In this document: positions 1 to 64,000 of the stretch, piece by piece | How positions within the stretch are numbered: the first letter of the stretch is position 1 | Layout of the letters: each line of letters starts with the position of its first letter | Assembly: GCA_021513695.1 (NCBI GenBank) | Contig: CP084166.1 | Location: forward strand, 416,001-480,000 | Source of the DNA: Candidatus Heimdallarchaeum aukensis | GTDB taxonomy: Archaea > Asgardarchaeota > Heimdallarchaeia > Heimdallarchaeales > Heimdallarchaeaceae | Length of the DNA stretch: 64,000 nucleotides | Direction of reading: 5' to 3' | Made by a program: the position numbers and the translations under genes | The notes under the pieces: generated by a model | Told to the model about the DNA's origin: nothing | Seen by the model: only the letters and a program-made list of their open reading frames with translations | Database searches by the model: none

Positions 1-218
1 TGTTACAAACCTATTGCTATATAGAATAGCCTCTTATAAGTGTTGGTCTAGCGAAAATGCAGATGATAAGGAAAATATCTATTGACATAATAATGTGTGC
101 TGTCAGGCCCACGCTTTCATATGTTCTTAATGATTACTAGAAGTTTTCAAATAGTAGTGAATTTAATTTTTAGCGATAATATAGTCATTTATTCAAATTA
201 TATGACATCACTATCCTA

Positions 219-235
219 TTTTTTTTTAAAAAAAA
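219..235. terminator. T9A8 tract just downstream of the copB stop, candidate bidirectional oligo-T terminator
   Basis: The sequence tttttttttaaaaaaaa lies 16 nt beyond the stop of the minus-strand ORF ending at 251. It reads as an oligo-T run on either strand. Oligo-T runs are the usual archaeal termination signal. Confidence 0.35.
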
Positions 236-250
236 GAATAGAGTAAAAAG

Positions 251-2464
251 TTACGATTTATCTTTTTGTTCTTTCTTTGCAGATTTTTTATTGTTTTTTG
301 GAGATATATCATATTTTCTTAAAGTTTGGGAATTGATAGCGACGATTACTGTACTCAAAGACATCAAAATTGCGCCTATAGCAGGGTTTATTATTACACC
401 TACACTTGCTAGAACTCCTGCAGCTAAAGGAATAGCGATTATATTATATCCTGCTGCCCACCATAAATTTTGAATCATTTTCTTGTATGTTTGCTTCGAT
501 AATTCAATTAATCTGATAACATCATTTGGGTTATTTCTTACAAGGATAATATCTGCGCTTTCTATTGCAACATCAGTTCCTGCCCCTACTGCAATTCCTA
601 CATCAGCAGTAACTAATGCAGGAGCATCATTAATTCCGTCTCCGACCATAGCGACTTTGTATCCTTCCTCTTTTAATTTTGTAATTTTATCAGCTTTCTC
701 ATGTGGAAGAACTTCTGCAAAATAGTCATCCATTTCTAATTCTTTTGCTACCCATTTTGCTACTTCTTCTGCATCGCCTGTAAGCATGTATGTTCTTATT
801 CCTAAAGATTTTAACTTCTCAATAGCAATTCTTGAATCTTCTCTTATTTTATCTGCTAGAGCAAATGCGCCAGCAAGTTTGTCATCAATTATTGTAAAGA
901 TTACAGTTTTTCCTTGTTGTTGCACTTGTTTTATCTTCTCATCTTCTATTTCTATTTTCAACTCGTCAAGTAAGTTTGGGCTACCAACATAGACTGTTTT
1001 TCCATTTATTTTACCTTTTACACCTTTACCTGGCATTACAGTAAAATCAATAGTTGAAGGGATCTTTATTTTCTTCTCTTTTGCATAATCTACTATAGCT
1101 TTTGCAATTATATGCTCAGAGTTAATCTCTAACGCTGCAGTTAACTCCAATAACTCTTCTTCAGGAATGTACGAGATAACATCAGTTACTCCAAAGTTTC
1201 CTTCAGTCAAAGTTCCTGTTTTATCAAAAACTATAGCATCTATGTTTCGAACGTTTTCAAATCCAGTTCTGTCTCTTATAAGTACTCCACTTTTAGCAGT
1301 AATAGAAGTAGATAAAGCAACAACTAGAGGAATAGCTAAACCTAACGCATGGGGGCAAGCAATAACTAATACTGTTACAGCTCTCTCTAAAGCGAAATCA
1401 GGAAAACCAAGAAGGAACCATGTAGTATAAGTTATGATTCCTGCGATAAGTGCTACATAAAATAATAATGCTGCTGCACGATTAGCTAAATCTTGTGTTC
1501 TTGATTTACTCATTTGTGCTTTTCTTACTAAGTCTATTACTTGAGCAAGATAATTTTCTTCACCAGTTTTAGTTATTTTTACATGTAAAATTCCTTCTGA
1601 ATTTATAGATCCACCAATAACCATGTCATCCACAGTTTTGGATACAGGCATTGATTCTCCAGTCAAAAAAGCTTCATTTACATATGAAGAACCGTCTATA
1701 ACTACACCATCTGAAGGAATTTTTTCTCCAGGTCTAACAAGTGTAACATCATTGATTTTAAGCTCGGAAACGGAGACATCAATGATTTCTCCATCCTTGA
1801 TTAAGTGAGCAGTAGTAGGCATAATCTTTACTAATTCCTCTAATGCTCTCGAAGCTCCCATAATACTTTTTGCTTCCACCCAGTGACCTAGTAGCATAAC
1901 ATCGATCAATGTAGCAAGCTCCCAAAAGAAATCTACTCCTTCAATGAAAAACACAGTAGCAGCCGAATAAAAGAAAGCTACAGATATTGCCATTGCAATA
2001 AGTGTCATCATACCAGGAAGTTTTTTCTTGATTTCGTTAAATAAGCCTTTTAGAAATGGCCAACCACCATAAAAATAGATAAGTGATGAGATTGCAAGAA
2101 CTAATTCTCTTTGAAAATTAAAGGTAATCTCAAAGTTTAACCATAGCTGAATTGTTTCAGATAGAAGTAAAACTGGAATGGTTAAAATTAAAGAGACAAA
2201 AAATCTTTTCTTGAAGTCAGAAATGTGAGCAGAATGGTCATGAGATTTGTGGTCCTGATGATCTCCATGTTTCATTTTAGTTCCTGTAGATCCATGATCT
2301 TTGTGTTCTTGATGATTTTGATGCGTAGTATGTGCTTCTGCAGAAACATGACTTTTATGATCCTTATGATCTTTATGTTTCATATGAGATTCTGAAGAAT
2401 CATGTTTTTTGTGATTTTGGTTATCATGATCTTGATTTTTATTTCCTTTGTTCATTTTTTTCAC
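251..2464 (-). CDS. copB: Heavy-metal (copper) translocating P1B-type ATPase, CopB-like with a His-rich N-terminus
   Basis: 737-aa ORF with the P-type ATPase motifs TGES (LTGESMPV), DKTGTLT, MLTGD and MVGDGINDAPAL. It has the CPH transmembrane metal motif (CPHALGLAIP). The N-terminal tail is His-rich (HKKHDSSESHMKHKDHKDHKSH, HGDHQDHKSHDHSAH), as in CopB/P1B-3 pumps. Confidence 0.9.
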   Translation of the reverse strand: MKKMNKGNKNQDHDNQNHKKHDSSESHMKHKDHKDHKSHVSAEAHTTHQNHQEHKDHGSTGTKMKHGDHQDHKSHDHSAHISDFKKRFFVSLILTIPVLLLSETIQLWLNFEITFNFQRELVLAISSLIYFYGGWPFLKGLFNEIKKKLPGMMTLIAMAISVAFFYSAATVFFIEGVDFFWELATLIDVMLLGHWVEAKSIMGASRALEELVKIMPTTAHLIKDGEIIDVSVSELKINDVTLVRPGEKIPSDGVVIDGSSYVNEAFLTGESMPVSKTVDDMVIGGSINSEGILHVKITKTGEENYLAQVIDLVRKAQMSKSRTQDLANRAAALLFYVALIAGIITYTTWFLLGFPDFALERAVTVLVIACPHALGLAIPLVVALSTSITAKSGVLIRDRTGFENVRNIDAIVFDKTGTLTEGNFGVTDVISYIPEEELLELTAALEINSEHIIAKAIVDYAKEKKIKIPSTIDFTVMPGKGVKGKINGKTVYVGSPNLLDELKIEIEDEKIKQVQQQGKTVIFTIIDDKLAGAFALADKIREDSRIAIEKLKSLGIRTYMLTGDAEEVAKWVAKELEMDDYFAEVLPHEKADKITKLKEEGYKVAMVGDGINDAPALVTADVGIAVGAGTDVAIESADIILVRNNPNDVIRLIELSKQTYKKMIQNLWWAAGYNIIAIPLAAGVLASVGVIINPAIGAILMSLSTVIVAINSQTLRKYDISPKNNKKSAKKEQKDKS

Positions 2465-2655
2465 TAAAGAGTTTTTATTATTTTTAAGATATTAAAGCTA
2501 TTGGTTAAACAATTTTTGAAATAATAATATCTTTCTCTTTAAGTGATATTGTTTTTCTACTCTAATTTGAGTAAAATCTCCTATTTTAGTTGTAATTCTT
2601 TCATTATTTTTTTAAGTCAAGAGATAAACCAATTTAAAAATTTAAATAATGTTAG

Positions 2656-5600
2656 TTAGTTCATGCTTTCTTTTAGATAAACCCAAGTATAACCCATTTG
2701 TTTTTGGACTATTTCTTCTGGTTTTCCTTCTGAGATTATGTACCCTCCTAGCTCTCCTCCTTCTAGACCTAAATCTATAACATAGTCTGCCTGTTTAATT
2801 AAATTCATTTCGTGATCAATTAGAACCACACTGTGTCCTTTATTTGCTAATCTATGAAGAATTTCAATAAGTTTTTCTAAATCAAAAAAGTGTAATCCTT
2901 GAGAAGGTTCATCTAGGATGTAAATACTATTTCCATAGGTTCTTTTAGATAGTTCTCTTACAATCTTTAATCTTTCAGCTTCTCCACCACTTATTGTTGT
3001 TGTTGGTTGTCCCATTTTCAAATAACCTAAACCTGCTTCAACAGCTAATTTTAATGGAGCACTTATTTTTTCTAGATCCCTAAATAACTCATATGCTTCT
3101 TCAATAGTCATCTCAAGAATATCAGAGATAGATTTTTGTTTGTACTTTACAGCTAGAACTTTTTTGTTATACCTTTTCCCCTTACAAATAGGACAAGTTA
3201 ACCATACATCAGATAAGAAAAGTAATTCTACCTTCTTTTGCCCTAATCCTTTACATTCTGGGCATTGTCCTTTTTTTACATTAAAACTAAAATGAGCAGA
3301 GCTCATTCCTCTGTTTCTTGATTCAGGTAGTTCAGCATAAAACTTTCTTATCTCGTCAAAAACTCCAAGATAAGTTGCTGGAGTTGAACGAACAGATTTA
3401 CTCATTGCAGATTGATCTACAGCAATAACTTTTTTGATATCTTCAAAACCTTTAATTTCTTTATGTTTTCCTGCTTCTATCTTCTTTTTAGAAATTTTTT
3501 TCTCTAAAGCTTTTTGTAAAGTATCTATAACCAAAGAAGATTTACCCGCACCTGATACTCCAGAAACAGCAGTAATAATTCCCTTTCCAAACTTTGCTGT
3601 AATATTTTTAAGATTATTTTCTTGTGCTCCTACTAAAGTTATATTTTCTGAAGTTTTTCTTCTTTTAGTAGGCGTTTTTATTTTTCTCTTGCCATAAATA
3701 TAGCTACCAGTAAGAGAAGATTCGCTTTTAAGAACCTCATTGGTTGAACCAAAGTTAATTATTTCTCCTCCTTCTTCTCCTCCCCTTGGTCCTAACTCAA
3801 TTATATAATCAGACTCTTTAATTATTGTATCGTCATGTTCTACTACTATTACGTGATTGCCATTTTCTTTTAATTTCTTCATGGTGTCTAATAGCCTGTT
3901 AATGTCTCTTGGATGTAAACCAATAGTGGGTTCGTCTAAGCAATAAGTTACCCCTATTAATCCACTTCCTATTTGAGAAGCTAAGCGTATTCTTTGTGCT
4001 TCTCCATTGGATAATGTACTTGCTCTTCGATCAAGAGTTAAATATTCTAACCCTACATCTACTAAATATTGAGCTCTTTTCTTTAATTCGGAAAGGATTC
4101 GCTCTGCTATTTTCGACCTTCTTTTATCTAATATTATATTATTCAGAAATACAAGAAAGTCTTTAACTGAATATTTTGTCAAATCTGTAATTGATTTGTT
4201 ATTAATTGTAATAGCTAAAACTTCTGGTTTAAGTTTTTCTCCCTTACAGTCGGGGCAAAGATACTCTGAATAATATTGGTTCATTTTTTCTTTATATTTA
4301 AGTGACCAAGTCGAATCTGTTTCAGATTTCATCCAATCATCCCAACGAGGAATTAATCCTTCCCAAGGTTTTTCTCTAATATACTCTGATACAGATTTAC
4401 GACTTTCTTGACGATAAACTATTTCTACTATTTCGCCATCTGAACCATAAAATAAAGCATGTAGTTGTTGAGGAGTAAAATCTTTTAGAGGAGTAGAGAG
4501 AGTGAAACCAAAGTGTTTTCCTACTGATTCTAACATACTTCGTCTCCAAGAGTTAGGATTACTCATTCTTTGTGCAGTATAAGGACCAATTGCTCCTTCA
4601 ATTATTGATTTATTCCAATCTGTAACTATCTTTCTAATATCAAATTTTCTGATCATTCCCAATCCTGTACAAGTTGGGCAAGCTCCTGAATAGTGATTAA
4701 AACTAAATAACCTTGGGTGAATCTCTTCTGGGACTTCAATTCCATGCTCTAAACATTCAGCATTGAATGAATACCTTTTTCCTTTTTTATCTGTAGAATA
4801 GACTTCTATTCTCCCTTTTCCAAGTTCTCTAGCTATTTCTAATGAATCAACAAATCTCGTATCTTCAACTTTTGATAAATCTATTCTATCAATCACAACT
4901 GAAAGTGTTTTAACATTATCAACACTAAACTCTTCATCTAAATGTAATAGTTTCTCATTTAGTAAAATCCTTGTATATCCTTCTTTCTTTAGTTCTTTTA
5001 CAATTTTAGATATATCTACTTGCTCTCCATTTAATACTGAAGCAGCAAGGTATATTTTCTTATCTTTGAACTCTTTTCTAATCAATTTTGCTATTTCTGT
5101 TTCTGTCCTTTGTTTTAATTCAATAGAACATTTAGGACAATGAGGAATACCTACTTTTGCAAAAAGAAGACGAAGATAATCATAAATTTCAGTAGTTGTG
5201 GCAACAGTGGAACGAGGATTATGTGAAATTGAATGTTGATCTATTGCAATTGAAGGAGTTAAGCCTACTATTTCTTCTACTTCTGTCCTTTCTGCCCGAT
5301 TTAGAAACTGTCTAGCATAACTGCTCAAACTTTCAATAAATCTTCTTTGCCCTTCAGCAAATAGTGTATCAATAACTAAACTACTTTTTCCACTACCAGA
5401 AACTCCAGTAACAACAACAAGATTATTTTTTGGAATAGTAAGATCAAGATTTTTTAGATTGTTCTTTTTTGCTCCTTTTACATAAAGAAAACTGCTTGGA
5501 TCTAATTCTTTATCTGATGTGGAAATAGAATTTTTACTTACTGTTTGCTCTTTTTCTAATTCTCTCTTTTCTCCTTCTAAAACCTTTTTTAGAGCTTGAC

Positions 5601-8445
5601 CTGTATATGACTCTTTAATTTTCACAATTTCTTCGGGAGTACCAAAACCAACTAAATATCCTCCCTTTTCTTCTCCTCCTTCAGGACCTAAATCAATGAT
5701 ATAATCTGCAGTCTTAATTACATCTAACTGATGCTCTATTACAAGAACGGTGTTTCCTTTATCTACTAATTCTTGTAAAACTTTGATTAGTTTCTTGATA
5801 TCTTCAAAACTTAAACCTGTAGTTGGTTCATCTAAGATATACAGAGTCTTACCAGTAGCTCTTTTAGCTAATTCTCTACTCAATTTTATTCTTTGCGCTT
5901 CTCCTCCAGAGAGAGTAGTAGAAGACTGACCTAATTTTATATAGTCTAAACCTACAGCTTCAAGAGTTTTGAGTATTCTAACAATTTTAGGTTGGTTCTC
6001 AAAAACATTTAATGCTTCACTTACAGTCAAGTTAAGTATATCTGCGATAGAATATCCTTTGTATTTAACTTTAAGTGTTTCATCATCATATCTGTTTCCT
6101 TTACAAATTTCACACTCTACCTCAACATCAGGTAAAAGAGACATCTCTATAGTGTTAAAACCTTTTCCTTGACAAGCTTCACATCTACCAGGGCTGTTAT
6201 TAAAACTAAATCTAGTTTTTGTATATCCTCTCAGTTTAGCAGTAGGAAGAGAAGCAAATAAGTCTCTAATAGGGTCAAGCATCTTTGTGTAAGTTGCAGG
6301 ATTTGAACGAGTAGTTCTACCTATAGGTGATTGGTCAATAACAACTACTTTATCGATATTCTCGACTCCTTTCAAAGTCTTGAATTTTCCTGCTTTCTGT
6401 TTTCCATGATGTAACTTATTTACTAAAGCGGGATAAAGGGTATCAGAAACTAAACTACTTTTACCGCTTCCAGAAACTCCAGTTACGCAAACAAATGTTC
6501 CTAAAGGTATCTTTACATCTATATTCTTTAGGTTATTGTGCTGAGCTCCTTTTAATTCAAGAAAAATATTGCTCTTTCTTCTCTTTTTAGGAACTGAAAT
6601 TGAGTCAAGGTTTAGTAAATATCTAGCTGTAAAAGAGCGTTTAGCGTCTTTTTCACTTATATCTCTAGGGTTTTTAGCAAAAAGTAATTCTCCGCCTAAA
6701 CTACCTGCTCGAGGTCCTAAATCTATTAAAACATCTGCACTCTGTAAAGTGTCTTCGTCATGTTCAACAACAATAACTGTATTCCCACCATCACGTAGAG
6801 TCTTTAAAGAAGAAAGAAGCTTTTCATTATCTCTATTTGCTAAACCTATGCTAGGTTCATCTAGAACATAATTAACTCCTTGAAGTTTAGCTCCTATTTG
6901 TGTTGCTAATCTAGTTCTTTGAGCTTCTCCGCCACTTAAATCAACAGCACTTCTATCTAAAGTGAGATAATGAAGACCCACCTCGATTAAAAAATATAAT
7001 CTGCTTATGATTTCCCTAAGAAGGGGTTTTGCTATCTTTTCTTCCTCTGGAGATAACTTTAAACTGTTAAAGAAATTGTAACATTCTTCTATAGACATTT
7101 GATTAAGTTCAGCAATATTTTTTCCATGGAAAAGTACAGATAGACTTTCATTCTTTAACCTTAGCCCTTTACAATCAGGACAAGTTTGAAGTTCCATATA
7201 TTGTTCTAAACGTTCTTTCATGCTTTTAGAAGAAGTTCTGTAATAACCCTCCATTGTTGCAGGAATAAAACCTTTCCATTTTACATCTGAAGTTCCCCGG
7301 GCTTTCCAGACACTATCTCTTGCTCCCCATTTCCAATTAATGGTATACTCTTTACTTCCAGTACCGTACATCAAGATTTGTTTGTGTTCTTCAGGCAAGT
7401 CCTTCCAAGGAATAGAAATATCAATACCTAACTGTTTAGCAATCTGTGCAATAGAATTTTTGCTCAATCCAGTATAAGTAAAGTGATCTCCACTTTTCGT
7501 CTGTAAAGCTATTGCATGTTCTAATAAAGGATTATCAGGATTAGTAACAAGTTTGTCGGGAACAATTTGAGGAAGCTTACCTAAACCTTTACATCTTGGA
7601 CAAGCTCCAACAGAAGAATTATAAGAAAAATCTCGAGGGTGAAATTCATTAACAGATAAACCACATTGAGGACAAACAAGCTTATTAGAAAAAATCTTTT
7701 TTTCCTTTTCTCCAATAATCTTTACTTTCCCATCAGCGAGATCTAAGCAAAGATCTACACTATCACGGATACTAGCTTCATTTTTCCTCAAACATTTATT
7801 TCTATCTACAACTATTTCAATATCATGGGCGACATATCTTTCCAATTTTGGAAACTTTTCATCCAGATTAATCTCTTCTCCATCAATGATTAAACGAGTA
7901 AAACCTTCTTCTTTCCATTTTGCTAGTTCTTTCCTGTACTCACCTTTTCTTTTTTTAAACATTGGTGCAACAATCTTGACTTTTTGTCCTTCAAAAGAAG
8001 CGAATATTTGATCTATTATCTGATCAGAAGGTTGTGCATCTATTTTAATATTACATATTGGACAATGAGGAACACCTACTCTAGCAAAAAGAACACGCAA
8101 GTAATCATATATTTCTGTTAAAGTTCCAACAGTACTTCGGGGATTCCTAGAAATGGTTTTCTGGTCAATAGAAATGGTAGGTCTTAAACCTTCAATATGT
8201 TCAACATCTGGACGATCAAAGTTGCCAATAAATTGTCTAGCATAAGCAGATAGAGTTTCCATATATCTTCTCTGAGCTTCTGAAAAAATAGTATTGAAAG
8301 CTAGTGAACTCTTCCCACTACCTGAAACGCCAGAAATTACCACTAGTTTATCATGTGGAATAGAAATAGTTATGTCTTTCAAGTTATTTTCTTTAGCTCT
8401 AATAATTTTAATACTGTCAGTACTAGAAGTCATATGATTATTCAC
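2656..8445 (-). CDS. Tandem-duplicated UvrA-like ABC ATPase: two complete UvrA units fused, four nucleotide-binding modules
   Basis: 1929-aa ORF, about twice the length of a normal UvrA (about 940 aa). Unit 1 starts IKIIRAKENNLKDITISIPHDKLVVISGVSGSGKSSLAFNTIFSEAQRRY. Unit 2 restarts near nt 5490 with LYVKGAKKNNLKNLDLTIPKNNLVVVTGVSGSGKSSLVIDTLFAEGQRRF. There are four Walker A sites (GVSGSGKSS x3, GVSGAGKSS) and four signature motifs (LSGGEAQR x2, LSNGEAQR, ISGGEAER). There are four Walker B sites (YVLDEPSIGL, YILDEPTTGL, YCLDEPTIGL, YILDEPSQGL). CxxC zinc modules occur in each unit. Confidence 0.85.
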   Translation of the reverse strand: MNNHMTSSTDSIKIIRAKENNLKDITISIPHDKLVVISGVSGSGKSSLAFNTIFSEAQRRYMETLSAYARQFIGNFDRPDVEHIEGLRPTISIDQKTISRNPRSTVGTLTEIYDYLRVLFARVGVPHCPICNIKIDAQPSDQIIDQIFASFEGQKVKIVAPMFKKRKGEYRKELAKWKEEGFTRLIIDGEEINLDEKFPKLERYVAHDIEIVVDRNKCLRKNEASIRDSVDLCLDLADGKVKIIGEKEKKIFSNKLVCPQCGLSVNEFHPRDFSYNSSVGACPRCKGLGKLPQIVPDKLVTNPDNPLLEHAIALQTKSGDHFTYTGLSKNSIAQIAKQLGIDISIPWKDLPEEHKQILMYGTGSKEYTINWKWGARDSVWKARGTSDVKWKGFIPATMEGYYRTSSKSMKERLEQYMELQTCPDCKGLRLKNESLSVLFHGKNIAELNQMSIEECYNFFNSLKLSPEEEKIAKPLLREIISRLYFLIEVGLHYLTLDRSAVDLSGGEAQRTRLATQIGAKLQGVNYVLDEPSIGLANRDNEKLLSSLKTLRDGGNTVIVVEHDEDTLQSADVLIDLGPRAGSLGGELLFAKNPRDISEKDAKRSFTARYLLNLDSISVPKKRRKSNIFLELKGAQHNNLKNIDVKIPLGTFVCVTGVSGSGKSSLVSDTLYPALVNKLHHGKQKAGKFKTLKGVENIDKVVVIDQSPIGRTTRSNPATYTKMLDPIRDLFASLPTAKLRGYTKTRFSFNNSPGRCEACQGKGFNTIEMSLLPDVEVECEICKGNRYDDETLKVKYKGYSIADILNLTVSEALNVFENQPKIVRILKTLEAVGLDYIKLGQSSTTLSGGEAQRIKLSRELAKRATGKTLYILDEPTTGLSFEDIKKLIKVLQELVDKGNTVLVIEHQLDVIKTADYIIDLGPEGGEEKGGYLVGFGTPEEIVKIKESYTGQALKKVLEGEKRELEKEQTVSKNSISTSDKELDPSSFLYVKGAKKNNLKNLDLTIPKNNLVVVTGVSGSGKSSLVIDTLFAEGQRRFIESLSSYARQFLNRAERTEVEEIVGLTPSIAIDQHSISHNPRSTVATTTEIYDYLRLLFAKVGIPHCPKCSIELKQRTETEIAKLIRKEFKDKKIYLAASVLNGEQVDISKIVKELKKEGYTRILLNEKLLHLDEEFSVDNVKTLSVVIDRIDLSKVEDTRFVDSLEIARELGKGRIEVYSTDKKGKRYSFNAECLEHGIEVPEEIHPRLFSFNHYSGACPTCTGLGMIRKFDIRKIVTDWNKSIIEGAIGPYTAQRMSNPNSWRRSMLESVGKHFGFTLSTPLKDFTPQQLHALFYGSDGEIVEIVYRQESRKSVSEYIREKPWEGLIPRWDDWMKSETDSTWSLKYKEKMNQYYSEYLCPDCKGEKLKPEVLAITINNKSITDLTKYSVKDFLVFLNNIILDKRRSKIAERILSELKKRAQYLVDVGLEYLTLDRRASTLSNGEAQRIRLASQIGSGLIGVTYCLDEPTIGLHPRDINRLLDTMKKLKENGNHVIVVEHDDTIIKESDYIIELGPRGGEEGGEIINFGSTNEVLKSESSLTGSYIYGKRKIKTPTKRRKTSENITLVGAQENNLKNITAKFGKGIITAVSGVSGAGKSSLVIDTLQKALEKKISKKKIEAGKHKEIKGFEDIKKVIAVDQSAMSKSVRSTPATYLGVFDEIRKFYAELPESRNRGMSSAHFSFNVKKGQCPECKGLGQKKVELLFLSDVWLTCPICKGKRYNKKVLAVKYKQKSISDILEMTIEEAYELFRDLEKISAPLKLAVEAGLGYLKMGQPTTTISGGEAERLKIVRELSKRTYGNSIYILDEPSQGLHFFDLEKLIEILHRLANKGHSVVLIDHEMNLIKQADYVIDLGLEGGELGGYIISEGKPEEIVQKQMGYTWVYLKESMN

Positions 8446-8620
8446 TTAAAAGCGACTAGTAAGTGTAAAAAATGCCTAGATTTCAATATTTAAACTTGTA
8501 TATTTAACAAGAAATAAAGAATCAGAATAAAAGTTAATGTTTAGTTGCTGAAATAAGAGCGTTGATTCTTTGTTAAAAACAAAAGATTGAACAAAATTTA
8601 TAATAGTTAATCAAATTAAA

Positions 8621-9511
8621 TTGTTGGTTATCTTTATGTTCATCTTTAAAAGAGTAAAAAGAAGAATTATTCTGAAAAGATTTTTTGTTACGCAAAACCA
8701 ACTATTAAGTGAATTTTTTGAAGAAACAGAGAAAGCATTGGGGAAAAAAATTACAATAATAGAATTTAATGAAGCCTTTAATCCAATAATAGAAAAATTA
8801 AATCAGATTATAGAAAACCATTCCAAAAGTAAAATCCTTAAAAAAACTATGAAAAAAAGATGGGCTAGGATTCTGTGGAGAAAGAAAGGAAAGGCTAAAG
8901 AAATTGAAAAGAGTCTTGTTAATATAACAGCAATTTTGGACAAATTAGATTTTTCAATTATTAATAATGATTTAGAAGAAATTGAATATTTATTAGAAGA
9001 TATAATAGAGATCGATTATGCATATGAAAAATTAAATAAATTAAAAAACGCAATAAATAGCTTCGATATTTTGTTAGAAAAAATGCTTTCAGTATTCAAC
9101 TTTTATGCAATACTAATTTCAAACGAGTCAATAAAAAATTTTGACAATTTAATAGTTAGAATTGAGAAAGATAGTTTAAGATGGAAAGCAGAAATAGATA
9201 CTTACGAAATATTAAAAGAAGCTATAGAAGAAAGAGCAGAACGAATAAACAGGCTTAAAGTATTTAATGATATGCTTGTTAAGAAAGAAAGTGTAAGCAT
9301 TACTGAAATGATGGACAAATTGGATTTTGAAAATAGAGAAAATCTAGAAAAATGGTTATTAGAAAATGTTCCTGCTAATACAATACTAATTAGCAGAGAG
9401 ATAATACAATTTAATAAAAATGTAAGTAAAAAAGAAATAGCTGAAGCAATAGATTCTTTGTTAAAAGATTACGAAAAATGGGTTAAGCAAGGAGTAGGAA
9501 AAAAAACCTAA
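8621..9511 (+). CDS. Hypothetical coiled-coil protein with a short hydrophobic N-terminus
   Basis: 296-aa ORF with a TTG start, rich in Lys/Glu/Ile heptad-like sequence. The stretch IIEFNEAFNPIIEKLNQIIEN weakly resembles the post-TM cytoplasmic segment (WNEFFNEWEKIIEQINK) of the paralogs at 23064 and 25303. No recognised catalytic motif. Confidence 0.4.
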   Translation: MLVIFMFIFKRVKRRIILKRFFVTQNQLLSEFFEETEKALGKKITIIEFNEAFNPIIEKLNQIIENHSKSKILKKTMKKRWARILWRKKGKAKEIEKSLVNITAILDKLDFSIINNDLEEIEYLLEDIIEIDYAYEKLNKLKNAINSFDILLEKMLSVFNFYAILISNESIKNFDNLIVRIEKDSLRWKAEIDTYEILKEAIEERAERINRLKVFNDMLVKKESVSITEMMDKLDFENRENLEKWLLENVPANTILISREIIQFNKNVSKKEIAEAIDSLLKDYEKWVKQGVGKKT

Positions 9512-9722
9512 AAATTTTTGATGTTCTTCTTTTTGGAATTAAAGATATTTTAGATAAAATTAAAGAAATAAATGTACAGGAAATGATTTCTTTCTAATTC
9601 TTTATGTTTTTAGAATTTATGATTGATGCAGTGCTGATCATTGAAAAGCATTTTCTGTAAAGAATAAGAGAAAATAAGGAAAAAAACAAAAATATTTAAT
9701 TTTCAATAAAAAAGTAAAAAAA

Positions 9723-10121
9723 CTAACAATTACTAGAAATTAAACAGTTAATCTTTTCTAATATTGTCTTTAGTCTAAAGGGTTTTCTAAGATAATGTAA
9801 CCCTAATTCTTCAACTTGTTTCTGAATTGAACCTTGAAATGCTGTTATTGCAATAATAGGAAGATTAGCATTAGAAAGAATAATTCTAGAAGCTTCAATT
9901 CCACTCATTTCTGGCATCTTAATGTCCATCAAGATAAGATCTGGTTTCCATTCTCTTGCAATAACTACAGCCTCTTTGCCGTTTTTTGCCATCCTAACTT
10001 CAAAAGAATCTTTCAAAAATTCATGGAATATTTTTCTTATATCCTCTTCGTCATCTGCTACAAGAATCTTCTTTGTTGGGTTAGAAAAAGGAGCAAGATT
10101 GTTTGATAAATTTAATAACAT
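9723..10121 (-). CDS. Stand-alone response regulator receiver (CheY-like)
   Basis: 132 aa. It has the acidic pocket VADDEED, a phospho-acceptor context DLILMDIKMPEMSG, and conserved T/K positions (IIAITAF, LRKPF). There is no output domain. Confidence 0.8.
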   Translation of the reverse strand: MLLNLSNNLAPFSNPTKKILVADDEEDIRKIFHEFLKDSFEVRMAKNGKEAVVIAREWKPDLILMDIKMPEMSGIEASRIILSNANLPIIAITAFQGSIQKQVEELGLHYLRKPFRLKTILEKINCLISSNC

Positions 10122-10229
10122 AATAACCTGTCTATGAAAACAGAATTATCTATACTTAAAAGCACTATTATGTTACAAAAATAAATAACTATAGAAAAAG
10201 GATTTAAGTTCAAAAAACTATTTTTTATT

Positions 10230-10706
10230 ATGAATGAAATTTCAAAAGCTCTCGAAATAGAGATGAAGTCAGTTTTTAAAATGTTAAAAAACGCAGTAAG
10301 CAGAATCGAAGGAGATTATTGGAAAAAAAAGGAAAATAACTGGATGTACGGATATGTTTTATTTCATACGATAGAAGCAATTGATTACTATCTCTCTGAA
10401 TCAGCAGAAGAGTGGAAACCTCTAAATGATGTTTCTAACTATTCAGAAGAAAAAGAAACAGAAGCATTAAAAACAAAAGATAAGCATTTCTTTGAAGAAT
10501 ATTTAAGAAAAATAGAAGAAAAAACCTTTGAAACTCTTGAAAAACTTTCTGATGAAAAATTATTAGAAAAAGACGGGTTTGGAAAAAAAGGATTTACTTC
10601 AAGATTGCACAAATATATTTACTTGATAAGACATTGTATGGTGCATTTAGGAGAATTATCTAAAACTTTGAGAGACAAAGGAGAAGAAAACATTAAGTGG
10701 GAATAA
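10230..10706 (+). CDS. DinB-superfamily-like four-helix-bundle protein (tentative)
   Basis: 158 aa. Spaced His residues sit in predicted helices (LFHTIEAIDYY, LIRHCMVHLGELS), reminiscent of DinB/YfiT-type metal-binding bundles. This is a weak call by eye. Confidence 0.35.
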   Translation: MNEISKALEIEMKSVFKMLKNAVSRIEGDYWKKKENNWMYGYVLFHTIEAIDYYLSESAEEWKPLNDVSNYSEEKETEALKTKDKHFFEEYLRKIEEKTFETLEKLSDEKLLEKDGFGKKGFTSRLHKYIYLIRHCMVHLGELSKTLRDKGEENIKWE

Positions 10707-10890
10707 ATTCAAAGAATCTCTATCAGTTAATTCATTTCTAGAAATAGTAAAATAGAAAATCCCATTTAGTAGCTTCAAATAGAAGTTCTTAAGCTAAAAA
10801 TATTGATTAATTATAGATTATTTGAAAAATGGATATTCTTTTTGCATTGTACTGATAAATAAAAAAAAGAGAAAATTGTTTTCTACAAGC

Positions 10891-11439
10891 TTAATCTAAA
10901 AATGGAAATTTCTTTGAAACCTTTTCCCAAATTTTTAATCTCCAGCCAATGTTTGTTCCATGTGCAAAGAGTAAGAGAAATGCGCCATATACTAGATGAT
11001 CGTCGAATACAGGATTATGACCTGTACCTTTTTCAGTCCAGGGAGCAACAGCTAACCACATAAGCAATAGTAAAATGAATCCTCCGTAGCCAGCAATCTT
11101 TCGACCAATACCAAAAATCAATGAAAAGCCTAATCCGTATAAAGCAATCATAAATAGCCAGTCAAGAACAGCATTTCCAGCCATAGCATCAAAAACCTTG
11201 TACAAAGGACTGTTAACAGCACCAAAATGTAAAAAACCATAGGTAGGAGAACCAGGACCGAATCCAAAAAGCCATTTATTTTCAGGAGAAGTACTATAGT
11301 TAAGCCCAAAAGTTTTGTCCAATGCAGCCCATAGAAAAATTCCAGCAAGAAAAATTCTAGTTAACATAAAGAAGATGTATTCTAAAAGATTCTTTTTTGG
11401 ATCAGTTAAATCTATTTTTTCATCCAATTTTATCACCAT
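10891..11439 (-). CDS. DoxX-like integral membrane protein (tentative)
   Basis: 182 aa with four hydrophobic segments. The N-terminal segment LTRIFLAGIFLWAALDKTFG resembles the DoxX family signature. Confidence 0.4.
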   Translation of the reverse strand: MVIKLDEKIDLTDPKKNLLEYIFFMLTRIFLAGIFLWAALDKTFGLNYSTSPENKWLFGFGPGSPTYGFLHFGAVNSPLYKVFDAMAGNAVLDWLFMIALYGLGFSLIFGIGRKIAGYGGFILLLLMWLAVAPWTEKGTGHNPVFDDHLVYGAFLLLFAHGTNIGWRLKIWEKVSKKFPFLD

Positions 11440-12043
11440 TTAATAATTTGAAAGAGCGAATTATGATGTTTAATTCCGTTCTTCTCTTTCAATCGATTAC
11501 GATACGAATGCTTGCTTTAATAGTGCATCATTAAAATAATTAAGTAAACCATATTTTAGAAAAAAAAACGATAACTGTGCATCATCTTGTCTAAGACTGC
11601 AATGTTCTTACATTTAATCAAAAAGGAGTCTAGTCTTTTTATTGTATTACTTAATAAATGCCTTTTTTGACTTTACTTTTTAAATAGAAAAAATATTGTC
11701 AAAAGTTAAGAAAATAACAAGTTCAACCTTCGAAACAAGAATTAAACTGAGAAATTAGGTAATTAATATATTTAAAAATATATTATGGTTGACATACCTT
11801 ATTATTAGGAGCTACTTTATTAAATGGATATATGTTTTGGTATGGACATCCTTGTTAGAAGAACAAGCATTTACAAAAAAATGGAAACTATACCCTTACA
11901 AGAAGGTAGGGAAAAATCAGTAAAAACAAGAAAAATGGAGAAAATAGACGCAGAAACAGAGAAATATAAATAAGGTTAATTTGTTAAAGCTGAATGTAAA
12001 GTTAATATGATCATCAGAATTTTTAAAAAGACAATAACAAATA

Positions 12044-12529
12044 TTGTTTTCCATGTCTTACCAAACTTTTGCTGAGAAGTGCGAACCTGCTGTTCCAAAG
12101 TATGTACATTACATTATTGCAGGTCTTGCATGGTTAGGAGTAGGAATAATGTTATCTAATTTTGCTATTCAATGGTTAATCGTTGCAGAGGTACCTCTTG
12201 TTTGGATTTATGGTTTAATTGGAACAATTGCTGGTTTTATCATCTACTACTTTGGTTTTTCGCATATTGCCAAAAAGAATGTTAAAAGAATAGTTGAAAA
12301 AAGGCATAAATTCTGTGTTTTTGCTTTTATTTCTTGGAAATCATACTTGACAATACTTGTTATGGTTGCAATGGGGATAGGATTGAGATTGTCTCCTATA
12401 CCTAAACACTATCTAGCCGTCTTATACATTGGTTTAGGAATAGGTTTAGGTCTGTCTAGTTTTGTTTATTTTGGAAAAACTATTCTTCATTTCAGAAATA
12501 ACCAACCAGATCAAATAACAAACAATTAG
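12044..12529 (+). CDS. Hypothetical membrane protein
   Basis: 161 aa with a TTG start and four predicted TM helices. No recognised motif. Confidence 0.4.
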   Translation: MFSMSYQTFAEKCEPAVPKYVHYIIAGLAWLGVGIMLSNFAIQWLIVAEVPLVWIYGLIGTIAGFIIYYFGFSHIAKKNVKRIVEKRHKFCVFAFISWKSYLTILVMVAMGIGLRLSPIPKHYLAVLYIGLGIGLGLSSFVYFGKTILHFRNNQPDQITNN

Positions 12530-13422
12530 TTTTTTTCTCTTTTATCATTAGTTCTTTCTGAATATGGGGTATAGAATTCTCCCAATTTAATCTTGCTCAG
12601 GTTCCACTCTATTATTTCTTGCAATTGTTTGTTTATTTCGTATCCTATATAATGTCTATAAGCTCCTTTACACACCACTGCTGTTGTACCGTTTCCCATA
12701 AAAGGGTCTAGAATTATATCTCCAGGTTTGCTTCCAAAATCTATACATCTTAAAACAACATCTGTTGGAAGTTTTGTTGCATTCTTTTTTATTCCCGTGT
12801 GATATACTCTTTTTATATTCCAAACATCTTCTGGGTAGTGTTCAATTTTATTAAAAAAATAGTTTCTTTTGTTTTTTACAGCAAAAAGAATATGATAATG
12901 ACTTGTAACAAATTTTCTTTTTGTAAAAACTCCAAATTGATATTTCCAAATTATGTGATTAATTAACTCCAAATTGTTTTTTTCCAGAGCAAATAGTATA
13001 TCTTTTAAATTTGTCCACCCACTGAAAATCCACACTCCTCCACTTTTTTTTAATATTCTCGGCAGTTCACTTATCCATCTATTTGTAAATTCAGAGTAAT
13101 TACTAATTTCTACCTCTTTGTAACCCTCAATTACATTATTTTTGTCTCTATTGTATATACCTTCTTTTCCGTTAAAATTTATTCCAAAGGGAGGATCAGC
13201 AACAACCATGTCAATGCTATTATCAGGAAGTTTTCGCATACCTTCAATGCAATCTTCATAATGGATAATATCAATATCAAAATTACATTTAGAACTCTCA
13301 TAAAGAGCTCTAGCTTCTGAAATAGTCCAATCATAAGTGGGTTTAAACTTTTTAGAGCTTTTTTTAGTGCTATGCTTATTTTTTCCTTTTTTGGTTGTTT
13401 GAGATTCCATAGATTTCTTCAT
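12526..13422 (-). CDS. Beta-class N6-adenine/N4-cytosine DNA methyltransferase (orphan)
   Basis: 298 aa. The catalytic motif IV DPPF (VVADPPFGINF) precedes the SAM-binding motif I (DPFMGNGTTAVV) near the C-terminus, which is the circular permutation typical of beta-class MTases. No restriction endonuclease candidate is adjacent. Confidence 0.8.
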   Translation of the reverse strand: MKKSMESQTTKKGKNKHSTKKSSKKFKPTYDWTISEARALYESSKCNFDIDIIHYEDCIEGMRKLPDNSIDMVVADPPFGINFNGKEGIYNRDKNNVIEGYKEVEISNYSEFTNRWISELPRILKKSGGVWIFSGWTNLKDILFALEKNNLELINHIIWKYQFGVFTKRKFVTSHYHILFAVKNKRNYFFNKIEHYPEDVWNIKRVYHTGIKKNATKLPTDVVLRCIDFGSKPGDIILDPFMGNGTTAVVCKGAYRHYIGYEINKQLQEIIEWNLSKIKLGEFYTPYSERTNDKREKN

Positions 13423-13582
13423 ACCTCTTCACAGATACAATAAAGATTTATCGGTTGAATAAATTAGAATATTACAACAAAAGTAAGACAATTGCTTTTT
13501 TCTTTACATTTAAAGGAAATTCAATATAAAAAACAGAAACAATTATCCCTAAACAAAGAATAGAAAAAAAGAAAAAAACTAA

Positions 13583-14020
13583 TTATATATCGAAGGATTC
13601 TCCTTTAACTTGTTTAATATGGTGTAAATCGTGTTTCCATAGACCAAATAAATCTGCAGCTTTTTCCTCAAGATTCTTTTCTATAAGTAATTTATAGTTT
13701 TTAATTAATTCTTCTCTTTTTTCTTTAAACATGTCTACTACTTCATTCAGACTTTTTTCTTTATATTGTTCTAGTTGTTTATCGTTCCATTCGTCAAGCT
13801 TTGAACCTGAATATTCTTCAGACCATACAACTTCTTTACCCTCAAATACATCTTTTACAATTCTCAAAATTTCAATGTCCCAGACTAATAAGTGTGCAAT
13901 AAGTTCTTTCTTTCCCCAACCGTTTGATAAACTAAAATCTTCGGAAAGATCTAACACAATTTCAGTTGTTTTTTCAAATTTGTTTATATGCTCAGTTGGT
14001 TTAATTTTTTCTTGAGTCAT
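13583..14020 (-). CDS. DinB/ClbS-like four-helix-bundle protein (tentative)
   Basis: 145 aa. His-containing helices LIAHLLVWDIEIL and WKHDLHHIKQ are present. This is a weak family call. Confidence 0.35.
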   Translation of the reverse strand: MTQEKIKPTEHINKFEKTTEIVLDLSEDFSLSNGWGKKELIAHLLVWDIEILRIVKDVFEGKEVVWSEEYSGSKLDEWNDKQLEQYKEKSLNEVVDMFKEKREELIKNYKLLIEKNLEEKAADLFGLWKHDLHHIKQVKGESFDI

Positions 14021-14191
14021 AAAAACAATGTTAAAATTGTATTTTTATCTTTTTCTTTAGGTATTTAAACTGTTATTTTCTCTTATTTTCAATTGATTCA
14101 TTGGTTGTTTTTTTCTCACTTTATTCTTGTAAAGTAGTATACTTTACTTTTCTAAATAGTAAAGTATTCATAAAAGAATGATAATTGTCAT

Positions 14192-15262
14192 TTGGTGAAA
14201 AAAATGTTCACAAAAACAAAAATTATTGGTTTGGGAATACTTCTTTCAATGCTGGTAAGCTCTTTAGCTATATCAGCTGAAAGTCAAGGGTTGCAATATT
14301 CAGAACAAAATAAGCTCGTAACAATAAGCTATGAGGATCTTACACTCATGGTTAATGCTGGAGGTCAAGTACCTAAGTTTCATATCATTCAGGATGGTGG
14401 AATAGAGTTCCAAGTAATGTTCAAGCTTCTAGCCGAATATTATGACGAAAACGGAGATGGAGCTTTTCAATATGATGAACTAAATATAGCCCAAACGGGA
14501 CAGACAGGTCCTCCTACTGCTAGAACTAACATTTTAGCTCTACCAAGTGTCATCTGGTCATTCAGCGGTTTTGAAGCAGAATACGAAGAAGGAACAGAAA
14601 ATATTGTAGCTATACACTTCAGTTTTGTCAGTGATCAAATACTTATTCCATTTTACGCTGATTTTTCTATGGAAATAAAGGCCCATTTCTATCTAGATAA
14701 CAAGACCATTGATGGATATGAGATCATTGGCGGAAGAGAACTCAAATTTGATATAATCATGAACAATTGGCCATGGGAAAGAGATGATACTTACCTTGCT
14801 TTAAGATTTGACATTTCCCCTCAAAATGATGTTGCAGAAGTAAAAGATGCTGAAGGAAAACCTATTGACACAAAAACTAACTCTACAGGTGCTGAACACA
14901 AAGTCAATAATCAAAATAAAATGAAAAATTCTTTTGAGTTAGGGAATGCTACAGATAAAGGATTCTTTGCTTACTCTAATACGGCCAACTATTCCTATCA
15001 AAATGAATACCAACAAGGAACAGTAAATTGCTCTTATGCTACAAACGGAGATAACACAATTCAAACTTATTTAAGTTTCGAGCATTTCGATGAAGAAGTT
15101 GTTTATGATCCTTCACTAGGAATCGTTTCTGATACTGAAGAAGATACAGAAGGAGATACTGACGAAGATACAAGTGGTCTAGGAAATATTGAAATATTGA
15201 CAATCAGCGTATTTTCGATATCAGCCATTACTGCTGTAGCTATCATAAGAAAGAAGAAATAA
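14192..15262 (+). CDS. Secreted, C-terminally membrane-anchored surface protein (hypothetical)
   Basis: 356 aa. It has an N-terminal signal-like segment (IIGLGILLSMLVSSLAISAES), an acidic linker DTEEDTEGDTDEDTSG, and a C-terminal TM plus basic tail (LTISVFSISAITAVAIIRKKK). Confidence 0.5.
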   Translation: MVKKMFTKTKIIGLGILLSMLVSSLAISAESQGLQYSEQNKLVTISYEDLTLMVNAGGQVPKFHIIQDGGIEFQVMFKLLAEYYDENGDGAFQYDELNIAQTGQTGPPTARTNILALPSVIWSFSGFEAEYEEGTENIVAIHFSFVSDQILIPFYADFSMEIKAHFYLDNKTIDGYEIIGGRELKFDIIMNNWPWERDDTYLALRFDISPQNDVAEVKDAEGKPIDTKTNSTGAEHKVNNQNKMKNSFELGNATDKGFFAYSNTANYSYQNEYQQGTVNCSYATNGDNTIQTYLSFEHFDEEVVYDPSLGIVSDTEEDTEGDTDEDTSGLGNIEILTISVFSISAITAVAIIRKKK

Positions 15263-15267
15263 TATCC

Positions 15268-15301
15268 TTTTTTTCTTTTTTTCTTTTTTTTTCTTTTTTT
15301 T
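15268..15301. terminator. Long oligo-T tract between convergent genes
   Basis: The sequence tttttttctttttttctttttttttcttttttttg starts 6 nt after the stop at 15262. It sits between convergent ORFs, with the next ORF ending at 15395. Confidence 0.45.
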
Positions 15302-15394
15302 GATTTTAATCAAAAATCTTTAGAAAATAAGACCATTCAAAACTTAATTTTGTATTATATTGAAAAAAAAAGGATTTTAGTTTAACCACTAAAA

Positions 15395-18067
15395 TTAATA
15401 TTTCTTTCCACAGATATCAATTTCTTCAAAAGTTTCCTTAACTTTATTTTTCTTTTGTTTTGTTCTGAAGATAATTTCAAATAAAACAATTGAAAAAATG
15501 AAAATCATCCAAACTATACTTTTACTGATAATTTCTTTTCTTCTAGTAATACCTATGTTTGAATTAGGATCTAATGGGTCAAAATCATTCATTACTTCTT
15601 CATAATCAGTATATGAATCTCCATCTGTATCAGGATCGTTGGGATCAGTATTATAAAATTTTACTTCTTCAAAATCGTCCAATCCATCAAAGTCACTATC
15701 TATGCGTAAAGGATTAGTATGGTAAATAAATAATTCTTCATAATCATCTAGTAAGTCACCATCTGTATCACGATTTAGGGGACTAGTATTGTAATTATTT
15801 ACTTCTTCTCCGTCTTTTAATCCATCATTATCAGAATCACTATCATTGGGGTCAGTATCGTACATGTAAATTTCAAGATTATCAGACAAACCATCCAAAT
15901 CTGAATCTTTTAATGTAGGATTTGTTCCATAAACAAATACTTCTACTCCATCATCTATTCCATCATTATCTGAATCATCATTTGTAGGATCTGTTCCATA
16001 AGCGTATATTTCATCACCATCTAATAATCCATCAAAGTCAGTATCATTATTCCTTGGATCAGTATTGTTTTCAAATTCGTGAATATTATATAATTCATCA
16101 TTATCAAAGTCAACATAGGCATCAATTGGATTAGCAACATCTAAACCATAGTAATATTCCCAGTAATTTGTCATTCCATCGCTGTCTAAATCTCCATCAG
16201 CATCGCTTGGATCATCAGGATCTAATCCTACACTAACTTCCCAGTAATCAGGCATTTTATCGTTATCACTATCTCTTACTAGTTTTATGATAAAAGCATC
16301 AATATATCCTTCCAAAGTGGAATTTAAAGGGCTTTTTAAAAGAAGATCATTACTCTCTGTACTCCCTACTATGTAGATAGAACCATCACTATCCACTGCT
16401 ATATCTCTACCTACATCTTCTTCTCTTCCACCAAAATATGTGCTAAAAACTAAATTTGTTCCACTTCTGTTTAACATAGAAACAAAAATATCGGAATAAT
16501 AAGTAGGATTTCTTTCTTCAATTGCATTTTTAATCGGAAAATCATTGCTCCATGTTCCACCTGTTAAATAGACGTTTTGATCATTATCTACCGTTATTGA
16601 CAAACAAGTATCATTTGATGAACCACCTAAAAATGTACTATAGATTATATTATCAGCTGTTGAACTTATTTTTGTTAAAAATATGTTAGAATATCCATTT
16701 AGTGTGTCATCAAAGGCATTTTTTGTTGGAAAGTCAGTACTATTTGTAACACCAGTGATATATACATAACCTTCACTATCAATAGTTATTCCTCTGGCAT
16801 AATCATTATACTTTCCCCCTAAATAAGTGCTAAAGATTAACCCATTTCCTGTAGAGTTAATATAGGATAAATAAACATCAAAAAAGCTTCCACCACCATA
16901 AGTAGAATTAAAAGCATTTACAGTCGGAAAATCATCACTTCTTGTAGATCCAGTAATGAAAATAGAACCATTAGAGAAAACTTTACCTTTAGCAAAGTAT
17001 TCAGCATCACTTCCCCCTATTATTGTGGTGAAAATAGGTTCAAGAGTTTCTCCATCAAGTTTAGTAACAAAAGCATCATAATCATCATCTGAAATATTTC
17101 CAAAAGCAAAGTTGTTGAATAAAGAAGTGCTCATAGTATCTCCAAAAATGTATATATTTCCATCATTTCCTATTTCTATCTTGCGTCCATAATCAAAAAT
17201 ATCCCCGCTTAAATAAGAACTAAAATCTACTAAATAAGGATCAATAATCAATTTTTTAGCTGTATCATATTGTTCAATATTAAAAATATAACAGTTGTCA
17301 TCAAGAGTAAAATAAGCGGGGATAATTTTTCCTTCTTAAAAAACTTTTAAGTTTCTATCATTAAAAATTCTATATTCTGTATTTCCGATTCTTGAGATTC
17401 CAACTATATTAGTTTCATCTTCTTGTTTTAAGTAAAACTTTGAATCTGATGATAGTTGAACCTTAATAACTGAAGGATCAGCGTTTGGTTCAACAATAAA
17501 TTCGTATTTCAGAAATGAACCTGTAAAATAGTATCTTAAAGATATTCCGGGGTATATATCTTCATATATTATTTCTTGATAACAGCTTATTTGAGTAATT
17601 GCTTTATCTTTGTAAAAAAAGTTAGAATAGTAATTTGCTAATGCTTTTGCCTGTGGTACAACGATATTTGAATCAGGAAAAGAGACATTAATTAAGAAAA
17701 ATTTAGTATTTTCTTCTTTATTCGGTTTAAGATTCTGAATAAAGTAGACCTTAGATTCTCCAAAGTAAACATTTGTTAAAGGAGATTGAGCATAATAAAA
17801 AACTGTCTTGTCAAATATATGCCCTTTATTTTTCATAAAAAAGTATTTAGAATTGTAATCACTGACATAGTTCTCTTCAATTTCGCCGGAAACACTGTAA
17901 AAATTAATTTTTGCTTTATTTTGCTGTTGTGAATATTTTATGCTGTAAGAGCCAACTAAAGTGTTATTTTTGACATAAAATCCAGATAAACTGCTCACAC
18001 TTACAAGAAAGATTAAAAACAAACAAACAATAAATGAAACATTTCCTTTGCTTTGATTTTCATTCAT
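15395..18067 (-). pseudogene. Surface protein gene (signal peptide, N-terminal domain, SBBP-type beta-propeller repeats, TSP3-like Ca-binding repeats, TM anchor) interrupted by one in-frame TAA at 17336-17338
   Basis: The ORFs 17336..18067 and 15395..17251 are in the same frame, as (17335-17251) is 84 nt, or 28 codons. I translated the gap by hand as ...NLKVF*EGKIIPAYFTLDDNCYIFNIEQYDTAKKLIIDPYLV, which is open apart from the single TAA. The downstream part has only a TTG pseudo-start and no signal peptide, while the upstream part carries the signal peptide (VSFIVCLFLIFLVSVSSLSG). SBBP-like repeats are present (YLGGKYNDYARGITIDSEGYVYITGVTNSTDFPTKNAF). So are TSP3-like repeats (DSDNDGIDDGVE, DTDGDLLDDYEE). 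Confidence 0.6.
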
Positions 18068-18350
18068 TTTTCTAAATATTTTAGGTTGAAAAATATTATA
18101 TAAATATTATCAAATGATTTTTGGATAGTTTTTTATTTAAAGTTTAAAATAAAGCTTGAATAGATTTTAGAATAAAAAGAAAAATTTTGCCAATTATATC
18201 TTTTTTGTAAGATTTAATCTAAAAAAGATAAATTCAAATTATAAGAAATAAGACAGATAATATTAGGCTAATTATCAGTTTTTCTATTAAATTCAAAATA
18301 GTGTTCTAGAAATCTAAAAAAATAGAATGAGGAAAACAGTAAAAAGCTAT

Positions 18351-18458
18351 AGTACTTCCGCAATAAGTTGACTGATTTCTATAGGTTAAAATTATAGGAG
18401 TTCATACTATCATTGGTGTGTTCTCAATTCATACTTTTTGAGATAATTCGGAAGTACT
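18351..18458. mobile_element. 108-bp MITE-like element, copy 1
   Basis: The element is bounded by perfect 10-bp terminal inverted repeats AGTACTTCCG...CGGAAGTACT, or 11 bp if the flanking T/A is included. It is intergenic and non-coding. Its reverse complement recurs at 28436..28543 with 2 mismatches by my reading. Flanking AAGCTA appears on both sides. Confidence 0.55.
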
Positions 18459-18504
18459 AAAGCTAATAACAATTTTTTTAAGTATAATTATTAAATAAAA
18501 CACA

Positions 18505-19326
18505 ATGGACAATTCTAATGATTCAATCAAGGAAATGAAACTTTTTTCAAATCAAACAAGAAGGGATTTGTTAAAACTTCTTGGAGAATCAGGAGGATTG
18601 TCTTTTACTAACATTAAAGAAGAATTGAGACTTACAGATGGAAGATTATATTTCCATCTAAAGAAATTAGAAGGCTATATTGAGAAAGATACACAAAATA
18701 ATTACAAATTAACTTTAGATGGTAAGAAAATCTATGATTCTTTGTTTTTTAGTCATATTAAAGAACAGAAAAAATTTGAAGAAGATGTTTCATCGAAATC
18801 TCTTAACAAAATCTTTCCAGAAGACATTGTTTATTATTTAATTGGAACAAAAACGAGAAGTATGATAGAATTAAATATGTTATTGTTAATTTTATGTTGG
18901 TTTTTTGCAGTTACAGACAGTTACTTTAGTTCTATTGAAACAATAGTTTTGGGGGGAGCTATAGTCAATTTTGTCATTAACCTTATCCATTGGTATTTTT
19001 ACTGTTTACTCATTTATATAATATTAAAAATTGCAAAGAAAGGAATAGACTTTGTAGAATTAACTATTGTTACAATAATAGGAATTGCCCCATATTTCCT
19101 CTATTTACTAATAAAAGGGATTTTGCAATTATTGAATATAGAAATAATTGGTTTGATAAATATTGTTCTGGTAATTTTATTTGTTATTTGTAAGATATGG
19201 TCTTCACTAATAATAGCACAAGGATTAACAGTCGTCTCAAAGATCCATCCATCACAATCTTTACTAGCTGTAATTTCATTAACAATTATTGATTATTTGT
19301 ATTTGTTTATTACTTTATCAATGTAA
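18505..19326 (+). CDS. Winged-helix (ArsR/MarR-like) DNA-binding domain fused to a multi-pass membrane domain
   Basis: 273 aa. The N-terminus (LFSNQTRRDLLKLLGESGGLSFTNIKEELRLTDGRLYFHLKKLEGYIEK) fits a wHTH pattern. The C-terminal half has about 5 hydrophobic helices. Confidence 0.5.
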   Translation: MDNSNDSIKEMKLFSNQTRRDLLKLLGESGGLSFTNIKEELRLTDGRLYFHLKKLEGYIEKDTQNNYKLTLDGKKIYDSLFFSHIKEQKKFEEDVSSKSLNKIFPEDIVYYLIGTKTRSMIELNMLLLILCWFFAVTDSYFSSIETIVLGGAIVNFVINLIHWYFYCLLIYIILKIAKKGIDFVELTIVTIIGIAPYFLYLLIKGILQLLNIEIIGLINIVLVILFVICKIWSSLIIAQGLTVVSKIHPSQSLLAVISLTIIDYLYLFITLSM

Positions 19327-19401
19327 TGATAGAACTTTAGAAAAATAAATAAGAAGAATAATAAAAAAGAAAGAGAAAAAATAAATAGAGAGCTGAAAAA
19401 C

Positions 19402-20070
19402 ATGGAAAAAAGAAATATACTGTCTCTGTTTCTACTAGTTGTAATAACTAGTTCTATAGTCGTCTCTGGGATGCTTACAATTAGAAATTATGAAGAAATA
19501 GTCGAAGATTTACATAACACTAATATTTTTCCTACCGAACCAATAGATAATGGAGATGACGATATAAAAACAGGAATATTAGAATTGTTTTATCTCGGCT
19601 CTGTTTCTGAAAATCAAGTTTTAAAAAGTATGACCAGTTATGGTCCCCCGAATGCGACAGAAACTTTGCAGAATGTTTGGATAAATGTTACAAAAATTGA
19701 ACTGGTAGGAAATGATTCAAGTTTAGTTAAGTTGTTTGAAGACCATGTCCAGCTTGATATAAAAAAGGCAGAAGAAGAAACAATATTCTTGTTTTCATTT
19801 AACATCACAGAAGGAACATACCCTGCAATTAAAATATTCTATGAAAACACTTTGATAGTAAAAACAACAGAAGGAACGGTTAAAACATATATAATTCAAG
19901 GATCGAACTTTCTAGTTATACCTTTCATGCAAGATAAGTACTCCACTAACCAATCAAATCTAGAAATATCGAAGAATGTAAAAAAATCTACCTACTTAGA
20001 TTTCAACGTGAATTTAATTTCATTTACTCAGTCAGCAGTAATAAATATACAAGCATTCTTAAGCCTTTAA
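19402..20070 (+). CDS. Hypothetical secreted or anchored protein (DUF4382-like beta-sandwich, tentative)
   Basis: 222 aa with an N-terminal TM/signal segment (ILSLFLLVVITSSIVVSGML). The remainder is beta-rich. The family guess is weak. Confidence 0.35.
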   Translation: MEKRNILSLFLLVVITSSIVVSGMLTIRNYEEIVEDLHNTNIFPTEPIDNGDDDIKTGILELFYLGSVSENQVLKSMTSYGPPNATETLQNVWINVTKIELVGNDSSLVKLFEDHVQLDIKKAEEETIFLFSFNITEGTYPAIKIFYENTLIVKTTEGTVKTYIIQGSNFLVIPFMQDKYSTNQSNLEISKNVKKSTYLDFNVNLISFTQSAVINIQAFLSL

Positions 20071-20241
20071 GTAAAAAAAATTATTTTGCAGAGTCTATTT
20101 ATTTTTAGATATTTACAGTTTTAATTCTCACAGATTCACTTCATTATTTTTAAGAGATTATATCATATAAATAATTAATAGAAAATTTATAGAAGATACT
20201 AAGATAGTTTTTTATATCTTCTTTAATTTGAATGTATAATA

Positions 20242-21156
20242 ATGAAAATTGGTTTTTCTATTCCAATATCAGAAAATAATAAAAATCAGTTACATTATGT
20301 TAAAAATCTTAACGATTTAGGAATAGAACAATTTTGGATAGGAGATAATCCTCCTGTAAACAACGCTTTTCTCACTATTGAACATATTTTAAGTAGAATA
20401 GAAAAAATTACTTTAGGAACAGGAATTACTTCTCCCTTTTATTATTCTAAACAGACTTTAGTAGGCACAGTAGAGTATTTCATAAAAAATTATGGTAAAA
20501 GATTCATTTTGGGGTTGGGTTTTGGAAAAAAGAAGTCTTTTTTTGACAGTAATGAGAGATTAGATTTTAGAAAATTTCAATCTTACACTCATGAATTAGT
20601 AGAAACAGTTAGACACAGATTACAGAAAAACAATTTGCAAGATTCTTTTTCTTATGCTATAGGAGGTTTAGGTAATAGTATATCAAAATTTGCTATTCTC
20701 AATGCTGACATATTCTTGGTGAATAGTGCTTCTAAATATGATCTCAAGCGAATAAATAAGATATTCAACAGTTTTGATGATAAAAAGAAAAGCCAAGTGT
20801 TTCTTTATTGTATGATGGAAATAAGAGAGAAGAAAGAAAACATTTCTCTCAAATTATGGAATATAGTTAAAGACATAGCTCGCAACTCATCTCTAAATAT
20901 ATTGGAAGAGCATAACTACTCTCAAAGTATGATAGAAAAAATAAAGCAATTACCTCCAGAATACATGTTTAAAATTCCTGAAGGAGAAGTAGTTCATATA
21001 GTCAATGATTTTGCTTTGGTTGGTAAAATCGATGAATTAGCGGAAAAGGTTTCTAATTTAATGAAAACTTCTAAAATAATCGATGGCTTAATTTTTGGGT
21101 GGACCAACGAAATTTATGACTACAAAAAAATAGCTGATTTTCTAGAATTGCTTTGA
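20242..21156 (+). CDS. Luciferase-like (LLM) / F420-dependent oxidoreductase family protein (tentative)
   Basis: 304 aa. The start MKIGFSIP and the stretch LGIEQFWIGDNP are typical of LLM TIM-barrel proteins. This is a weak by-eye assignment. Confidence 0.4.
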   Translation: MKIGFSIPISENNKNQLHYVKNLNDLGIEQFWIGDNPPVNNAFLTIEHILSRIEKITLGTGITSPFYYSKQTLVGTVEYFIKNYGKRFILGLGFGKKKSFFDSNERLDFRKFQSYTHELVETVRHRLQKNNLQDSFSYAIGGLGNSISKFAILNADIFLVNSASKYDLKRINKIFNSFDDKKKSQVFLYCMMEIREKKENISLKLWNIVKDIARNSSLNILEEHNYSQSMIEKIKQLPPEYMFKIPEGEVVHIVNDFALVGKIDELAEKVSNLMKTSKIIDGLIFGWTNEIYDYKKIADFLELL

Positions 21157-21211
21157 ATTACGCCAATTTATTTGAATATATTTAAATATTTAATTATTAA
21201 GCGAAAAATCT

Positions 21212-22174
21212 ATGAGCTCTTCAGATTTTGCTGTAGAAACCAATAGGTTAACAAAAGATTATGGATCATTAAGGGCAGTAAATGAAATTGATCTATCTAT
21301 TGAAAAATCAGAAATTTTTGGTTTGCTTGGTCCAAACGGTGCAGGAAAAACTACTACCATCAGGCTTCTTTCTGGAATGCTAACACCTACTTTTGGAAAA
21401 GCTAAAGTTTTAGGTATGGATTCTGTGGAAAAATCCCTCCAAATCAGAGAAAAAACAGGATTACTGACTGAAACCCCTTCGATTTATGACAGATTAACTG
21501 TTAGAGAAAACCTTACTTTCTTTGGTAGAATATATGGAGTTAAAACTGATTCCTTGAGAAAGAACATTGATAAATTGTTGGATATTTTTGATTTAGAGGA
21601 GAAAATAGATACAAAGGCAGGTACCTTATCAAAGGGTATGCGACAGAAAGTAGCAATAGCAAGAACACTTATTCATGATCCTGAACTCATATTTCTTGAT
21701 GAACCTACAGCTTCTCTTGCTCCTGAATCAGCTAAAGTTGTTAGAGATCTAATCCTTAATTTAGCAAAGGAGAGTAAAAAAACTTTCTTTATTGCAACAC
21801 ACAACCTCTATGAAGCTGAAATACTTTGTGATAGAGTAGCAATTATAAACAGAGGAAAAATTCTTGCAGTAGGAAAGCCTAAAGAACTCAAAGAAATGAT
21901 GAAGGGAGAAACATATACGATTATTAAATTCCAAGAATGGAACAAGGAAATAGAAAACTTTCTTGAAGCACATAATTACAAGATAAGTAATCTTGCCAAA
22001 GAAGAAAGAAAAATACACATAAAATTAAAGGACATTGAAAAAGAAACACCAGCTTTAATTAAAAAATTAATTGAGAATAATTACAACATTGTAGAAGTTT
22101 TCCACGAGAGACCTTCTTTAGAAAAGATCTATCTTGAACTAATAGAAAAAGAATCAAATGGAGGATTGAATTAG
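21212..22174 (+). CDS. ABC transporter ATP-binding protein (ABC-2 exporter type)
   Basis: 320 aa. It has Walker A GPNGAGKTTT, the signature LSKGMRQKVAIAR, Walker B IFLDEPTASLAP and the H-loop ATHNL. Its stop abuts the start of the permease gene at 22175. Confidence 0.9.
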   Translation: MSSSDFAVETNRLTKDYGSLRAVNEIDLSIEKSEIFGLLGPNGAGKTTTIRLLSGMLTPTFGKAKVLGMDSVEKSLQIREKTGLLTETPSIYDRLTVRENLTFFGRIYGVKTDSLRKNIDKLLDIFDLEEKIDTKAGTLSKGMRQKVAIARTLIHDPELIFLDEPTASLAPESAKVVRDLILNLAKESKKTFFIATHNLYEAEILCDRVAIINRGKILAVGKPKELKEMMKGETYTIIKFQEWNKEIENFLEAHNYKISNLAKEERKIHIKLKDIEKETPALIKKLIENNYNIVEVFHERPSLEKIYLELIEKESNGGLN

Positions 22175-22990
22175 ATGAGATGGGATAGAATTTGGGCTTT
22201 AGCTAAAAAAGATATTAAAGATTATACTAAATCTAAATATGTTTTCTTTACAATTATCTTCATGCCATTATTTCTTTCTCTTATAATGGCAATATCAGGT
22301 GTTTTACCACTAGTTAGTATTCCTGAAGATGAGGTCGATGAAGATGATTTTGCTTCTATCGATAATATTGTAGCAAATGTGGTAAAAGGCTGGAATGACT
22401 TTAATCCCAAACAGAAAATGCTAATTATTAGTGCTTATGGGATGCTATTCTTTGTTGCTCTCATACCAATAATTATACCGTCAATAATAGCTTCGGAAAC
22501 AATAGTAGGCGAAAAAGAAAGGAAAACAATGGAAGGATTAATTGCGTCTCCTCTCAGCGAAGGAGAGATAGTAGTAGGAAAAATAGTTTCTGCTTTTCTA
22601 CCCTCAATTATAGGAACAATTGTTGCTTCAATTGTTTATGCGGTAAGTGTTGATATTATGCTATATCGTGAGATAGGAAGACTTCTCTTTCCAGATCCTT
22701 TGATTATTTTATTTACATTCGTTATCAGCCCCATAACAACTATCCTTTGCGTAGAACTGATGATAATGATTTCAACAAAGATGTCAAGTGTAAGAGATGC
22801 CTATCAAATTGGTTCGCTTGTAGTTATGCCTGTGTTCTTCTTTGTTTTTCTTCAGATGGTGACCTTCTTCTTTTCAAGTTTATTATCAATACTAGCAGGA
22901 ACTACAATACTTATCCTATCTACAATTTTCTTCTACAAGCTTGCAGAGAATATTTTTGACAGAGAAAAAGCATTGGTAAAATTAGTTTGA
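22175..22990 (+). CDS. ABC-2 type transporter permease
   Basis: 271 aa with 6 predicted TM helices. It is translationally coupled to the ATPase gene (TAGATG junction). Confidence 0.7.
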   Translation: MRWDRIWALAKKDIKDYTKSKYVFFTIIFMPLFLSLIMAISGVLPLVSIPEDEVDEDDFASIDNIVANVVKGWNDFNPKQKMLIISAYGMLFFVALIPIIIPSIIASETIVGEKERKTMEGLIASPLSEGEIVVGKIVSAFLPSIIGTIVASIVYAVSVDIMLYREIGRLLFPDPLIILFTFVISPITTILCVELMIMISTKMSSVRDAYQIGSLVVMPVFFFVFLQMVTFFFSSLLSILAGTTILILSTIFFYKLAENIFDREKALVKLV

Positions 22991-23020
22991 TTTTCTTTTC
23001 TCTTTTTTATTTTTATTTTC

Positions 23021-23063
23021 AGAAAAATTTTTATTAAATATATAAGGATATAATTGAAGGGGT
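23021..23063 (+). promoter_or_regulatory. Conserved promoter/5' leader module of paralog 1
   Basis: An 18-nt box AGAAAAATTTTTATTAAA (BRE/TATA-like) is followed by ..GATATAATTGAAGGGGT and then the TTG start. The same box with the same 43-nt spacing to a TTG start recurs at 25260. Confidence 0.45.
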
Positions 23064-25118
23064 TTGAACAGAGCAAAAAAAATAGTACCTTTAGCTATAA
23101 TATTTGTTCAAATAATTCTTTTTACTAGCTTACAGTATAGTTCCGTCAATGCAGATGAGATTCAGTATAACGTAATTGGAATAAACATCAATTCCGATAG
23201 TGATTTTATTGATTTTGCAAGGACAGGAGCAGGAACTAAAGAAGATCCCTACATAATTTCAGGGTATCACTTTGAGTACTATGAAATTGGGATATTTATT
23301 TCACAAACAAGTAAATATGTCATAATAACTAACTGTTCTTTTTCTAACATCAAATATGAAGCAATAAGATTGTGGTCTGTCAAATCTGGAACAGTAAGAA
23401 TAGAAAACAATACGATTGTTAATGCAAAAGTGGGAATATTCCTATATGAAGCTCCAGATTGTACAATAATAAGTAATAAAATAATGAACTGTTCTGCTTT
23501 TGCAATTAAAGATGATTTTTCTAGAATAGGATCAAAAATTATGAACAATACACTTTATAACAACGAAGAAGGAATAACCATAAGTGAAACTAATTACACT
23601 CAAATACTGAATAATTACATAATTTACAGTAGAAATGTTGGCATTTATTTAATGGATACCACAAATGGAACAGAAATACATCATAACTTCTTCTTAAATG
23701 CTAACAAACCTGCTTTTACAACAGCTTGTAGTTATGGATATTATAATAATTGGACATCAAATTATTGGAGTGATTGGGATGGTTCAAGTCCATATAAAAT
23801 AGAGAGTAAATATGAACAAACTTTTGACACAAATCCTTTAAGTTTCGATGACTCTGATGGAGACAAAATAATCGATATTTTAGAACTTGTTATGGATATG
23901 AATCCAGAATCAACCGACAACGACTCTGATGAAATTTCAGATTATGATGAATTACTTATTTATGCAACAAACCCTAATACAATAGATACAGATGAAGATG
24001 GAATAACAGATTATGATGAAATATTTGTATATTTAACAAATCCGAATACACAAGATACAGATAAAGATGGAATAACAGATTATGATGAAGTATTTGTATA
24101 TCATACAGATCCGAATAAAAAAGACTCAGATGGTGATACCTTTTCAGATTATGAAGAAATATTACAGAAAACCAATCCTAGGAAAAGTTATAGTAATCCA
24201 ATTACAAAAAAATATTTGACAATCTTTCTTCCAATTTTTTCAGGTTTATTTGGTGTTGCATTTCTTTCAACTAGATATTACTCTAACTCAAAGAAAAACA
24301 AAATTAAGGTAATCTTTGACACATGGAATGAATTTTTCAATGAATGGGAAAAAATAATTGAACAGATAAATAAATCAGGAAATTCAGAAATAGAAGAAAT
24401 AATCTTTGAGGTAAATCAGTTAAAAGAAAAAAAAGTAGATGAGCTTGAATTTGTCAAAAAAATAGTAGCTCAATCAAAGAAACTACTTATAGAACATATG
24501 AAATTCAACGTTGAATTAAGTTTACAAAAATACAAAAAGCAAATAGAAATTTTTGTTAACCTACAGAGTAATTTGATTGATAAAGCTTTAATTACCCTTA
24601 ATCAAATAACAGAAAATACAATTCTTAATGCTGTAAAAGATTATTTGTGGATGAGATTCGTTTATTTGTATAGTACTACTAGCAAATCAGAAGCAATTAC
24701 CACTATTGAAGATGTGAGTGGAGATGCACTTTTTAACAAGTTCATTAAATTTTATAGATCTTTAGATTATGAGGAAAGACTGAAAAAAGAAATATCCAAC
24801 TTAGCAGAAGAAGTAAAATTTCAGATAAATCAAGCAAAAAAATATGAAATTGAGCTTATAGAAAGTTCAATAAACTCTATTATTGATTCTCTATTTGATA
24901 AATTTAATAAACTTGAGATCGATATAAATATTCTTCAAGAAAAAATCAAGGATATAAACATCGCTCAGATTAAACTAGATAATCCTTCCGAAACTTTTGT
25001 TAGAATCGAAAATATAGTAAAAGAAGAAGTGAACATACAAATGAAAGATAAAGAAGAGTCTATTCAGTCTAATCTTTTCTCTAATCAAGAAAAAGGGTTA
25101 AAGAATCCGCGTGAATAG
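23064..25118 (+). CDS. Type I membrane protein: right-handed beta-helix (NosD/PbH1-like) ectodomain, TSP3-like Ca-binding repeats, TM, about 290-aa cytoplasmic coiled-coil tail (paralog 1)
   Basis: 684 aa. Signal-like N-terminus. Parallel beta-helix repeats are present (IENNTIVNAKVGIFLY, IISNKIMNCSAFAI, LNNYIIYSRNVGIYL). TSP3-like repeats follow (DTDEDGITDYDE, DTDKDGITDYDE, DSDGDTFSDYEE). The TM segment is LTIFLPIFSGLFGVAFL. The tail is K/E-rich. Confidence 0.7.
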   Translation: MNRAKKIVPLAIIFVQIILFTSLQYSSVNADEIQYNVIGININSDSDFIDFARTGAGTKEDPYIISGYHFEYYEIGIFISQTSKYVIITNCSFSNIKYEAIRLWSVKSGTVRIENNTIVNAKVGIFLYEAPDCTIISNKIMNCSAFAIKDDFSRIGSKIMNNTLYNNEEGITISETNYTQILNNYIIYSRNVGIYLMDTTNGTEIHHNFFLNANKPAFTTACSYGYYNNWTSNYWSDWDGSSPYKIESKYEQTFDTNPLSFDDSDGDKIIDILELVMDMNPESTDNDSDEISDYDELLIYATNPNTIDTDEDGITDYDEIFVYLTNPNTQDTDKDGITDYDEVFVYHTDPNKKDSDGDTFSDYEEILQKTNPRKSYSNPITKKYLTIFLPIFSGLFGVAFLSTRYYSNSKKNKIKVIFDTWNEFFNEWEKIIEQINKSGNSEIEEIIFEVNQLKEKKVDELEFVKKIVAQSKKLLIEHMKFNVELSLQKYKKQIEIFVNLQSNLIDKALITLNQITENTILNAVKDYLWMRFVYLYSTTSKSEAITTIEDVSGDALFNKFIKFYRSLDYEERLKKEISNLAEEVKFQINQAKKYEIELIESSINSIIDSLFDKFNKLEIDINILQEKIKDINIAQIKLDNPSETFVRIENIVKEEVNIQMKDKEESIQSNLFSNQEKGLKNPRE

Positions 25119-25259
25119 CTTTATTTCTCTTTTATAGTTGATACTTTTATTACAATGAACTTACTCACAATCTCTCTCCAAAAATATGAAATATAATCTT
25201 TCTTCCTAATGAATCAAACATTATTTATAATCTAATTTCACTTTTCTTTTTTCAATTTT

Positions 25260-25302
25260 AGAAAAATTTTTATTAAAGGTACAAAGATATGATTGAAGGG
25301 GT
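25260..25302 (+). promoter_or_regulatory. Conserved promoter/5' leader module of paralog 2
   Basis: It has the same AGAAAAATTTTTATTAAA box, the same ..GATATGATTGAAGGGGT leader and a TTG start at the same spacing as at 23021. Confidence 0.45.
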
Positions 25303-27288
25303 TTGAAAATAAAAAAGTCAAAATCTAATCTGTTAGTTTTGTTTTTAATATTGTTCTTTACTAGTTCTACCTATTTTCATATAAAAGCAGATGATAATAC
25401 AAAATCAGGTTTTGCAATTCAAATCTCTTCTAACGATGAATTTTCTTTATTTTCAAAAGCAGGTAACGGAACTAAAGAAAATCCCTATGTTATCTCAGGA
25501 TATATCATTGAACACTTCGAAGCAGGTATTTTTATATCTCAAACAACCAAATTTTTCGTTATTACTAATTGTACTTTTCTTAATCTAAAATATGAAGCCA
25601 TACGAATAATGACAGTAGATGTTGGTAATGTTAGAATAGAAAATAATACGATTATTAATACAAAGTTTGGAATTTATATATATCAAGCTCCAAAAAGTAT
25701 TATTGTAAATAACAAAATCGTTAATTGCACTGTATCAGGAATAAGAGACGAATTTTCAGGAATAGGTTCTAAAATTGAAAACAACACTCTTTACAACAAT
25801 GAAGAAGCTATTACAATTTATTCAACAAATTATACTCAAATATTAAATAATTATATAATCAAAAGTCGGAAAGCTGGCATATTTCTATTGTGGAAACCAA
25901 ATGGAACAGAAATACATTATAACTTTATTCTAAACTCAGTAAAACCTTATATTGCAACTGCTCACAACGAAGGATTCAATAATAATTGGACATCAAATTA
26001 TTGGAATGACTGGAATGGAACAGGAGATTATCAAATAAGTAGCATTTATGAAACAACATTTGATAAAAATCCTTTGAGTTTTAATGACACTGATGGAGAT
26101 AAAATAATTGATATTTTGGAACTTGTAATGAATACAGATCCTTATGTGGTAGATAGCGACAATGACGGAATTGATGACTATAATGAATTGCTTAATTATG
26201 CAACAAACCCTAATGCCCAAGACAGTGATGGAGATGGAATATCTGATTATGACGAAATAATTGTATATACAACAAATCCCAATGCACAAGACACTGATGG
26301 AGATGGAATAACAGATTATGATGAAGTATTTGTTTATGGAACTGATGCAAAGAAACGAGATACTGATGGCGATACTTTTTCTGATTATGAAGAAATATTA
26401 ATGAAAACTAACCCTAAAAAAAGTTACAGTAATCCTATTATTAGAAGATATCTAACCATCTTAATTCCTACTTTTTCAGGAGTACTTGTTATTGCAGCTT
26501 TTTCAACTAGATACTATACCAACTCAAGGAGAAACAAAATTAAGGTGATTTTTGAAACATGGAATGAATTTTTCACTGAGTGGGAGAAAATAATTGAGCA
26601 GATAAACAATACAAAAAATTCAGAAGTTGAAGAAATAATATTTGAGGTAAAGGAACTTAAAAATAAGAAAATTGACGAACTTGAGCTTGTAAAGAAAATA
26701 ATCAGTCAAGCTAAAAAATTACTTATCAATCATATGAAGTTCAATGTTGAATTAAGCTTACAAAGATATAAAAAGCAAGCTGAAATTGTAATTAATCTAC
26801 AGAATAACTTAATTAGCCAAGCATTAACTGCTCTTAATCAAATAACAAAGAATACAATACTAAACGCTGTAAAAGATTACTTGTGGATGAGATTTGTTTA
26901 TCTATATAGCACAACAGAAAAATCTGAAGCCATAACTACTATTGAAGATATAAGTGGAGACACTCTTTTTAACAAGTTTGTCAAATTTTACAAATCATTA
27001 GATTATGAAGAGAGATTGAAAGAAGAAGTTGCTCATTTGGCAGAAGAAATCAAATATCAAATAAGAAAAGCCAAAGATTATGAAATTGATCTTTTAGAGA
27101 GTTCAATAAATTCAATTATAGACTCTTTACTTGATAAGTTTAACAAGCTTGAAGTTGATATTAATTTTCTTGAAGAAAAAATAAAAGACATTAGTGTTGA
27201 ACAGTCCAAGATCGATAATCCAAAAGATGCCTTCTTAAAAATAGAAAAAATAGTTAAAGAAGAAGTGAAAGAACAAAAAAGCAATTAA
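25303..27288 (+). CDS. Type I membrane protein: beta-helix ectodomain, TSP3-like repeats, TM, cytoplasmic coiled-coil tail (paralog 2)
   Basis: 661 aa and collinear with the 684-aa neighbour. Long identical stretches include DKIIDILELVM, NAVKDYLWMRFVYLYSTT and SINSIIDSL. Confidence 0.7.
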   Translation: MKIKKSKSNLLVLFLILFFTSSTYFHIKADDNTKSGFAIQISSNDEFSLFSKAGNGTKENPYVISGYIIEHFEAGIFISQTTKFFVITNCTFLNLKYEAIRIMTVDVGNVRIENNTIINTKFGIYIYQAPKSIIVNNKIVNCTVSGIRDEFSGIGSKIENNTLYNNEEAITIYSTNYTQILNNYIIKSRKAGIFLLWKPNGTEIHYNFILNSVKPYIATAHNEGFNNNWTSNYWNDWNGTGDYQISSIYETTFDKNPLSFNDTDGDKIIDILELVMNTDPYVVDSDNDGIDDYNELLNYATNPNAQDSDGDGISDYDEIIVYTTNPNAQDTDGDGITDYDEVFVYGTDAKKRDTDGDTFSDYEEILMKTNPKKSYSNPIIRRYLTILIPTFSGVLVIAAFSTRYYTNSRRNKIKVIFETWNEFFTEWEKIIEQINNTKNSEVEEIIFEVKELKNKKIDELELVKKIISQAKKLLINHMKFNVELSLQRYKKQAEIVINLQNNLISQALTALNQITKNTILNAVKDYLWMRFVYLYSTTEKSEAITTIEDISGDTLFNKFVKFYKSLDYEERLKEEVAHLAEEIKYQIRKAKDYEIDLLESSINSIIDSLLDKFNKLEVDINFLEEKIKDISVEQSKIDNPKDAFLKIEKIVKEEVKEQKSN

Positions 27289-27295
27289 AAAGTTT

Positions 27296-28411
27296 CTAAT
27301 GTATCCTTAGATTAGGTGGAATAAGGTTTAGAACTCCACAGGCTGGACATTCTATTACTCCATTTTCGTTCATGTCTTTTAGATCTAAGAGTTCTCCACA
27401 ATTCCCTGCACAATACATGGGAATTAATTCTGGTCCTTCCTTTACTCCTTCAATTGCACTATTAATCTTTGGAATAACTTCTTTGTAGAGCCTTTCGTGT
27501 ATTTGATCCACTTCATAACCGTAGACCCATATAGCTATATTTCCACTTTTTTCTTTTCCTGTGATTATAAGTTCAACTATAGAAATATCTTTTTTTCCGA
27601 TTTGGGAGACAAACATCAGGTTTCCAATGAAATTTTCACTTGTATCCATTACTATCTGTTCGTTCACTGTTTTATAAGAATCAAATAAGGTTTTTAAAAC
27701 TTTAAAAGCGACTTTTGGCTTTGCATGGAATTCTATTGATCTTCCTAATGAATCGAGCTTGTTGTTCTTTAATTCCATTAAAGCTTCATAATAACCATTT
27801 TCTATTCTTTCTTTAAGTATTAAAGCTCGTTCCTCTCTTTTTTTGTAAGCTTCATAGATTAGTTCTGTAAATTCAGCTTGTTTTTTCTTAACTATTGTAA
27901 ATTTCGTTCCTTCATGTATCTTTACAGGGGGAAAAGGCAAGCTACCTATTATTTGAGACTGAACAATATATGGTTCTCTTAAAGTTGAAGGAACAATAAA
28001 GCTTAACGAAGTACCGTAATCGATTATTTTTCCAATGTTTCCCTCTCTTACTATTGAACTCCAATCTCCTCCAGGAATTGTAACTGTATCTGGAACAGCC
28101 AAAAACACAACATCTGCTCTCGGGGGAGCAGAAGATATTAAAGCTGTTACTTCTTCTCCATCACCTATTTCTCCTGCAATTCTTTTGTCCAAGTATATTA
28201 AAGGATTTTTTCCTTTTTTTACTATCTCATTGATTTCAGCAAAAACTGAACTAGTCCTTCCAATTGTAGAAGAAAAGAGAAGAGCATATTTTTCATCATC
28301 TGCAAGTTCTAATTCAGTATCTTCTGGTAAAACTATACCTATACCGTTTCTAAAAACTAGTTTAACTTTACATGTAACCGTTTTCACATTCCTCTCTAAG
28401 AAAATCCTCAC
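27296..28411 (-). CDS. CDC48 N-domain-like (double-psi barrel plus beta-clam) protein with a C-terminal zinc ribbon and no ATPase domain (tentative)
   Basis: 371 aa with a GTG start. The segment IYLDKRIAGEIGDGEEVTALISSAPPRADVVFLAVP...VKIHEGTKFTIVK resembles the substrate/adaptor-binding N-domain of CDC48/VAT. The C-terminus has CAGNCGE...CPACG, i.e. two CxxC pairs. Confidence 0.35.
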   Translation of the reverse strand: MRIFLERNVKTVTCKVKLVFRNGIGIVLPEDTELELADDEKYALLFSSTIGRTSSVFAEINEIVKKGKNPLIYLDKRIAGEIGDGEEVTALISSAPPRADVVFLAVPDTVTIPGGDWSSIVREGNIGKIIDYGTSLSFIVPSTLREPYIVQSQIIGSLPFPPVKIHEGTKFTIVKKKQAEFTELIYEAYKKREERALILKERIENGYYEALMELKNNKLDSLGRSIEFHAKPKVAFKVLKTLFDSYKTVNEQIVMDTSENFIGNLMFVSQIGKKDISIVELIITGKEKSGNIAIWVYGYEVDQIHERLYKEVIPKINSAIEGVKEGPELIPMYCAGNCGELLDLKDMNENGVIECPACGVLNLIPPNLRIH

Positions 28412-28435
28412 ATTTATATTTTCCTATAAGAAAAT

Positions 28436-28543
28436 AGTACTTCCGAATTATCTCAAAAAGTATGAATTGAGAACACGCCAATGATAGTATGAACTCCTAT
28501 AATTTTAACCTATAGAAATCGGTCAACTTATTGCGGAAGTACT
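28436..28543. mobile_element. 108-bp MITE-like element, copy 2 (inverted relative to copy 1)
   Basis: The sequence AGTACTTCCGAATTATCTCAAAAAGTATGAATTGAGAACACGCC...GGTCAACTTATTGCGGAAGTACT is the reverse complement of 18351..18458 apart from 2 positions. AAGAAAA is present on both flanks. The element lies 24 nt upstream of the GTG start at 28411. Confidence 0.55.
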
Positions 28544-28752
28544 AAAGAAAAAGAAAAAATAAAATTCTAAAAAGGTAGTTGGGGAAGAAATTCCAGAAAA
28601 TTAGCTAAAGTCCCATATAAGCCAAATAAAGAACCTAGAATTGAATAAACAAGTAAAGCATATTTTTGAAACCCAGAAATATTTATGCCTAACAAGGCTT
28701 CAAATTGTTTTTTATAGAATTTAACAGGAATATTAACAACAAAAAGTTGTTT

Positions 28753-29529
28753 TTAATTTTGTTCAAATTCTATTCTAATCTCATATGCAGTTTTTGAAGT
28801 CCAAATAGTTGGTGTGATGAAAAATTCTGCAACTATTTCTTCTTTATCTGGATCAAAATATACATTTCTTTCAGACGGGACAATATAACCAATTCCATTT
28901 GTAAAATAAGCTCTTACAGTCATTGAACCTTGATTAAGTCCATTTAGTTTTACTGTTGCTTCAGTTAATTTTTTACCCAATTTTTCTGTTGTCAAACTAT
29001 AAAGTCTAGCTTCTTCAGAACTAACTCTAGAGCAAGTAATTTCTAACTCATCCAGAGCATAACCAGTTTTTTTGATAAAAATAACTAATTTAAAGACTTC
29101 ATTAATACAAAAATTATATGGTACTTTTATCATTAAATTTCTACTATAGGTCTTTTCTTCTTTATCAACAGAGAGTGAAAGAGATTCTGTTTCTTCTGCT
29201 TCTTCGATCATTTCCAATTCAGGAGATTCAATTAATTTCTCATCAAGTGTCATAGGAGCAAAAGGAATAGGAGAGCGTACAGATTTTGGAAGTTCAGTTT
29301 CTTCTTCTGATGACATTGTTTTTACTGAAGAAGGAATAGAACGTCTTCTTTTTTTCTTACTTTTCTTATCTTTTCTAGATAATCTCATTTTATCCGTTAT
29401 TAGATCCTTTACATTTGAAGTGAAAATTTTCTCTTTTTGAAAATCTATCTTCTTAGAACTGAAAACAATAACAAATGTTACTAAGCTACTAACTAGAAAA
29501 ATTATTCCTAAAATAAAAGATGTTGACAT
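28753..29529 (-). CDS. Hypothetical N-terminally anchored protein
   Basis: 258 aa. It has an N-terminal TM (FILGIIFLVSSLVTFVIVF), a basic stretch KDKKSKKKRRRS, and a beta-rich C-terminal domain. Confidence 0.45.
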   Translation of the reverse strand: MSTSFILGIIFLVSSLVTFVIVFSSKKIDFQKEKIFTSNVKDLITDKMRLSRKDKKSKKKRRRSIPSSVKTMSSEEETELPKSVRSPIPFAPMTLDEKLIESPELEMIEEAEETESLSLSVDKEEKTYSRNLMIKVPYNFCINEVFKLVIFIKKTGYALDELEITCSRVSSEEARLYSLTTEKLGKKLTEATVKLNGLNQGSMTVRAYFTNGIGYIVPSERNVYFDPDKEEIVAEFFITPTIWTSKTAYEIRIEFEQN

Positions 29530-29702
29530 TTATATGAGGATATATATTATGTTTGATGAAAATATATTCCTAATAACAAAAATAATTGAAATATCAACTT
29601 TAAAGTTATACAGAAGACAAAAAAAAGTTTTTTTGATAATTATGTAGTACCCATTAATTTTAAAAATAAATAAATAGATTTGTTTTTTGAGCAAATGGGA
29701 TA

Positions 29703-30755
29703 ATGATGAGTAAACAAAAAAACAAAAAAACAAATAACACAGAAGTATACAAGAAAATTTTTCAGACGGCTCAAGATTCAATTTTTTTGCTTAATAAGAA
29801 TAATGTCTTTATAGATTGCAATCCTTATACTTGTGATATGTTTAATTGTGAGAAAGAAGATATTATTGGAACAACCCCAGTTGAATGGTCTCCTGAACTA
29901 CAGTTTGATGAAGTTCCTTCAGAAAAAAAGGCTAAACAATATATAAACAAAGCCTTTTCTGGAACACCTCAACGCTTTGAGTGGATTCACAAAAAAAAGA
30001 CAGGAGAATTATTTTATTGCGAAGTTTCTCTTAATAAGGTTGTAATAGATGGAGAAGATTTTTTACAAGCAATAGTACGTGAGATAACAGAAAAAAAATT
30101 TATTGAAGAAGTTGATTTAATATTCTCAAAAATAATTGACCATGATACCAGAAATATAGCCTTTGCAACTACTTCATACATCAATCTAATTCGAAATAAC
30201 TTTGAAGTAAATGAAAAACTAGATAATTATCTTAAAAGAATAGAAGATAATTTAGAAGAATTAATGAGTATTATAAATAAATTTTCAATTTTACATGAAG
30301 TCATGTATGAAACAAAAAAGCAAGTAATAAACCTTTATGAGACTGTTTGCAAAAGCATTCAACTTTTTGAAGAGAAATTAGGAGAAAAAAAAGTTGTAGT
30401 TGAAAACAAGATTAACAAAAATCACAAAGTAATTGCGGGGAATTTATTGATTGAAGTAATTAACAATTTAATAAGTAATTCCCTTCGGCACGCAAATGCT
30501 AATAAAGTTTTAATAAAAAGCAAAGAAACTCCAGAAAAAATAATTCTTGTTTTTGCAGATGATGGAAAAGGTTTTGACGAAAATTTATTACCTAATTTAT
30601 TTAAAGAAGGAATAAAAGGTCGTGATTCAAAAGGATCTGGTCTCGGTTTATATATTTCTAAAAAAATAATTAATTTATATGAAGGACATATTTCAGCAAG
30701 AAATGCAAGTAAAGGCGGAGCTGAATTTATTATTGAATTAGAAAAAGCAGATTGA
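29703..30755 (+). CDS. PAS-domain sensor histidine kinase (cytoplasmic)
   Basis: 350 aa. The N-terminus is PAS-like (IFQTAQDSIFLLNKNNVFIDCNPYTCDMFNC...). An H-box-like IDHDTRNIA is present. The HATPase_c motifs are N-box NLISNSLRHA, G1 DDGKGF and G2 GSGLGLYISKKI. Confidence 0.8.
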   Translation: MMSKQKNKKTNNTEVYKKIFQTAQDSIFLLNKNNVFIDCNPYTCDMFNCEKEDIIGTTPVEWSPELQFDEVPSEKKAKQYINKAFSGTPQRFEWIHKKKTGELFYCEVSLNKVVIDGEDFLQAIVREITEKKFIEEVDLIFSKIIDHDTRNIAFATTSYINLIRNNFEVNEKLDNYLKRIEDNLEELMSIINKFSILHEVMYETKKQVINLYETVCKSIQLFEEKLGEKKVVVENKINKNHKVIAGNLLIEVINNLISNSLRHANANKVLIKSKETPEKIILVFADDGKGFDENLLPNLFKEGIKGRDSKGSGLGLYISKKIINLYEGHISARNASKGGAEFIIELEKAD

Positions 30756-30829
30756 TTTAAACAAATTTAAACCCAAAAAATATAATAAAGATAAAAGAAT
30801 AATATTCGCTAACTCACGCAAAAATTCAT

Positions 30830-31693
30830 GTGAAAGATATGAATGATAAAAAAAGATACTTAAGGTTAAAGAATTTAAAAGAATTTGGAGTAGATATTAC
30901 TTGGGAAAATCTTTTTTCAAAAACCGTTTTATTTGCAGGAGTAGGTGGAGTAGGAAGTATTGCTGCTGAAATGTTTGCTCGATGTGGAATAGGAAAAATG
31001 ATTTTGATAGACTTAGATATTGTAGAAGAAGTAAATTTAAACAGACTATTTTATACTCAGGAAAATATAGGAAAGCCAAAAGTAGAAGTAGCAAAAGAAA
31101 TTTTAACAAAAATTAATAGAGACGTGGAAATTGAAACATATCATTCTGATATCTGTGCAATCGATTTTGAAGAAAAATTTGAACAATTGATAAAAGAATC
31201 AGATTTAGTTATTTCTAGTTTAGACAATATACCTGCAAGATTATATATTAATGAAAAATGCGTTCAACTAAGAAAAGAGTATATCGATTCAGGAGCAAGC
31301 AGATCAGGTTTAGGAGGATATGTTCATTTAGTTATTCCATTTAAAACTGCTTGCTATCAATGTACAGGTTCAATAGATTTAGGAGAAAAAAAGCATGGAG
31401 AACCATGTACTGCTTCTTTACCTTCTACAATAGCTATTATAGCTTCACTCACAGTGGAAATTGCACTTAAACATTTGTTAAATTTTGGAGTGATTCCTGA
31501 TTATATCGGTTTTAACGCTTTGACCGACCAGTATATAATACAAAAGATGAATAGAGATCCTTCATGTTATATATGTGGAGAAAGAAAAACGAATCTAAAA
31601 GAGCAGAGGAAATCTTTGCAAGAAATTGATGAATTAACGGAAGGAAAAACTGTAGATGAGTTAATTCAAAATTTGGATTCTCATGAGAAGTAG
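30830..31693 (+). CDS. UBA5-like (UFM1-activating type) E1 adenylation enzyme
   Basis: 287 aa with a GTG start at 30830; an alternative ATG is at 30839. It has the nucleotide loop [38 protein letters not shown] matches remembered human UBA5 [30 protein letters not shown]. The CxxC pairs ACYQC and SCYIC match the UBA5 zinc site. [11 protein letters not shown] (Cys193) matches the UBA5 catalytic-Cys context [18 protein letters not shown] matches UBA5 LKFLLNFG. Confidence 0.85.
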   Translation: [287 protein letters not shown]

Positions 31694-31706
31694 AACTAAT
31701 TAAAAA

Positions 31707-32765
31707 GTGGTAAGAATGGTTAAAGTTCAAATTTCTAAACATATCTTAAAAGCAATAGAGAAACACGCTATTGAATTTAAAGGAAAAGAAATCTATGGTT
31801 GGTTGTTAGGATACGATAATGGTTCAAATTTGAAAGTTATTGCAAGTGTTCCTTGTAAAATGTACAAAATTCAAAATGAAGTAAGAGCAGAACCATCAAC
31901 AGAAGAAGCTTTTGAAATTGTAAAGAACATTCCTAAAGGAATAGGAATCATAGGTATTTATCATAGTCATCCAAATAAGGTTTATCACAGCGTAACTGAT
32001 GATTTGACAGTAAAACAATATGCTAATGTATATCCTCATTTCTTAAGTATTGTAACAAACGGAAAGGAAACAAAATCATTTCAATTAATAGATAACGATG
32101 TTAAACCAATTGATGTAGGTGAGTTAAAAGAAGAAACTTTAAAGACTCTTACTTTTAAGATACCTTTGAAATATTATTATCCTGAAAATGAGGAATTAAC
32201 GCTAGCTTTCATTTCATCAGAAATAAGAGAATTCTTGGAAAAAGAGTCACAAAACCTAAAACTAATAGCTAATGACAGAGAAATTAAAGATGATGAGAAG
32301 ATAGATTCTTTGACAAAAACAACCATTGAAGTAAAGTTAGAAAGTGCTGAAATTAATTTCAATGAAAAGAAAAAGTATATTTTCTTTAATTTTCATTTTG
32401 ATATGGTTTCTCCACCCAAGAAAACTGTTTCAGATTTAAAACCTCTCTTATTCAATGGCATTAAAGATTCTATGTATTATTACATTAAAAATATAAAATT
32501 AAACAATTCTTTTGAACTACCTTACGAATTTAAATTTGAAATTTCTAATATTCCTTGGAGGTTTAATGTCAAAAAAGACACATGGGATCTAATTCAGTTT
32601 CTTGACATTTTTGCATTTCGAATAAAGTACATGTCATTTAAAAATGAGAAGAAGAGGAACAAAATTCATTCAGAGATAATTAAAATTAAAGAAATTTTAG
32701 AAAAAGACAAATCAGCTTTTGGAAAAATTGATTCGTTATTGGAGGGACTAACGAAAAAGATTTAA
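31707..32765 (+). CDS. JAMM/MPN+ metallopeptidase with a long uncharacterised C-terminal extension
   Basis: 352 aa with a GTG start at 31707; an in-frame ATG is at 31716. The first ~130 aa carry the JAMM motif elements: Glu in KEIYGWLLG, then HSHPNKVYHSVTD (His86, His88, Ser95, Asp98). By my count the His-to-Ser spacer is 6 residues rather than the canonical 7. The remaining ~220 aa have no recognisable motif. Confidence 0.75.
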   Translation: MVRMVKVQISKHILKAIEKHAIEFKGKEIYGWLLGYDNGSNLKVIASVPCKMYKIQNEVRAEPSTEEAFEIVKNIPKGIGIIGIYHSHPNKVYHSVTDDLTVKQYANVYPHFLSIVTNGKETKSFQLIDNDVKPIDVGELKEETLKTLTFKIPLKYYYPENEELTLAFISSEIREFLEKESQNLKLIANDREIKDDEKIDSLTKTTIEVKLESAEINFNEKKKYIFFNFHFDMVSPPKKTVSDLKPLLFNGIKDSMYYYIKNIKLNNSFELPYEFKFEISNIPWRFNVKKDTWDLIQFLDIFAFRIKYMSFKNEKKRNKIHSEIIKIKEILEKDKSAFGKIDSLLEGLTKKI

Positions 32766-32804
32766 AAAGAAAAAAGCTAGAAGAAGAACAATGGGGACAA
32801 AAAA

Positions 32805-33068
32805 ATGGAGTCTTTAAAGAGATTATATTTTACAACAATAGTAGGAACAGAACATAAACAAATACCATTTGAAACACCAGGAAGTATAGTTTTCCACGAA
32901 TTAATTGTAGAAGTTTCAAAAAAGTTTGGAATAGCTACTGAACAAATTGCGATAAGCAGTGAAATGGGAGAAACTCTAACAGTTTCAGATTTTCAATCCA
33001 CTGTGGACGAAATAATAAGAAAGTATGGAACAGCTTTTCAAGTTATTAATCGAGGAGTAGTAGGATAA
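32805..33068 (+). CDS. UFM1-like beta-grasp ubiquitin-like modifier ending in Val-Gly
   Basis: 87 aa. The C-terminus KYGTAFQVINRGVVG-stop parallels remembered mature human UFM1 KHGSELRIIPRDRVG. The middle segment EVSKKFGIATEQIAISSEMG parallels UFM1 FAAEEFKVPAATSAIITNDG. It sits between the JAMM and E2 genes. Confidence 0.7.
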   Translation: MESLKRLYFTTIVGTEHKQIPFETPGSIVFHELIVEVSKKFGIATEQIAISSEMGETLTVSDFQSTVDEIIRKYGTAFQVINRGVVG

Positions 33069-33079
33069 AGATTTTAGAG

Positions 33080-33661
33080 ATGGGGGTTCCAAAGATTAGC
33101 GACAGCGATACTTCAACAGTAAAAGGAAGATGGAGAGAAACACCTGCAGAAAGAGAACTAGTTAAGTTTCCAGAAGCTCTGATAAATATAACTCCAAAGC
33201 ATCCTAAATGGACAGAAAGAGTGAAAATAGAAATTTTAAATCTAGCAAAATATGTTCAGTTTTTACAAAGAAAAGGCGGGCATAGCTGGTTCTTTCTTAC
33301 ACCTAGTAAAGATCCTAAGTACAACTTTATGAAATGGGAAGGATATTTGCAAGTGGCTACAAGACCAGAAATTAGGTTTAAAATAGTAATTCTTTTACCT
33401 GGAAACTATCCAAAATCTTGCCCTAGGGCTTTCATTGAAGAAAGAGTAGTAGAATTTGCAGGAAAGATTTATACCAAAAATGTCTGGGAAGAGCCAAATG
33501 GAGAAAAATATTTGATGATATGTCATGACCACATGAGTGAAATTGACGATATTTGGGATCCAAGGTTAACAATTGCACACTTTTTCATAAGAGAAGTATT
33601 CTATTGGTGGGCAGCTCAACAGAACCTAATAATTGAACATTACGACAAAGGAAAGAAATAG
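33080..33661 (+). CDS. UFC1-like E2 conjugating enzyme
   Basis: 193 aa starting 11 nt after the Ubl stop. KWTERVKIEILNLAKYVQF parallels UFC1 LWVQRLKEEYQSLIRYVEN. LPGNYPKSCP parallels IPITYPTTAP. FAGKIY parallels KTAKMY. LMICHDHMSEIDDIW (Cys148) parallels the UFC1 active site KICLTDHFKPLW. LTIAHF parallels GLAHL. There is no canonical E2 HPN motif, as in UFC1. Confidence 0.7.
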   Translation: MGVPKISDSDTSTVKGRWRETPAERELVKFPEALINITPKHPKWTERVKIEILNLAKYVQFLQRKGGHSWFFLTPSKDPKYNFMKWEGYLQVATRPEIRFKIVILLPGNYPKSCPRAFIEERVVEFAGKIYTKNVWEEPNGEKYLMICHDHMSEIDDIWDPRLTIAHFFIREVFYWWAAQQNLIIEHYDKGKK

Positions 33662-33836
33662 ATTATTTTTAAGCTATTTTTACTTTTTAAATTTAGAAGT
33701 TTATTTTTATTAAATGGTGTTTACTTGAAAAGCAGAAGCAGAAATAAGAAAGAAGTTATGAGACTAAATAAATCAATGTAAAAAAACTGTTAAATTTAAA
33801 CAAAAAATTTAACTATTTTATCGTTTATATAATTTT

Positions 33837-34874
33837 TTGATGAGTAACAATTTAATATTGAATTTTTTAAATTTTCCACCAAATGTTGATTCTTTTACAG
33901 ATTATGAAAGTAAAATTCATAACGAAATTGAAAATCAATTCAATGATACACGTTCATTACTTCTTGTAATCATGAAGAGTTTGGATGTGGAAGACAAAAA
34001 ACGTTTTTTCAAAATTAAGAAATTTCTTGACAAATTAATTAGTGAGTTCAATTCCTTAAAAACTAGAATTTTTTCATTTGAGACAATTGAAGGAAAATTA
34101 TCTTTCAATCATGAAGTTGTTTTAATTTTAGATTTCTTAATTTTTGAACGTTTATTAGACTTCAATACTACTTTAAGAAATATAGAATCGATAGTTCTAC
34201 ATACTTTGGATAAAGATTACATTCAAGCTCAATCTTTTCAACTTCACAAATCTCTACAAAAACTAGAAAATTTAATTAATTTCCGTAAAGTAGCACATCA
34301 ACTTACTCCATCTGATCAATTGTTTCTGCAATTCTCAGAAGATTTCAGTGCTCAACTCTCTTATCTTGAATCAGTAGGCGTAATTCACCAGTTTGATGAA
34401 CTAAGTAAACCTTCTTTATTGGGAAAGAAAGCATATTATGACAAACTTTCTCAATTGTTTATCTCAACTTGCAATTCTCTACAAAAACAAAATAGATTAA
34501 ACATACCTTTTCTTGAATTTGTAGATGTTTTTCAAAAGAGATATCCAAATGTTGAGTTTGCTGTAGAAGATTTGGACAAAATTGCTTCAAGACTTTCAAA
34601 GACTGGGATGATTTCTGTAGTTACTAATACAGAGCAATCAAAGAAAATTATTATTGGCGAAGACATTGCTTTACAGCAAGAAATACTCAAATTAGCCAAA
34701 GGAAAAGGATACATTACACAAGAAGAATTGATTAGTTCTTTAGGTAAAAGTATAACGGAGATACAATTAACTATCAAGAAACTTGAAGATGCAGGACTAG
34801 CTATCGAAGACGATGACTATGCTTCAGGAAAGAGGATCTATTTTCCAGGTTTAGAAACAGAAATAAAAAGTTAG
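33837..34874 (+). CDS. Tandem winged-helix protein, EAP30 (Vps22/Vps36, ESCRT-II)-like, with DDRGK-type WH as an alternative
   Basis: 345 aa; the likely ATG is at 33840. The C-terminus ISVVTNTEQSKKIIIGEDIALQQEILKLAKGKGYITQEELISSLGKSITEIQLTIKKLEDAGLAIEDDDYASGKRIYFPGL aligns by eye with remembered human SNF8/Vps22 ...LIQSVPAELNMDHTVVLQLAEKNGYVTVSEIKASLKWETERARQVLEHLLKEGLAWLDLQAPGEAHYWLPAL. It also resembles the DDRGK1 WH (LEDLA...LLAEGTITGVIDDRGKFIYIT). A helical N-terminal half precedes it. Confidence 0.5.
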   Translation: MMSNNLILNFLNFPPNVDSFTDYESKIHNEIENQFNDTRSLLLVIMKSLDVEDKKRFFKIKKFLDKLISEFNSLKTRIFSFETIEGKLSFNHEVVLILDFLIFERLLDFNTTLRNIESIVLHTLDKDYIQAQSFQLHKSLQKLENLINFRKVAHQLTPSDQLFLQFSEDFSAQLSYLESVGVIHQFDELSKPSLLGKKAYYDKLSQLFISTCNSLQKQNRLNIPFLEFVDVFQKRYPNVEFAVEDLDKIASRLSKTGMISVVTNTEQSKKIIIGEDIALQQEILKLAKGKGYITQEELISSLGKSITEIQLTIKKLEDAGLAIEDDDYASGKRIYFPGLETEIKS

Positions 34875-34883
34875 GGTGAAAAA

Positions 34884-35531
34884 ATGTCATATATTGTAAA
34901 ATTGGGATTAGATGAAAAACAAGAAAATAATGTAACTAAAAGTGAACTTTCAGATGAACTTGTTGCATGGGTTTTTCCCTACGCTTTAGAAAAATGGGAA
35001 AAAATTAATTTAAAGAAAAGAAGGCAAATTTTGGTTAAACTCAATGAAAAAGCTCTCGTTTATAACAAAGAAAACTTCATTCAAGAGCTTTCAAGTGGCT
35101 TATACAAAGTTAATAGAAAAGAAGGTCTTGAAGATCACAAAATTGTTTTCTTAGAAAAAAACCTTATTACTCTTAAATGGGGCATCACTCAAATGCAAGG
35201 AGTTTTAACAAGTGACAATATAAAAGTTGGAGCTTCTGGAACAGTTTCTCTAACTTTATCAGGTGCAGAAGTATTTGTTTTAAACGTTCTGAAAAATAAA
35301 ACAAGTTTTTCAAAGAAAGAACTCCGCCCCATAATAAATAATATCGTCAAAAGTGCATTAAGAGAAGTTTTTCCACAGTATTCTATTGAAGAATTACAAA
35401 AATTAAGTAAAGACGAATTACTTATGTTCTTTGAACCAATAATTGTAGAAGAATTGCAAAAAATAGGTTTTAGTAGCCAAGATATATCATTGGGTGCATT
35501 GGGAATTCCTCCGGAGTATAGGATTTTCTAA
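34884..35531 (+). CDS. SPFH/Band-7-like (YdjI-type) domain protein (tentative)
   Basis: 215 aa starting 9 nt after the previous stop. ITLKWGITQ...ASGTVSLTLSG...FSKKELRPIINNIVKSALREVF...GFSSQDISLGALGIPPE follows the pattern I recall for the Band_7_1 family (e.g. B. subtilis YdjI: FTVRWGTKQ...ANGTFKFKV...GFQIMSFNYPQE). Confidence 0.35.
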   Translation: MSYIVKLGLDEKQENNVTKSELSDELVAWVFPYALEKWEKINLKKRRQILVKLNEKALVYNKENFIQELSSGLYKVNRKEGLEDHKIVFLEKNLITLKWGITQMQGVLTSDNIKVGASGTVSLTLSGAEVFVLNVLKNKTSFSKKELRPIINNIVKSALREVFPQYSIEELQKLSKDELLMFFEPIIVEELQKIGFSSQDISLGALGIPPEYRIF

Positions 35532-35647
35532 AAAAAAGATAAAAAAGGCTTTTTAGGGTGAATAACAAGAGAAAAAAATAAACTGCCCTAATAAAGCCTT
35601 AAACAACCATTTTTGCGCTTCTCTCCGTAATACAACATGTTTTTATT

Positions 35648-36514
35648 TTGAAAAAATATTCTTGTTTCATGTCATTAGAATACAGTTGTATACTTCCACA
35701 TGGTTTTAATCTTATACCAGATCTTAATCCAGAACAAGATGAAAAATCAGCTAAACTCGCTTTAGAAATTTCTTCTATTGCTGAACAAATAGTTAACAAA
35801 GACCCTGAAGTAATAATTATTGCGTCTCCTCATAATCTGCGAATAAGCGAAAATATAGGCATTGTTACTACAGAATGGTTGAAGGGCTCTTATATAGAAA
35901 AAGATACAGAAAAAAGTGCAGAAATGGAATGGAAGTGTGACAGAAAACATGCTTCTAAACTCTACATTAGGGCAAAAAATGAAGGTTTACCTGTAGTTGC
36001 TGTTAATTTTGGAACAAGTGAGGGCCCATTATCGAGTATACCTTTAGATTGGGGAACATTTATTCCTCTTTACTTCATCAAAAAAGCTTACGAGAAAAGT
36101 AAGAAAACAATTCCTCAGGTAGTTCTAATCACCCCTAGCAGAGACATAGATTGGAAGCATTTAGTGAAATTAGGAGAGTTAATATATCTATTGAGCATTG
36201 AGGAAAATAAGAAAACAGTTTTCATAGCAAGTGCTGATCAAGCTCATGCACATGATGCAAATGGTCCTTACGGATTTGATCCTGCAGCAAAAAGTTTTGA
36301 CGACTTGATTTGCAAAATGATTACTTCAAACTCGTTAAATGATTTATTAGGAATAGATCAAGGATTAATTGAACACTCAAAACCAGATAGTCTGTGGCAG
36401 ATACTTATTCTTGCAGGAATAGCTGTTAAAGCAAACATGGTCAACAAGTCTTGTGTCTATGAGTGTCCAACTTACTATGGAATGATTGCTGCCTCATTTG
36501 AAAGAAAAATATAA
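35648..36514 (+). CDS. Class III extradiol dioxygenase subunit B (LigB)-like protein (tentative)
   Basis: 288 aa; the real start is possibly the ATG at 35669. His-containing motifs CILPHG, IIIASPHNL and ASADQAHAHD resemble the LigB/DODA family metal ligands. Confidence 0.4.
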   Translation: MKKYSCFMSLEYSCILPHGFNLIPDLNPEQDEKSAKLALEISSIAEQIVNKDPEVIIIASPHNLRISENIGIVTTEWLKGSYIEKDTEKSAEMEWKCDRKHASKLYIRAKNEGLPVVAVNFGTSEGPLSSIPLDWGTFIPLYFIKKAYEKSKKTIPQVVLITPSRDIDWKHLVKLGELIYLLSIEENKKTVFIASADQAHAHDANGPYGFDPAAKSFDDLICKMITSNSLNDLLGIDQGLIEHSKPDSLWQILILAGIAVKANMVNKSCVYECPTYYGMIAASFERKI

Positions 36515-36545
36515 AAAAAACTGCTCGTTCATTGAATAGAATATT

Positions 36546-37571
36546 ATGCACAACAAAGAAAAAAGAAAACAATTATTCCTTTTTATTTTTGCCTTAATAA
36601 TCAGCATAACACTCGCAATAGTGCTTACTCTAGTAGAAAAACAAGTTTCAGTTCCTAAAATGATTATTTTTGGTTTTTCCTCTTTTTTAAATATCATAAC
36701 AATTTGTATCTTTACTTTTCCTTACATTAACAAAATAGTTATAGAGTATCTAAAAGGAAGAAAAATATACTATCTTTTCTTATTAGTAGTAATTATCAAT
36801 CCATTGTTAAATTGGATATTTATTGATTCACTAAATGGATTTATAGTTGCTTTTCTATCTTATTTAGCTTGGATAGCTTTACCTGTTATAGCTTTTATGC
36901 AAGCATATGTAATTGATAAAATCAAGTTTAAATCATTACTACTTGTGGCAGGAATATTAATTTTAGCATATGGTTTTGATTCAAGACTTATGTATTCTGT
37001 TCTTTCCGGTTTTGATGAAGGAAAATACAGTTTTAGCTCATTATGGGTAAGCGCAATAATTCTTACAATATACTCTATTCAGTTAGAAAAAGCAGAAATA
37101 AGATTAAGGTGGACACTAAATTTAAAGAAGCTAATATTATCTCTCGGTTCTTTAGTCGTATTGTTTGCTGTTATAGTTCCTTTAGGCTTATATACTGAAT
37201 TTCTAGTCTGGTCTCCTGATTGGCCAGGATTTGCATTATTTATCCTTGCATTTATAGGTATATGGTTTACAATTGCTCTTCCAGAAGAACTAATAGCTCG
37301 CTCAATAATCCAATATCAATTATCAGAGAAAACTGTTCCTAAAAGTAGTAAATATTACAAATATCACAAATGGATTATATTGGTAGTAGCGTCCTTTATC
37401 TTCGGATTAAGTCACCACAACAACACAAGTGCAGAATTCGCTTGGATTTACATAGGCTTTGCTACTTTTGCAGGAATTTTATATGGTATATGTTGGAGAT
37501 ATGGTAATTTAGCTACAGCAATGTTAACACATACTCTAGTAGACTGGATTTGGCAACTGTTATTTAGATAG
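36546..37571 (+). CDS. CPBP (CAAX protease / bacteriocin-processing) family intramembrane metalloprotease
   Basis: 341 aa and polytopic. It has the three CPBP motifs: EELIARS (EExxxR), FGLSHHNN (FxxxH) and HTLVDW (HxxxD). Confidence 0.7.
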   Translation: MHNKEKRKQLFLFIFALIISITLAIVLTLVEKQVSVPKMIIFGFSSFLNIITICIFTFPYINKIVIEYLKGRKIYYLFLLVVIINPLLNWIFIDSLNGFIVAFLSYLAWIALPVIAFMQAYVIDKIKFKSLLLVAGILILAYGFDSRLMYSVLSGFDEGKYSFSSLWVSAIILTIYSIQLEKAEIRLRWTLNLKKLILSLGSLVVLFAVIVPLGLYTEFLVWSPDWPGFALFILAFIGIWFTIALPEELIARSIIQYQLSEKTVPKSSKYYKYHKWIILVVASFIFGLSHHNNTSAEFAWIYIGFATFAGILYGICWRYGNLATAMLTHTLVDWIWQLLFR

Positions 37572-37573
37572 AT

Positions 37574-38716
37574 TTACATCCTTTCTACTTCTTCTAAATA
37601 ATCAAAAAATTGAACTTTTTCTGATGTCTCAGAATCTTGCATTCTTTTTATTAATCTCTTTTTTGCAACCTCAATTGCTTTTTTTGAGTTATCTATACCT
37701 ATCCATCTTCTATCTAGTTCTTGAGCAGCAAGTAGAGTTGTGCCAGAACCGCAAAAACAATCAAGAACAATGCTATCTTTGTTAGAAGAAATAGCAATTA
37801 GAAGTTTTAACAATTCAATGTTTTTTTCTGTAGGGTAGCTGGGATATTGAGGATCTTTAAACTCTAGAATGTCTTGATATTTCATTCCTTTTTTCTCATC
37901 TGCATAAATTTTCTTCCTAGGAACACCTGTTTTTGACCATTCAATTAGTCCTTCTTTATCTAGTTTTTCTAGTTCTTCAGGAGAACTTCGCCAGTGTCGT
38001 CCTTTAGGCGGTAAAATTCCTTTCCACTCTTTTCCTGTCAAACCATTTTTTGTTTCTCCAGGAGCATGAAGAGGAATGGTGGTATATCTTCTTCCATCGC
38101 TATCAATTTTTTTGAAAAGACGATTAATGTCTTCTTCAGTAAAAGGTTTTTTTTGTTCATTCCAAATATAATCTTTAGTCTTTGAATAGAATAATATCAT
38201 GTCTTTAATATTACCAAAAGCTTTTCGATGAAAATTTTTGGGATTACACTTTATTCTTGACAAATCATTGATAAAATTCTCTTCTCCAAATATTTCGTCC
38301 ATTATGATTTTAACATAGTGACCTATTTTGTAGTCAGTATGGACATAGATAGAAGCTTGTTTTGACATTAATTCTCTTATTAAAACCAATCTTTCTCTAA
38401 GAAATTCAAGAAATTCATACCCCGTTACAATATCAGAAAAAGCTACATTCGAAGACAAACTGTTGCTAATTGTGTTAGCCCTATCTTCTGAAATTCTAAA
38501 AACCTTATTTGTAGAAAAAGGAGGATCTATATAGACCAAATCTATTTTTTCTTTATATTTTTCAGATTCTAGTAAATGTTTCATAACTCTCAAATTATCT
38601 CCAAAAATGAGTTTAGAACTAGTATTATTACTTCCGTTTATTGACTTTAATTCAATTTGAGGAATTGACTTGAATATCTCCTCTTTTGTCTTCTTGTTAG
38701 GATATTCTAAATACAT
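37574..38716 (-). CDS. Beta-class N6-adenine/N4-cytosine DNA methyltransferase (orphan, Mod-like)
   Basis: 380 aa. Motif IV is DPPF (LVYIDPPFSTNKVF). Motif I is near the C-terminus (DCFCGSGTTLLAAQELDRRWIGIDNS). No Res or endonuclease partner is nearby. Confidence 0.8.
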   Translation of the reverse strand: MYLEYPNKKTKEEIFKSIPQIELKSINGSNNTSSKLIFGDNLRVMKHLLESEKYKEKIDLVYIDPPFSTNKVFRISEDRANTISNSLSSNVAFSDIVTGYEFLEFLRERLVLIRELMSKQASIYVHTDYKIGHYVKIIMDEIFGEENFINDLSRIKCNPKNFHRKAFGNIKDMILFYSKTKDYIWNEQKKPFTEEDINRLFKKIDSDGRRYTTIPLHAPGETKNGLTGKEWKGILPPKGRHWRSSPEELEKLDKEGLIEWSKTGVPRKKIYADEKKGMKYQDILEFKDPQYPSYPTEKNIELLKLLIAISSNKDSIVLDCFCGSGTTLLAAQELDRRWIGIDNSKKAIEVAKKRLIKRMQDSETSEKVQFFDYLEEVERM

Positions 38717-38836
38717 CGGTTAAACCATGTAAACCTTATAATTAATTATTAAAATCATTTACTCTTGCTGTTATTTGAGTTTTATTAAAATTCTTTATTT
38801 AACAAAGTTTTAATAGAAGAGCATTAAGAGCACACC

Positions 38837-39526
38837 ATGATTGATGGTCTTCTATCATTAATATTCTTTGCAATCGAATTTGCAATATTAATATCTGTAG
38901 TGCTTTTAAATAGAGATCATCCTTTCTTTTGGACTATTATCTCTCTGTTAGCACTACTTCAACTATATCAGCTATCTGAATTCCTAATTTGTAGTGGAAT
39001 TGCACCTGCAATATTTATCCGAATTGCGTATGTAATAATAACTTTCCTTCCTCCCACAGGATATTTTCTTTCATCTCAAATTTCAGGGTGGAAAAATCAA
39101 AGCAATATACTGGGTAAAGATTACATACTAGGATTTATTTTAGGAACAGGTTTCGCTATCTATTATTTGGTAGATACAGCTTCTGTAACACTTTTGGATT
39201 GTAATCCTTTTTTTGCAACTTATGACAGCAAGTTCTCTTTAGCTTATGGTATATTTTATTATGGTTACATAATGTTTGCAATTGCACTACTGTTCTATTC
39301 AATTGGTTTTGGAGTTTATAAAGAGGAAAATTATCCTAAAAAGAAATATGCTATTCTCATGCTAATCGGTTATCTATCTTTTCTAGTACCAATGCACTTG
39401 ATGACATTGATTGATGTAAGTTGGCTTAATGTTGTTCCTTCAGTAATGTGCAAATACGCTATTCTACTCGCTATAACTTTGGGAATATTCAGTTTTATAA
39501 AAAAGTCAAAAACTAAAACTGAATAA
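38837..39526 (+). CDS. Hypothetical polytopic membrane protein
   Basis: 229 aa with about 7 hydrophobic helices. No recognised motif. Confidence 0.45.
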   Translation: MIDGLLSLIFFAIEFAILISVVLLNRDHPFFWTIISLLALLQLYQLSEFLICSGIAPAIFIRIAYVIITFLPPTGYFLSSQISGWKNQSNILGKDYILGFILGTGFAIYYLVDTASVTLLDCNPFFATYDSKFSLAYGIFYYGYIMFAIALLFYSIGFGVYKEENYPKKKYAILMLIGYLSFLVPMHLMTLIDVSWLNVVPSVMCKYAILLAITLGIFSFIKKSKTKTE

Positions 39527-39540
39527 CTCTTTTTTACTTT

Positions 39541-40437
39541 TCAAAGAGGAATAGTTACAAATTTCATTTTATTAATAATCATCAACCCATTCATTATAAA
39601 AGTAGCACAAGCTTGTAAGAATGCAGGAAAAGGCAAGTTTATGGTTATTTGTTCTAAAAGCAAATTATATATTTCTAATAGTTTTTTGCTCGAATTATCT
39701 TTAGCGAGAATGAACAATTTTTTGTAAATTCTATGTGTAGTCAAATCTATCTCAGGAATTATTTCTCTCCAGTTTTTTTGATAAATTTCAATTGTTGTTT
39801 CATTTGAATAAATGATGGATATTGTAGAATTAAGTAGCAGATCTAATTCCAGTAGTTGTCTGATTTGTGGAGAACTATCTAATCTTGTTTCCAAAAAAGT
39901 TGCTACATAATGAAGCATTTCTTCATCTAAAACAACCAATGACTCAAAAGAATTAGCTAGTTGTGTAAACCATGTATCCACGATATCTTTGTCTATTTCA
40001 ACAGAAACCAGAGCTGTTATCTCAATAAAACCTAAACGAGAAACATACTTATGCTCTTTACTTTTTACCTTTGCAATAACTTTTTCTTCTATAATATATT
40101 GTGTTTGCCTTAAATAGTCCTTAATCTTTAAACCTTGAAGGTTAAAAGGAGAATAACCAATAGAGTCAATAAATACTTTTCTTAATTCTGATTTCTTGGG
40201 CATAGGAATGTTTAATCCTATTTCTTGTTTCTTCTCTTTTTGTTTTGCTTGAACTTGTGATCTAACATTGAAATCTTCATCTACATACAGAATTATAGCA
40301 TCCAAAGAATCTTTACAGTCATGTACATCTACATAAGTTGTTAAACCTTCAGCTCCTATTTTAACAACAAGCTCAGAAGGAATTTCCATTGTTCTTTTTT
40401 TTCCACAAAAGTTGCATTGATAAGTAATTATAGTCAT
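39541..40437 (-). CDS. Uncharacterised Cys-cluster protein, family copy A
   Basis: 298 aa. The N-terminus YQCNFCGKKR...VDVHDC has a CxxC plus HxC cluster. It is homologous along its full length to the ORF at 44566..45471. Shared motifs are LLYxD....VRSQ, FNLxGxKIKDxLRQ, FIExxA, LLxNSxISxIY, NWxxIxPxL and FPxFL. Confidence 0.5.
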   Translation of the reverse strand: MTIITYQCNFCGKKRTMEIPSELVVKIGAEGLTTYVDVHDCKDSLDAIILYVDEDFNVRSQVQAKQKEKKQEIGLNIPMPKKSELRKVFIDSIGYSPFNLQGLKIKDYLRQTQYIIEEKVIAKVKSKEHKYVSRLGFIEITALVSVEIDKDIVDTWFTQLANSFESLVVLDEEMLHYVATFLETRLDSSPQIRQLLELDLLLNSTISIIYSNETTIEIYQKNWREIIPEIDLTTHRIYKKLFILAKDNSSKKLLEIYNLLLEQITINLPFPAFLQACATFIMNGLMIINKMKFVTIPL

Positions 40438-40521
40438 TTAGTATCTAAAATAATTAATTGTTCTGAGCCTATAAAAAATTTGCTAGAAAAAAGATAAAAG
40501 TGTCTTTTTTAATTTGGTTGT

Positions 40522-41367
40522 ATGAGTAAATACCCAGTCTTTATTCTTGCAGGACGAGACAAAGAAAGAAGAGAAATAATGAAAAATATGGATCCAGAAG
40601 AAAAATATCAAATAAAAGCTCTGTTACCATTTTTAGGTAAAAGGGTTATAGATTATGTTGTTGAAGCTCTTTATCAATCTAAGATGGTAGAAGATGTATA
40701 TATTGTCGGTCAGAATGAAAAAACCCTACCCTTTGATAACTTTCCGGTAAAGTATATTGAAATAGATTACATTTCTGATATTAAGACTAAATATAATGCT
40801 ATTTTAAATTATTTAGAGAGAGAAAATAAGAAACTAAATTACATAATTTTTTGCTCTTCTGACTGTCCAGCAATAAGACCTGAACTAGTTGATCAATTCA
40901 TCAAAGAAGTAGACTCTTGTGAGAATTGCGATTTTATAATGTCTATTGTTCCAAATGAAAGAGTTATAGAACTCTATGGTGAATCTAATAGAGTTGTAGG
41001 TAAGTTTACTGATGCGGAAGTATTCCCTGGAGAAATGTATGCTCTTTCTCCACGAGCAATAAAAGTAGGTACAAAAGAAATAGAAATTTTATCTAACAGG
41101 CGTAAGAATAGAACTTTCTGGGGAACAGCTTCTTATATAGTAAAGAAAGCTATAAAGAAACCTTCAACTTGGTTTAGGATACTTAAATTAGTTTTTAAAA
41201 AAGCAAGTCTGAATGATGCAAAGATTATTTTCGAAAAAGTTTTCGAAATAAAAGGAAAAGCTGTGATTATCGATGATATTGGATTTGGTTACGATCTAGA
41301 TTTAGAAGAAGACTATGAAAAATTAGAAAAACTAGTTATTCAAAGAAATAATGAAATGAAAAAGTAA
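40522..41367 (+). CDS. MobA-like nucleotidyltransferase family protein (tentative)
   Basis: 281 aa. The N-terminus VFILAGRDKERREI...KALLPFLGKRVIDYVVEAL resembles the NTP_transf_3/GT-A nucleotide-binding fold. Confidence 0.45.
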   Translation: MSKYPVFILAGRDKERREIMKNMDPEEKYQIKALLPFLGKRVIDYVVEALYQSKMVEDVYIVGQNEKTLPFDNFPVKYIEIDYISDIKTKYNAILNYLERENKKLNYIIFCSSDCPAIRPELVDQFIKEVDSCENCDFIMSIVPNERVIELYGESNRVVGKFTDAEVFPGEMYALSPRAIKVGTKEIEILSNRRKNRTFWGTASYIVKKAIKKPSTWFRILKLVFKKASLNDAKIIFEKVFEIKGKAVIIDDIGFGYDLDLEEDYEKLEKLVIQRNNEMKK

Positions 41368-41412
41368 ACAAATTGCAAAAAAATTAAAAGTGTAATACGA
41401 ATTATTACTATT

Positions 41413-42369
41413 ATGAAAAAAAAATACATCTCTTTTTTTATCATAACAATTTTTATTGCTTCAATATTGAATAGTGTTTCAATATTAGCTGAAACAGCTC
41501 CTGATGAGCTTGAACTCCAGGAAGGAACGTATGTAAAAGGTCGATATTATAAAGATGCAAATAATGAGACTGTTGCTACAGTCACTTTAACTGTTTCAAA
41601 AATATGGAATATTACTAGTTCTCTTGATGCTATAGCTATAGAACAAAAGATGGAATATCCTTCAGGTTCTACAGATATTTTCTTTGGTTCAACTTATTCT
41701 ACTGTTATTATGACAGAATTAGTTTGGAAGCATAACCGTACTGTTATCTATCCTGCAGCTAAATTAAAACTTGTAAATAGTTCTGATACTATTGAAGCTA
41801 CAATCTTAGATAATCCTGATTATGAATCTATGATGGATACAAATAACTTAAAAATAGTTTTAAAAGATGGTACTAGTTATAGAATAGGAGATATTGATAG
41901 TTCTATCCCTGACTATTCCAAAGTTTTAGGAATGGCTTTTGCATGGGCAATAATAAATGCTGTATTACTCATTGGTTATACTTATACATGGTTAGCGATC
42001 AGTCCTGAAACTGAAGACACTCAGACTATAAATTACAGAAATGGGACTGCTTCGGTTGAAGACATTAGTTCCTTTACTGTAGGAGGAAAGAAATACTCCA
42101 CTATTCATTTACAACAAAGCAAAAAGAAGGTTACTAGCGGATTCTTTTCTAACTATTTCAATGAAGTAGATGCATACTATGAAACAAAAACTGGATTTCT
42201 AATTAAGTGGAAAGAAAAAGATTATGATACTGATGAACTATACATTTTCGAACCCAGTGAAATTGAAATAAAAGCTTCACTAATTGGAAACATAGACTTT
42301 TCTATTTACGGAGCTCTTATTGCTTTTGCAGTAATTTCTTTTGCAGTATTTGTTAGAAAGAGGAGATAA
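41413..42369 (+). CDS. Secreted, C-terminally anchored hypothetical protein
   Basis: 318 aa. It has a signal-like segment ISFFIITIFIASILNSVSILAE, one internal hydrophobic segment, and a C-terminal TM plus RKRR tail. Confidence 0.5.
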   Translation: MKKKYISFFIITIFIASILNSVSILAETAPDELELQEGTYVKGRYYKDANNETVATVTLTVSKIWNITSSLDAIAIEQKMEYPSGSTDIFFGSTYSTVIMTELVWKHNRTVIYPAAKLKLVNSSDTIEATILDNPDYESMMDTNNLKIVLKDGTSYRIGDIDSSIPDYSKVLGMAFAWAIINAVLLIGYTYTWLAISPETEDTQTINYRNGTASVEDISSFTVGGKKYSTIHLQQSKKKVTSGFFSNYFNEVDAYYETKTGFLIKWKEKDYDTDELYIFEPSEIEIKASLIGNIDFSIYGALIAFAVISFAVFVRKRR

Positions 42370-42439
42370 TCTATTTTTCTCTTTTTTTTATTATAAGAGG
42401 AAACTTAAATATTAGCGGTTTATTTTTTTTTGAAGAGGA

Positions 42440-43675
42440 ATGAAACATATATCAGAAGATATTTTGGGAACTTTAAGTTCAGAATTAGATGGAAAAACTA
42501 TTGTTCATTGTGTGACTAGCTCTATTTCATGCTTTCTAGCACCAAAAATAAGTCGGTTATTGATGAGAAATGGAGCAAAAGTTATTCCAGTTTTATCTCC
42601 TGAAGCAGCAAAGTTTGTTCATCCTATGATTTTTGAGTGGGCAACAGGAAATGAACCAATAGTTACAATTGAAGGAAAAGTAGAACATGTTCATTATGCA
42701 GGTTTATCAAAAGAAAAAGCTGATCTGATTCTTATTGCGCCCATAACTGCAAATTCTCTTTCTAAAATAGCTAATGGGATTATGGATACATCTGTTACAC
42801 TGATGGCTGGAACAGCTTTGGGAAACAATATACCTATGATAATTGTTCCTACAATGCATGAAGTTATGCTTTACAACCCTTCTGTTAAAGAGAATATTAA
42901 GAAGCTAGAGAAAATGGGTGTTAAAGTCTTAATGCCATTGATTGAAGAAGAAAAAGCTAAAATTCCTTCTGAAGAATATATAGTAAATGAAGTAGTAAAA
43001 GAACTAACTGAAAAAACTTTTGAGAATACTTCTGTTTTAGTTACAGCTGGTCCAACTAGAGCATATATAGATGGAATAAGGTTTATTAGCAATCCTTCAA
43101 GTGGAAAAATGGGTTTTGCTTTAGCTTTGGAAGCTTGGAAAAAAGGAGCTAAAGTAAAAGTTGTTTATGGAGCTACAGAACTTTCTCCTGAAAAGAATAT
43201 AGAAGAAAAAGTAAAAGTTGAAAGACCAGAAGAAATGTATTTAGAGGTTTTAGAATCATTAAAGAAAGAAAAATATGATTTTGTAATCCTTGCAGCAGCT
43301 ATGAACGACTTTGCTGCAGAGGAGATACCTGACGAGAAAATCAAGTCAAAGTCAGAATGGTTACTTAAACTGAAGCCTGTAGCCAAATTAGCAGACAAAA
43401 TAAAAGAGATTTCACCTGAAACTACATTAGTTTTATTTAAAGCAGAATATGCAAAAACAGACGAAGAATTAGTTGAAATAGCTAAACAAAGACTAGAAAA
43501 AGCTCAAGCTGACTTTATTGTGGCTAACGATGTTTCCGTCAAAAAATATGGATTTGCAAGTTACCAAAATAGGGTGGCTTTGATATCAAAAGATAAAGAA
43601 AAAGTTCAGTGGTTTGAAGGTAGTAAAAAAGAAGTTGCTAGAAAAATATTAGAAAATATTAGAAAAAAAATGTAA
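42440..43675 (+). CDS. coaBC: Bifunctional phosphopantothenoylcysteine decarboxylase / phosphopantothenate-cysteine ligase
   Basis: 411 aa. The N-terminal flavoprotein domain has IVHCVTSSISCFLAPKISRLL and APITANSLSKIANGIMDTSVT. The C-terminal DFP domain has VTAGPTRAYIDGIRFISNPSSGKMGFALA and AAAMNDF. Confidence 0.85.
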   Translation: MKHISEDILGTLSSELDGKTIVHCVTSSISCFLAPKISRLLMRNGAKVIPVLSPEAAKFVHPMIFEWATGNEPIVTIEGKVEHVHYAGLSKEKADLILIAPITANSLSKIANGIMDTSVTLMAGTALGNNIPMIIVPTMHEVMLYNPSVKENIKKLEKMGVKVLMPLIEEEKAKIPSEEYIVNEVVKELTEKTFENTSVLVTAGPTRAYIDGIRFISNPSSGKMGFALALEAWKKGAKVKVVYGATELSPEKNIEEKVKVERPEEMYLEVLESLKKEKYDFVILAAAMNDFAAEEIPDEKIKSKSEWLLKLKPVAKLADKIKEISPETTLVLFKAEYAKTDEELVEIAKQRLEKAQADFIVANDVSVKKYGFASYQNRVALISKDKEKVQWFEGSKKEVARKILENIRKKM

Positions 43676-43689
43676 GAAGGCAATATTTC

Positions 43690-44424
43690 TTAATTACCAG
43701 ATGCAACTGGAACTTCAACTATTTTTTTATTGTTCTTTCTTTGGTCAATAATGAAATTTAGTAAAAACAATACTGGAATTCCAGAGTTAAATTCTAGCAG
43801 ACTGTTGAAAAGAATAATTGATAAACTACCTTCAATAGGCCTTATTCCTGAAACATGTAGAGTTAATTCCATTCCAAAGTGAACTAATATACCTATCAGA
43901 AAAAGATAAGCTATGTTAAGAAATGTTAAGTCTTTCATTGGTTTATAAAACAATTTAAGCAAAAGAATTACCAAATAACCAATTCCAACCATGAGTATTT
44001 GTGTCAGCCTAGCATTTGTCATTTCTCTGTAAATTGAAATCGTGCGGTCATCAAGAGGAATATATTGAGACATAAATGCAGATGACAACCAACCTACATA
44101 TAGGAAAACTGTCCAGAATAAAGCTTTCTTTACTTCTTTTGTTCTAATCATAATAATAGCGTAAGAAAACTCAATAACTCCGTAAGTAAATGAAAAGTAC
44201 AATAAAAACAGATCTGGTTGTAGAGGAGCATCAATAACCCTTGTTCCTTTAAGATGAAACCAAATGACATCATCAGTAAAGAAAACTATTAAAAAACCAA
44301 ATAAACCAAAGAAAAACTCTCTGTAATGTTTTTTCTTCAATAAAACTCCAATCCAAATCAAGCAAAATAATAAGTCAAAATATATAAAATCAAAATTAAA
44401 GACTCTGGCAACTATATTGTTCAT
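43690..44424 (-). CDS. Hypothetical polytopic membrane protein
   Basis: 244 aa with about 7 TM helices. No recognised motif. Confidence 0.45.
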   Translation of the reverse strand: MNNIVARVFNFDFIYFDLLFCLIWIGVLLKKKHYREFFFGLFGFLIVFFTDDVIWFHLKGTRVIDAPLQPDLFLLYFSFTYGVIEFSYAIIMIRTKEVKKALFWTVFLYVGWLSSAFMSQYIPLDDRTISIYREMTNARLTQILMVGIGYLVILLLKLFYKPMKDLTFLNIAYLFLIGILVHFGMELTLHVSGIRPIEGSLSIILFNSLLEFNSGIPVLFLLNFIIDQRKNNKKIVEVPVASGN

Positions 44425-44565
44425 TAAATTCGAGACAATTTACGTGATTTATAAGATTTATCTACATTTTAGTGTAATGTTGTTTATAATTTTTCATAAT
44501 AACTAACTTTTTGTTAGTACAATGAATAGGGTTATAAATTCTCCTTTCAGAGTTAATTTCGGAAA

Positions 44566-45471
44566 TTGAATAGGCAAATAGAATATCAGTGTGATGAATG
44601 TAAGAAAATAAGAATGCTACTTATTTCAGATGCTATTGAACTTAAGAGTTTAATGCTAGATGTTGGAACTATCGAGTTCGTAGATGTTCATCGATGCATA
44701 GATGATGAAATTAAGGCATCGTTATTGTACATAGACTCTTATAACAAAGTTCGTTCTCAGTGTATTATTGAAGCTGAAGAAAATGATGATACCAAAAATG
44801 AACTAGATAACTTAATTCCTACCGTTCCAAAAACAGATTTTCCTAAAATTCAAATAGTACCTACTTCTGATTTTGGTTCATTCAATTTAAAAGGTTTTAA
44901 AATTAAAGACAAACTTAGACAATGTTATTACTTACTTAATGAGAATGCTAAAGGAGAAAAAATTAAAGTTATTTCTCTCCTGAAATTTATTGAATTTGAA
45001 GCAACTATTGCTCCAGAAATAGATAAAAAGATTGCAGAAAGATGGATAAAAAGAACAGTAAAGTTAATTGAAAGTGTTCCAATTTTAGAAGATATTGTTA
45101 TAACCTTTCTCCCTTCCTATCTTGATAATTTTATCACTTTTGAACCAAAAGAAAGAGAAATAAATGAACTAGAATTGCTTTTTAATTCACCAATAAGTGT
45201 AATTTATACAACAGAAGATAAAAAGAAACTGTTTCAAGAAAATTGGAAAACTATTTGCCCAGATTTAGGTAGTACAGGATATAGAATGTATAACACAATC
45301 TTAGAAGAATGTGCAGATGAAATTGAAAAATCAATAATCGATGTATATTTTCAAATAGGTTCACAATACACTTTTCCTTACTTTTTAGCTTCAATTAATG
45401 AATTAATATCCTTGGGTTTAATCTGTTTTGAAAAACTAGAATTTATAACTATTAAACGACCTAACGATTAA
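44566..45471 (+). CDS. Uncharacterised Cys-cluster protein, family copy B
   Basis: 301 aa with a TTG start. The N-terminus is YQCDECKKIR...VDVHRC. It is a full-length paralog of 39541..40437. The 989-aa surface protein gene begins 64 nt downstream. Confidence 0.5.
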   Translation: MNRQIEYQCDECKKIRMLLISDAIELKSLMLDVGTIEFVDVHRCIDDEIKASLLYIDSYNKVRSQCIIEAEENDDTKNELDNLIPTVPKTDFPKIQIVPTSDFGSFNLKGFKIKDKLRQCYYLLNENAKGEKIKVISLLKFIEFEATIAPEIDKKIAERWIKRTVKLIESVPILEDIVITFLPSYLDNFITFEPKEREINELELLFNSPISVIYTTEDKKKLFQENWKTICPDLGSTGYRMYNTILEECADEIEKSIIDVYFQIGSQYTFPYFLASINELISLGLICFEKLEFITIKRPND

Positions 45472-45535
45472 GAATTGAGATATTAATATTTTTTTGTTGA
45501 TTTTTTTATGTTATTAAACACATTTAAAAAGTGAT

Positions 45536-48505
45536 ATGAAAATAAAATCCATGAAATATAAAAAATATTTTTTCTTTGTACTTTTCACGGTCTTAGTTGT
45601 ATTCGCTTATCCACGAAGCTTTTACAACGAAGTTGAAGCAGGATATACACAAACAACTCCTATCAACATATATTCTGATTCAGACTTAGAAAGTTATTCA
45701 TTTCCTGGTACAGGAACTGAAGCTGACCCTTATATTATAGAAAATTATAACATCACAGTTACTAGTGGTTATGCTATTTCAATTAGAGCAACAACAAAAT
45801 ATGTCATTATAAGAAATAACTATATTATAGGGTCTGATACTGGCAATGGAATGTACATTTTTAGTGTTGCACCAAACACTGTTCATATAATAAATAACAC
45901 CGTTGTCAATGCTTATACTGGAATTTATGTAAATACTGAAGGACAAATGATAATAGAGAATAATACTGTAACAGGAGGAGAGTCTGCCTATTATTTCTCT
46001 TCAACTGGAAATATTAATTTTACTAACAATAAGGCAATCAATCCTAAAAAATATGGTTTAAGAGCTTATAATTTAAATAACTTCAGAATGGCTAATAGTA
46101 CTTTAATAGGCGCTGGAGTAGGTTTTTCTACAAGTAGTACATCCTTTTATGATAATTACTATTTTGATAACAATTCAATTAATAACAAGCCTTTGATGGT
46201 AGTTTATTCTTCATCAGATCTTGTTTTTGACAAAAATCAAAATGGTCAGATATTAATTATAGACAGCACGAACATCACAGTCAAAAATTATGTCTCAAGC
46301 GAAAATACTTTTGGAGTTTATTCCTACTATTCTGATAAAATAACAATAGAGGATAGTTTTTTTTCAAAAGCAGTTTCTTCAATTAAAGCAGAATATTCTT
46401 CAAATATTGAAATAAAGAATGTAAAAATTAGTAACACATACGAGTATGGAATGAATATTCGCAATATAGATGGAATTTCGATTGAAGATACTATAGTTGA
46501 AGATTCTAATAAAGGGATATATGCAAGAGGAATAAATAATTTAGAAATAACAAATACTACTTCCACTAATCATGAAAATGATGGCTTGTACCTGTGGTAT
46601 GTAAATAATGCAAATATTTCTAGTTCGTTTTTCGCAAATTGTAAGAACGGATTAGTTGCAAGAAGTTCAACTAACATAAGATTAGAAGAAAACTCAGCTT
46701 CAAACTGTAGTTATACAAGTTTTACTCTAATTTATCTTGAGAATGTAACAGTAAAAGATAACTTAATGGAATCTGGGATAAAACTTAACCATTACAACGT
46801 TGAATGGAGCTACGAATTCAGTAATAATACAATAAAAGGAAAACCTTTAGGTGTTTTTTATAATAAAACAGGGTTAACTATTGACTCAACTTATTCGCAA
46901 TTAATACTAGTAAATTGTACAGACTTTATAATCAATAATGCGTATTTTTCTCAAGTAGTAAGAGGAATTTACATTCTTTACGGAGAAAATATTTCTATAA
47001 ATAATATCTCGATGTACAACGTCTTTGAAGGTGGACTATTAGTAGAGTATTCCAAGAAAATAAGCATTCAAGATTTAAATGTAAATGGAGTAATAGGTAA
47101 TGAAGCTTATGGTATTTACACTTATAATGTAACTTCGGTGTTTCTTAATCATTCTATTTTTACACTGTGCGGAGATTATCCTTTTTATGGAGAAGAGATT
47201 GCAGATGCTATAATTTCTTATAATATATTTAATAATAGCACTAATAATGTGTTTTACATTTACAATGGCTTTAATCTTTCTATTTTTGGAAATGATTTTT
47301 TGTTTAATGATTATGCACTTTATGTTGAATTTTCAAACGAAATAGAATTCTACAACCTTGAATTAGAAATGGGAAATTGTTACTCTGAATGGAACGGTTC
47401 AACTAGATATCCTATTGAAACAGATAGTGGCTACATTTATGATGAATTTCCATTAAATGATACTGACAGAGATAAGCTTAACGACAGTTTAGAAGTGTAT
47501 AGTTACAATACTGACCCATTTCTTGCAGATACAGATTACGATATACTCAGTGATTATGACGAAATAATGAACTATGGAACTGACCCAAACTCGGTAGATT
47601 CAGATAATGATAATATGCCAGACAAATGGGAAATAGAAAATAATCTTAACCCAATCGAAGATGACTCCTCAGAAGATCCTGACGATGATGATTTGTCTAA
47701 CATAGAAGAATATAATTCACACACCAATCCCAATTCTGCTGATACAGATTCTGATGGTATGCCTGATGGTTGGGAAGTGGAAAATGAATTAAATCCTTTG
47801 ATAGATGATGCTGATGAAGACCCAGATAATGATGATCTAACTAATTTAGAAGAATACTCTAATAATACTGACCCTAACTCTGCAGATACAGATTCTGACG
47901 GTATGCCTGACAAATGGGAGGTAGATAATAATCTTGACCCAACTAAAGATGATGCTGATGAAGACCCAGATAATGATGATCTAACTAATTTAGAAGAATA
48001 CACTAACAACACAGACCCTAACACCAATGACACAGATGGTGATGGTATGTTTGATGGTTGGGAAGTAGATAATAGTCTTGATCCTCTAACTGATGATGCT
48101 GATGAAGATCCTGATAATGATGGACTAACAAATCTAGAAGAACATACAAACAATACTAACCCAAATGATGAAGATACGGATTCAGATGGTATGCCTGATG
48201 GATGGGAAGTGGAAAATGGATTAAATCCTCTGATAGATGATGCTGAGGAAGACCCAGATAATGATAGATTAACTAACATACAAGAATACTTGAATAACAC
48301 AGATCCCAACAATCCAGATACTGATGGAGATGGATATTCAGACTCTGAAGAAATAGAGAAAGGCTCTAACCCTACCGATGCTACAGATAAACCTCTTAAT
48401 TTGGGATTGATTCTTGGTTTATCCATTGGTATTCCAACTGTTCTTATTGCAGTCTTCTTATTTATAATGAAGAAAAAAGGTTTACTCTTCTTTAAGAAGA
48501 AGTAA
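45536..48505 (+). CDS. Large surface protein: extended right-handed beta-helix, five MPDxWE/TSP3-like Ca-binding modules, C-terminal TM anchor
   Basis: 989 aa. It has a signal-like N-terminus and many PbH1-type repeats (IINNTVVNAYTGIYV, IENNTVTGGESAYYF, ...). Five 48-aa modules follow (DTDSDGMPDGWEVENELNPLIDDADEDPDNDDLTNLEEY). The C-terminal TM is LILGLSIGIPTVLIAVFLFIM, followed by KKK. Confidence 0.75.
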   Translation: MKIKSMKYKKYFFFVLFTVLVVFAYPRSFYNEVEAGYTQTTPINIYSDSDLESYSFPGTGTEADPYIIENYNITVTSGYAISIRATTKYVIIRNNYIIGSDTGNGMYIFSVAPNTVHIINNTVVNAYTGIYVNTEGQMIIENNTVTGGESAYYFSSTGNINFTNNKAINPKKYGLRAYNLNNFRMANSTLIGAGVGFSTSSTSFYDNYYFDNNSINNKPLMVVYSSSDLVFDKNQNGQILIIDSTNITVKNYVSSENTFGVYSYYSDKITIEDSFFSKAVSSIKAEYSSNIEIKNVKISNTYEYGMNIRNIDGISIEDTIVEDSNKGIYARGINNLEITNTTSTNHENDGLYLWYVNNANISSSFFANCKNGLVARSSTNIRLEENSASNCSYTSFTLIYLENVTVKDNLMESGIKLNHYNVEWSYEFSNNTIKGKPLGVFYNKTGLTIDSTYSQLILVNCTDFIINNAYFSQVVRGIYILYGENISINNISMYNVFEGGLLVEYSKKISIQDLNVNGVIGNEAYGIYTYNVTSVFLNHSIFTLCGDYPFYGEEIADAIISYNIFNNSTNNVFYIYNGFNLSIFGNDFLFNDYALYVEFSNEIEFYNLELEMGNCYSEWNGSTRYPIETDSGYIYDEFPLNDTDRDKLNDSLEVYSYNTDPFLADTDYDILSDYDEIMNYGTDPNSVDSDNDNMPDKWEIENNLNPIEDDSSEDPDDDDLSNIEEYNSHTNPNSADTDSDGMPDGWEVENELNPLIDDADEDPDNDDLTNLEEYSNNTDPNSADTDSDGMPDKWEVDNNLDPTKDDADEDPDNDDLTNLEEYTNNTDPNTNDTDGDGMFDGWEVDNSLDPLTDDADEDPDNDGLTNLEEHTNNTNPNDEDTDSDGMPDGWEVENGLNPLIDDAEEDPDNDRLTNIQEYLNNTDPNNPDTDGDGYSDSEEIEKGSNPTDATDKPLNLGLILGLSIGIPTVLIAVFLFIMKKKGLLFFKKK
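47588..48307 (+). repeat. Five tandem 144-nt coding repeats (48-aa acidic Ca-binding modules)
   Basis: The period was measured from gatacagattctga at 47741 and 47885, a 144-nt offset. Five protein-level copies were read. The copies are diverged, not identical. Confidence 0.75.
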
Positions 48506-48570
48506 GTTCTTTATTTTTTTTACAATTTTACTATTTTGCTAATTTTCAACAAAAAAGATAAGAAAAAAAG

Positions 48571-49467
48571 TTAGTAGAATTCTTTAGTTATAATTTCTAT
48601 TTGTTCATCACTTAAGCCTAGTTTGTCATGAGCAGGAATATATCCTTGGTTTAGAGCGAAATCTCTTTCTTCGTATGTTGTTTTATTTTCAATCTGGTAG
48701 AATATTCCTATAGGTAATTGATCTCTCACAAATCTCTGATTAGCCAAATCTATAGCAGCATGAAAGTCTTCTTTATCGTGGTCTGTTTCTTCTATTTTGT
48801 AAACTCTTGCTCTAAAGAAATCAAAAGTTTGGTTTCTGTTGAAAGTTATACATGGGCTAAAAACGTCAACAAATGCAAAACCTCTATGTTCTATTGCCTC
48901 TTTAAAGATATATTGTAAATGTTTAGCATCACCACTAAATCCTCTTGCTACAAAAGTTGCTCCTGCAGAAATTGCTAAAGAAACTGGATTCAAGGGGTTT
49001 TCTATGCTTCCTCTTGGAGTAGTCTTTGTTAATGTTCCTACTGGCGAAGTTGGAGAGGCTTGCCCTGTTGTTAGACCATAAATGAAATTGTTAGATACAA
49101 TTGTTATAATGTCCACATTTCTTCTACAAGCATGTAAAAAGTGATTTCCTCCTATCCCATAAATATCTCCATCTCCTCCATAAACAAGAACAGTTAATTT
49201 GGGATTAGCTAGTCTTACACCCGTCGCAACAGGAATTCCTCTTCCATGCACCGTCTGTATTCCATAAACATTTAAGAAATTGGGCATATGAGAAGAACAA
49301 CCAATTCCTGAAGCTAAAACAACTTCTTCAGGAGGAATCTCAAGTTCAGCTAGAGCAGCTCTTAAAGCTCTCCATTGGGCGAAGTTACCACAACCAGGGC
49401 ACCATGTAGGCCTAAAATTGCTTTTATAATCGTCAGCTTTATATTTTCTTTCACTCATTTTTAACAA
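48571..49467 (-). CDS. korB: 2-oxoacid:ferredoxin oxidoreductase beta subunit (TPP-binding)
   Basis: 298 aa. It has TWCPGCGNF, the TPP motif GGDGDIYGIGGNH, and a 17-nt overlap with the upstream alpha subunit gene. Confidence 0.85.
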   Translation of the reverse strand: MLKMSERKYKADDYKSNFRPTWCPGCGNFAQWRALRAALAELEIPPEEVVLASGIGCSSHMPNFLNVYGIQTVHGRGIPVATGVRLANPKLTVLVYGGDGDIYGIGGNHFLHACRRNVDIITIVSNNFIYGLTTGQASPTSPVGTLTKTTPRGSIENPLNPVSLAISAGATFVARGFSGDAKHLQYIFKEAIEHRGFAFVDVFSPCITFNRNQTFDFFRARVYKIEETDHDKEDFHAAIDLANQRFVRDQLPIGIFYQIENKTTYEERDFALNQGYIPAHDKLGLSDEQIEIITKEFY

Positions 49468-51202
49468 TCTCCTTTACTTTCTCTACTATTTGGCTCGGAA
49501 CAATAAGTTCTCCATCATATCTTCGCAAGTGATGCTTGATATCAAAAGCAGTTTGCATACAAATATACTGCTGCATCTGTCCAGAAAAGTTCTGTTCTAT
49601 AATCAAAACTTCTTTAGCATTCTCCAAAATTTCTTTAACTTTTTCTTTTTGGAAGGGGAGAATGTATTTTATGTGAAGATGATTACTTTTTATTCCTTCT
49701 TCTTCCAGAAGAATTCGAGCTTCTCTAACAATATTTATTGTTGAGCCCCAAGAAACAAGTGTTATATCTGCATCTTTGTCTCCTTCGAAAATAGGTTCTG
49801 GTATCTCTTTTGCTACTTGCTCCAGTTTTCTAGCTCTTTTTTCAACCATTGCATTTCTAATAGGTAGAGTATCAGGAAGACCTGCTAAAGTTGACGCAAT
49901 AGAAAAACCTTTTTCATTTCTTTCACTAGAACCTGTAAAGTGCATACCTTTGGGTGTTCCTGGAAGTGTTCTGGGTGAAACTCCACTTTCTGTAATTTTA
50001 TATCTGAGATAATTGTCATCCACTTTGTCTAGAATACCATATCTTTTTGTTTTGTGTTTTAAATTGAGTTTTCTAACTGTAGCTATTCCTTCTGATAAAT
50101 AGAGATCCATTAAAACTATTACTACCATTTGATATTTTTCAGCTAATTCTAAAGATTCTACACCCACGTTAAAAGCATCTTCCATATCATATGGAGCGAT
50201 TATAATCTTAGGAAAGTCTCCTTGACTTGCACCATAAGCTTGGAACAAATCAGCTTGTTCGGTTTTTGTTGCCATTCCAGTTGAAGGACCAGCACGCATG
50301 GAGTTGATTATAACCAAAGGAACTTCTTGAATGGCAGCCATCCCTACAATCTCTGTCATGAGAGCAAATCCTCCTCCAGAAGTCCCCGTAGCAGCTCGTG
50401 CACCACAATAAGAAGCTCCTACAGCCATTCCTACTGCTGCTATTTCATCTTCAGTTTGTTTAACGATAATTCCTAATTTAGGTAGATATCTTGTGAGATA
50501 ATGAATAATTGAAGTCGCTGGAGTCATGGGGTATCCAGAATAATATTTCAAGCCACCTGTTAAAAGACCTAAAGCTAAAGCTTCATTTCCAGTTATGACC
50601 ATCTGTTTTCCTTTTTCAAACTTAAGTTTTTTAGATACCTTTTCCCAGTTATTGCTTTTAGCAAATTCAATTCCTAAATCTAAAGCTTTATAGTTTATTT
50701 CTACTACTTCTTTTCCTTTGTAACCAAATTGCTCTTCTAAAACTTCTTTAATTAGTTCAGTATCTAAACCTAGTATATGTCCTAAAGCTCCAAAAACAAT
50801 AATGTTCTTAATTACAGAAAGCTTAGAAACTTGCTTTGCTAATTCTTTCATGGGTATGGGTAATTTCTCTATTTTGTCAGAAGTGTAACCCAACTCATCT
50901 AAATCAACATAGTCTTGATCATAAACTATCTTTGCATTATCGTTGACCCTAGGAAGGTGTAATGCTGCAACATGTTTATTGAGCAAAACAATTATGTCTG
51001 CTTCTTCACCAACAGAATAAACTTTCTCGTCGCTGAATCTTAACTGATATTCGTTATATCCTCCTCGAATAACAGATTGATAACTTCTAAATCCTACTAG
51101 ATTTAGATTGTGTTTTTTAATTATTTTAGCAAAAAGCCAACCTAAAGAGACCAAACCATCTCCAGCACTACCAACAAATCTCACTGTAATATCTTGATTC
51201 AT
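49451..51202 (-). CDS. korA: 2-oxoacid:ferredoxin oxidoreductase alpha subunit (fused gamma-alpha type)
   Basis: 583 aa. The N-terminus is a gamma-like domain (ITVRFVGSAGDGLVSLG). It is followed by the alpha domain GNEALALGLLTGGLKYYSGYPMTPATSI and GARAATGTSGGGFALM. Confidence 0.85.
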   Translation of the reverse strand: MNQDITVRFVGSAGDGLVSLGWLFAKIIKKHNLNLVGFRSYQSVIRGGYNEYQLRFSDEKVYSVGEEADIIVLLNKHVAALHLPRVNDNAKIVYDQDYVDLDELGYTSDKIEKLPIPMKELAKQVSKLSVIKNIIVFGALGHILGLDTELIKEVLEEQFGYKGKEVVEINYKALDLGIEFAKSNNWEKVSKKLKFEKGKQMVITGNEALALGLLTGGLKYYSGYPMTPATSIIHYLTRYLPKLGIIVKQTEDEIAAVGMAVGASYCGARAATGTSGGGFALMTEIVGMAAIQEVPLVIINSMRAGPSTGMATKTEQADLFQAYGASQGDFPKIIIAPYDMEDAFNVGVESLELAEKYQMVVIVLMDLYLSEGIATVRKLNLKHKTKRYGILDKVDDNYLRYKITESGVSPRTLPGTPKGMHFTGSSERNEKGFSIASTLAGLPDTLPIRNAMVEKRARKLEQVAKEIPEPIFEGDKDADITLVSWGSTINIVREARILLEEEGIKSNHLHIKYILPFQKEKVKEILENAKEVLIIEQNFSGQMQQYICMQTAFDIKHHLRRYDGELIVPSQIVEKVKEIVKNE

Positions 51203-51344
51203 ACACTTATTCGCTCTTCTAAGCTTCTAAGAGCACATAATTTAAAGAGATAAAAAATCTTGCTAAATGGATATGATTTATTTTAGATCAACATTTGTCA
51301 CTTAAAATTACTTAAAACTTAAGAACAATAATGCATATTTTCAT

Positions 51345-52313
51345 TTGGTGGTTTTTATTACAAATGAAAACACTTTTCGCACAGAAAAAGAAAATGAACT
51401 TGGTTTCGAACAATTTTTGATAAAAAAACCTTCAGTTTTTAGGTGGATAATAGTTTTCTTAATTACACTTGGTTCTAATTTACTTTGGGTAGCGCTTACA
51501 GAAATTCCACTAATGCTATTACTTTTTGTTGTAGGTGGGGTAATTACTATTTCAATCTTCTTTTGGTCTGTAACAGGTCAATGGAGTGTAAGAATACTAG
51601 TTCTAAAAAATATTGAACGTATATCGGTTGGAAAAATGGGTTTTTTTCTTAAATATTCTATGAAGTTCCTTGGAATGCATTTTGATAAAAATAATAAATA
51701 CTTTTTAGAACGAACAAGCTATTTTAGAGATTATAATAATATAAAAGAATTATTTTATGATAGACTTCTTGACCCTGTTTCTTCGTCACTTGGATTAGGT
51801 TTCTTAATAATAACTTTTGTCAAACCATTCATCACTACTGTTCCACAAGCAATGATTATAGCAAACTTCGTTCTTCTTACAACTCCATTACTGGCAGGTT
51901 TTATAATTCCATTCTATTGGATAATAAAAGATTCTAGAATAAGATACATAAATGAGAAAAACGACATTTTCAAAGCAGAAGAAAATATAAAGAAGAGTAC
52001 ACTTAACAAGTTTTTAGGTTTTTCAGGTTTTGTTGCAGGAATTAATTTCCTACTAGAAAGTTTGCCAGAACATCCAGCATTTGCTAAAGTTAACTCGACT
52101 TTGGTTTTATTCATACTTTCAGTAATCGTCCTTCTGTTCATAAGCTTGATAGTTGCAGGAATAAACCTTTTTGTAGCAACAGTATATCTAACAACAAAAC
52201 ATCAAAAATTAGTAAATGAATTAAGAAATAAAATTACAAATTTTATTCCTGTAGGAGAAACTAATGTTTTACTAAATGATGAAAGAAAATCAGAAGTTAA
52301 CTTTCAAAGATAG
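51345..52313 (+). CDS. Hypothetical polytopic membrane protein
   Basis: 322 aa with a TTG/GTG-type start and several long hydrophobic helices. No recognised motif. Confidence 0.4.
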   Translation: MVVFITNENTFRTEKENELGFEQFLIKKPSVFRWIIVFLITLGSNLLWVALTEIPLMLLLFVVGGVITISIFFWSVTGQWSVRILVLKNIERISVGKMGFFLKYSMKFLGMHFDKNNKYFLERTSYFRDYNNIKELFYDRLLDPVSSSLGLGFLIITFVKPFITTVPQAMIIANFVLLTTPLLAGFIIPFYWIIKDSRIRYINEKNDIFKAEENIKKSTLNKFLGFSGFVAGINFLLESLPEHPAFAKVNSTLVLFILSVIVLLFISLIVAGINLFVATVYLTTKHQKLVNELRNKITNFIPVGETNVLLNDERKSEVNFQR

Positions 52314-52551
52314 TTTTTTTTTTATTTTTAATTTTGTTATGATCTTAGACAATTAAAATATTCTTTTAAACTTTCGTTACAATATTTGATGAATTTGGGA
52401 AATTTGTATATTCTAATCCAATTAAACAAGAGTAAATAATAAAATTGCAATGAAAATCAATTACAATTAACTTTTGTTTAATTAAAGCTAGAAAATAGAT
52501 TATAATTTGTAAAAGATTGTTTAGGAAGTCTAAATAAAAAAAGAAAGGAAA

Positions 52552-54459
52552 TTAGTAGATTTTTTTCAGTTGTTTAAGGAGAGGAGTATAGATATCATAC
52601 TCTTCTTTTAGATCTTTTGCTATTATTAGTTCTTTCAGATTCTGTGCAGATTGTAAAATAAAAGTGGGTGCAGTACTCTCAATTAATGGATATTGTTTTG
52701 ATTTATATCCTGCTAAAACAGTATTGTTCTTTAGGCAAATAGAAGCCAATAGTTTAATTTCCTCTTCTTCGTTTAGTTCTTCTCCTTTTTCAAATAACCA
52801 GTTTATAGAACCTTTTTCTGCTATACTGCCTACCCAGATTAATAGAAGATAATCATAGATATCGTTAGGAAAGCCTAAACTGTTGTATTTGTTAAAAACA
52901 GAGAATAAATTAGCAAATTGTTCTACTTCTTTATTATCTTTACTTACTATCATTATAGAGATAAGAAAATCTTTTTGAACATCTGTGAGAGTATCTAAAA
53001 GCTCTTTCTTTATCTTTAACAATTCATCTTTCTTCTCTTTAATTTCTTCATAACTTTCATTGTTTATTTTGTAATTTCCAATTATCTCATCAAGTTGTTT
53101 TTTCCTTTCTTCTTCTAAACCTTCTAAATCTTTTGTATAATTTTCAATAATCTCTTTTAGAGTTTCTTTAGCTTCTTCTACTTCTTTCTCTGTAACTTCT
53201 GCATTAGTGATGGTCTTTCCTTGCATTGCAGCTTTTGTCTGTTTTTGCCAACTAAGTGCGTCTTTTAAACTTTTATCGTTTAATAAAGAGTTGATCATCT
53301 TTGCAACTATGTATTTAATTTCAACGATGGAATTAGCATCTCTTGTAGCTATTGAAAGAAATAGGTGTAAAACATTAGGCATCAAATTATAAGGATCAAT
53401 TTGTTGATTTCCTCTCAATGCACTAAAATTAAAGTTAGATAATGCCCATTCATATAAAGAACTTCCAACGAAGTTTGAAGGGGGATTAAGGGCAGAAAAT
53501 ATAGGTAAAGAAGTATACATGTTACCTATTGACAATAAAACATTATGCCAACCAAAGGTCGAAGAATCAAATTCTTTAATTCTTATTTCTTTTCCAGAGA
53601 TAAGGTATTCTTCAGTCAAATAATAAATTAAATGTTTATTTAAGCTGACTGAAGATAGAGAATCTGCTTCATATTTGGTCTCATTACTGTTTAATACAGA
53701 TATTAGCTCTATATTGTTAAATAATTCTGCTTGATTAGCGTCATCAAGTATTTCTTTTATTGATTCTTGGTTTTCAGGGTATAATGCTTCTAGAATGTGG
53801 TATATCCAGTGAATAATGTAAGCATAAACATTCTCATTTTGTTTAAGCACTTTTCTCCATTCAAACCATTGTTTTAGTCTATTTAGATAGATTTCACTCA
53901 TCTTTTCAATATCTGAATCACTTAATTCTTTTGTTGAATAACGCAATGGAAAGATTGAAACAGGTTCCTTATTATTAAACAGCACTTCTTTAATGTCTTT
54001 AATTAGTGTGTTAATAATTAGTTCAAGATCCATAATTGCATAACGTGAGATTACTTTTGCTTCTTTAAAATAATCAAAAGAGCAGCTTCCATTTCTCAAG
54101 AAAATGGGTTCATGAATGTAACTAACAATTTTATCAAAGAATTCTTTCCCCTTTTCATCTAATTGAGCAATAAGTTCTGATACTTCTTGAAAGATATAGG
54201 CATTAAGAAAAGCGTTAAACGCTGTTCCAATAATTTTTGCATTTGAAGCATAACTCTTAATAATTTTATTAATCTCTGGACTATTCTTTTTTATTTTACT
54301 TAACTCAAAGTCATCTGGAATCTTAACTAGTTCTTTATTACTATCTCGTGGCCTAAGAAATTTTCCTTCACTTTGAAAGACAAGTAGTTTGTTCTTTGTA
54401 TCCAAACCAAAAATAACTTCCTTGTCTAGCAATTTTCCTTCAAAAATTTTTATATCCAT
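52552..54459 (-). CDS. Large cytoplasmic hypothetical protein with a central coiled coil
   Basis: 635-aa uninterrupted ORF with no TM segment. It has a K/E-rich coiled-coil segment (EVTEKEVEEAKETLKEIIENYTKDLEGLEEERKKQLDEII). I recognise no motif. Confidence 0.5.
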   Translation of the reverse strand: MDIKIFEGKLLDKEVIFGLDTKNKLLVFQSEGKFLRPRDSNKELVKIPDDFELSKIKKNSPEINKIIKSYASNAKIIGTAFNAFLNAYIFQEVSELIAQLDEKGKEFFDKIVSYIHEPIFLRNGSCSFDYFKEAKVISRYAIMDLELIINTLIKDIKEVLFNNKEPVSIFPLRYSTKELSDSDIEKMSEIYLNRLKQWFEWRKVLKQNENVYAYIIHWIYHILEALYPENQESIKEILDDANQAELFNNIELISVLNSNETKYEADSLSSVSLNKHLIYYLTEEYLISGKEIRIKEFDSSTFGWHNVLLSIGNMYTSLPIFSALNPPSNFVGSSLYEWALSNFNFSALRGNQQIDPYNLMPNVLHLFLSIATRDANSIVEIKYIVAKMINSLLNDKSLKDALSWQKQTKAAMQGKTITNAEVTEKEVEEAKETLKEIIENYTKDLEGLEEERKKQLDEIIGNYKINNESYEEIKEKKDELLKIKKELLDTLTDVQKDFLISIMIVSKDNKEVEQFANLFSVFNKYNSLGFPNDIYDYLLLIWVGSIAEKGSINWLFEKGEELNEEEEIKLLASICLKNNTVLAGYKSKQYPLIESTAPTFILQSAQNLKELIIAKDLKEEYDIYTPLLKQLKKIY

Positions 54460-54639
54460 TTTTTTCCCCTTTTCTCGCTATTAATGAACATTTTGCAAAG
54501 TTTTTATTTGTTTGCTTGTATGACATACAATTTTAACTTCAAATAATAATTCTAAATGTTAATTTAAATTAGGTCCCTTTAAAAAATCTTAAAAAATAAA
54601 TAAGTTATTCATATTATCGATTATACAGAGAATCTAGAA

Positions 54640-55938
54640 ATGAATAAAGTAAATTATCTTTCAGAGAAAGGAATGTTCATCGAAAAAAATGTTAATCTTT
54701 CAGCAGGAACTCTTGCTTGGGGAAGTAAGGCAAGACAAAGAGCTAAAGAAGTTAAGGATTTTATAGACGCAACAATTGGCTCGGCAAAAAGTGATGAAGG
54801 AAAGTTATTTGCTTTTAAAACCTTTGAAGAGGAATTAAAAGGGTTACCAGCAGATAAAATGTTTGGTTATGCAAACGTTAGAGGACAAAAAAGATTTACA
54901 AGAGCTTGGATGGAAGATACATTAGAAACCTTTCCAAGTGAATATAGAGAAAAATCTCGTTTATTATCAACAGAACCTATAACAACTTGCGGCGGGATTA
55001 CAGGAGGATTAACTATTGCAGGTCAACTCTTTTTCGATAAAACAGATAATTTACTTGTTCCTAATTCAAGATGGAGTAATGTAGATAATTGTTTCTTCAA
55101 AAACCAACAGATAACAGAATTAAATTATAATCTGATTGACATAGAAGGAAATCTATCTTTTGATGACCTTATAGAGAAAATTAAACTTCTAGAAAAAGAA
55201 AATAAAAAAATTGGTATATACTTTAATTTTCCAAACAATCCCAGTGGTATAAGCCCCACTTTATCACAAATAAAAGAAATTCAAGAAACTTTAGAAGAAG
55301 TAAAAGTTCCAACAGTAATTATTTTAGACGATGCTTATGAAGGATATGTCTATTCTGATGATGTTTTAGATCATTCGATTTACCCTTATTTAATCGGGCT
55401 AAATGAGAATGTCCTAACAATTAAAGTAGACGGTATGAGTAAAAGATATTCTGCTTATGGAGTAAGATTAGGTACAATTATGCTAGGTTTTGGAAAAGAA
55501 GTTGATGAGAAAGAAAAAGAAGATTATCGCGAGCTGATAGCTAAAGGTGCAAGGTCTTTAACTTCTAGTTCTCCAAGAGGTCCTCAAGAAGCTTTTGCCA
55601 ACATTTCAGAAGACAAAAAGAAGAAAGAACAACTGAAAAAAGAAAAAGAAGAATTAAAGAATCTATTAAAAGAGAGGTATTTAGAGATAAAAGCTTTAAT
55701 AAAAGATAAAGAGCATGATACTATTCACCCTGTCGACTTTAATAGTGGTTTCTTCGGTTATTGGATAATTAAGAACGATCTTCTATCATTCGATTTAGGA
55801 GAAAAGTTGTTAGAAAGAGGTTTAGGAACTGTACCATTTTACAACAATACAACAGGATTAAATGGTATAAGATTAGCTTTTTGCTCAATAAAAAGAGATG
55901 ATCTCGAAAAAGCAATTGATATTCTTTATTCAATCTAA
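54640..55938 (+). CDS. Class I/II pyridoxal-phosphate-dependent aminotransferase
   Basis: 432 aa. It has NFPNNPSGISPT, DDAYEGYVY, and a PLP-lysine context GMSKRYSAYGVRLG (SKxxxxxGxRxG). Confidence 0.7.
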   Translation: MNKVNYLSEKGMFIEKNVNLSAGTLAWGSKARQRAKEVKDFIDATIGSAKSDEGKLFAFKTFEEELKGLPADKMFGYANVRGQKRFTRAWMEDTLETFPSEYREKSRLLSTEPITTCGGITGGLTIAGQLFFDKTDNLLVPNSRWSNVDNCFFKNQQITELNYNLIDIEGNLSFDDLIEKIKLLEKENKKIGIYFNFPNNPSGISPTLSQIKEIQETLEEVKVPTVIILDDAYEGYVYSDDVLDHSIYPYLIGLNENVLTIKVDGMSKRYSAYGVRLGTIMLGFGKEVDEKEKEDYRELIAKGARSLTSSSPRGPQEAFANISEDKKKKEQLKKEKEELKNLLKERYLEIKALIKDKEHDTIHPVDFNSGFFGYWIIKNDLLSFDLGEKLLERGLGTVPFYNNTTGLNGIRLAFCSIKRDDLEKAIDILYSI

Positions 55939-56111
55939 CTCTTTTCTTTTTTTTAATTTCTTTTTCACTTTTCTACTTTTCCACTTTTAAAAAAAGATAG
56001 TTGTTGACCAAATAAGTAATTTATTACCCAATAGAACAAATTTAAGATGAGTCAATATTCTATTTAATTTTAGAAAAAATTTATAAAATAGCTATTAAAC
56101 AAAAAGTTGAA

Positions 56112-57629
56112 ATGAATTTGCTAAAAACTGTAGTAAAAATAACTCCTGTCTCAATATTGCGTAAAGTTCAATCATTTTCACTAAAAAAACCTAGCAGAAT
56201 TAAATTTTTATTCAAAGTTTCTAATGAAGAAGCTTTAGTCGAGATAGGAAAAAAACTGGCTTATAATAATTTCAAAAAAGTATCAAAGAATACACCCGCT
56301 TACAAGAAGTTCTTGGAGAGTAATGGAGTCAATGCAAAGAAAGTTAATAGCTTTGAAAAATTTATTGAAATTGTTCCTACAACAGACAAAAACAACTATA
56401 TTGCTAAATATCCGATGGATGAACTCTGTATCAACGGAGACCTTTCTCCACTAGCAATAATTGACAGAAGCTCAGGATATTCGGGTAAATCCATTTACTT
56501 TCCGATATCCAAAAAAGAAAACCTCTTTGATGAACTAGTAATGGCAAATTGGTTTAAAACACAATTCAATATCTCAACTAAAGATTTACTCATAAATTGT
56601 TTCTTTTTAGGTTCATGGGTAGCAGGAATAAAGATAGGAAACTCAGCTAGAATGATAGGAACTACAATAAATACAGGACCTCGTTTAGATGAAATTGTAG
56701 AAACAATATTCGATCTCGATAGATACTATGAAAGAATAATTATTTTATCCTATCCGCCCTTTGCAATGATGCTTGTTTACAAACTAATAGAAGCAGGATA
56801 TGACTTTGAAGGTAAAAACTTCTTGTTTTTGGTAGGAGGAGAAGGATATAATCTGGAGTTCAAACAAAAATTGCAAGAACTTACAAAAAACAGTAGCGAA
56901 ATTTTTGGAGCTTTTGGTAGTACTGAAACAGGAATAAGAATCGGAAATGAAACAGCTGATACACACATGCTTAAACAAATGGCTGCATCAAACAAGGAAT
57001 TCTGCAAGAAAATGTTTGGAAAAGAATTCCCACCAAATATCTTTCAATATGACCCAACAAATGTTCATTTATTCACAAAGAAATATAAAAACGGAAAAGA
57101 CGCTCTGGTTTTCACTTCAGCATCTAAAAGAGCAGTTCCTGTAATTAAATATAACCTAAAAGATGAAGGAGGAGTACTAACACAAAAAGAAGTAAAGAAA
57201 ATAATAAAAGAAGTATTTAACATGGATTTCAATTTTAAACTACCTTTACCAATCTTTTATGTTTATGGAAGAGTAGATGATACAATATCCATAGCAAGTG
57301 CAATATTCTATCCTCATCAAATAAAATCAGGACTGTTGGAGTTCATGGATAATGTAATAGATTACAGATTGGAATCAAAAACAACAGATACAGGAGTAAT
57401 CTATCCTGCAGTTCATGTAGCGGTAAAAGATAAAAGAAAAGCTTCCAAAAAGAAAATAGAAGAAAGTATTTACAAAACGTTACTAAAATACAGTAGCACC
57501 TACTCAGAATCAATAAAAGAAGGAATTGCAGATAGACCTATAGTTTTCCTATACACAGAAAAAGACTTCCCTTTTGAACTAAACGAAATAACAAAAAATC
57601 AAGTAAAAGAAAAACATTTAGTAAATTAA
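56112..57629 (+). CDS. Adenylate-forming enzyme of the PaaK/F390-synthetase/GH3-like type (tentative)
   Basis: 505 aa. A P-loop-like motif RSSGYSGKSIYFP (compare SSGTTG/SSGTSxG) and a GAFGSTETG motif are present. The size and layout fit ANL-superfamily ligases. Confidence 0.45.
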   Translation: MNLLKTVVKITPVSILRKVQSFSLKKPSRIKFLFKVSNEEALVEIGKKLAYNNFKKVSKNTPAYKKFLESNGVNAKKVNSFEKFIEIVPTTDKNNYIAKYPMDELCINGDLSPLAIIDRSSGYSGKSIYFPISKKENLFDELVMANWFKTQFNISTKDLLINCFFLGSWVAGIKIGNSARMIGTTINTGPRLDEIVETIFDLDRYYERIIILSYPPFAMMLVYKLIEAGYDFEGKNFLFLVGGEGYNLEFKQKLQELTKNSSEIFGAFGSTETGIRIGNETADTHMLKQMAASNKEFCKKMFGKEFPPNIFQYDPTNVHLFTKKYKNGKDALVFTSASKRAVPVIKYNLKDEGGVLTQKEVKKIIKEVFNMDFNFKLPLPIFYVYGRVDDTISIASAIFYPHQIKSGLLEFMDNVIDYRLESKTTDTGVIYPAVHVAVKDKRKASKKKIEESIYKTLLKYSSTYSESIKEGIADRPIVFLYTEKDFPFELNEITKNQVKEKHLVN

Positions 57630-57795
57630 CAAACCCTTTTTTCTTTTTATTGATAAACAACTTTCTACCTTGCGTAAATAGTTTAGTTTATTTATAGAGA
57701 ATTGAAATAAAACAGAACTAAACATCATAAAAAGTTTTATCAAAAAATGAAATCGTGTTTTAAAATTTAAAAATAAAGAAAAAAAGAAATTTTCA

Positions 57796-60700
57796 TTATT
57801 CTTTCTTCTTACCTTCACCTATAATTTCCCAATCACGATATTGGCTAAGTAAACGGTCAATCTCATTATCAATATCAATAGTTTCTTTTCTTACAAAAGA
57901 TTGCTCAAGTTCATAATATTCACCAATATCAGGGTTAGCTTGTAGGATATCTTTGAGATACTCTTCAACAACAGATTTAGAAAGACCGCTAAGTTCAGAA
58001 ATTCGTTGCAAAGTAACAGAAATATTAGGTTTGAATTGGTTAAGCAAGTTAATGAGAGTTTTATAATCTTCTTCTCTCTTCAATGCTTTCATGTACTCAG
58101 ATTTAGTTTTATAGCCTTGAGCAGAGATTTCTTCCCACTCAGACTTAGTTTTAAAACCTAACTTCATTGCTGTATACATTTCTTTGATAGAAGAAAAACC
58201 AAAAGAAGAAGCTCTTTTACGAAGATAAAGTCTAATTCCTATAAAAGTCAAAAAAGCAACAGCACCAGTAACAATGACAGCACCTGTAACTATTGAAATA
58301 ATTGTGAGTATTCTTTTAACTTTCAATTTGTGTTCTAAATTCGATTTAGGATTGAGAGGATCAAAACCGTTTTCTATTTCTTTACCATCATTTTCTCCAT
58401 CTCCATCAGTGTCAGAATTGTTAGGGTCTGTTCTATAAATCTTTACTTCTTCATAATCAGTTAATCCATCACTATCAGAATCACTACTTGTGGGGTTAGT
58501 AAAATATTCTTTAATCTCTTCATAATCAGTTAATCCATCATTATCTGTATCAGTACTATTAGCAAACGTACCAACATTAAATTCTTCAAGATTGGTTAAA
58601 CCATCACCGTCTAAATCAGAGTTGGAATCATCTGTTAATGGGTCTAATCCAGAATGAACTTCATAACCATCAGGCATACCATCTTCGTCAGTGTCAGAGT
58701 TGTTAGCGAAAGTGCCAAGAGTATATTCCTCAAAATTAGATAAATTATCGTTATCGAAATCAGAATTACTATCATTAACAATTGCGTTTGTACCTGTTTG
58801 AACTTCCCACAAATCATCCATCAAGTCACCATCAGTATCAGTACTATTAGCAAACGTACCAACATTAAATTCTTCAAGATTGGTTAAACCATCACCGTCT
58901 AAATCAGAGTTGGAATCATCTGTTAATGGGTCTAATCCAGAATGAACTTCATAACCATCAGGCATACCATCTTCGTCAGTGTCAGAGTTGTTAGCGAAAG
59001 TGCCAAGAGTATATTCCTCAAAATTAGATAAATTATCGTTATCGAAATCAGAATTACTATCATTAACAATTGCGTTTGTACCTGTTTGAACTTCCCACAA
59101 ATCATCCATCAAGTCACCATCAGTATCAGTACTATTAGCAAACGTACCAACATTAAATTCTTCAAGATTGGTTAAACCATCACCGTCTAAATCAGAGTTG
59201 GAATCATCTGTTAATGGGTCTAATCCAGAATGAACTTCATAACCATCAGGCATACCATCTTCGTCAGTGTCAGAAACCAAAGGATCAGTACCGTAAGTGT
59301 TAACCTCTTCTCCATCAGTTAAACCATCACTGTCAGTGTTAGAAGTAGTAGGATCAGTTGAATAAACATTGATTTCACTAAAATCATCTAATCCATCACT
59401 ATCAGTATCAGAAGTAGTAGGATCAGTTGAATAATTTACTACTTCATCAAAATCATCCAATCCATCACTGTCAGTATCAACCTTACTCATATCTGTCCCT
59501 AAAATCTCCTCCTCATGGTCAAACAATCCATCATTATCAGTATCTAAATATTCCCCTGTCCTTTGATTGTTAACCGAATCAGTATAGAGTGGAGCATATC
59601 CAAGGCCAATAGAATTCCAAATAGATACTCCCATGTTGGAAACATCACCGTACCCGGCAAGTATTTCTAAGGAAGAATCGTTATCGACATCAGCAACAGC
59701 TAAAGACCAAAAAGTACCACTTGTCGTTTTTGGCCAACCAGGAACAACAGTACCATCACTATTCCAAATAACCACTCCACCACCAAAGTCAATACGATAC
59801 CCGGCAATTATCTCAAGTGCTGAATCGTTATCGACATCTGCAATAGTTAAAGAATGAACTTCACCACTTGTTTCACTTGTTGTTTGTGGCCAACCAGGAA
59901 CAACAGTACCATCACTATTCCAAATAATTACGCCACCACTGTAGTATTCACCGTACCCAGCAATTATTTCTAATGTTGAATCATCATCAACATCTGCAAC
60001 AGCTAAAGAATAAACATAACCACTTGTTGTTTTTGGCCAACCAGCAACAACACTACCATCACTATTCCAAATAACTACTCCACCACCATATCCTGCAATT
60101 ATTTCTAATGTTAAATCATCATCAACATCTGCAACAGCTAAAGAACGAACATCATCACTTGTTTTTGGCCAACCAGGAACAACAGTACCATCACTATTCC
60201 AAATAATTACTCCACCACCATATCCTGCAATTATTTCTAATGTTGAATCATCATCAACATCTGCAACAGCTAAAGAATAAACATAACCACTTGTTGTTTT
60301 TGGCCAACCAGCAACAACACTACCATCACTATTCCAAATAACTACTCCACCATAACCAGCATCACGATATCCTGCAATTATTTCTAGTTCTGAATCACCA
60401 TCAACATCAGCAAGAGCTAAAGAATAAACATAACCACTTGTTGTTTTTGGCCAACCAGCAACAACACTACCATCACTATTCCAAATAACTACTCCACCAT
60501 CATCAACATATCCTCCTCCTGCGACTATCTCGAGTTTTAAATCACCATCAACATCAGCAAGAGCTAAAGAATAAACATCTCCGCTTGTAGTTTTAGGCCA
60601 ACCAGGAATAACAGTACCATCACTATTCCAAATAACTACTCCACCATAATACCCTGCAAGTATTTCTAGTTCTGAATCACCGTCCACATCTCCAACAGCT

Positions 60701-62244
60701 AAAGAATAAACATAACCGCTTGTAGTTTTTGACCAAGAAAATAAAGTTGAATAATAATTAATAAAAGAGTTATAGCGACTGTTACTTGTATTATAGTTAG
60801 TTGTTTTCCAATCAAAAACATTATCACAGCTAATTTGAGCAGCTAAAATATAACCATAATAATCTGAATAGTATAAATATTTGCCTTGAATAGTAATTAT
60901 TCTGTTTAAATATAAATAACCTGATAATATTGCTTCATTCGTGGATGAAGAATAAAAATGCTTTGCATAAACATTTGAAGAGGAACAATATAGTAATTCC
61001 CAATTATAATCATTGTCCACATCGGTAAGTATAGGTTCTTCTTGAATATTTAGACCTAAGGAACTACTATACTCATTTAATATCTCTCCGGTGAAAGAAA
61101 AACTTTTTTGTTCTCCGTTTGTTGATAGAGTAACTATTTCATACTCTCTATCCCAATTAATATCAACAATTATAGGACCTAACCACTCTGAATCACCTGA
61201 AGAAGTAAGCCAAGAATGAATAGTAGTACCATTATTTGATAAAAGATAAAGATTTCTTCCTGCAGGGCAAACAATGTCTATTTTACTGTCTTTGTTGATG
61301 TCTGCAACTGCAAGAGGATGAGTAATAGGCTCTGTTAAATCTTTAGGAAAATTTGAGATGATGTCTCCATTTCCTTTCCACGCGTAAACTTTTCCATCGG
61401 TACTACCTACAATAACATCTTTGGAACCATCATTGTCTACATCAGCTAAAACTGGTGCAACTATTACTTCTCCTCCTGTTGTTTTAGGCCAACCAGCTAA
61501 AAGATTTCCACTTCCATCAAATGCATAAACTTTTGAACTGTTAGATCCAACCACTATCTCATTTTTATCGTCTCCATTAATATCTCCAACTGCTAATGTT
61601 TCTTCTACTGGTCCCTCACAATTGACTGGCCAACCTGGTATACTAGTACCATCACCGTAAAATGCGTAAACCGAACCATTAGCTGCTCCTATAATTATTT
61701 CTTCAGTTGCACTATTTCCATCTATATTAGCTAACATTGGTGTAGATATTAAAGCAACACCTATGTTTTTTCCATCTATCCAATTTGAAGATTCTGTACC
61801 ATCTATCTCGTAAACTCTTATTATGCCATTTAACGTTCCTACAACAATTTCATAATTTCCATCTCCGTCTATATCCCCTGCTCCAGGTCCTCCTTTTAAC
61901 TCTCCCCCTACATATATTGGCCAACTACCAAAAGAATTGAGAGATTGAGAGATTTTTTTACCTGAAAAATTGTTATCTAAAAGTTCAGAACGGGAAGAAG
62001 TTGTTTTGATCTCTATGTCGTTGTTCGCTTCTTCAACTCTTTGTAAATCTGTGTGATAATCATTATTTTGACTTACATTATTTTGACTTACATTACTTTG
62101 TTGTGAATCTAAAATGATATTATTAAAATCTTTCATCACTAGAGAATTTGTAGTCATTGAACTTGTAATTATAATTAGTAATGCTACTACCATTCCTGAA
62201 TATTTTGATTTCCCTCTAAAACTTTTTTTTATTCGTTTCATCAT
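57796..62244 (-). CDS. Giant integrin-like surface protein: two FG-GAP/VCBS beta-propeller arrays, TSP3-like Ca-binding repeats, TM, about 150-aa cytoplasmic tail
   Basis: 1482 aa with a signal/anchor MVVALLIIITSSMTT. Divergent FG-GAP repeats are present (GDIDGDGNYEIVVGT, GDINGDDKNEIVVGS, ADVDNDGSKDVIVGS). At least 8 near-identical blades follow (GGVVIWNSDGSVVAGWPKTTSGYVYSLAVADVDDDSTLEIIAGYG). TSP3 repeats follow (DTDSDGLDDFDE, DTDEDGMPDGYEV). The TM is ILTIISIVTGAVIVTGAVAFLTFIGI. The tail has GFKTKSEWEE / GYKTKSEYMK and an HTH-like ISVTLQRISELSGLSKSVVEEYLKDIL. Confidence 0.8.
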   Translation of the reverse strand: MMKRIKKSFRGKSKYSGMVVALLIIITSSMTTNSLVMKDFNNIILDSQQSNVSQNNVSQNNDYHTDLQRVEEANNDIEIKTTSSRSELLDNNFSGKKISQSLNSFGSWPIYVGGELKGGPGAGDIDGDGNYEIVVGTLNGIIRVYEIDGTESSNWIDGKNIGVALISTPMLANIDGNSATEEIIIGAANGSVYAFYGDGTSIPGWPVNCEGPVEETLAVGDINGDDKNEIVVGSNSSKVYAFDGSGNLLAGWPKTTGGEVIVAPVLADVDNDGSKDVIVGSTDGKVYAWKGNGDIISNFPKDLTEPITHPLAVADINKDSKIDIVCPAGRNLYLLSNNGTTIHSWLTSSGDSEWLGPIIVDINWDREYEIVTLSTNGEQKSFSFTGEILNEYSSSLGLNIQEEPILTDVDNDYNWELLYCSSSNVYAKHFYSSSTNEAILSGYLYLNRIITIQGKYLYYSDYYGYILAAQISCDNVFDWKTTNYNTSNSRYNSFINYYSTLFSWSKTTSGYVYSLAVGDVDGDSELEILAGYYGGVVIWNSDGTVIPGWPKTTSGDVYSLALADVDGDLKLEIVAGGGYVDDGGVVIWNSDGSVVAGWPKTTSGYVYSLALADVDGDSELEIIAGYRDAGYGGVVIWNSDGSVVAGWPKTTSGYVYSLAVADVDDDSTLEIIAGYGGGVIIWNSDGTVVPGWPKTSDDVRSLAVADVDDDLTLEIIAGYGGGVVIWNSDGSVVAGWPKTTSGYVYSLAVADVDDDSTLEIIAGYGEYYSGGVIIWNSDGTVVPGWPQTTSETSGEVHSLTIADVDNDSALEIIAGYRIDFGGGVVIWNSDGTVVPGWPKTTSGTFWSLAVADVDNDSSLEILAGYGDVSNMGVSIWNSIGLGYAPLYTDSVNNQRTGEYLDTDNDGLFDHEEEILGTDMSKVDTDSDGLDDFDEVVNYSTDPTTSDTDSDGLDDFSEINVYSTDPTTSNTDSDGLTDGEEVNTYGTDPLVSDTDEDGMPDGYEVHSGLDPLTDDSNSDLDGDGLTNLEEFNVGTFANSTDTDGDLMDDLWEVQTGTNAIVNDSNSDFDNDNLSNFEEYTLGTFANNSDTDEDGMPDGYEVHSGLDPLTDDSNSDLDGDGLTNLEEFNVGTFANSTDTDGDLMDDLWEVQTGTNAIVNDSNSDFDNDNLSNFEEYTLGTFANNSDTDEDGMPDGYEVHSGLDPLTDDSNSDLDGDGLTNLEEFNVGTFANSTDTDNDGLTDYEEIKEYFTNPTSSDSDSDGLTDYEEVKIYRTDPNNSDTDGDGENDGKEIENGFDPLNPKSNLEHKLKVKRILTIISIVTGAVIVTGAVAFLTFIGIRLYLRKRASSFGFSSIKEMYTAMKLGFKTKSEWEEISAQGYKTKSEYMKALKREEDYKTLINLLNQFKPNISVTLQRISELSGLSKSVVEEYLKDILQANPDIGEYYELEQSFVRKETIDIDNEIDRLLSQYRDWEIIGEGKKKE
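58547..59275 (-). repeat. 2.5 copies of an apparently identical 288-bp tandem repeat inside the giant surface protein gene
   Basis: ggtctaatccagaatgaact recurs at 58641, 58929 and 59217, with offsets of exactly 288 nt. Reading the three copies side by side, I found no mismatch until divergence at about 59276. Each unit encodes 96 aa (DEDGMPDGYEVHSGLDPLTDDSNSDLDGDGLTNLEEFNVGTFANSTDTDGDLMDDLWEVQTGTNAIVNDSNSDFDNDNLSNFEEYTLGTFANNSDT). Confidence 0.85.
59640..60720 (-). repeat. Imperfect tandem coding repeats, unit about 132-156 nt, encoding beta-propeller blades
   Basis: ggccaaccagcaacaacactaccatcactattccaaataactac recurs at 60035, 60302 and 60449. Variants with ccaggaacaacagtacc lie in between. 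At least 8 units are visible at protein level. Confidence 0.6.
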
Positions 62245-62491
62245 TTTTTTGAATTACTTATATTTTATAAAATTTTTTTTAATAATAATTCTCTAAGAAC
62301 ACGTTTAAATTTTAAAAAAATGTCACTTCGCTACTTCTCACAAGTCTGTTTCAATTTACCATATCTATATTATAGACACTTTTTTAGGAAATTTATGACG
62401 GGAATGCAAATAATTACGTATTGGTTATTCAAATGCTTCTATTTTCAATCATATCCGATATCTTTAAATTTTAAAATTCTTTTTTGCAAAT

Positions 62492-63616
62492 ATGATTTCT
62501 TATTACTCTATAGGTTTATTCTTATTTGAGCAACTTACTTTTATTACTAGCAGCATTATTTTGTTTAGAACTTACAAGCAGACTCGCTTTCTTTCTCACT
62601 TCCTTTTGGGTACTAGCTATCTTTTGTGGGTTTTCAATTCTATAGGAAGATTCATTACTTCTTTTTTCAGTGAAAATGTAATAATCTTCGACAATACTCG
62701 ACTTATTTCACTTATTTGGATCATTGTTAACTGTTTGTTAATTCTTGGAATGATTTTCGTTTTCTATTCTTTTATTTATTTCAAGACTAACAGATTACAT
62801 CCTATAATAAACATAGTTAGTTTTTTAGGAGGAGCATTATTTCTTGCATTTATAATACCTGATTTCACTGAATTGACTTACTCTGAACAACTTGGAGCTT
62901 GGTCTGCGAAATATAGTATTTGGATATCTGTTCTTGTTATTCCAATGCTTTTATTCTTCATTTTTTCTTTTATTCTTCCCATTTCTACAAAAATTGTTAG
63001 AACTACTGACAAAGATATTCGTAAGCAACTATTTGTGCAGATAGTCGGACTTATTATCGTAATTATCTGGGCATTTTTCGCTGGTTTTACTAGCAATGCT
63101 GTTCTTCGAGCTGTTCGTCCTTTCCTTATGGCAACAGGCTGGTTTATCTGGTCTTTAACTTTGATAATGGATCCTTTCAACATAATGATTTCTAACGCTA
63201 AAATTAGTCAATTATTGATTACAACTACTAGCGGTTTACCAATCTATTATGATGACTTCACTTTTGATGAAAAAGAAGTAAAAAGTGAGATTTCTGCAGA
63301 TCTAGCTTCAGGTTTAATTTCAGGAGTTACCCAAGCTCTAGAGCAAATAATGGAAAGAAAATCGGAATTAAACACTGTAGTATATAAAGACAAAGTTATA
63401 GGTACTACTGCAGTAGGCTATCTTCAAGCATATATTTTTGGAGAAAGATTTGATAAAACTTTAGAAACTGTATTAAATGTTCTTCTAAGAGAAATACAAG
63501 ATAATCCAGCTCTTGCTTTAAAAATCACTCCCAACTTTGTAGATCTAGATGGGGCTTCAGGAAAAATCTTGAAACTCATAGTTGAAAAAAATCTAAAGAG
63601 AATATTAGTAATTTAA
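62492..63616 (+). CDS. Polytopic membrane protein (about 7 TM) with a C-terminal soluble domain of unknown function
   Basis: 374 aa with seven hydrophobic segments. These are followed by about 130 aa of soluble sequence (ITTTSGLPIYYDDFTF...DLASGLISGVTQALEQIM...AVGYLQAYIFGERF). Confidence 0.5.
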   Translation: MISYYSIGLFLFEQLTFITSSIILFRTYKQTRFLSHFLLGTSYLLWVFNSIGRFITSFFSENVIIFDNTRLISLIWIIVNCLLILGMIFVFYSFIYFKTNRLHPIINIVSFLGGALFLAFIIPDFTELTYSEQLGAWSAKYSIWISVLVIPMLLFFIFSFILPISTKIVRTTDKDIRKQLFVQIVGLIIVIIWAFFAGFTSNAVLRAVRPFLMATGWFIWSLTLIMDPFNIMISNAKISQLLITTTSGLPIYYDDFTFDEKEVKSEISADLASGLISGVTQALEQIMERKSELNTVVYKDKVIGTTAVGYLQAYIFGERFDKTLETVLNVLLREIQDNPALALKITPNFVDLDGASGKILKLIVEKNLKRILVI

Positions 63617-63775
63617 TTAATTTGCATTCTTTTCTTCCTTTTTCTTTCTTATGTTCTATATTTAGCTTTTATTATACTAGGTAAATATACGAAACTATCA
63701 TATCTTTTAATATAAGTTCAAAATAGTTGATTAATAGGAAATAAACTTTTAAATAACCAATTTTAGAAATAAATA

Positions 63776-64000
63776 TGATTGCACCAACTATTGATTCTTT
63801 ATGGTCTGCAGCTTTGGGATATTTTTTTGGTTCAATACCCTTATCTTTTATAATCGTCAAAGTTTTTCTTGACGGGTTAGATATTCGAACAGTTGGATCA
63901 AAAAATGTCGGTGGAAGAAATGTTATTAGATCTTTCAAGTATAAAGGAAAGTCAAATAATGTTGCTTATACTATGGGGTTAATTGTAGCTATCTTTGATA
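63776..64000 (+). CDS. PlsY-like (glycerol-3-phosphate acyltransferase family) membrane protein, 5' part, truncated by the window end
   Basis: This ORF is not in the supplied track because it runs off the window. My hand translation from the ATG at 63776 is [58 protein letters not shown].... It matches the PlsY N-terminal pattern GYLLGSIPfgxlixkxxxGxDIRxxGSGNxGATNVxR. Confidence 0.6.

Follow-up and report, generated by a model that had tools for sequence, protein, structure and literature searches.

Can a single polypeptide that carries two UvrA units take the place of a UvrA2 homodimer, and have its two halves remained equivalent? The question is raised by a 1929-aa open reading frame (ORF) of the archaeon Candidatus Heimdallarchaeum aukensis, located in a 64,000-nt stretch of contig CP084166.1 (positions 416,001 to 480,000) that is referred to here, at its full length, as the window. 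A first-pass annotation, made from the letters of the DNA, had described the product as a covalent double UvrA.

The ORF contains two complete class I UvrA units, aa 10–955 and aa 988–1926, arranged head to tail and connected by a flexible linker of around 30 aa (Table 1). Class I membership was assigned with the NCBIfam equivalog NF001503 / TIGR00630 (943 positions, curated cut-off 1147 bits), which is covered from position 3 to 942 by unit 1 with a score of 1309.2 bits and from 5 to 941 by unit 2 with 1160.5 bits, both above the cut-off. The presence of two full UvrA units in one polypeptide is thus borne out, each half matching the model end to end, and the restart of the second unit, previously set near aa 985, was placed at aa ~985–988 (nt ~5484–5493). 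The Pfam domains UvrA_inter (PF17760) and UvrA_DNA-bind (PF17755) each occur twice in the ORF, and both units match UvrAs in the PDB end to end (1043 bits for unit 1 against 2r6f). E-values were 0 against the UvrA models and against the solved UvrA structures, and chance resemblance is no concern for the identity of the protein as UvrA.

The GTG start codon at 8445 lies directly 3′ of an in-frame TAA, and the ATG at 8433, four codons downstream of the GTG, has a TTTAAATA box ~57 nt upstream of it; the likelier product is therefore probably a protein of 1925 aa that starts at this ATG. An identical protein had no record in the contig index. The neighbouring ATPase gene contains an inverted segment, and no convincing inverted repeats were found at the ends of that segment.

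Table 1. Features of the double UvrA gene; nucleotide positions are those of the window and residues are numbered from the GTG codon.
Feature	Position (nt)	Strand	Evidence or remark
Whole ORF, double UvrA	2656..8445	(-)	1929 aa from GTG 8445; stop codon included
UvrA unit 1, complete class I (aa 10–955)	5581..8418	(-)	NF001503, PDB 2r6f, E. coli UvrA, AF2, dN/dS
UvrA unit 2, complete class I (aa 988–1926)	2668..5484	(-)	NF001503, E. coli UvrA, AF2, Foldseek, dN/dS
Inter-unit linker (aa 956–987, LEGEKRELEKEQTVSKNSISTSDKELDPSSF...)	5485..5580	(-)	Hydrophilic; sequence and length vary in relatives
Unit 1 UvrB-binding domain (aa 139–253)	7687..8031	(-)	S225 for E. coli R216, D231 for E222
Unit 1 insertion (DNA-binding) domain (aa 295–416)	7198..7563	(-)	PF17755, AF2 model
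Unit 2 UvrB-binding domain (aa 1114–1226)	4768..5106	(-)	R1197 and E1203, equivalents of E. coli R216 and E222
Unit 2 insertion domain (aa 1269–1391)	4273..4641	(-)	PF17755; most constrained accessory domain, dN/dS 0.013
Unit 1 Walker B-I and D-loop, LDEPSIGLANRDN	6826..6864	(-)	D-loop His to Ala, fixed in clade
Unit 1 Walker B-II and D-loop, LDEPTTGLSFED	5800..5835	(-)	D-loop His to Ser, fixed in clade
Unit 2 signature I, LSNGEAQR (vs LSGGEAQR)	3991..4014	(-)	Distal ATP site of unit 2
Unit 2 Walker A-II, GVSGAGKSS	3535..3561	(-)	Ser to Ala, Lys1635 kept; distal site of unit 2
Unit 2 Q-loop-II region, MSKSVRSTPATY (vs IGRTPRSNPATY)	3370..3405	(-)	Motif comparison
Unit 2 signature II, ISGGEAER (vs LSGGEAQR)	2971..2994	(-)	Proximal site of unit 2
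Unit 2 H-loop-II, LIDHEMN	2803..2823	(-)	IDH replaces IEH; His kept
Unit 2 zinc module 1, second ligand pair ECLEHG	4741..4758	(-)	C-x2-H vs CxxC in unit 1 and canonical UvrAs

Adjacent or duplicated copies of uvrA misjoined into one ORF would give the same appearance, an a-priori possibility raised by the first-pass annotation and having nothing else in its favour. The two halves are just 42–44% identical to each other and therefore not an assembly duplicate, collapsed or duplicated reads being ruled out at this level of identity. Moreover, the closed chromosome of Ca. Heimdallarchaeum endolithica PR6 contains the same fused gene, with 95% amino acid identity over the full length; a single 5862-nt alignment (92.6% identity) spans the junction, which is continuous and in frame in PR6, and the flanks are syntenic. 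The junction is also unbroken in 119 full-length double homologues, from independent contigs of NCBI, JGI, ENA and Logan assemblies. The fusion is genuine and conserved across independent assemblies, and the probability of an artefact is negligible.

The possibility that one half is a degraded copy was likewise looked for, and neither half has decayed. The AF2 models gave pLDDT values of 86.3 for unit 1 and 84.9 for unit 2, with each half folding as a UvrA, and the best Foldseek match of the unit 2 model was 3uwx_A (TM 0.84/0.86). The insertion domain is present in both units (PF17755) and folded in both models. The dN/dS ratio was 0.061 for unit 1 and 0.086 for unit 2, with all domains below 0.35 and values of 0.012–0.013 in the NBD-I core and insertion domain of unit 2. 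The two units span the full UvrA length, fold with confidence and evolve under strong purifying selection. Unit 1 is 48–50% and unit 2 42.5–44% identical to E. coli UvrA; on this comparison, unit 2 is the more divergent half, evolving faster relative to the E. coli protein.

The ATP sites were compared motif by motif. The Walker A lysine, the Walker B Asp-Glu, the signature motif and the H-loop histidine are present in all four ABC modules. The deviations listed in the first-pass annotation were all found (GLANRD at aa 534–539, LSNGE at aa 1478–1482 and ISGGEAER at aa 1818–1825), together with further ones, namely GLSFED in unit 1 and GVSGAGKS, an altered Q-loop, IDH and a C-x2-H zinc pair in unit 2. 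Unit 1 retains consensus Walker A, signature, Walker B and H-loop motifs and all six CxxC zinc pairs, and has lost both D-loop histidines. The C-x2-H pair in zinc module 1 of unit 2 is fixed in most of the Heimdallarchaeaceae clade to which the window protein belongs, and may retain zinc binding. The distal site is composed of ATP-binding II and signature I (PMC6486640), and four of the five motif changes of unit 2 fall in this one composite site. Every one of the 19 clade representatives (61–99% identity) has the same asymmetric changes; the set is absent from the sister Heimdall/Bathyarchaeia group and from the bacterial doubles, and the clade fixed these changes after splitting from the sister group. 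The suggestion that fusion lets the two halves diverge into a pseudo-heterodimer fits this pattern of substitution.

The same motifs could be taken to mean that one of the units, with unit 2 the best candidate, is a catalytically inactive scaffold, which would leave one active UvrA with a pseudo-enzyme partner kept only for structure and UvrB docking, since LSNGE, ISGGEAER and the changes in the Walker A motif, the Q-loop and the neighbour of the H-loop histidine all accumulate in the half that evolves faster. However, unit 2 keeps Lys1020, Lys1635, both DEP Walker B motifs and both H-loop histidines, and its low dN/dS, lowest in the NBD-I core and insertion domain, also speaks against a silent unit. 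Furthermore, the variant motifs of unit 2 are invariant across the clade, which suggests a tuned site and not a dead one, and we consider a silent scaffold unlikely.

In E. coli UvrA, R216 and E222 constitute the UvrB interaction surface (PMC3025350). Among the 19 clade representatives, unit 1 has a serine at the R216 position in 15 and N, T, S or D at the E222 position, whereas the equivalents in unit 2 are arginine in 18 and glutamate in all 19. In the sister group it is unit 2 that has lost the R216 equivalent instead (7 of 11). Both AF2 models show a confidently folded UvrB-binding domain (pLDDT about 75–93), whose within-clade identity is 70% in unit 1 and 43% in unit 2, reciprocal to the insertion domain (45% in unit 1 and 63% in unit 2). 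Judged by this conservation, the UvrB-binding domain of unit 1 clearly still does something, because it is better conserved than that of unit 2, and it may contact UvrB by a different set of residues or have a partner other than UvrB. A more specific arrangement, which we regard as quite unlikely, is that the fusion has made the Heimdallarchaeaceae protein an obligately asymmetric damage sensor, in which a single UvrB is loaded by unit 2 alone and the well-conserved but re-surfaced domain of unit 1 docks a different partner, possibly archaeal or eukaryote-like, for instance a repair factor of the transcription or XP type. If true, such repurposing of unit 1 would connect the excision system imported from bacteria with machinery native to the host.

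The first-pass annotation had further remarked that no uvrB or uvrC lies nearby and had hinted at a paralogue uncoupled from UvrB. Neither gene was detected in the 64-kb window by tblastn searches using the E. coli UvrB and UvrC proteins as queries (E ≤ 1e-3) or among its large ORFs by a Pfam scan, and seven related loci (six Asgard and PR6) likewise showed neither within 10 kb of the UvrA gene. The absence from the window is therefore real as observed, but uninformative because uvr genes are normally unlinked, being dispersed in E. coli and unlinked in the six related Asgard loci. Bacterial-type UvrABC has been reported for Asgard archaea (PMC12993045), as has UvrAB in MAGs, and an Asgard host for the gene agrees with what is known of the acquisition of bacterial UvrABC by mesophilic archaea. 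Uvr genes are not mentioned in the paper on the Heimdallarchaeum genome or in its 25 supplementary files.

A UvrB-independent protein, acting on DNA alone like the class II UvrAs Ecm16 and DrrC in drug resistance, would agree with the lack of uvrB and uvrC in the window and beside every related locus and with the loss of the UvrB contact pair from unit 1, and class II UvrAs do function without UvrB (PMC9328131). Class II is, however, defined by the missing UvrB-binding domain (PMC3167621, PMC9328131), and both units of the window protein have that domain in folded form, so neither falls into class II. In addition, unit 2 keeps the arginine and the glutamate in 18–19 of 19 clade members, unlinked uvr genes are the normal condition, and the reports of UvrABC cited above concern Asgard archaea themselves. 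Independence from UvrB is thus improbable, and the hint of an uncoupled paralogue did not hold up against the two folded domains and the R/E pair of unit 2.

Nor is the fusion an unusual architecture. The best 150 representatives at 50% identity retrieved with one half were all fused or extended UvrAs, in a search that favours fused proteins since two matching units add up their scores, and NCBIfam already has a chlamydial double-UvrA model (NF001885 / PRK00635, 1809 positions). Double UvrAs are numerous and varied in public databases, where the architecture already carries the annotation UvrA, and the gene itself is, on that account, not exceptional. No paper on fused double UvrAs turned up in a full-text literature search. 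UvrA variants, duplicated ones included, are reportedly classified in a 2008 review of UV repair in bacteria.

The fused proteins differ in which accessory domains they have kept. Both units are complete (BD/BD) in 31 of the 119 classifiable representative clusters; doubles missing one accessory domain from one unit only make up 40 (BD/Bd), 4 (BD/bD) and 5 (Bd/BD) clusters, and class II-type fused doubles (bD/bD, ~1600 aa) a further 32. Among the surveyed doubles, 48 of 95 UvrB-binding domains in unit 2 lack the R216 equivalent, against 12 of 93 in unit 1.

These losses bear on how the units pair. Nothing in the sequence forbids pairing between chains, or a domain swap of unit 1 NBD-II with unit 2 NBD-I, which would produce a larger assembly with eight ATP sites, and the linker of ~30 aa resembles the natural NBD-I/NBD-II connector region in length. 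Yet the loss of an accessory domain from a single unit in other doubles is easiest explained if one chain is one functional dimer, and linkers of at least about 20 residues are as expected for the reach, here an estimate, from a C-terminus to the partner's N-terminus. Across the 119 relatives the linker measures 20–69 aa, nearly always 20–49 aa and never below about 20. Pairing between chains seems to us unlikely as well.

The archaeal doubles (the Heimdallarchaeaceae clade and its sister group) are monophyletic, with bootstrap values of 84 for the N-half and 96 for the C-half, in trees whose sole single-unit sequences are E. coli UvrA and one Flavobacteriaceae UvrA; because they are monophyletic in both trees, they descend from a single, already-fused ancestor. 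A shared origin of archaeal and bacterial doubles is weakly supported: the C-half clade joining them has a bootstrap of 26, and just four columns were found that discriminate N- from C-halves. A profile test for orthology of the C-half with bacterial C-halves seemed positive, but unrelated double-type controls scored in the same range, and the test was not relied on because its result was inseparable from a divergence effect. What is specific to this lineage is the asymmetry fixed across the 19 clade representatives, and not the architecture.

In comparison with the canonical class I homodimer (G. stearothermophilus 2R6F/3UWX, E. coli UvrA), each unit shares the full layout of two ABC modules, three zinc modules, and UvrB-binding and insertion domains. 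Here, however, the two units lie in one chain and the ‘protomers’ are non-identical, unit 1 being without the R216/E222 pair and both D-loop histidines, and unit 2 having a remodelled distal site and the C-x2-H ligand pair. The doubles of Chlamydiae, Planctomycetes and Armatimonadota share the head-to-tail fusion, with linkers of 20–45 aa, 42–45% identity over the full length, and sub-groupings mirrored between the N- and C-half trees; examples are those of Parachlamydia (P0057, 1927 aa) and Calycomorphotria (P0056, 2345 aa). Unlike the window clade, the bacterial doubles have retained consensus motifs and, in each unit, an R216 equivalent, and many have a ~350-aa C-terminal extension or are missing one accessory domain; the extension of the planctomycete doubles had no Pfam match. 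Their hosts are bacteria, whereas the host here is an archaeon. Against the chlamydial-type NF001885 the window protein scores 1389.2 bits, with a cut-off of 3054, and so is not that equivalog. The class II UvrAs (D. radiodurans UvrA2, Ecm16, DrrC) are also dimeric, DNA-binding ABC ATPases of the UvrA family, of which fused versions exist, but they lack the UvrB-binding domain.

Outside the UvrA family, CFTR, TAP1/2 and TM287/288 are asymmetric ABC heterodimers in which one ATP site is consensus and the other degenerate, and the non-consensus CFTR signature LSHGH lies in a composite site with intact Walker A and B motifs. By analogy, unit 2, in which LSNGE likewise accompanies intact Walker A and B motifs, may belong to a pseudo-symmetric pair that is permanently asymmetric. 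CFTR-type heterodimers are, however, two-site membrane transporters, and the double UvrA is a soluble, four-site DNA-repair sensor, in which the behaviour of a degenerate site is extrapolated from those transporters.

Overall, the reading that we consider probable is a single-chain, pseudo-heterodimeric UvrA that serves as the damage-sensing ATPase in nucleotide excision repair of the bacterial UvrABC type. One polypeptide would replace the UvrA2 homodimer, its two units packing against each other to offer one DNA groove, two zinc hairpins and two insertion domains. The non-identical ‘protomers’ may have sub-functionalised, because they are now different genes-in-one. Unit 2, with its Arg/Glu pair, would be the likely UvrB-loading side, and its distal site (LSNGE, GAGKS, altered Q-loop, IDH) is probably slower and more regulatory, if the effects of the LSNGE, GAGKS, IDH and D-loop changes on ATP turnover resemble those in other ABC proteins. 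Since unit 2 keeps the UvrB pair and unit 1 has lost it, the working complex is predicted to be an intrinsically asymmetric A-A′·B sensor and not a symmetric A2B2. One UvrB contact surface per chain may suffice; UvrA2UvrB1 complexes have been observed experimentally (PDB 9ga3; PMC11985968). The archaeal gene would most likely have been acquired by transfer of an already-fused bacterial uvrA.

How a symmetric UvrA2 yields an asymmetric outcome, with one UvrB on one strand, is an open problem, to which the questions of A2B2 versus A2B1 stoichiometry and of ‘recognition’ versus ‘support’ insertion domains are related (PMC11985968). In a homodimer, mutating one protomer mutates the other, and natural single-chain UvrAs escape that limit. 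The Heimdallarchaeum protein is a particularly clean case, having complete units, a UvrB-contact surface on one of them and one of four ATP sites remodelled. Across the family, the repeated loss of one insertion domain or one UvrB surface from fused UvrAs provides comparative evidence that one copy of each can suffice.

The double uvrA gene is a single open reading frame whose GTG start immediately follows an in-frame TAA, and an ATG four codons further in carries an archaeal-type TTTAAATA box ~57 nt to its 5' side; translation therefore probably yields 1925 aa. Its N- and C-terminal UvrA units (units 1 and 2) match NF001503, the NCBIfam UvrA equivalog, end to end with 1309.2 and 1160.5 bits, respectively, both exceeding the curated cut-off of 1147 bits. 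Pfam detects two UvrB-interaction domains and two UvrA DNA-binding (insertion) domains, and unit 1 aligned with solved UvrA structures over 955 residues (1043 bits to 2r6f). No linker among 119 relatives is shorter than ~20 residues, a minimum that lends indirect support to the putative pairing of the units within the chain. The coordinates, restart point and motif deviations in the first-pass annotation, which had described a covalent double UvrA, were all correct.

Features of the double UvrA in the window's clade, its gene and neighbouring loci (L-numbers, loci of relatives; L007, PR6 locus)
Feature	Location	Description
Double uvrA	window 2656..8445 (-)	one ORF, 1929 codons plus stop
GTG start	window 8445	
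Internal ATG	window 8433	
Unit 1	aa 10-955	aligned to E. coli UvrA
Linker		hydrophilic, separates units 1 and 2
Unit 2	aa 988-1926; window 2668-5484	aligned to E. coli UvrA
Unit 2 signature I		LSNGE
Unit 2 Walker A-II		GVSGAGKS
Unit 2 Q-loop-II region		LSKSxRS vs IGRTPRS
Unit 2 H-loop-II		IDH vs IEH
Unit 2 signature II		ISGGEAER
Unit 2 NBD-I core b	aa 1401-1591; window ~3673-4245	dS vs PR6 only 0.033
P-type ATPase gene	window 251-2464 (-)	downstream of uvrA; intact, 737 aa
PR6 ATPase gene	L007 18443-20909	segment equal to window 785-1422 inverted; ORFs of 209, 104, 178 aa
PR6 extra ~2.6 kb	L007 16008-17951	between uvrA and ATPase gene; two ORFs (378, 167 aa); missing at window ~2465-2655
Response-regulator receiver	window 9723-10121 (-)	stand-alone; <2 kb upstream of uvrA
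DinB-family (PF05163) protein	window 10230-10706 (+)	<2 kb upstream of uvrA
Methylase	window 12526-13422 (-)	same family as next row; ~4 kb from uvrA
N6/N4 DNA methylase	L003 9007-9720; L020 8999-9709	sister group; directly upstream of uvrA, divergent
Rad50-like (SMC_N/AAA_23, ~712 aa) and Mre11-like (Metallophos) genes	L002 24973-25763; L019 22877-25751	two clade members; 7-9 kb downstream of uvrA
Large secreted or surface-type proteins	window 15395-17251, 23064-27288, 45536-48505, 57796-62244	many; NosD/beta-helix, beta-propeller, FG-GAP, bacterial TSP3 repeats

A collapsed or duplicated assembly is ruled out because the two units are just 42–44% identical. A scan that sampled each species by one genome recovered the same fused gene from the closed Ca. 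Heimdallarchaeum endolithica PR6 chromosome (95% protein and 92.6% DNA identity), with syntenic flanks and a single unbroken 5862-nt alignment spanning the junction, confirming that the fusion is genuine. A partial copy 99% identical to the window protein is present in another assembly labelled Heimdallarchaeaceae or Asgard, and 18 more cluster representatives (61–77% identity) derive from other assemblies with such labels. Likewise, neither half is degraded. Comparison of the window with PR6 gave dN/dS values of 0.061 (unit 1) and 0.086 (unit 2), with every domain below 0.35, and AlphaFold2 models of the single units were confident throughout (pLDDT 86.3 and 84.9, respectively). The more divergent unit 2 superposed on the UvrA chain of the UvrA–UvrB complex 3UWX over 947 columns (TM 0.84/0.86), and the Walker A lysine, Walker B Asp-Glu and H-loop histidine are retained in all four ABC modules.

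The first-pass remark that no uvrB or uvrC lies nearby holds true for the 64-kb window, and neither gene occurs in seven related loci, but this says little since uvrA, uvrB and uvrC are dispersed in E. coli too. The dS between the window and PR6 is uneven along uvrA (unit 1, 0.47; unit 2, 0.19), and the low value in unit-2 NBD-I core b may reflect recent recombination involving a patch of the gene between the two Heimdallarchaeum lineages. The broken PR6 ATPase gene, whose inverted segment showed no convincing inverted repeats at its ends, could reflect a real inversion or pseudogene, or a PR6 assembly error. The methylase genes near the double uvrA in L003, L020 and the window may be coincidental, and the Rad50- and Mre11-like genes may mean that repair genes are loosely clustered. 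The double uvrA of L001 likewise has a response regulator close by, and genes similar to the secreted or surface-type ones flank the double uvrA in L001 and L018.

The architecture itself proved not to be very unusual. The top 120 homologues of the full protein are all of double length except the truncated entries P0001 and P0021 (P-numbers denote cluster representatives), with named examples from Parachlamydia, Chlamydiales, Planctomycetes, Armatimonadota, Bathyarchaeia and Heimdallarchaeota. When unit 1 alone was searched exhaustively against representatives clustered at 50% identity, it gave 73,348 matches, the best 150 of which are all 1219–2343 aa. NCBIfam holds a chlamydial double-UvrA model of 1809 positions; the window protein is not that equivalog, because its score of 1389 falls below the cut-off of 3054. 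In public records double UvrAs are annotated as plain UvrA, and our literature search found no paper discussing a UvrA fusion. Using a crude classification by alignment occupancy of E. coli columns 140–240 and 295–395, both units were complete in 31 of 119 classifiable doubles, unit 2 was without its insertion domain in 40, the UvrB-binding domain was missing from both units in 32, and 16 showed other one-sided losses.

Other forms were also seen. Representatives P0121–P0268 include proteins of 1200–1450 aa, where a partial unit or some other N-terminal region comes before a single UvrA unit. Planctomycete-type doubles (~2300 aa; 27 of 119 homologues) carry a ~350-aa C-terminal extension (e.g. 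P0022 aa 1957–2308, P0056 aa 1997–2345) with a twice-repeated ‘PWExxGxKWH’ motif and no Pfam match; P0027 and P0085 have shorter extensions of 65–200 aa.

To examine the origin of the fusion, 45 representative doubles were split into their halves, from which a neighbour-joining tree rooted on E. coli UvrA was built. The window's clade (Heimdallarchaeaceae doubles, 19 representatives) and an archaeal group bearing Heimdallarchaeota and Bathyarchaeia labels (P0020, P0029, P0047, P0111) are robustly sisters in both the N-half (84%) and C-half (96%) trees, and these archaeal doubles therefore derive from one already-fused gene. Deeper in the tree, 44 of 45 C-halves form a single clade, at a node with a bootstrap of only 26%, and sub-groups of doubles recur in its N and C parts. 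Two more tests of common origin with the bacterial doubles gave weak results. A profile comparison looked positive, but control units of unrelated double types fell in the same range; and bacterial N-halves can be told from C-halves at just four alignment columns, of which the window's clade matches two and conflicts with none. The most economical reading is that archaea acquired the bacterial gene already fused, in keeping with the report that archaeal UvrABC came from bacteria (PMC12993045). In at least one double, P0054 (1899 aa), the halves are 60.5% identical, the highest among 238 doubles, and group with each other instead of joining other N- or C-halves, which suggests an independent, younger duplication–fusion.

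The double-UvrA family consensus is canonical in all four modules. In contrast, the same asymmetric substitutions are fixed in 19/19 representatives of the window's clade and occur in none of the sister-group and bacterial doubles inspected. In unit 1, the histidine after Walker B (DEPSIGLH, DEPTTGLH), which by motif spacing occupies the ABC D-loop aspartate position, is replaced by Ala (module I) or Ser (module II). Unit 2 carries the five motif changes tabulated, among which LSNGE may be compared with the degenerate signatures of asymmetric ABC heterodimers. From the definition of the distal ATP site (ATP-binding II plus signature I; PMC6486640), four of the five therefore fall together in a single composite site, namely the distal one of unit 2. 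Furthermore, the second ligand pair of unit 2 zinc module 1 is C-x2-H in 17/19 members; P0018 and P0019, the two most divergent, retain CxxC. In the sister group (P0020, P0111, P0047, P0035), unit 1 Walker B-II reads EEP, not DEP.

The asymmetry extends to the UvrB contact. An ungapped alignment, with the VVDR and LxL..G motifs on either side as anchors, located the equivalents of E. coli UvrA R216 and E222, residues mutated to disrupt the UvrB interaction surface (PMC3025350). Within the window's clade, unit 2 keeps Arg (18/19) and Glu (19/19), and unit 1 has Ser (15/19) and Asn/Thr/Ser/Asp, respectively. Conservation is reciprocal between the units: within-clade identity of the UvrB-binding domain is higher in unit 1 (70% versus 43%), and that of the insertion domain is higher in unit 2 (63% versus 45%). 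The dN/dS of the unit-2 insertion domain (0.013) is second only to that of unit-2 NBD-I core a (0.012), the lowest in the gene. In the sister group the unit-2 R216 equivalent is lost in 7/11, replaced by Gln; with the EEP of unit 1, its asymmetry is different from, and partly opposite to, that of the window's clade. Among other doubles, unit-2 UvrB-binding domains lack an R216 equivalent in roughly half of cases, versus 13% for unit-1 domains.

Taken with the fusion, the two selected units and the intact catalytic residues, these complementary changes suggest that one chain may stand in for the UvrA2 homodimer. Its ‘protomers’, released from identity, could then divide labour, with unit 2 docking UvrB and carrying a tuned distal site, and unit 1 combining consensus catalytic motifs with altered D-loops. 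Such a division would fit the recurrent loss of one accessory-domain copy in fused UvrAs, the UvrA2UvrB1 complexes seen experimentally, and the different functions described for the ‘recognition’ and ‘support’ insertion domains of a homodimeric UvrA (PMC11985968; PDB 9ga3). Overall, the first-pass observation is confirmed, and its interpretation is supported in part. The window gene is a lineage-specific addition to a protein type that is abundant, already catalogued and, it seems, unstudied, and a natural single-chain asymmetric UvrA would allow site-by-site and protomer-by-protomer experiments.

Follow-up and report, generated by a model that had tools for sequence, protein, structure and literature searches.

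Strain-specific premature-stop alleles of an anchored surface protein are known from Listeria monocytogenes, where they take the form of truncated internalin A (inlA). A second point of reference is the group of proteins that combine DUF7948 with SBBP beta-propeller repeats, which are widespread in Asgard archaea and bacteria. We know of no experimentally established function for the DUF7948-SBBP family. In-frame stop codons are also encountered in recoded genes. Selenocysteine and pyrrolysine are encoded by UGA and UAG, not UAA, and such recoding relies on dedicated machinery, and the stop is shared by orthologs. In the ciliate nuclear code (table 6), TAA is read as Gln.

We analyzed a 64-kb window (64,000 nucleotides of contig CP084166.1) of Candidatus Heimdallarchaeum aukensis strain PM71, whose closed genome spans 3.08 Mbp (PMC8813620). 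A surface-protein gene on the minus strand of this window is interrupted by one in-frame TAA (Table 1). We consider it very likely that this TAA is a very recent, strain-specific C-to-T nonsense mutation and that the gene is a loss-of-function allele, a nascent pseudogene. Similar to the inlA alleles, the lesion is a single-nucleotide nonsense change in a protein with a signal peptide and a C-terminal anchor, the predicted product is an anchorless exported fragment, and other strains of the species keep an intact allele. Unlike inlA, the gene belongs to an Asgard archaeon and to another protein family, and it is known from one mutant genome, so there is no sign of recurrence or selection. The domain order is that of the DUF7948 and SBBP proteins, which often also carry TSP3_bac repeats (PF18884), with the [FYW]-Q and LIIDP motifs followed by SBBP blades. 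In contrast to these relatives, the frame is broken inside DUF7948, and there are two blades fewer than in the nearest orthologs.

Translation of positions 15395-18067 on the minus strand gave 891 codons, of which codon 244 is the only internal stop and the last is a TAA terminator. We observed no second stop and no frameshift across this interval. The ORF list contains two minus-strand ORFs in a common frame, 17336..18067 (243 aa, ATG start) and 15395..17251 (618 aa, TTG start). The 84-nt gap between them (17252..17335) is free of stops, and the TAA at 17336-17338 is the sole stop between the two. Our retranslation agrees with the preliminary description of this DNA, which had placed both ORFs in one frame with a gap open except for this TAA. 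It had also reported that the downstream piece lacks an ATG start, and indeed the ORF begins with TTG and the nearest in-frame ATG after the TAA is codon 312. At ~30% GC, an open gap of 28 codons has a chance expectation of ~10%, as estimated from base composition. Given this chance occurrence, the open gap by itself carries little weight. The case for one gene of ~890 codons, as had been proposed, is carried by protein-level evidence, namely a split DUF7948 and orthologs that are single ORFs.

The upstream piece matched PF25778 (214 profile positions) at positions 1-157 with a score of 84.9 bits (cutoff 27). The first 33 post-stop residues matched profile positions 184-213. When the pieces were joined, a single PF25778 match covered positions 1-213, and the score rose from 84.9 to 99.4 bits. 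SBBP and TSP3 matches were found solely after the stop (Pfam). The PF06739 match (SBBP) begins directly after LIIDP, the motif that closes DUF7948, and scored 107.7 bits in the post-stop piece (cutoff 20.5) and 104.9 bits in the joined sequence. The corresponding scores for PF18884 (TSP3_bac) were 73.1 bits (cutoff 25) and 68.4 bits. DUF7948, SBBP and TSP3_bac were all above the Pfam gathering thresholds, and the TAA at codon 244 keeps DUF7948 and SBBP from lying in one uninterrupted polypeptide. By these profile matches, 15395-18067 belongs to the DUF7948-SBBP(-TSP3) family as a disrupted gene. The TSP3_bac repeats presumably bind calcium, as judged from their family. SBBP propeller repeats are also shared with the LipL53-family lipoprotein of Leptospira (NF047494). 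The score against NF047494 was 47.8 bits (cutoff 400), and the protein is not a member of that family.

Table 1. Features of the interrupted surface-protein gene, given as positions in the 64-kb window.
Feature	Position	Strand	Basis or remark
Whole disrupted gene	15395..18067	-	890 aa if codon 244 is Gln; one frame, one internal stop; intact syntenic orthologs
Premature TAA, codon 244	17336..17338	-	CAA (Gln) in orthologs; one C-to-T transition
Upstream fragment, 243 codons	17339..18067	-	GenBank UJG41188.1; N-terminal hydrophobic segment and ~3/4 of DUF7948
Post-stop part, 646 sense codons and terminal TAA	15395..17335	-	SBBP, TSP3_bac and DUF7948 tail; no longer joined to the signal peptide
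N-terminal hydrophobic segment, residues 10-29; signal peptide or signal anchor	17981..18040	-	Kyte-Doolittle; AlphaFold helix 10-22
DUF7948, residues 77-277, broken by the TAA	17237..17839	-	PF25778 positions 1-213, joined sequence
TTG taken as start of the 618-aa ORF; really internal Leu273 of LIIDP	17249..17251	-	L273-I274-I275-D276-P277 invariant in near-orthologs
SBBP beta-propeller blades, residues ~282-597	16277..17224	-	PF06739 matches; ortholog alignment
Junction of PM71-specific in-frame 128-codon deletion, two propeller blades	16706..16753	-	Relative to conspecific strain and sister species
TSP3_bac Asp-rich repeats, residues ~598-825	15593..16276	-	PF18884
C-terminal TM anchor, residues 851-867, then 23-residue Lys-rich tail	15467..15517	-	Hydropathy

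When the conceptual 890-aa protein was scanned for hydropathy (Kyte-Doolittle, 19-residue windows >1.8), just two hydrophobic segments stood out, at residues ~6-33 and ~845-869. This agrees with the earlier assignment of a signal peptide to the upstream piece only. Together with the Pfam matches, it also bears out that the beta-propeller, the TSP3 repeats and the TM segment are confined to the downstream piece. The TM anchor region is kept in the homologs P0123, P0124 and P0126. An intact gene would yield a type I membrane surface protein composed, in order, of a signal peptide, DUF7948, an SBBP beta-propeller, Asp-rich thrombospondin type 3 (TSP3) repeats, a TM helix and a short Lys-rich tail. 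An AlphaFold2 model of residues 1-458 had a mean pLDDT of 76, with values of ~90 around residues 240-270. In the model, the DUF7948 region is beta-rich and the TAA is predicted to precede its last three strands (residues 251-256, 259-264 and 273-276). A Foldseek comparison of the model with the PDB gave generic beta-propeller matches only (CylK, DDB1; TM-scores ≤0.3) and was uninformative on DUF7948.

These features bear on whether the two pieces could be two working genes, the second starting at TTG 17251 or ATG 17134. Both pieces are annotated as CDSs in GenBank, and a GGAG lies 6 nt before ATG 17134. However, this GGAG is merely part of the Gly-Asp codons GGA GAT, and the TTG is the conserved Leu of LIIDP inside DUF7948. 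The 40 nt that precede the TTG contain no motif resembling GGAGG or GGTG. A signal peptide would be missing from the downstream product, although this carries an extracellular-type propeller, TSP3 repeats and a C-terminal TM segment, and the split would pass through the predicted beta-domain. A split at the same point was found in none of the homologs listed (best 120 of 1707) and in none of the near-orthologs. Overall, the downstream part has no credible independent start or targeting signal, and we regard a functional gene split as extremely unlikely.

GenBank lists the 243-aa piece (UJG41188.1) as 'hypothetical protein K9W45_01685' and the 618-aa piece (P0001) as 'SBBP repeat-containing protein'. 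This listing of the halves as separate proteins is misleading. Both halves have spread to UniRef, where they could distort counts of domain architectures or of the pangenome in a lineage used in eukaryogenesis studies. What is new here is limited to the public annotation, which handles the halves as two proteins; the mutation itself is ordinary. The nonsense allele is of small practical value, bears on no open question and represents no recoding event.

We compared the gene with its orthologs. In a scan of GTDB species representatives, the syntenic gene of Ca. H. endolithica PR6 (CP084167.1; L003, 4001-7057) was one 1018-aa ORF, with the same genes on either side. A conspecific environmental strain (L004, from JGI metagenome 3300033141) also carries the gene as one intact 1018-aa ORF, encoding P0123. 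Five flanking genes showed 98-100% protein identity to those of the window, and one flank showed 99.65% DNA identity. We located this intact allele by a 90% cluster look-up and an exact-protein contig look-up. When metagenome_contigs was searched with the exact DNA pattern, leaving the stop codon as NNN, 0 matches were obtained, and a protein-based scan of metagenome_contigs gave 0 confirmed loci. A literature search on the JGI sample and accession of this allele found no paper.

Over aligned codons 151-300, the window and the conspecific strain are identical apart from the TAA/CAA site. The window reads GTT TTT TAA GAA GGA, the conspecific strain GTT TTT CAA GAA GGA and H. endolithica AAA GTT TTT CAA GAG GGA. 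The preliminary description had asked whether orthologs consist of two separate genes; in both of these genomes one 1018-aa ORF spans the whole gene, and its codon at the site is CAA. Near-orthologs from 90%-identity clusters (P0122, P0123, P0125 and P0126) were 86-96% identical to the conceptual protein, and Gln occupies column 244 in all five near-orthologs (P0122-P0126). Among the best 120 of 1707 homologs, an xIDP anchor is present in 99, and 95 of these 99 carry an [FYW]-Q motif ~30-36 residues before it; in distant homologs, the count for the Gln column is motif-anchored on xIDP. By table reading, ~100 of these best 120 homologs have PF25778 and then PF06739 in one polypeptide. The window uses CAA for Gln 350 times and CAG 82 times. 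Because CAA is preferred and Gln is conserved, a single C-to-T transition separates the TAA from a conserved Gln codon. With CAA in both the conspecific strain and the sister species, the recent nonsense mutation that had been listed as a first option is the favored explanation.

A sequencing or assembly error would mean that the organism truly carries CAA and that the T arose in the consensus as an artefact, such as one of cytosine deamination or amplification. Consistent with this, the change is a single C-to-T difference from the conspecific strain inside an otherwise identical stretch, and the DNA came from a low-biomass enrichment, with MDA used for the Nanopore library (PMC8813620). However, the assembly takes its bases from unamplified Illumina PE150 reads, which were put together with SPAdes, and Nanopore reads were used only for scaffolding (PMC8813620). 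Logan assemblies of SRR15988954 and SRR15988958 both encode exactly the 243-aa product ending at the TAA. Over 3377 nt, the first matches the window with 100% identity, and the only differences in the second are the lengths of two T homopolymers in the intergenic region upstream of the gene. Because the same TAA occurs in two separate read-set assemblies, a base-call error, which had also been put forward, is unlikely. The neighbouring accession numbers indicate that both SRA runs are presumably from one study, and the two Logan assemblies are independent of the assembler and probably not of the biological sample. They therefore rule out an assembler error and leave room for population-level polymorphism. 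We judge an error of any of these kinds to be highly improbable.

To polarise the differences between PM71 and the conspecific strain, we used H. endolithica as the outgroup. The PM71 branch carries 20 synonymous and 14 nonsynonymous changes, with the nonsense change counted among the latter, and the branch of the conspecific strain carries 18 synonymous and 19 nonsynonymous changes. We did not observe an excess of amino-acid changes on the PM71 branch. Both branches look constrained, because nonsynonymous sites are ~4-fold more numerous than synonymous sites. The open downstream part is consistent with a very recent mutation, and it would fit continued use of that part too.

Continued use would be possible if the stop were leaky or subject to programmed read-through, with the UAA decoded at times, most plausibly by a near-cognate tRNA-Gln, and full-length wild-type protein made at a reduced level. 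Gln is a typical near-cognate insertion at UAA, and here its insertion would bring back the ancestral residue. Apart from the TAA the gene carries no lesion, and amino-acid changes are not in excess on the PM71 branch. To our knowledge, spontaneous UAA read-through of this near-cognate tRNA-Gln kind has not been documented in an Asgard archaeon. Several observations speak against read-through. The stop is not conserved and is a sense codon in 5/5 near-orthologs. Of the 46 window ORFs that reach 100 aa or more, 31 end in TAA, and in seven of these a G follows the TAA, as it does here. A 130-nt stretch that surrounds the TAA and continues past it folds no better than shuffled sequences (z = 0.27). 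A tRNA scan of the window found no tRNA genes, so there is no local suppressor candidate. The regulated read-through site suggested in the preliminary description is at odds with this lack of conservation, with TAA as the commonest terminator and with the lack of downstream RNA structure. We consider read-through, leaky or programmed, to be very unlikely. There is likewise only a very slight chance that low-level leakiness at the UAA makes the nonsense allele an expression-lowering variant and not a null; if true, full-length surface protein would still be produced at a low level in PM71.

Gln, the ancestral residue here, is what TAA encodes in the ciliate table 6 code. Unlike in that code, TAA serves as the terminator of most long ORFs in the window and the genes are tightly packed, so TAA is not reassigned. 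Global recoding was rejected on the grounds that long ORFs fill the window densely under table 11 and that TAA is their most frequent terminator. Similar to the recoding reported in Asgard archaea, which concerns selenocysteine and pyrrolysine (Sun et al. 2021, PMC9723677), the in-frame stop lies within a continuous coding sequence. Unlike in those cases, the codon is UAA rather than UGA or UAG, orthologs carry CAA instead of a conserved in-frame stop, and no RNA element follows downstream. Frameshifting was also rejected: the C-to-T change makes a T6 run, yet both parts are in the same frame, so a frameshift would be of no help. Slipped-strand phase variation was likewise rejected, since a base was substituted and no repeat changed in length.

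A recent nonsense mutation thus remains the preferred explanation, with intact orthologs that carry a sense codon one mutational step away and a stop that cuts a domain and removes 646 of 890 residues. On this reading, a single C-to-T change converted the conserved Gln244 codon CAA to an ochre TAA in PM71. Translation from the ATG at 18067 would then end at codon 244, and an exported fragment of 243 residues would result, in which DUF7948 is incomplete. A surface protein with the propeller, the TSP3 repeats and the membrane anchor would be made no longer. Any product of internal initiation would have no signal peptide and could not be expected to reach the surface. The TAA allele may be polymorphic in the population, or it may have been fixed during laboratory enrichment. 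Polar effects on other genes are not expected, because the downstream neighbour (14192..15262) is on the plus strand.

The earlier attribution of the gene to a variable surface-protein family also held. We observed a 128-aa alignment gap in PM71 compared to the orthologs, with five propeller blades counted by eye in PM71 and seven in the orthologs. The nonsense mutation, the loss of blades by repeat recombination and the locally raised divergence are three kinds of strain-level change in this one gene and mark a fast-evolving cell-surface locus in Heimdallarchaeum, which would be a reasonable place to seek host-virus or attachment-related selection. The blade deletion, the mosaic and the local divergence may be biologically more interesting than the TAA, yet their interest is modest. 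Within the gene, divergence between the two Heimdallarchaeum species forms a mosaic, and within-species divergence is locally raised. At the deletion junction, the DNA to the left matches the first blade copy and the DNA to the right matches the third. The crossover falls within a direct repeat of ~25 nt, CTGACTTTCCAAC(A/T)AAAAATGC.

The surface-protein gene of PM71 lacked exactly 128 codons in frame, equivalent to two SBBP propeller blades, when aligned with the intact ORFs of the conspecific environmental strain (L004) and the sister species Ca. H. endolithica (L003). We observed that the deletion junction lies inside a ~25-nt direct repeat common to the blades. This position suggests that the two blades were lost when repeats recombined or slipped against each other. 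The near-ortholog P0122, a partial sequence from a MAG, had a different gap of 78 aa in the same propeller region. This gap could be a true blade-number variant or an assembly artefact produced by repeat collapse.

Within the species (PM71 vs L004), divergence was much higher in the middle and C-terminal portions of the gene (dS 0.13-0.28, omega ~0.2) than over its first 300 codons or in the flanking genes, where dS was 0-0.03. Divergence confined in this way is consistent with a variable surface protein that has acquired allelic segments by import or recombination. Between the two species, synonymous divergence was strongly mosaic over the adjoining syntenic genes at window 13583-22174 (PM71 vs L003). 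dS was 0.04 for a 145-aa gene with a weak DUF1706 match and 0.19 for the surface-protein gene, compared to 0.57-1.56 for the remaining neighbour genes. This pattern suggests recent recombination or gene flow at the locus between two co-occurring Heimdallarchaeum species.

Features of the window and their counterparts
Feature	Window position	Strand	Counterpart	Remark
Very long ORF	2656-8445	minus		1929 aa; called 1925 aa in the Logan locus
Neighbour gene	14192-15262	plus		Hydrophobic segments predicted at N-terminus and C-terminus
Diverged segment of surface-protein gene	15395-16700		L004 3500-5161	
Blade-deletion junction	16706-16753	minus	L003 5313-5700, and L004	
T-homopolymer length differences	~18180-18320		L002 55-59 and 189-193	Upstream intergenic
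Winged-helix HTH gene	18505-19326			HTH domain fused to weak Yip1-like membrane region
Neighbour gene	19402-20070	plus		N-terminal hydrophobic segment

Judging by the hydrophobic segments of its neighbours, the disrupted gene is part of a small cluster encoding predicted envelope proteins. The neighbour at 14192-15262 had no Pfam match. The winged-helix HTH gene, whose Yip1-like region scores under the Pfam cutoff, adjoins these genes. The sole differences between the window and the Logan assembly of SRR15988958 (L002) were the lengths of two T-homopolymers lying upstream of the surface-protein gene; errors of the sequencing platform or micro-heterogeneity within the enrichment may account for them.

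The conspecific strain carried ~1.4 kb of extra DNA (L004 8090-9518; corresponding window site ~12467-12501). From the sequences compared, this segment is a strain-specific insertion or deletion. It holds a 375-aa ORF that is not present in the window and for which no Pfam match was found.

The product of the very long ORF showed repeated UvrA_inter, UvrA_DNA-bind and ABC_tran matches in Pfam. A normal UvrA is about half as long, so the ORF may encode a UvrA-like protein that arose by duplication or fusion.

Follow-up and report, generated by a model that had tools for sequence, protein, structure and literature searches.

The question raised by this locus is what the short sequence is that occurs twice, in inverted orientation, on either side of a 10-kb block of genes, and whether its two copies act together. 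The sequence lies in the 64-kb stretch of Candidatus Heimdallarchaeum aukensis DNA that was analysed here, referred to as the window. The two copies are almost certainly independent insertions of one MITE of 110 bp, which derives by internal deletion from a 1,218-bp Heimdallarchaeum insertion sequence (IS), and their bracketing of the block is coincidental. The structure of the element, its copy number, its duplications, its homology to the IS and its presence/absence polymorphism were all observed directly.

An inverted-repeat search of the window gave arms of 113 nt at 18347-18459 and 28435-28547, 97% complementary and spaced by 9,975 nt; the runner-up inverted pairs are coding repeats of 71% identity. 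Reading of the sequence together with alignment placed the element proper at 18350-18459 and 28435-28544, the copies being mutually reverse-complementary apart from exactly two mismatches, which fall at positions 24 and 68 of the element (18373 and 18417 in the window) and where copy 1 has T and copy 2 has C. Thus the initial annotation was correct as to two reverse-complementary copies with two mismatches, and its length of 108 bp holds for the core, the full element of 110 bp having a T and an A in addition at its ends. Perfect 11-bp terminal inverted repeats, TAGTACTTCCG...CGGAAGTACTA, bound every copy retrieved, and the 11-mer TAGTACTTCCG has four exact matches in the window where 0.42 were expected with up to one mismatch allowed; perfect repeats of 10-11 bp had been described. 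The direct flanking matches noted earlier, AAGCTA and AAGAAAA, are present as target-site duplications, one pair per copy. The coordinates are as follows.

18350..18459, + strand: MITE copy 1, 110 bp; left end of IRR type TAGTACTTCCGCAATAAG, right end of IRL type GATAATTCGGAAGTACTA
28435..28544, - strand: MITE copy 2, 110 bp; reverse-complement orientation, two differences from copy 1
18350..18360, + strand: terminal inverted repeat TAGTACTTCCG, outer end of copy 1; exact 11-mer match, partner at 18449-18459
18449..18459, - strand: terminal inverted repeat, IRL side of copy 1; exact 11-mer match
28435..28445, + strand: terminal inverted repeat, IRL side of copy 2; exact 11-mer match
28534..28544, - strand: terminal inverted repeat, IRR side of copy 2; exact 11-mer match
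18344..18349, no strand: target-site duplication AAGCTA, left of copy 1; single AAGCTA at the empty sites of contig L028 and strain PR6
18460..18465, no strand: target-site duplication AAGCTA, right of copy 1; single AAGCTA at the empty sites
28428..28434, no strand: target-site duplication AAGAAAA (7 bp), left of copy 2, from reading of the sequence
28545..28551, no strand: target-site duplication AAGAAAA, right of copy 2, from reading of the sequence

Both copies are intergenic and, as had been described, the end that faces the start of the adjacent gene is identical in each (...GATAATTCGGAAGTACTA). The coding capacity of the element is limited to a transposase start codon and seven codons, followed by a stop. 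The window had been said to contain no transposase, and a tblastn search of it gave no homologue of the transposase of this MITE family.

Beyond the window, a search with paired termini, among whose matches the H. aukensis genome did not figure, gave 27 loci, 18 in Ca. H. endolithica PR6 and nine in another uncultured archaeon, and further copies were also present in metagenomes; viral contigs searched with the paired termini gave no match. The 18 copies in PR6 are about 98% alike (mean difference 2.2 per 110 nt) and seven are identical. The additional copies are numerous, and a separate target-site duplication flanks each of them. Among the Heimdallarchaeum-type elements the duplication is exactly 6 bp in the large majority and 7 bp in three, and all duplications are different; outside the window a 7-bp duplication was seen for locus L013 and for the IS copy in L043. 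The related MITEs of the other archaeon have a 5-bp duplication in 7 of 12 elements. One locus (L036) was not counted: it is a long perfect palindrome whose 13-nt ends are similar, and it probably arose in assembly.

Orthologous sites lacking the element were also found. In the JGI contig L028, whose identity to the window is 97-99.7%, the copy-1 site is unoccupied and has one AAGCTA; it is likewise unoccupied in PR6 (L044). PR6 also lacks copy 2 at the orthologous site, in the intergenic region of L044 at about 15014/15015, where the alignment breaks exactly at the element ends. The element is thus not conserved at orthologous positions, and the empty sites in PR6 and L028 indicate recent insertion. 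Short-read contigs 100% identical to the window terminate inside the element, in line with a dispersed repeat. The element is demonstrably mobile, though ordinary in kind. As a separate observation on the block itself, one of its internal genes is tandemly duplicated in the window relative to PR6.

An autonomous element with the same termini, the search for which had been proposed, was found. PR6 carries 1,218-bp insertion sequences whose ends are the same as those of the MITE and which encode a 381-aa DDE transposase. The copies in L042 and L043 (positions 1947-3164) have perfect identical termini, the 381-aa ORF and duplications of TAATAT and AATTTTA, respectively; L032 contains a 1,217-bp copy and L026 (4231-5460) a frameshifted copy that is 92% identical. 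In H. aukensis, the species of the window, an annotated transposase falls in the same 90% cluster. The MITE joins a first 17 nt of IS sequence, from the transposase C-terminal end (IRR), to a last 92 nt comprising IRL, the leader and the first codons. In its first 17 nt the MITE shows no difference from the IS, and the last 92 nt align to the IS end without gaps, 70-72 of the 92 positions matching. In BLASTN of copy 1 against the 1,218-bp IS, identity was 74% over IS nt 1-92 (E=1e-10) and 92% over the last 25 nt of the IS. The MITE reading of the initial annotation is therefore borne out by the copies with their duplications, by the parent IS and by the empty orthologous sites.

The transposase matches Pfam DDE_Tnp_1, and its top NCBIfam family is ISH3 (NF033541; E=5e-39), with a score of 134 bits that lies below the curated cut-off of 225 bits; no other family scores above 38 bits. 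The transposase carries the signature Y-(2)-R-(3)-E-(3)-R (DYCHRWGIETSYRLLK), and D128, D204 and E300 are invariant in the transposase alignment. The Heimdallarchaeum elements end in TAGT, and an IS relative with a transposase about 44-48% identical ends in CAGT. The transposase belongs to the IS4 superfamily and is called only 'ISH3-like', membership of ISH3 being provisional, because the score is below the cut-off and the duplication is 6 bp rather than the typical 4-5 bp.

For mobilisation in trans and for the geometry of the cut we infer the following. Full-length IS copies elsewhere in the genome would supply the transposase, which would bind the 11-17-nt termini common to the IS and the MITE and so move the MITE in trans. 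A staggered cut of 6 bp, occasionally 7 bp, at the target and its repair would give the flanking duplication. The targets are AT-rich intergenic sequences with a T-tract on one side and an A-tract on the other, in a symmetric arrangement. Often the insertion is 42-48 nt ahead of a start codon and immediately precedes the host BRE/TATA, so that the downstream promoter stays intact.

The positions of the two copies in the window can be compared with the adjacent gene starts. The initial annotation measured from ATG 18505 and GTG 28411. The first start stands, with a spacing from copy 1 of 45 nt. The PR6 orthologue (93% identical) of the gene next to copy 2 starts at the residue matching GTG 28387; GTG 28411 is probably not the true start and is replaced here by GTG 28387, giving a spacing of about 47 nt, similar to the 45 nt at copy 1. 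In each case a promoter-like motif of the host lies in the interval.

18470..18482, + strand: host BRE/TATA-like motif (CAA TTTTTTTAAG) between copy 1 and ATG 18505; outside the element and kept at the empty sites
28412..28422, - strand: host BRE/TATA-like motif AAAATATAAAT between copy 2 and the probable GTG start 28387; outside the element and conserved in MITE-free PR6

Across the genome, AAA..TTTWWW peaks at positions -37 to -32 relative to the ATG, and the motif at copy 1 is in this register. A sigma-70 promoter scan gave matches at chance level, the sigma-70 model being uninformative for an archaeon, and the terminator scan of the same type, equally uninformative here, gave no terminator-like site.

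Across the family, 32-34 of 40 elements have A at outward positions 12-13 of either flank. An ORF start lies 42-48 nt away in 13 of the 40, where even the wider 30-60 nt range covers only 14% of intergenic positions. When a target model was trained on the other sites, the copy-2 site ranked 13th of 63,767 window positions and the copy-1 site was unremarkable. A one-sided, BRE-specific targeting, suggested by a fixed-register 'AAA' by IRL, was rejected since the A-tract in the flank logo is equally strong on the other side, which makes the core preference symmetric; the only features biased to IRL are the TATA-like part and the proximity of an ORF start. At two PR6 sites a related strain bears the element in the opposite orientation. 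Flipping of the MITE in place, considered as the cause of opposite orientations at orthologous sites, was ruled out for L023 versus L041 by a duplication that is shifted by 1 nt, which indicates independent insertion; it may account for L026 versus L039. Some sites have been independently targeted in different lineages.

Other explanations of the pair must be weighed against independent insertion of a MITE. The element could be a structured non-coding or cis-regulatory RNA that precedes two genes, for example a 5' leader resembling a riboswitch or the gene of a small RNA; the same element end faces the gene start in both copies, and the + strand of copy 1 gives a closed four-way junction with -40.3 kcal/mol and z = -6.75 versus shuffles. 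However, this junction is lost in the PR6 consensus, which differs at three positions, forms other internal pairs and has z = -3.4. Subfamilies with common termini have unrelated interiors, and a conserved RNA fold was ruled out since the terminal-repeat stem is the sole helix that these subfamilies have in common; between variants, too, interior folds are not conserved. Searches of the element with Rfam, at gathering and permissive thresholds, and for tRNA and tmRNA gave no match. Presence or absence of the element between near-identical strains and its target-site duplications also count against an RNA, and the host BRE/TATA sits between the element and the start codon, placing the element upstream of the likely transcription start and outside the leader. 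Such an RNA is scarcely credible. The initial annotation also proposed a mobile promoter or regulatory cassette, acting on the gene faced by the ...AATTCGGAAGTACTA end. An ORF start does lie within 30-60 nt of the IRL end in 12-14 of 40 elements compared with five for the other end, 13 of 28 elements have an in-register promoter-like motif on the IRL side versus 4 of 28 on the other, and insertion displaces any upstream regulator-binding sites by 116 bp. These promoter-like motifs, however, are in the host flank, vary from copy to copy and are already there at empty sites, and the 11 terminal nt that adjoin the flank are the same in either orientation. The gene-facing end is the transposase-upstream end (IRL), and the one promoter-like motif that the element has kept from the IS (AAAA and GTTATG, 19-32 nt from IRL, in the register of the transposase ATG) points inward, away from the neighbouring gene. 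The orientation bias is modest, and at the two PR6 sites noted above the element is reversed in a related strain. With the host BRE/TATA intervening and the inherited motif firing inward, a mobile promoter pointing at the gene is not supported and is improbable.

Joint action of the inverted copies, either as the ends of a composite transposon carrying the 10-kb block or as substrates for its inversion, is very improbable. Homologous recombination between 110-bp inverted repeats that are 98% identical and 9,975 nt apart is physically possible, but the duplications are matched for each copy (AAGCTA with AAGCTA, AAGAAAA with AAGAAAA) and none is common to the outer ends. Apart from the tandem gene duplication, the block and both its flanks are colinear with PR6, MITE-free at both sites, the left junction is colinear with L028, which is without copy 1, and neither copy has a recombinase gene beside it. 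The inversion suggested in the initial annotation thus finds no support, though it may occur at low frequency. The alternative of a TA target duplication in that annotation was wrong: both letters are part of the element, the 6(-7) bp duplication is outside T...A and a distant IS relative ends in C...G. It is doubtful that archaeal core promoters actively attract the IS/MITE family, with insertion at a constant spacing of about 10 bp upstream of the BRE. If they did, either the promoter itself or DNA bent by TBP/TFB may be read, and the same nucleotides may be reused across lineages.

The results describe a concrete and currently active transposon system in Heimdallarchaeum, with parent IS, MITE, ends, duplication length and target preference. 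The tempting over-reading of the pair as a regulatory RNA, a promoter cassette or a 10-kb inversion switch is corrected. Wu et al. 2022 (PMC8813620) described these genomes as rich in non-tandem repeats and reported transposase families; the terms 'miniature', 'inverted repeat' and 'insertion sequence' are absent from their text. The MITE and IS account for part of these abundant non-tandem repeats, and the MITE copies explain the breaks in short-read assemblies at these points. Their presence or absence provides markers for strain-level population studies. Only two aspects could open something new, namely that insertions cluster just upstream of core promoters and that sites are re-used. If true, promoter-directed insertion would be a prokaryotic counterpart of eukaryotic promoter-targeted integration, in the archaeal group nearest to eukaryotes. 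Ty3, Tf1 and P elements show promoter-proximal integration at a fixed short distance upstream of the core promoter, with sites reused. This is a comparison and not a membership: the Heimdallarchaeum preference is two-fold symmetric (T-tract ... A-tract) and could be explained by recognition of sequence or shape or by selection, a role for TBP/TFB being putative only.

The ISH3 family (De Palmenaer et al. 2008, PMC2266710) has the Y-(2)-R-(3)-E-(3)-R signature, CRGT ends, direct repeats of 4-5 bp and lengths of 1,225-1,500 bp. The Heimdallarchaeum IS resembles it in its archaeal host, its single DDE transposase with the signature, its size of about 1.2 kb and its short duplication flanked by T-rich and A-rich sequence. 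As to the CRGT ends, the relative has CAGT and the Heimdallarchaeum elements have TAGT. The duplication of 6 bp differs, and the parent IS at 1,218 bp is just below the family range. A likeness to Stowaway and other Tc1-mariner-type MITEs (IS630-related and TA-duplicating) comes from TA-AGTACT...AGTACT-TA, which resembles a TA duplication, but here the T and A are within the terminal repeat, the 6-bp duplication is outside and the transposase is IS4/ISH3-like. The SM elements of Sulfolobus are archaeal MITEs of the same general type. Archaeal MITEs such as MITEHsal of Halobacterium salinarum (PMC7002104) are likewise short and non-coding, with terminal inverted repeats matching an IS, target-site duplications, many copies and presence/absence between strains and within populations. 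Compared with the known archaeal MITEs, the present element is distinguished by its Asgard host, by its shorter length of 110 bp and by being a clean 17 + 92-nt derivative of its parent IS.

The inverted arms found by a repeat search at 18347-18459 and 28435-28547 (113 nt, 97% complementary) far exceed every other inverted pair in the window. Direct reading and alignment gave two copies of a 110-bp element.

18350-18459, + strand: MITE copy 1, 110 bp
28435-28544, reverse complement: MITE copy 2, 110 bp

The copies differ at element positions 24 and 68 and end in perfect 11-bp terminal inverted repeats, TAGTACTTCCG...CGGAAGTACTA. The window contains four exact matches to the terminal 11-mer, where 0.42 would be expected if up to one mismatch is allowed. 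Direct repeats abut both copies, AAGCTA/AAGCTA at copy 1 and AAGAAAA/AAGAAAA at copy 2. The two inverted sequences of the initial annotation, with two mismatches and flanking direct repeats, are therefore real. The window encodes two proteins with identical counterparts annotated in Candidatus Heimdallarchaeum aukensis. Three short-read contigs (SRR15988954) match the window at 100% identity, and all terminate inside the element, as is usual for a dispersed repeat in a short-read assembly.

A scan for paired termini separated by 70-100 nt, using one genome per species, found 27 loci. The complete Ca. H. endolithica PR6 genome accounts for 18 of them and the uncultured archaeon CAZHRF01 for the other 9. 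Metagenomes gave nine further loci and viral contigs gave no match. The PR6 copies are all 110 bp long with a mean pairwise difference of 2.2 nt (seven are identical), and between 1 and 3 positions separate them from the window copies. They all have different locations, each with a flanking duplication of its own. Among the Heimdallarchaeum-type elements examined, the duplication is in most cases an exact 6 bp, the exceptions being 7 bp (three elements), 5 bp (one), 6 bp with a mismatch (one) and none (one).

CAZHRF01 loci L001, L002, L004-L006, L009, L014, L017 and L025: twelve MITEs, 106-110 bp

About 17 nt at each end match the window element, but the interiors, which form several subfamilies, are unrelated; most duplications are 5 bp.

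Empty sites were also found. L028, a JGI contig from a near-identical strain (97-99.7% identical to the window), is without the element and has a single AAGCTA, ...ACAGTAAAAAGCTAATAACAATTT... Window 13.5-33.7 kb aligns to its PR6 orthologue, L044, in blocks of 73-91% identity that stop exactly at window 18349/18459 and 28436/28544, while the PR6 coordinates continue uninterrupted; thus both insertions are missing from the orthologous PR6 positions. The MITE proposed in the initial annotation is borne out by the further copies with their own duplications and by these empty sites, as against a sequence lacking other copies and conserved at orthologous positions. An RNA element was considered as an alternative given that copy 1 folds strongly (z = -6.75). 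However, this fold is not kept by the PR6 consensus, and the only RNA structure common to the MITE subfamilies is the terminal-repeat stem. Rfam and tRNA searches of the element gave no match and the RNA reading was rejected.

The autonomous element with the same termini, whose existence the initial annotation had left to be checked, was found. PR6 locus L026 has, at 4231-5460, a 1,230-bp element bounded by these perfect termini and the duplication GAAAAT, with a frameshifted DDE transposase. A protein search using the stitched reading frames of this transposase showed intact relatives annotated as transposases in H. endolithica and H. aukensis.

L042 and L043, 1947-3164 in each: IS copies, 1,218 bp each, duplications TAATAT and AATTTTA
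L032, 2947-4163: IS copy, 1,217 bp, duplication TTCTAT, transposase C-terminus altered

The 1,218-bp copies each encode a 381-aa transposase in an ORF reaching to 18 nt from the element end. In copy 1 orientation, the MITE begins with 17 nt equal to the IRR end of the IS, next to the transposase C-terminus, and finishes with 92 nt that form an ungapped alignment, matching at 70-72 of 92 positions, with the opposite IS end, made up of IRL, a 54-nt leader and the first 13 codons. IRL therefore faces the adjacent gene in both window copies.

The initial annotation had also suggested a mobile promoter. The sole promoter-like motif inherited from the IS, an A-run with GTTATG 19-32 nt from the end, is in register with the transposase ATG and is directed into the element, away from the adjacent gene, which argues against this suggestion. 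A BRE/TATA-like motif of the host lies between each copy and the start codon, and is present at the empty sites too, so the element is upstream of the probable transcription start. The gene start previously placed beside copy 2, GTG 28411, is the longest-ORF start and falls directly after the TATA-like motif. Comparison with a PR6 orthologue of 363 aa, 93% identical, puts the most likely start at GTG 28387, which would give element-to-start spacings of 45 nt for copy 1 and 47 nt for copy 2.

The 10-kb block between the copies contains the following genes.

Winged-helix/Yip1-like membrane protein
DUF4382 protein
Luciferase-like protein
ABC ATPase and permease
23064-25118 and 25303-27288: two tandem NosD/beta-helix/TSP3 proteins, repeat spacing 2,236-2,239 nt including upstream regions
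363-aa protein of unknown function

The block is colinear with PR6, where neither end has a MITE, and its left junction is colinear with L028. Since each MITE also has a separate duplication, there is no evidence of composite transposition or of a fixed inversion, the latter having been raised because the copies are inverted; an occasional inversion between them is conceivable. The single internal difference is the presence of two tandem NosD-type genes in the window against one in PR6, an H. aukensis tandem duplication spanning some 2.2 kb.

Other differences were seen nearby. The DUF7948/SBBP/TSP3 gene forms a single 1,018-aa ORF in L028 and PR6, whereas at window 15395-18067 it is broken into ORFs of 618 and 243 aa and lacks some 360-385 nt inside an internal repeat region; either the repeat number varies and the frame is broken, or the assembly is wrong here. 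L028 has about 1.4 kb extra (2264-3694) relative to window ~12.5 kb, including a 375-aa ORF without a Pfam match. A 232-aa PR6 protein with faint rve_3 matches occurs twice (L044:16176-16874 and L044:1258-1956), one copy in a ~0.9-kb PR6 insertion missing from the window between 29535 and 29645, and probably belongs to another IS family that is active in PR6.

In the flank logos of 40 elements, 32-34 have A at positions 12-13 outward of the element on each side (background 35%). The target is two-fold symmetric, T-tract ... 6 bp ... A-tract. In 13 of the 40, the distance to an ORF start is 42-48 nt, although the whole 30-60 nt range makes up only 14% of intergenic positions, and AAA..TTTWWW peaks at -37 to -32 from ATG in Heimdallarchaeum DNA in the same register as in the MITE flanks. 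The ORF start adjoins the IRL side in 12-14 elements against the IRR side in 5, and the promoter-like motif is on the IRL side in 13/28 against 4/28 on the IRR side; the A-tract half-site score is symmetric between sides (p=0.96). A target model trained without the window ranked the copy-2 target 13th of 63,767 positions and the copy-1 target was unremarkable. This pattern may come from transposase recognition, from promoter DNA being accessible or from the survival of insertions that do no harm.

The most unusual observation is that sites are re-used. Three metagenome contigs orthologous to PR6 loci (95-99% identity) carry the MITE in a differing state. At the intergenic site of PR6 L023:243-352, the MITE is reversed in metagenome loci L041:656-765 and L034:4878-4987, and its duplication is displaced by 1 nt (AAGAAA against AAAGAA); closely related lineages thus acquired two independent insertions at a single hot spot. 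L039:1429-1538 and L026:2151-2260 (PR6) have identical flanks and the same duplication, TATATT, with the 110-bp element inverted and only 3 mismatches once flipped, implying either a second hit at the exact same position or an in-place flip. L035:1980-2087 shares site, duplication (ATCTAA) and orientation with PR6 L024:1551-1660, in flanks 97.7% identical, yet its element is a 108-bp variant, with an IRL half nearer to the IS in sequence than that of the standard MITE, suggesting replacement or gene conversion. These differing states point to hot spots or local turnover. A 112-bp perfect palindrome, TAGTACTTCCGCAG...CTGCGGAAGTACTA, with palindromic flanks at a contig end (L036:1950-2061, Ga0105051) probably arose in assembly and is unlikely to belong to the family.

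All the features that define a MITE are present in the 110-bp element. MITEs are familiar from archaea (e.g. PMC7002104); the paper on these genomes (PMC8813620) noted abundant repeats and transposase families and did not describe MITEs. The one lead worth following is the recurrent, promoter-proximal targeting. The 381-aa transposase matches Pfam DDE_Tnp_1, and its top NCBIfam match is the ISH3 family (E=5e-39, 134 bits, under the curated cut-off of 225 bits). It contains the signature Y-(2)-R-(3)-E-(3)-R (DYCHRWGIETSYRLLK), which De Palmenaer et al. (PMC2266710) describe for ISH3. A metagenomic relative with a transposase ~44-48% identical lies inside a 1,223-bp element with a conserved leader, and its ends, CAGTACTTCCGAA, fit the CRGT of the family. 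Although the parent IS departs from ISH3 in duplication length and model score, it is, as judged from its sequence, ISH3-like.

Follow-up and report, generated by a model that had tools for sequence, protein, structure and literature searches.

The reading that we favor, with a probability of roughly 0.45, is that two adjacent genes of Candidatus Heimdallarchaeum aukensis, called g1 and g2 below, are old tandem duplicates encoding surface glycoproteins, in which a ligand-binding ectodomain would be carried on a TSP3 stalk and the tail would couple to a cytoplasmic partner. Purifying selection is stronger on the tail than on any other domain of these proteins. Both genes lie in the window, by which we mean the whole 64-kb stretch of DNA that was analyzed (Table 1).

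Table 1. Features of the g1/g2 locus (window positions; residue numbers refer to the encoded protein).
Feature	Position	Strand	Residues	Remark
ABC ATPase	21212-22174	+		directly upstream; NCBIfam DrrA-type
ABC-2 permease	22175-22990	+		adjoins g1 side; Pfam ABC2_membrane_2/ABC2_membrane
T-rich tract	22991-23020	+		between permease stop and box 1; belongs to duplicated module
Box 1, AGAAAAATTTTTATTAAA	23021-23038	+		putative BRE (AGAAAAA) and TATA element (TTTTTATTAAA) of g1
g1 leader, GATATAATTGAAGGGGT	23047-23063	+		conserved
g1 CDS	23064-25118	+		684 aa, TTG start
g1 signal peptide		+	1-30	
g1 beta-helix	23238-23783	+	~59-240	
g1 TSP3 repeats	23844-24188	+	~261-375	five repeats
g1 membrane helix	24210-24272	+	~383-403	
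g1 cytoplasmic tail	24279-25115	+	406-684	
Box 2	25260-25277	+		exact copy of the 18-nt box 1; BRE/TATA-like, precedes g2
g2 leader, GATATGATTGAAGGGGT	25286-25302	+		conserved
g2 CDS	25303-27288	+		661 aa, TTG start
g2 signal peptide		+	1-29	
g2 beta-helix	25474-26019	+	~58-239	
g2 TSP3 repeats	26080-26424	+	~260-374	five repeats
g2 membrane helix	26446-26508	+	~382-402	
g2 cytoplasmic tail	26515-27285	+	405-661	
Zinc-ribbon protein	27296-28411	-		371 aa, zinc ribbon C-terminal; convergent with g2, no family match

Architecture of the two proteins

The open reading frames of the two neighbors, including both TTG starts, are as the sequence-only reading of this DNA had described them. UJG41195.1 of Ca. 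Heimdallarchaeum aukensis has exactly the same sequence as the g2 product, and UJG41194.1 (Ca. H. aukensis, 684 aa) belongs to the same 90%-identity cluster as g1. The two proteins align without gaps over 639 aa, with 69% of the residues identical and 83% similar. Pfam and hydropathy agree on the common architecture that had been proposed for them, namely a signal, a beta-helix, TSP3 repeats, one transmembrane helix and a cytoplasmic tail. PADLOC models of anti-phage defense match neither g1 nor g2 nor the two genes downstream.

At residues ~58-240 of both proteins, the Beta_helix (PF13229) and NosD (PF05048) models score 56.1 and 61.3 bits for g1 and 60.9 and 50.3 bits for g2, respectively, against Pfam gathering cut-offs of 25.9 and 23.6 bits and with a match over most of the model required. 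By the Pfam threshold, both are thus members of the right-handed parallel beta-helix (CASH) superfamily. With scores of 37 and 52 bits for TSP3_bac (PF18884), whose cut-off is 25, they are members of that family as well, and the five repeats of each protein follow a 69-nt period. Hydropathy shows an N-terminal signal-like segment, for which cleavage is expected. It also shows a single membrane helix, flanked by basic residues toward the tail. The ectodomain contains 8-10 N-X-S/T sequons versus one in the equally Asn-rich tail. Judging by these sequence features, g1 and g2 are type-I single-pass surface glycoproteins with a short right-handed beta-helix of the CASH/NosD type. At least five surface proteins with a TSP3 stalk are encoded in the window.

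The right-handed beta-helix fold would also suit a membrane-tethered polysaccharide-modifying enzyme of the pectate lyase or C5-epimerase type. The best sequence matches in the PDB are AlgG mannuronan C5-epimerases (E 0.003), and one member of the g1 cluster carries the UniRef label 'Probable pectate lyase C'. However, the AlgG matches are marginal (20 bits) and run over generic helix turns. The AlgG segment 'giaphdrshg' is aligned to 'aIRIMTVDVG', so that the His/Asp-containing stretch, which is catalytic in AlgG, is not retained, and no lyase or epimerase family appears above any threshold in Pfam or NCBIfam. We consider such an enzyme highly improbable.

A duplicated promoter-like module

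Homology upstream of g1 and g2 begins ~85 nt before the start codon (77% identity over 100 nt) and covers the T-rich tract, the box and the leader. This extent supports the earlier proposal that gene and control region were duplicated together, the latter in the form of a promoter-like module. Synonymous sites are saturated, with dS of ~1.2-1.7. In a second species, of the H. endolithica lineage (L001), both genes, both boxes, the 43-nt spacing and the TTG are kept, and the duplication is old, preceding the split from that lineage. The sequence of box 1 is identical in L001 g1 and in PR6, which has a g1/g2 chimera; the L001 g2 box carries a single mismatch (AGAAAAATTTTTATTGAA). A 97-nt deletion disrupts L001 g1. 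With a fusion in one strain of the H. endolithica lineage and a disrupted g1 in another, the two copies may be partly redundant; the g2-type tail is always retained in these strains. Apart from a single uncultured, unclassified archaeon, the family is confined to Heimdallarchaeaceae.

The identical 18-nt box, the near-identical leader and the fixed position of the TTG had all been read correctly from the DNA. The distance from the first base of the box to the TTG is exactly 43 nt in both genes, and AGAAAAATTTTTATTAAA has just two exact copies in the 64 kb (positions 23021 and 25260). If up to three mismatches are allowed, the window contains 10 sites versus 4.3 expected, a number reached in none of 100 shuffles. 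As a criterion for an archaeal promoter we used an A/T-rich TATA element with a purine-rich BRE immediately on its 5' side, the center lying ~26 nt before a transcription start that has been mapped. The sequence of the box and its position relative to the start codon are compatible with such an element, and the box looks like a near-consensus archaeal BRE/TATA promoter. Box 1 ranks among the best in the window for a loose BRE/TATA pattern 28-60 nt upstream of starts. BRE/TATA-like elements also lie ~30-45 nt upstream of other window genes (AGAAAAAATTTATAAAA before 56112 and AAAAAAAATTTTATAAAA before 62244 on the minus strand), and two distant relatives, P0005 and P0006, have TATA-like boxes ~30 nt upstream of their ATG.

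The box would then be a promoter maintained by selection, from which, given the TATA-to-start spacing, transcription would begin ~2-8 nt before the TTG (within ~23056-23061 for g1). With such a start, g1 and g2 would be separate units, each having a very short leader and, in front of its box, a T-rich tract that resembles a terminator. Archaeal RNA polymerase terminates at oligo-T, and the tract before box 1, which is partly conserved before g2 and in L001, may act as a terminator of this kind for the upstream unit.

The start codon itself counts against the short leader, as poor initiation is expected from TTG in archaeal leaderless translation when the mRNA has almost no leader. A purine-rich GAAGGGGT adjoins the start codon of g1, and ATTGAAG is also retained before P0005. 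GAAGGGGT may represent an unusually spaced Shine-Dalgarno-like element, and the leader model would then be incomplete. The g1 TTG is preceded by an in-frame TGA (23055-23057), and no other start codon in frame occurs up to the point where the signal peptide ends. With two genes in each of two species, there are four conserved copies of the promoter-like box, one of them with a single mismatch. They offer a clean test case for how promoters are built, for short leaders and for non-AUG initiation in an Asgard archaeon.

The cytoplasmic tail

The tail is 279 aa long in g1 and 257 aa in g2, somewhat shorter than the ~290 aa given at first, and is predicted to be helical. It had been described as a coiled coil. 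In a crude test, in which a signal could be masked by register shifts, 3.5-residue periodicity did not rise above that of shuffled sequences over the long helices 49-131 and 146-221, and the short helix 14-29 is the only one to show it. Hence, the term coiled coil is unverified for this domain.

The tail had also been called the best conserved part of the proteins. In terms of selection this holds, as its dN/dS is 0.08 versus 0.20 for the beta-helix and 0.20 for the TSP3 repeats, all at saturated dS. In terms of amino-acid identity between g1 and g2 it does not, the tail (76%) being level with the TSP3 repeats (75%). A tail profile detects distant proteins of the same architecture, P0005 (E 1e-47) and P0006 (E 9e-15), and an exhaustive search of 1.84 billion protein representatives found nothing beyond three clusters, all of 653-695 aa and with one common architecture. 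Because the profile retrieves nothing else from these representatives, the match is no effect of composition. Instead of a low-complexity segment confined to this pair, we thus find a domain conserved outside it and with the lowest dN/dS. An invariant W and the motifs IIE, IIFE, LQ..L..AL and KD(Y/F)LW are common to proteins that are 30-38% identical overall. The tail has no match in Pfam, in the PDB or by fold, and none to signaling, cytoskeletal or adaptor domains. Its structure model, built from six sequences, is of moderate confidence (pLDDT 68, pTM 0.39). By all these comparisons, the tail constitutes an orphan domain family.

In most Heimdall beta-helix/TSP3 paralogues, no more than a few basic residues follow the membrane helix (e.g., at 45536-48505 and 15395-17251 of the window), so a long tail is not needed for anchoring alone. 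This bears on the possibility that g1 and g2 are passive envelope or adhesin components among many surface glycoproteins, with a tail that would only stabilize insertion or lateral packing. The abundance of TSP3-stalk surface proteins in the window (at least five) agrees with such a role, as does the sequon-rich, fast-evolving ectodomain, whose identity between lineages is 38-40% versus 66-72% for neighboring genes, and a strong promoter-like box would suit an abundant structural protein. However, paralogues that are merely anchored have tails of 10-25 aa, whereas a tail of ~260 aa with a dN/dS of 0.08 and motifs that are invariant in distant members implies a specific cytoplasmic function. 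We regard a passive role as rather unlikely.

Neighboring genes

The ABC ATPase and permease genes are found in the same order upstream in L001/L003 and in L007, the adjacency thus extending to three of four lineages, and the ABC proteins of the window and L007 are 68-72% identical. On the other side, orthologues of the zinc-ribbon protein lie near in L001, L003 and L007, the last being 66% identical. A cluster of E1, JAB, E2 and ESCRT-II genes is located 3.5 kb away.

The ABC genes upstream would fit another role for g1 and g2, that of an accessory of the adjacent ABC-2 transporter similar to NosD in NosDFY. The beta-helix would dock on the permease, ATP hydrolysis would drive extracellular conformational work, and the tail might contact the ATPase. 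Both proteins match Pfam NosD over nearly the full model (E 1e-16 and 3e-13), and the ATPase and a PF12679-type permease lie directly upstream in the window, L001/L003 and L007. However, the scores of 33.6 and 29.9 bits for NCBIfam NosD (TIGR04247) compare with a cut-off of 300, the beta-helix spans only ~180 aa, and g1 has its own promoter-like box behind the T-rich tract. The NosZ and NosL families have no match among the ~37 window ORFs scanned with Pfam, a set from which ~10 ORFs of at least 120 aa are excluded (mainly at 39.5-45.5 kb, with a few near 48.6, 51.3 and 62.5 kb). P0006, the most distant member, is not accompanied by ABC genes in its 10.9-kb contig. Furthermore, with 66-72% identity of the neighbors to their L007 counterparts, the shared gene order may be mere inheritance. 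On balance, we find a transporter accessory distinctly unlikely.

Proposed function

In the coupling model that we prefer, the fast-evolving ectodomain would sit on a stalk of TSP3 repeats stiffened by calcium and bind a ligand outside the cell, for which a glycan or the surface of another cell is most likely. The slowly evolving tail would oligomerize and hold a conserved cytoplasmic partner, coupling the surface protein to the cell interior for anchoring, clustering or signaling. Outside-in signaling or cytoskeletal coupling, which the sequence-only reading had put forward, is plausible for such a tail. Among the observations that count against the coupling model, the tail has no detectable homology to signaling, cytoskeletal or adaptor domains, and the conserved adjoining ABC-2 transporter represents a different functional context. 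A bolder version is doubtful. Here, the tail would be a new coupling domain that joins a calcium-dependent adhesion ectodomain to a cytoskeleton, membrane-remodeling or ubiquitin/ESCRT partner and, together with the winged-helix tail of an FG-GAP protein, would give Heimdallarchaeum bidirectional integrin-like receptors.

Asgard archaea are the archaeal lineage closest to eukaryotes, and the way in which their surface is built and linked to the cell interior bears on models of the origin of the eukaryotic cell. The tail of g1 and g2, which is more constrained than the ectodomain and has no known relatives, provides a concrete bait for intracellular partners. Should its role be anchoring alone, the locus would amount to an ordinary duplicated gene for a surface protein.

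Comparison with known systems

The ectodomain plan of g1 and g2 is that of Asgard CASH/NosD beta-helix and TSP3 surface proteins from Heimdallarchaeaceae and others (P0017, P0026, P0092 and the window gene at 45536-48505). It comprises an N-terminal G-x-G-T-x-x-(D/N)-P-Y cap, beta-helix turns, membrane-proximal TSP3 repeats and a C-terminal membrane helix. However, those proteins stop 10-25 residues past the membrane helix, whereas g1 and g2 add the orphan domain of 257-279 aa. With NosD of NosDFY they have in common the NosD-type beta-helix recognized by Pfam and a nearby ABC ATPase and ABC-2 permease, but they lie far below the equivalog cut-off and have a shorter helix; the ATPase is of the DrrA type, and the permease has no NosY-specific match. 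NosD is not known to contain TSP3 repeats, a membrane helix or a cytoplasmic domain, all three of which are present in g1 and g2.

The D-x-D-x-D-G-x-x-D-x-x-E calcium-binding repeats with a period of ~23 residues are the same as in bacterial TSP3 proteins (PF18884, e.g., OmpA-like) and thrombospondin type-3 repeats. In g1 and g2, however, they make up the stalk that connects a beta-helix head to an archaeal membrane anchor, and the rest of the protein is unrelated. Methyl-accepting chemotaxis proteins (MCPs) are topological analogues only, in which, as in the g1/g2 model, an extracellular sensor is followed by a membrane helix and by a long antiparallel helical hairpin in the cytoplasm. The top Foldseek matches of the tail are MCP/HAMP-Tsr structures, which are non-significant (E 0.12 or worse, TM 0.23-0.29). 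We rejected the tail as an MCP signaling domain, since it has neither an MCPsignal (PF00015) match in Pfam nor a significant fold match. MCPs have two membrane helices, whereas g1 and g2 would cross the membrane once, with a cleaved signal peptide, and show no heptad periodicity.

A second type of Heimdall tail, a conserved module that is winged-helix-like and ends in ...W-E-x-x-G-x-G-K-K-K, is also found on surface proteins with a TSP3 stalk (57796-62244 of the window, P0056 and P0040); in the window, its carrier is an FG-GAP (integrin-alpha-like) protein. It is unrelated in sequence to the tail of g1 and g2 (hhalign probability 0.1%). Through shuffling, it has come to be carried by both FG-GAP and beta-helix ectodomains, whereas the tail of g1 and g2 occurs on one architecture only.

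Architecture of the paired surface proteins

The tandem paralogues g1 and g2 both encode a membrane-anchored beta-helix/TSP3 surface protein with an orphan cytoplasmic domain. The two proteins are 69% identical in a gap-free alignment. Pfam assigns Beta_helix/NosD to residues ~58-240 of each, followed by TSP3_bac repeats, and five DxDxDGxxDxxE repeats are readable per protein. The hydropathy profile contains a single signal-like segment, at the N-terminus, and a single membrane helix (residues ~383-403), after which comes a basic stretch. There are 8-10 N-X-S/T sequons in the ectodomain and one in the tail, whose Asn content is 8-9%, a bias consistent with a glycosylated head outside the cell and a tail in the cytoplasm. 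That such a head belongs to a tethered glycan-modifying enzyme is, in our opinion, highly improbable.

The adjacent reading frames were recovered with the coordinates and TTG starts of the sequence-only reading, and the lengths in the public annotation agree. UJG41195.1 (Ca. Heimdallarchaeum aukensis) is identical to the g2 protein, and UJG41194.1, from the same 3.08-Mb genome, is a member of the g1 protein's cluster. Both genes are annotated as generic beta-helix proteins, and our literature search found no paper describing the family. In g1 the TTG is the sole start giving the full signal peptide: upstream of the hydrophobic core there is no further ATG, GTG or TTG, and the frame is closed by a TGA 9 nt 5' of the TTG. 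The distant homologues use ATG, which confines the TTG to the Heimdallarchaeum pair.

Features of the window and of the related H. endolithica loci
Feature	Position	Strand	Description
g1 ORF	23064-25118	+	684 aa, TTG start
g2 ORF	25303-27288	+	661 aa, TTG start
Box AGAAAAATTTTTATTAAA	23021; 25260		18-nt element, exactly two copies in the 64-kb window
GAAG(A/G)GG(T/A) or AAAGGAGA	12526-13422 (-); 42440 (+); 48571-49467 (-); 23056-23063; 25295-25302		0-1 nt from start codon
UvrA-like giant protein	2656-8445	-	1929-aa ORF, doubled: two sets of UvrA interaction and DNA-binding domains, several ABC/P-loop modules
SBBP protein	15395-17251	-	618 aa; beta-propeller, TSP3 stalk, C-terminal membrane helix, short basic tail
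Zinc-ribbon protein	27296-28411	-	371 aa; C-terminal CxxC...CxxC
Membrane-helix protein	28753-29529	-	258 aa
Ubiquitin-type cluster	30830-35531	+	ThiF-type E1, JAB/MPN deubiquitinase, UFC1-like E2, EAP30/Vps36 (ESCRT-II), SPFH/Band 7
Multi-beta-helix protein	45536-48505	+	989 aa; TSP3 stalk, C-terminal membrane helix, short basic tail
FG-GAP protein	57796-62244	-	1482 aa; integrin-alpha-like beta-propeller, long TSP3 array, membrane helix, ~130-aa cytoplasmic tail
PR6 chimera	L003 (CP084167.1) 8780-10768		single gene in closed genome
L001 gene pair	L001 1904-5917		both genes; g1 with 97-nt deletion and frameshift in TSP3 region
T-rich tract before g1 box	L003 8690-8740; L001 ~1830-1860		tandem repeat ttttcatttttatt, three copies

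The cytoplasmic tail

The tail is the most constrained part of the proteins, with a dN/dS between g1 and g2 of 0.08 against 0.20 for both the beta-helix and the TSP3 region, and of 0.03 in its central 40 codons (NAVKDYLWMRFVYLYSTT...). An exhaustive HMMER search of 1.84 billion representative proteins with the tail profile returned only three clusters, all with the full g1/g2 architecture: P0004, the g2 orthologue of the H. endolithica-lineage contig L001; P0005, a 666-aa protein of a Heimdallarchaeaceae MAG (E 1e-47; 38% overall identity to g2); and P0006, a 695-aa protein of an uncultured archaeon (E 9e-15; 30%). Despite this low overall identity, W21, IIE, IIFE, LQ..L..AL and KD(Y/F)LW are invariant. 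Invariant motifs and a shared architecture in such distant proteins argue that the tail is a genuine domain of narrow distribution rather than a coiled coil explained by composition. Its conservation extends beyond the pair to P0005 and P0006, which counters the objection, raised in the sequence-only reading itself, that it might be a low-complexity coiled coil peculiar to g1 and g2.

Other searches were less productive. When the tail or its profile was the query of a word-indexed protein search, the matches listed were near-identical fragments only. A metagenome scan with the tail profile and a scan of viral contigs gave no match, and a metagenome scan with P0005 as the query gave unrelated TSP3 proteins only. 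The tail matched nothing in Pfam even at E 10, had no credible match among PDB sequences and none in PADLOC. A DAD3 match (E 6e-4, 22 bits) was rejected as helical segments matching each other, and homology with the other long Heimdall tails, those of P0056 and P0040, was rejected at an hhalign probability of 0.1%.

The AlphaFold2 model of the tail, built from a six-sequence alignment, is of moderate confidence (pLDDT 68, pTM 0.39) and predicts a membrane-proximal strand-helix-strand followed by helices 49-131, 146-221 and 234-254. The single-sequence model of full-length g2 was unusable (pLDDT 35). The sequence-only reading had described a coiled-coil tail of ~290 aa. The cytoplasmic tail stands, at 279 aa in g1 and 257 aa in g2; the coiled coil is unproven, because the 3.5-residue hydrophobic periodicity of the long helices does not rise above that of shuffled sequences.

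At least five TSP3-anchored surface proteins are encoded in the 64 kb. The tail of the FG-GAP protein ends in a winged-helix-like module and then ...SQYRDWEIIGEGKKKE; its gene has a promoter-like box, AAAAAAAATTTTATAAAA, similar to that of g1 and g2. The module also occurs at the C-terminus of two beta-helix proteins, P0056 and P0040 (hhalign E 1.3e-5), and is a further family of cytoplasmic tails that has been shuffled from one ectodomain to another.

Duplication and upstream elements

In L001, a metagenome contig, the gene order matches that of the window: the ABC transporter is followed by g1, g2 and a 363-aa gene in convergent orientation. Both members of the pair start there with TTG, 43 nt from the start of the box, and one of the two boxes carries a single mismatch. 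Hence, the duplication, control region included, is older than the split of the two species, which the saturated dS between g1 and g2 (~1.2-1.7) also fits. The proposal that gene and control region were duplicated together is thus supported, the upstream similarity extending over ~85 nt, T-rich tract included. The window has one degenerate copy of the repeat found in this tract in the H. endolithica lineage.

L001 and Ca. H. endolithica PR6 are 99-100% identical over most of g1/g2, and part of the TSP3 region differs. The PR6 gene joins the g1 promoter and ectodomain, to ~nt 1100, to a g2 tail; to account for the difference from L001, the tandem paralogues may have undergone unequal crossover, or the assembly may have collapsed here. 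The g2-type tail is kept in every case. Divergence between the window and L001 g2 is a mosaic, with a dS of 0.065 in the beta-helix (25474-26019) against 0.38 in the tail and 0.55 in the TSP3 region and some 100-nt stretches 100% identical, a pattern suggestive of recent recombination between lineages, or of gene conversion between them, in the g2 ectodomain.

Both genes have, as claimed before, an identical box, a near-identical leader, GATAT(A/G)ATTGAAGGGGT, and a TTG 43 nt from the box start. Despite the saturated dS, the two copies agree at 18/18 positions of the box and at 40/46 over the stretch from box to start codon, which indicates selection on the upstream sequence. The box reads as a putative promoter, in which a purine-rich BRE (AGAAAAA) would adjoin an A/T-rich TATA element. 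Box-like elements lie ~30-45 nt 5' of other starts in the window (before 56112, 62244(-), 40437(-) and 36546), and TATA-like boxes lie ~30 nt 5' of the ATG starts of P0005 and P0006. As archaeal TATA boxes are usually centred ~26 nt 5' of the site where transcription begins, g1 transcripts would begin near 23056-23061, with a leader of 2-8 nt. The leader region had no match in Rfam, and a literature search found no description of Asgard transcription start sites.

The purine motif GAAGGGGT abuts the start. Three other genes have it in the forms GAAGAGGT-ATG, GAAGAGGA-ATG and AAAGGAGA-TTG, and it may be either what is left of a Shine-Dalgarno element or an initiator region. At a spacing of 0-1 nt, such motifs lie nearer the start codon than a classical Shine-Dalgarno element could, and in this genome they may serve as an initiator or as a short-leader signal.

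Proposed function and comparison with NosDFY

We favor, with a probability of roughly 45%, a surface receptor or anchor whose head engages an external ligand and whose tail binds a cytoplasmic partner. The variable, glycosylated beta-helix head would engage the ligand from its calcium-binding stalk, and the constrained tail would oligomerise and bind a conserved partner. A passive envelope component is unlikely: in most other Heimdall beta-helix/TSP3 proteins little sequence follows the membrane helix, so anchoring alone fails to explain the 260-aa tail.

The zinc-ribbon protein adjoins a g1/g2-family gene in three lineages and is 66% identical in L007, a contig of a related lineage; neither it nor the 258-aa protein has a family, PDB or PADLOC match. 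The ubiquitin-type cluster, 3.5 kb downstream of g2, is similar to the Asgard ubiquitin-ESCRT locus.

Immediately 5' of the family genes, the window, L001/L003 and L007 carry genes for an ABC ATPase and an ABC-2 permease; L004, another related contig, lacks them. This pair, adjoining a beta-helix gene, resembles NosDFY and would make the products transporter accessories, which we consider more doubtful still than the passive role. Several results argue against membership in NosDFY. NosZ and NosL had no match among the ~37 window ORFs scanned (about ten ORFs of at least 120 aa lie outside the scan), and the common gene order may be inherited, since window and L007 share 66-72% identity in the neighbours. 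With the NosD equivalog model, g1 and g2 score ~30 bits, against a cut-off of 300.
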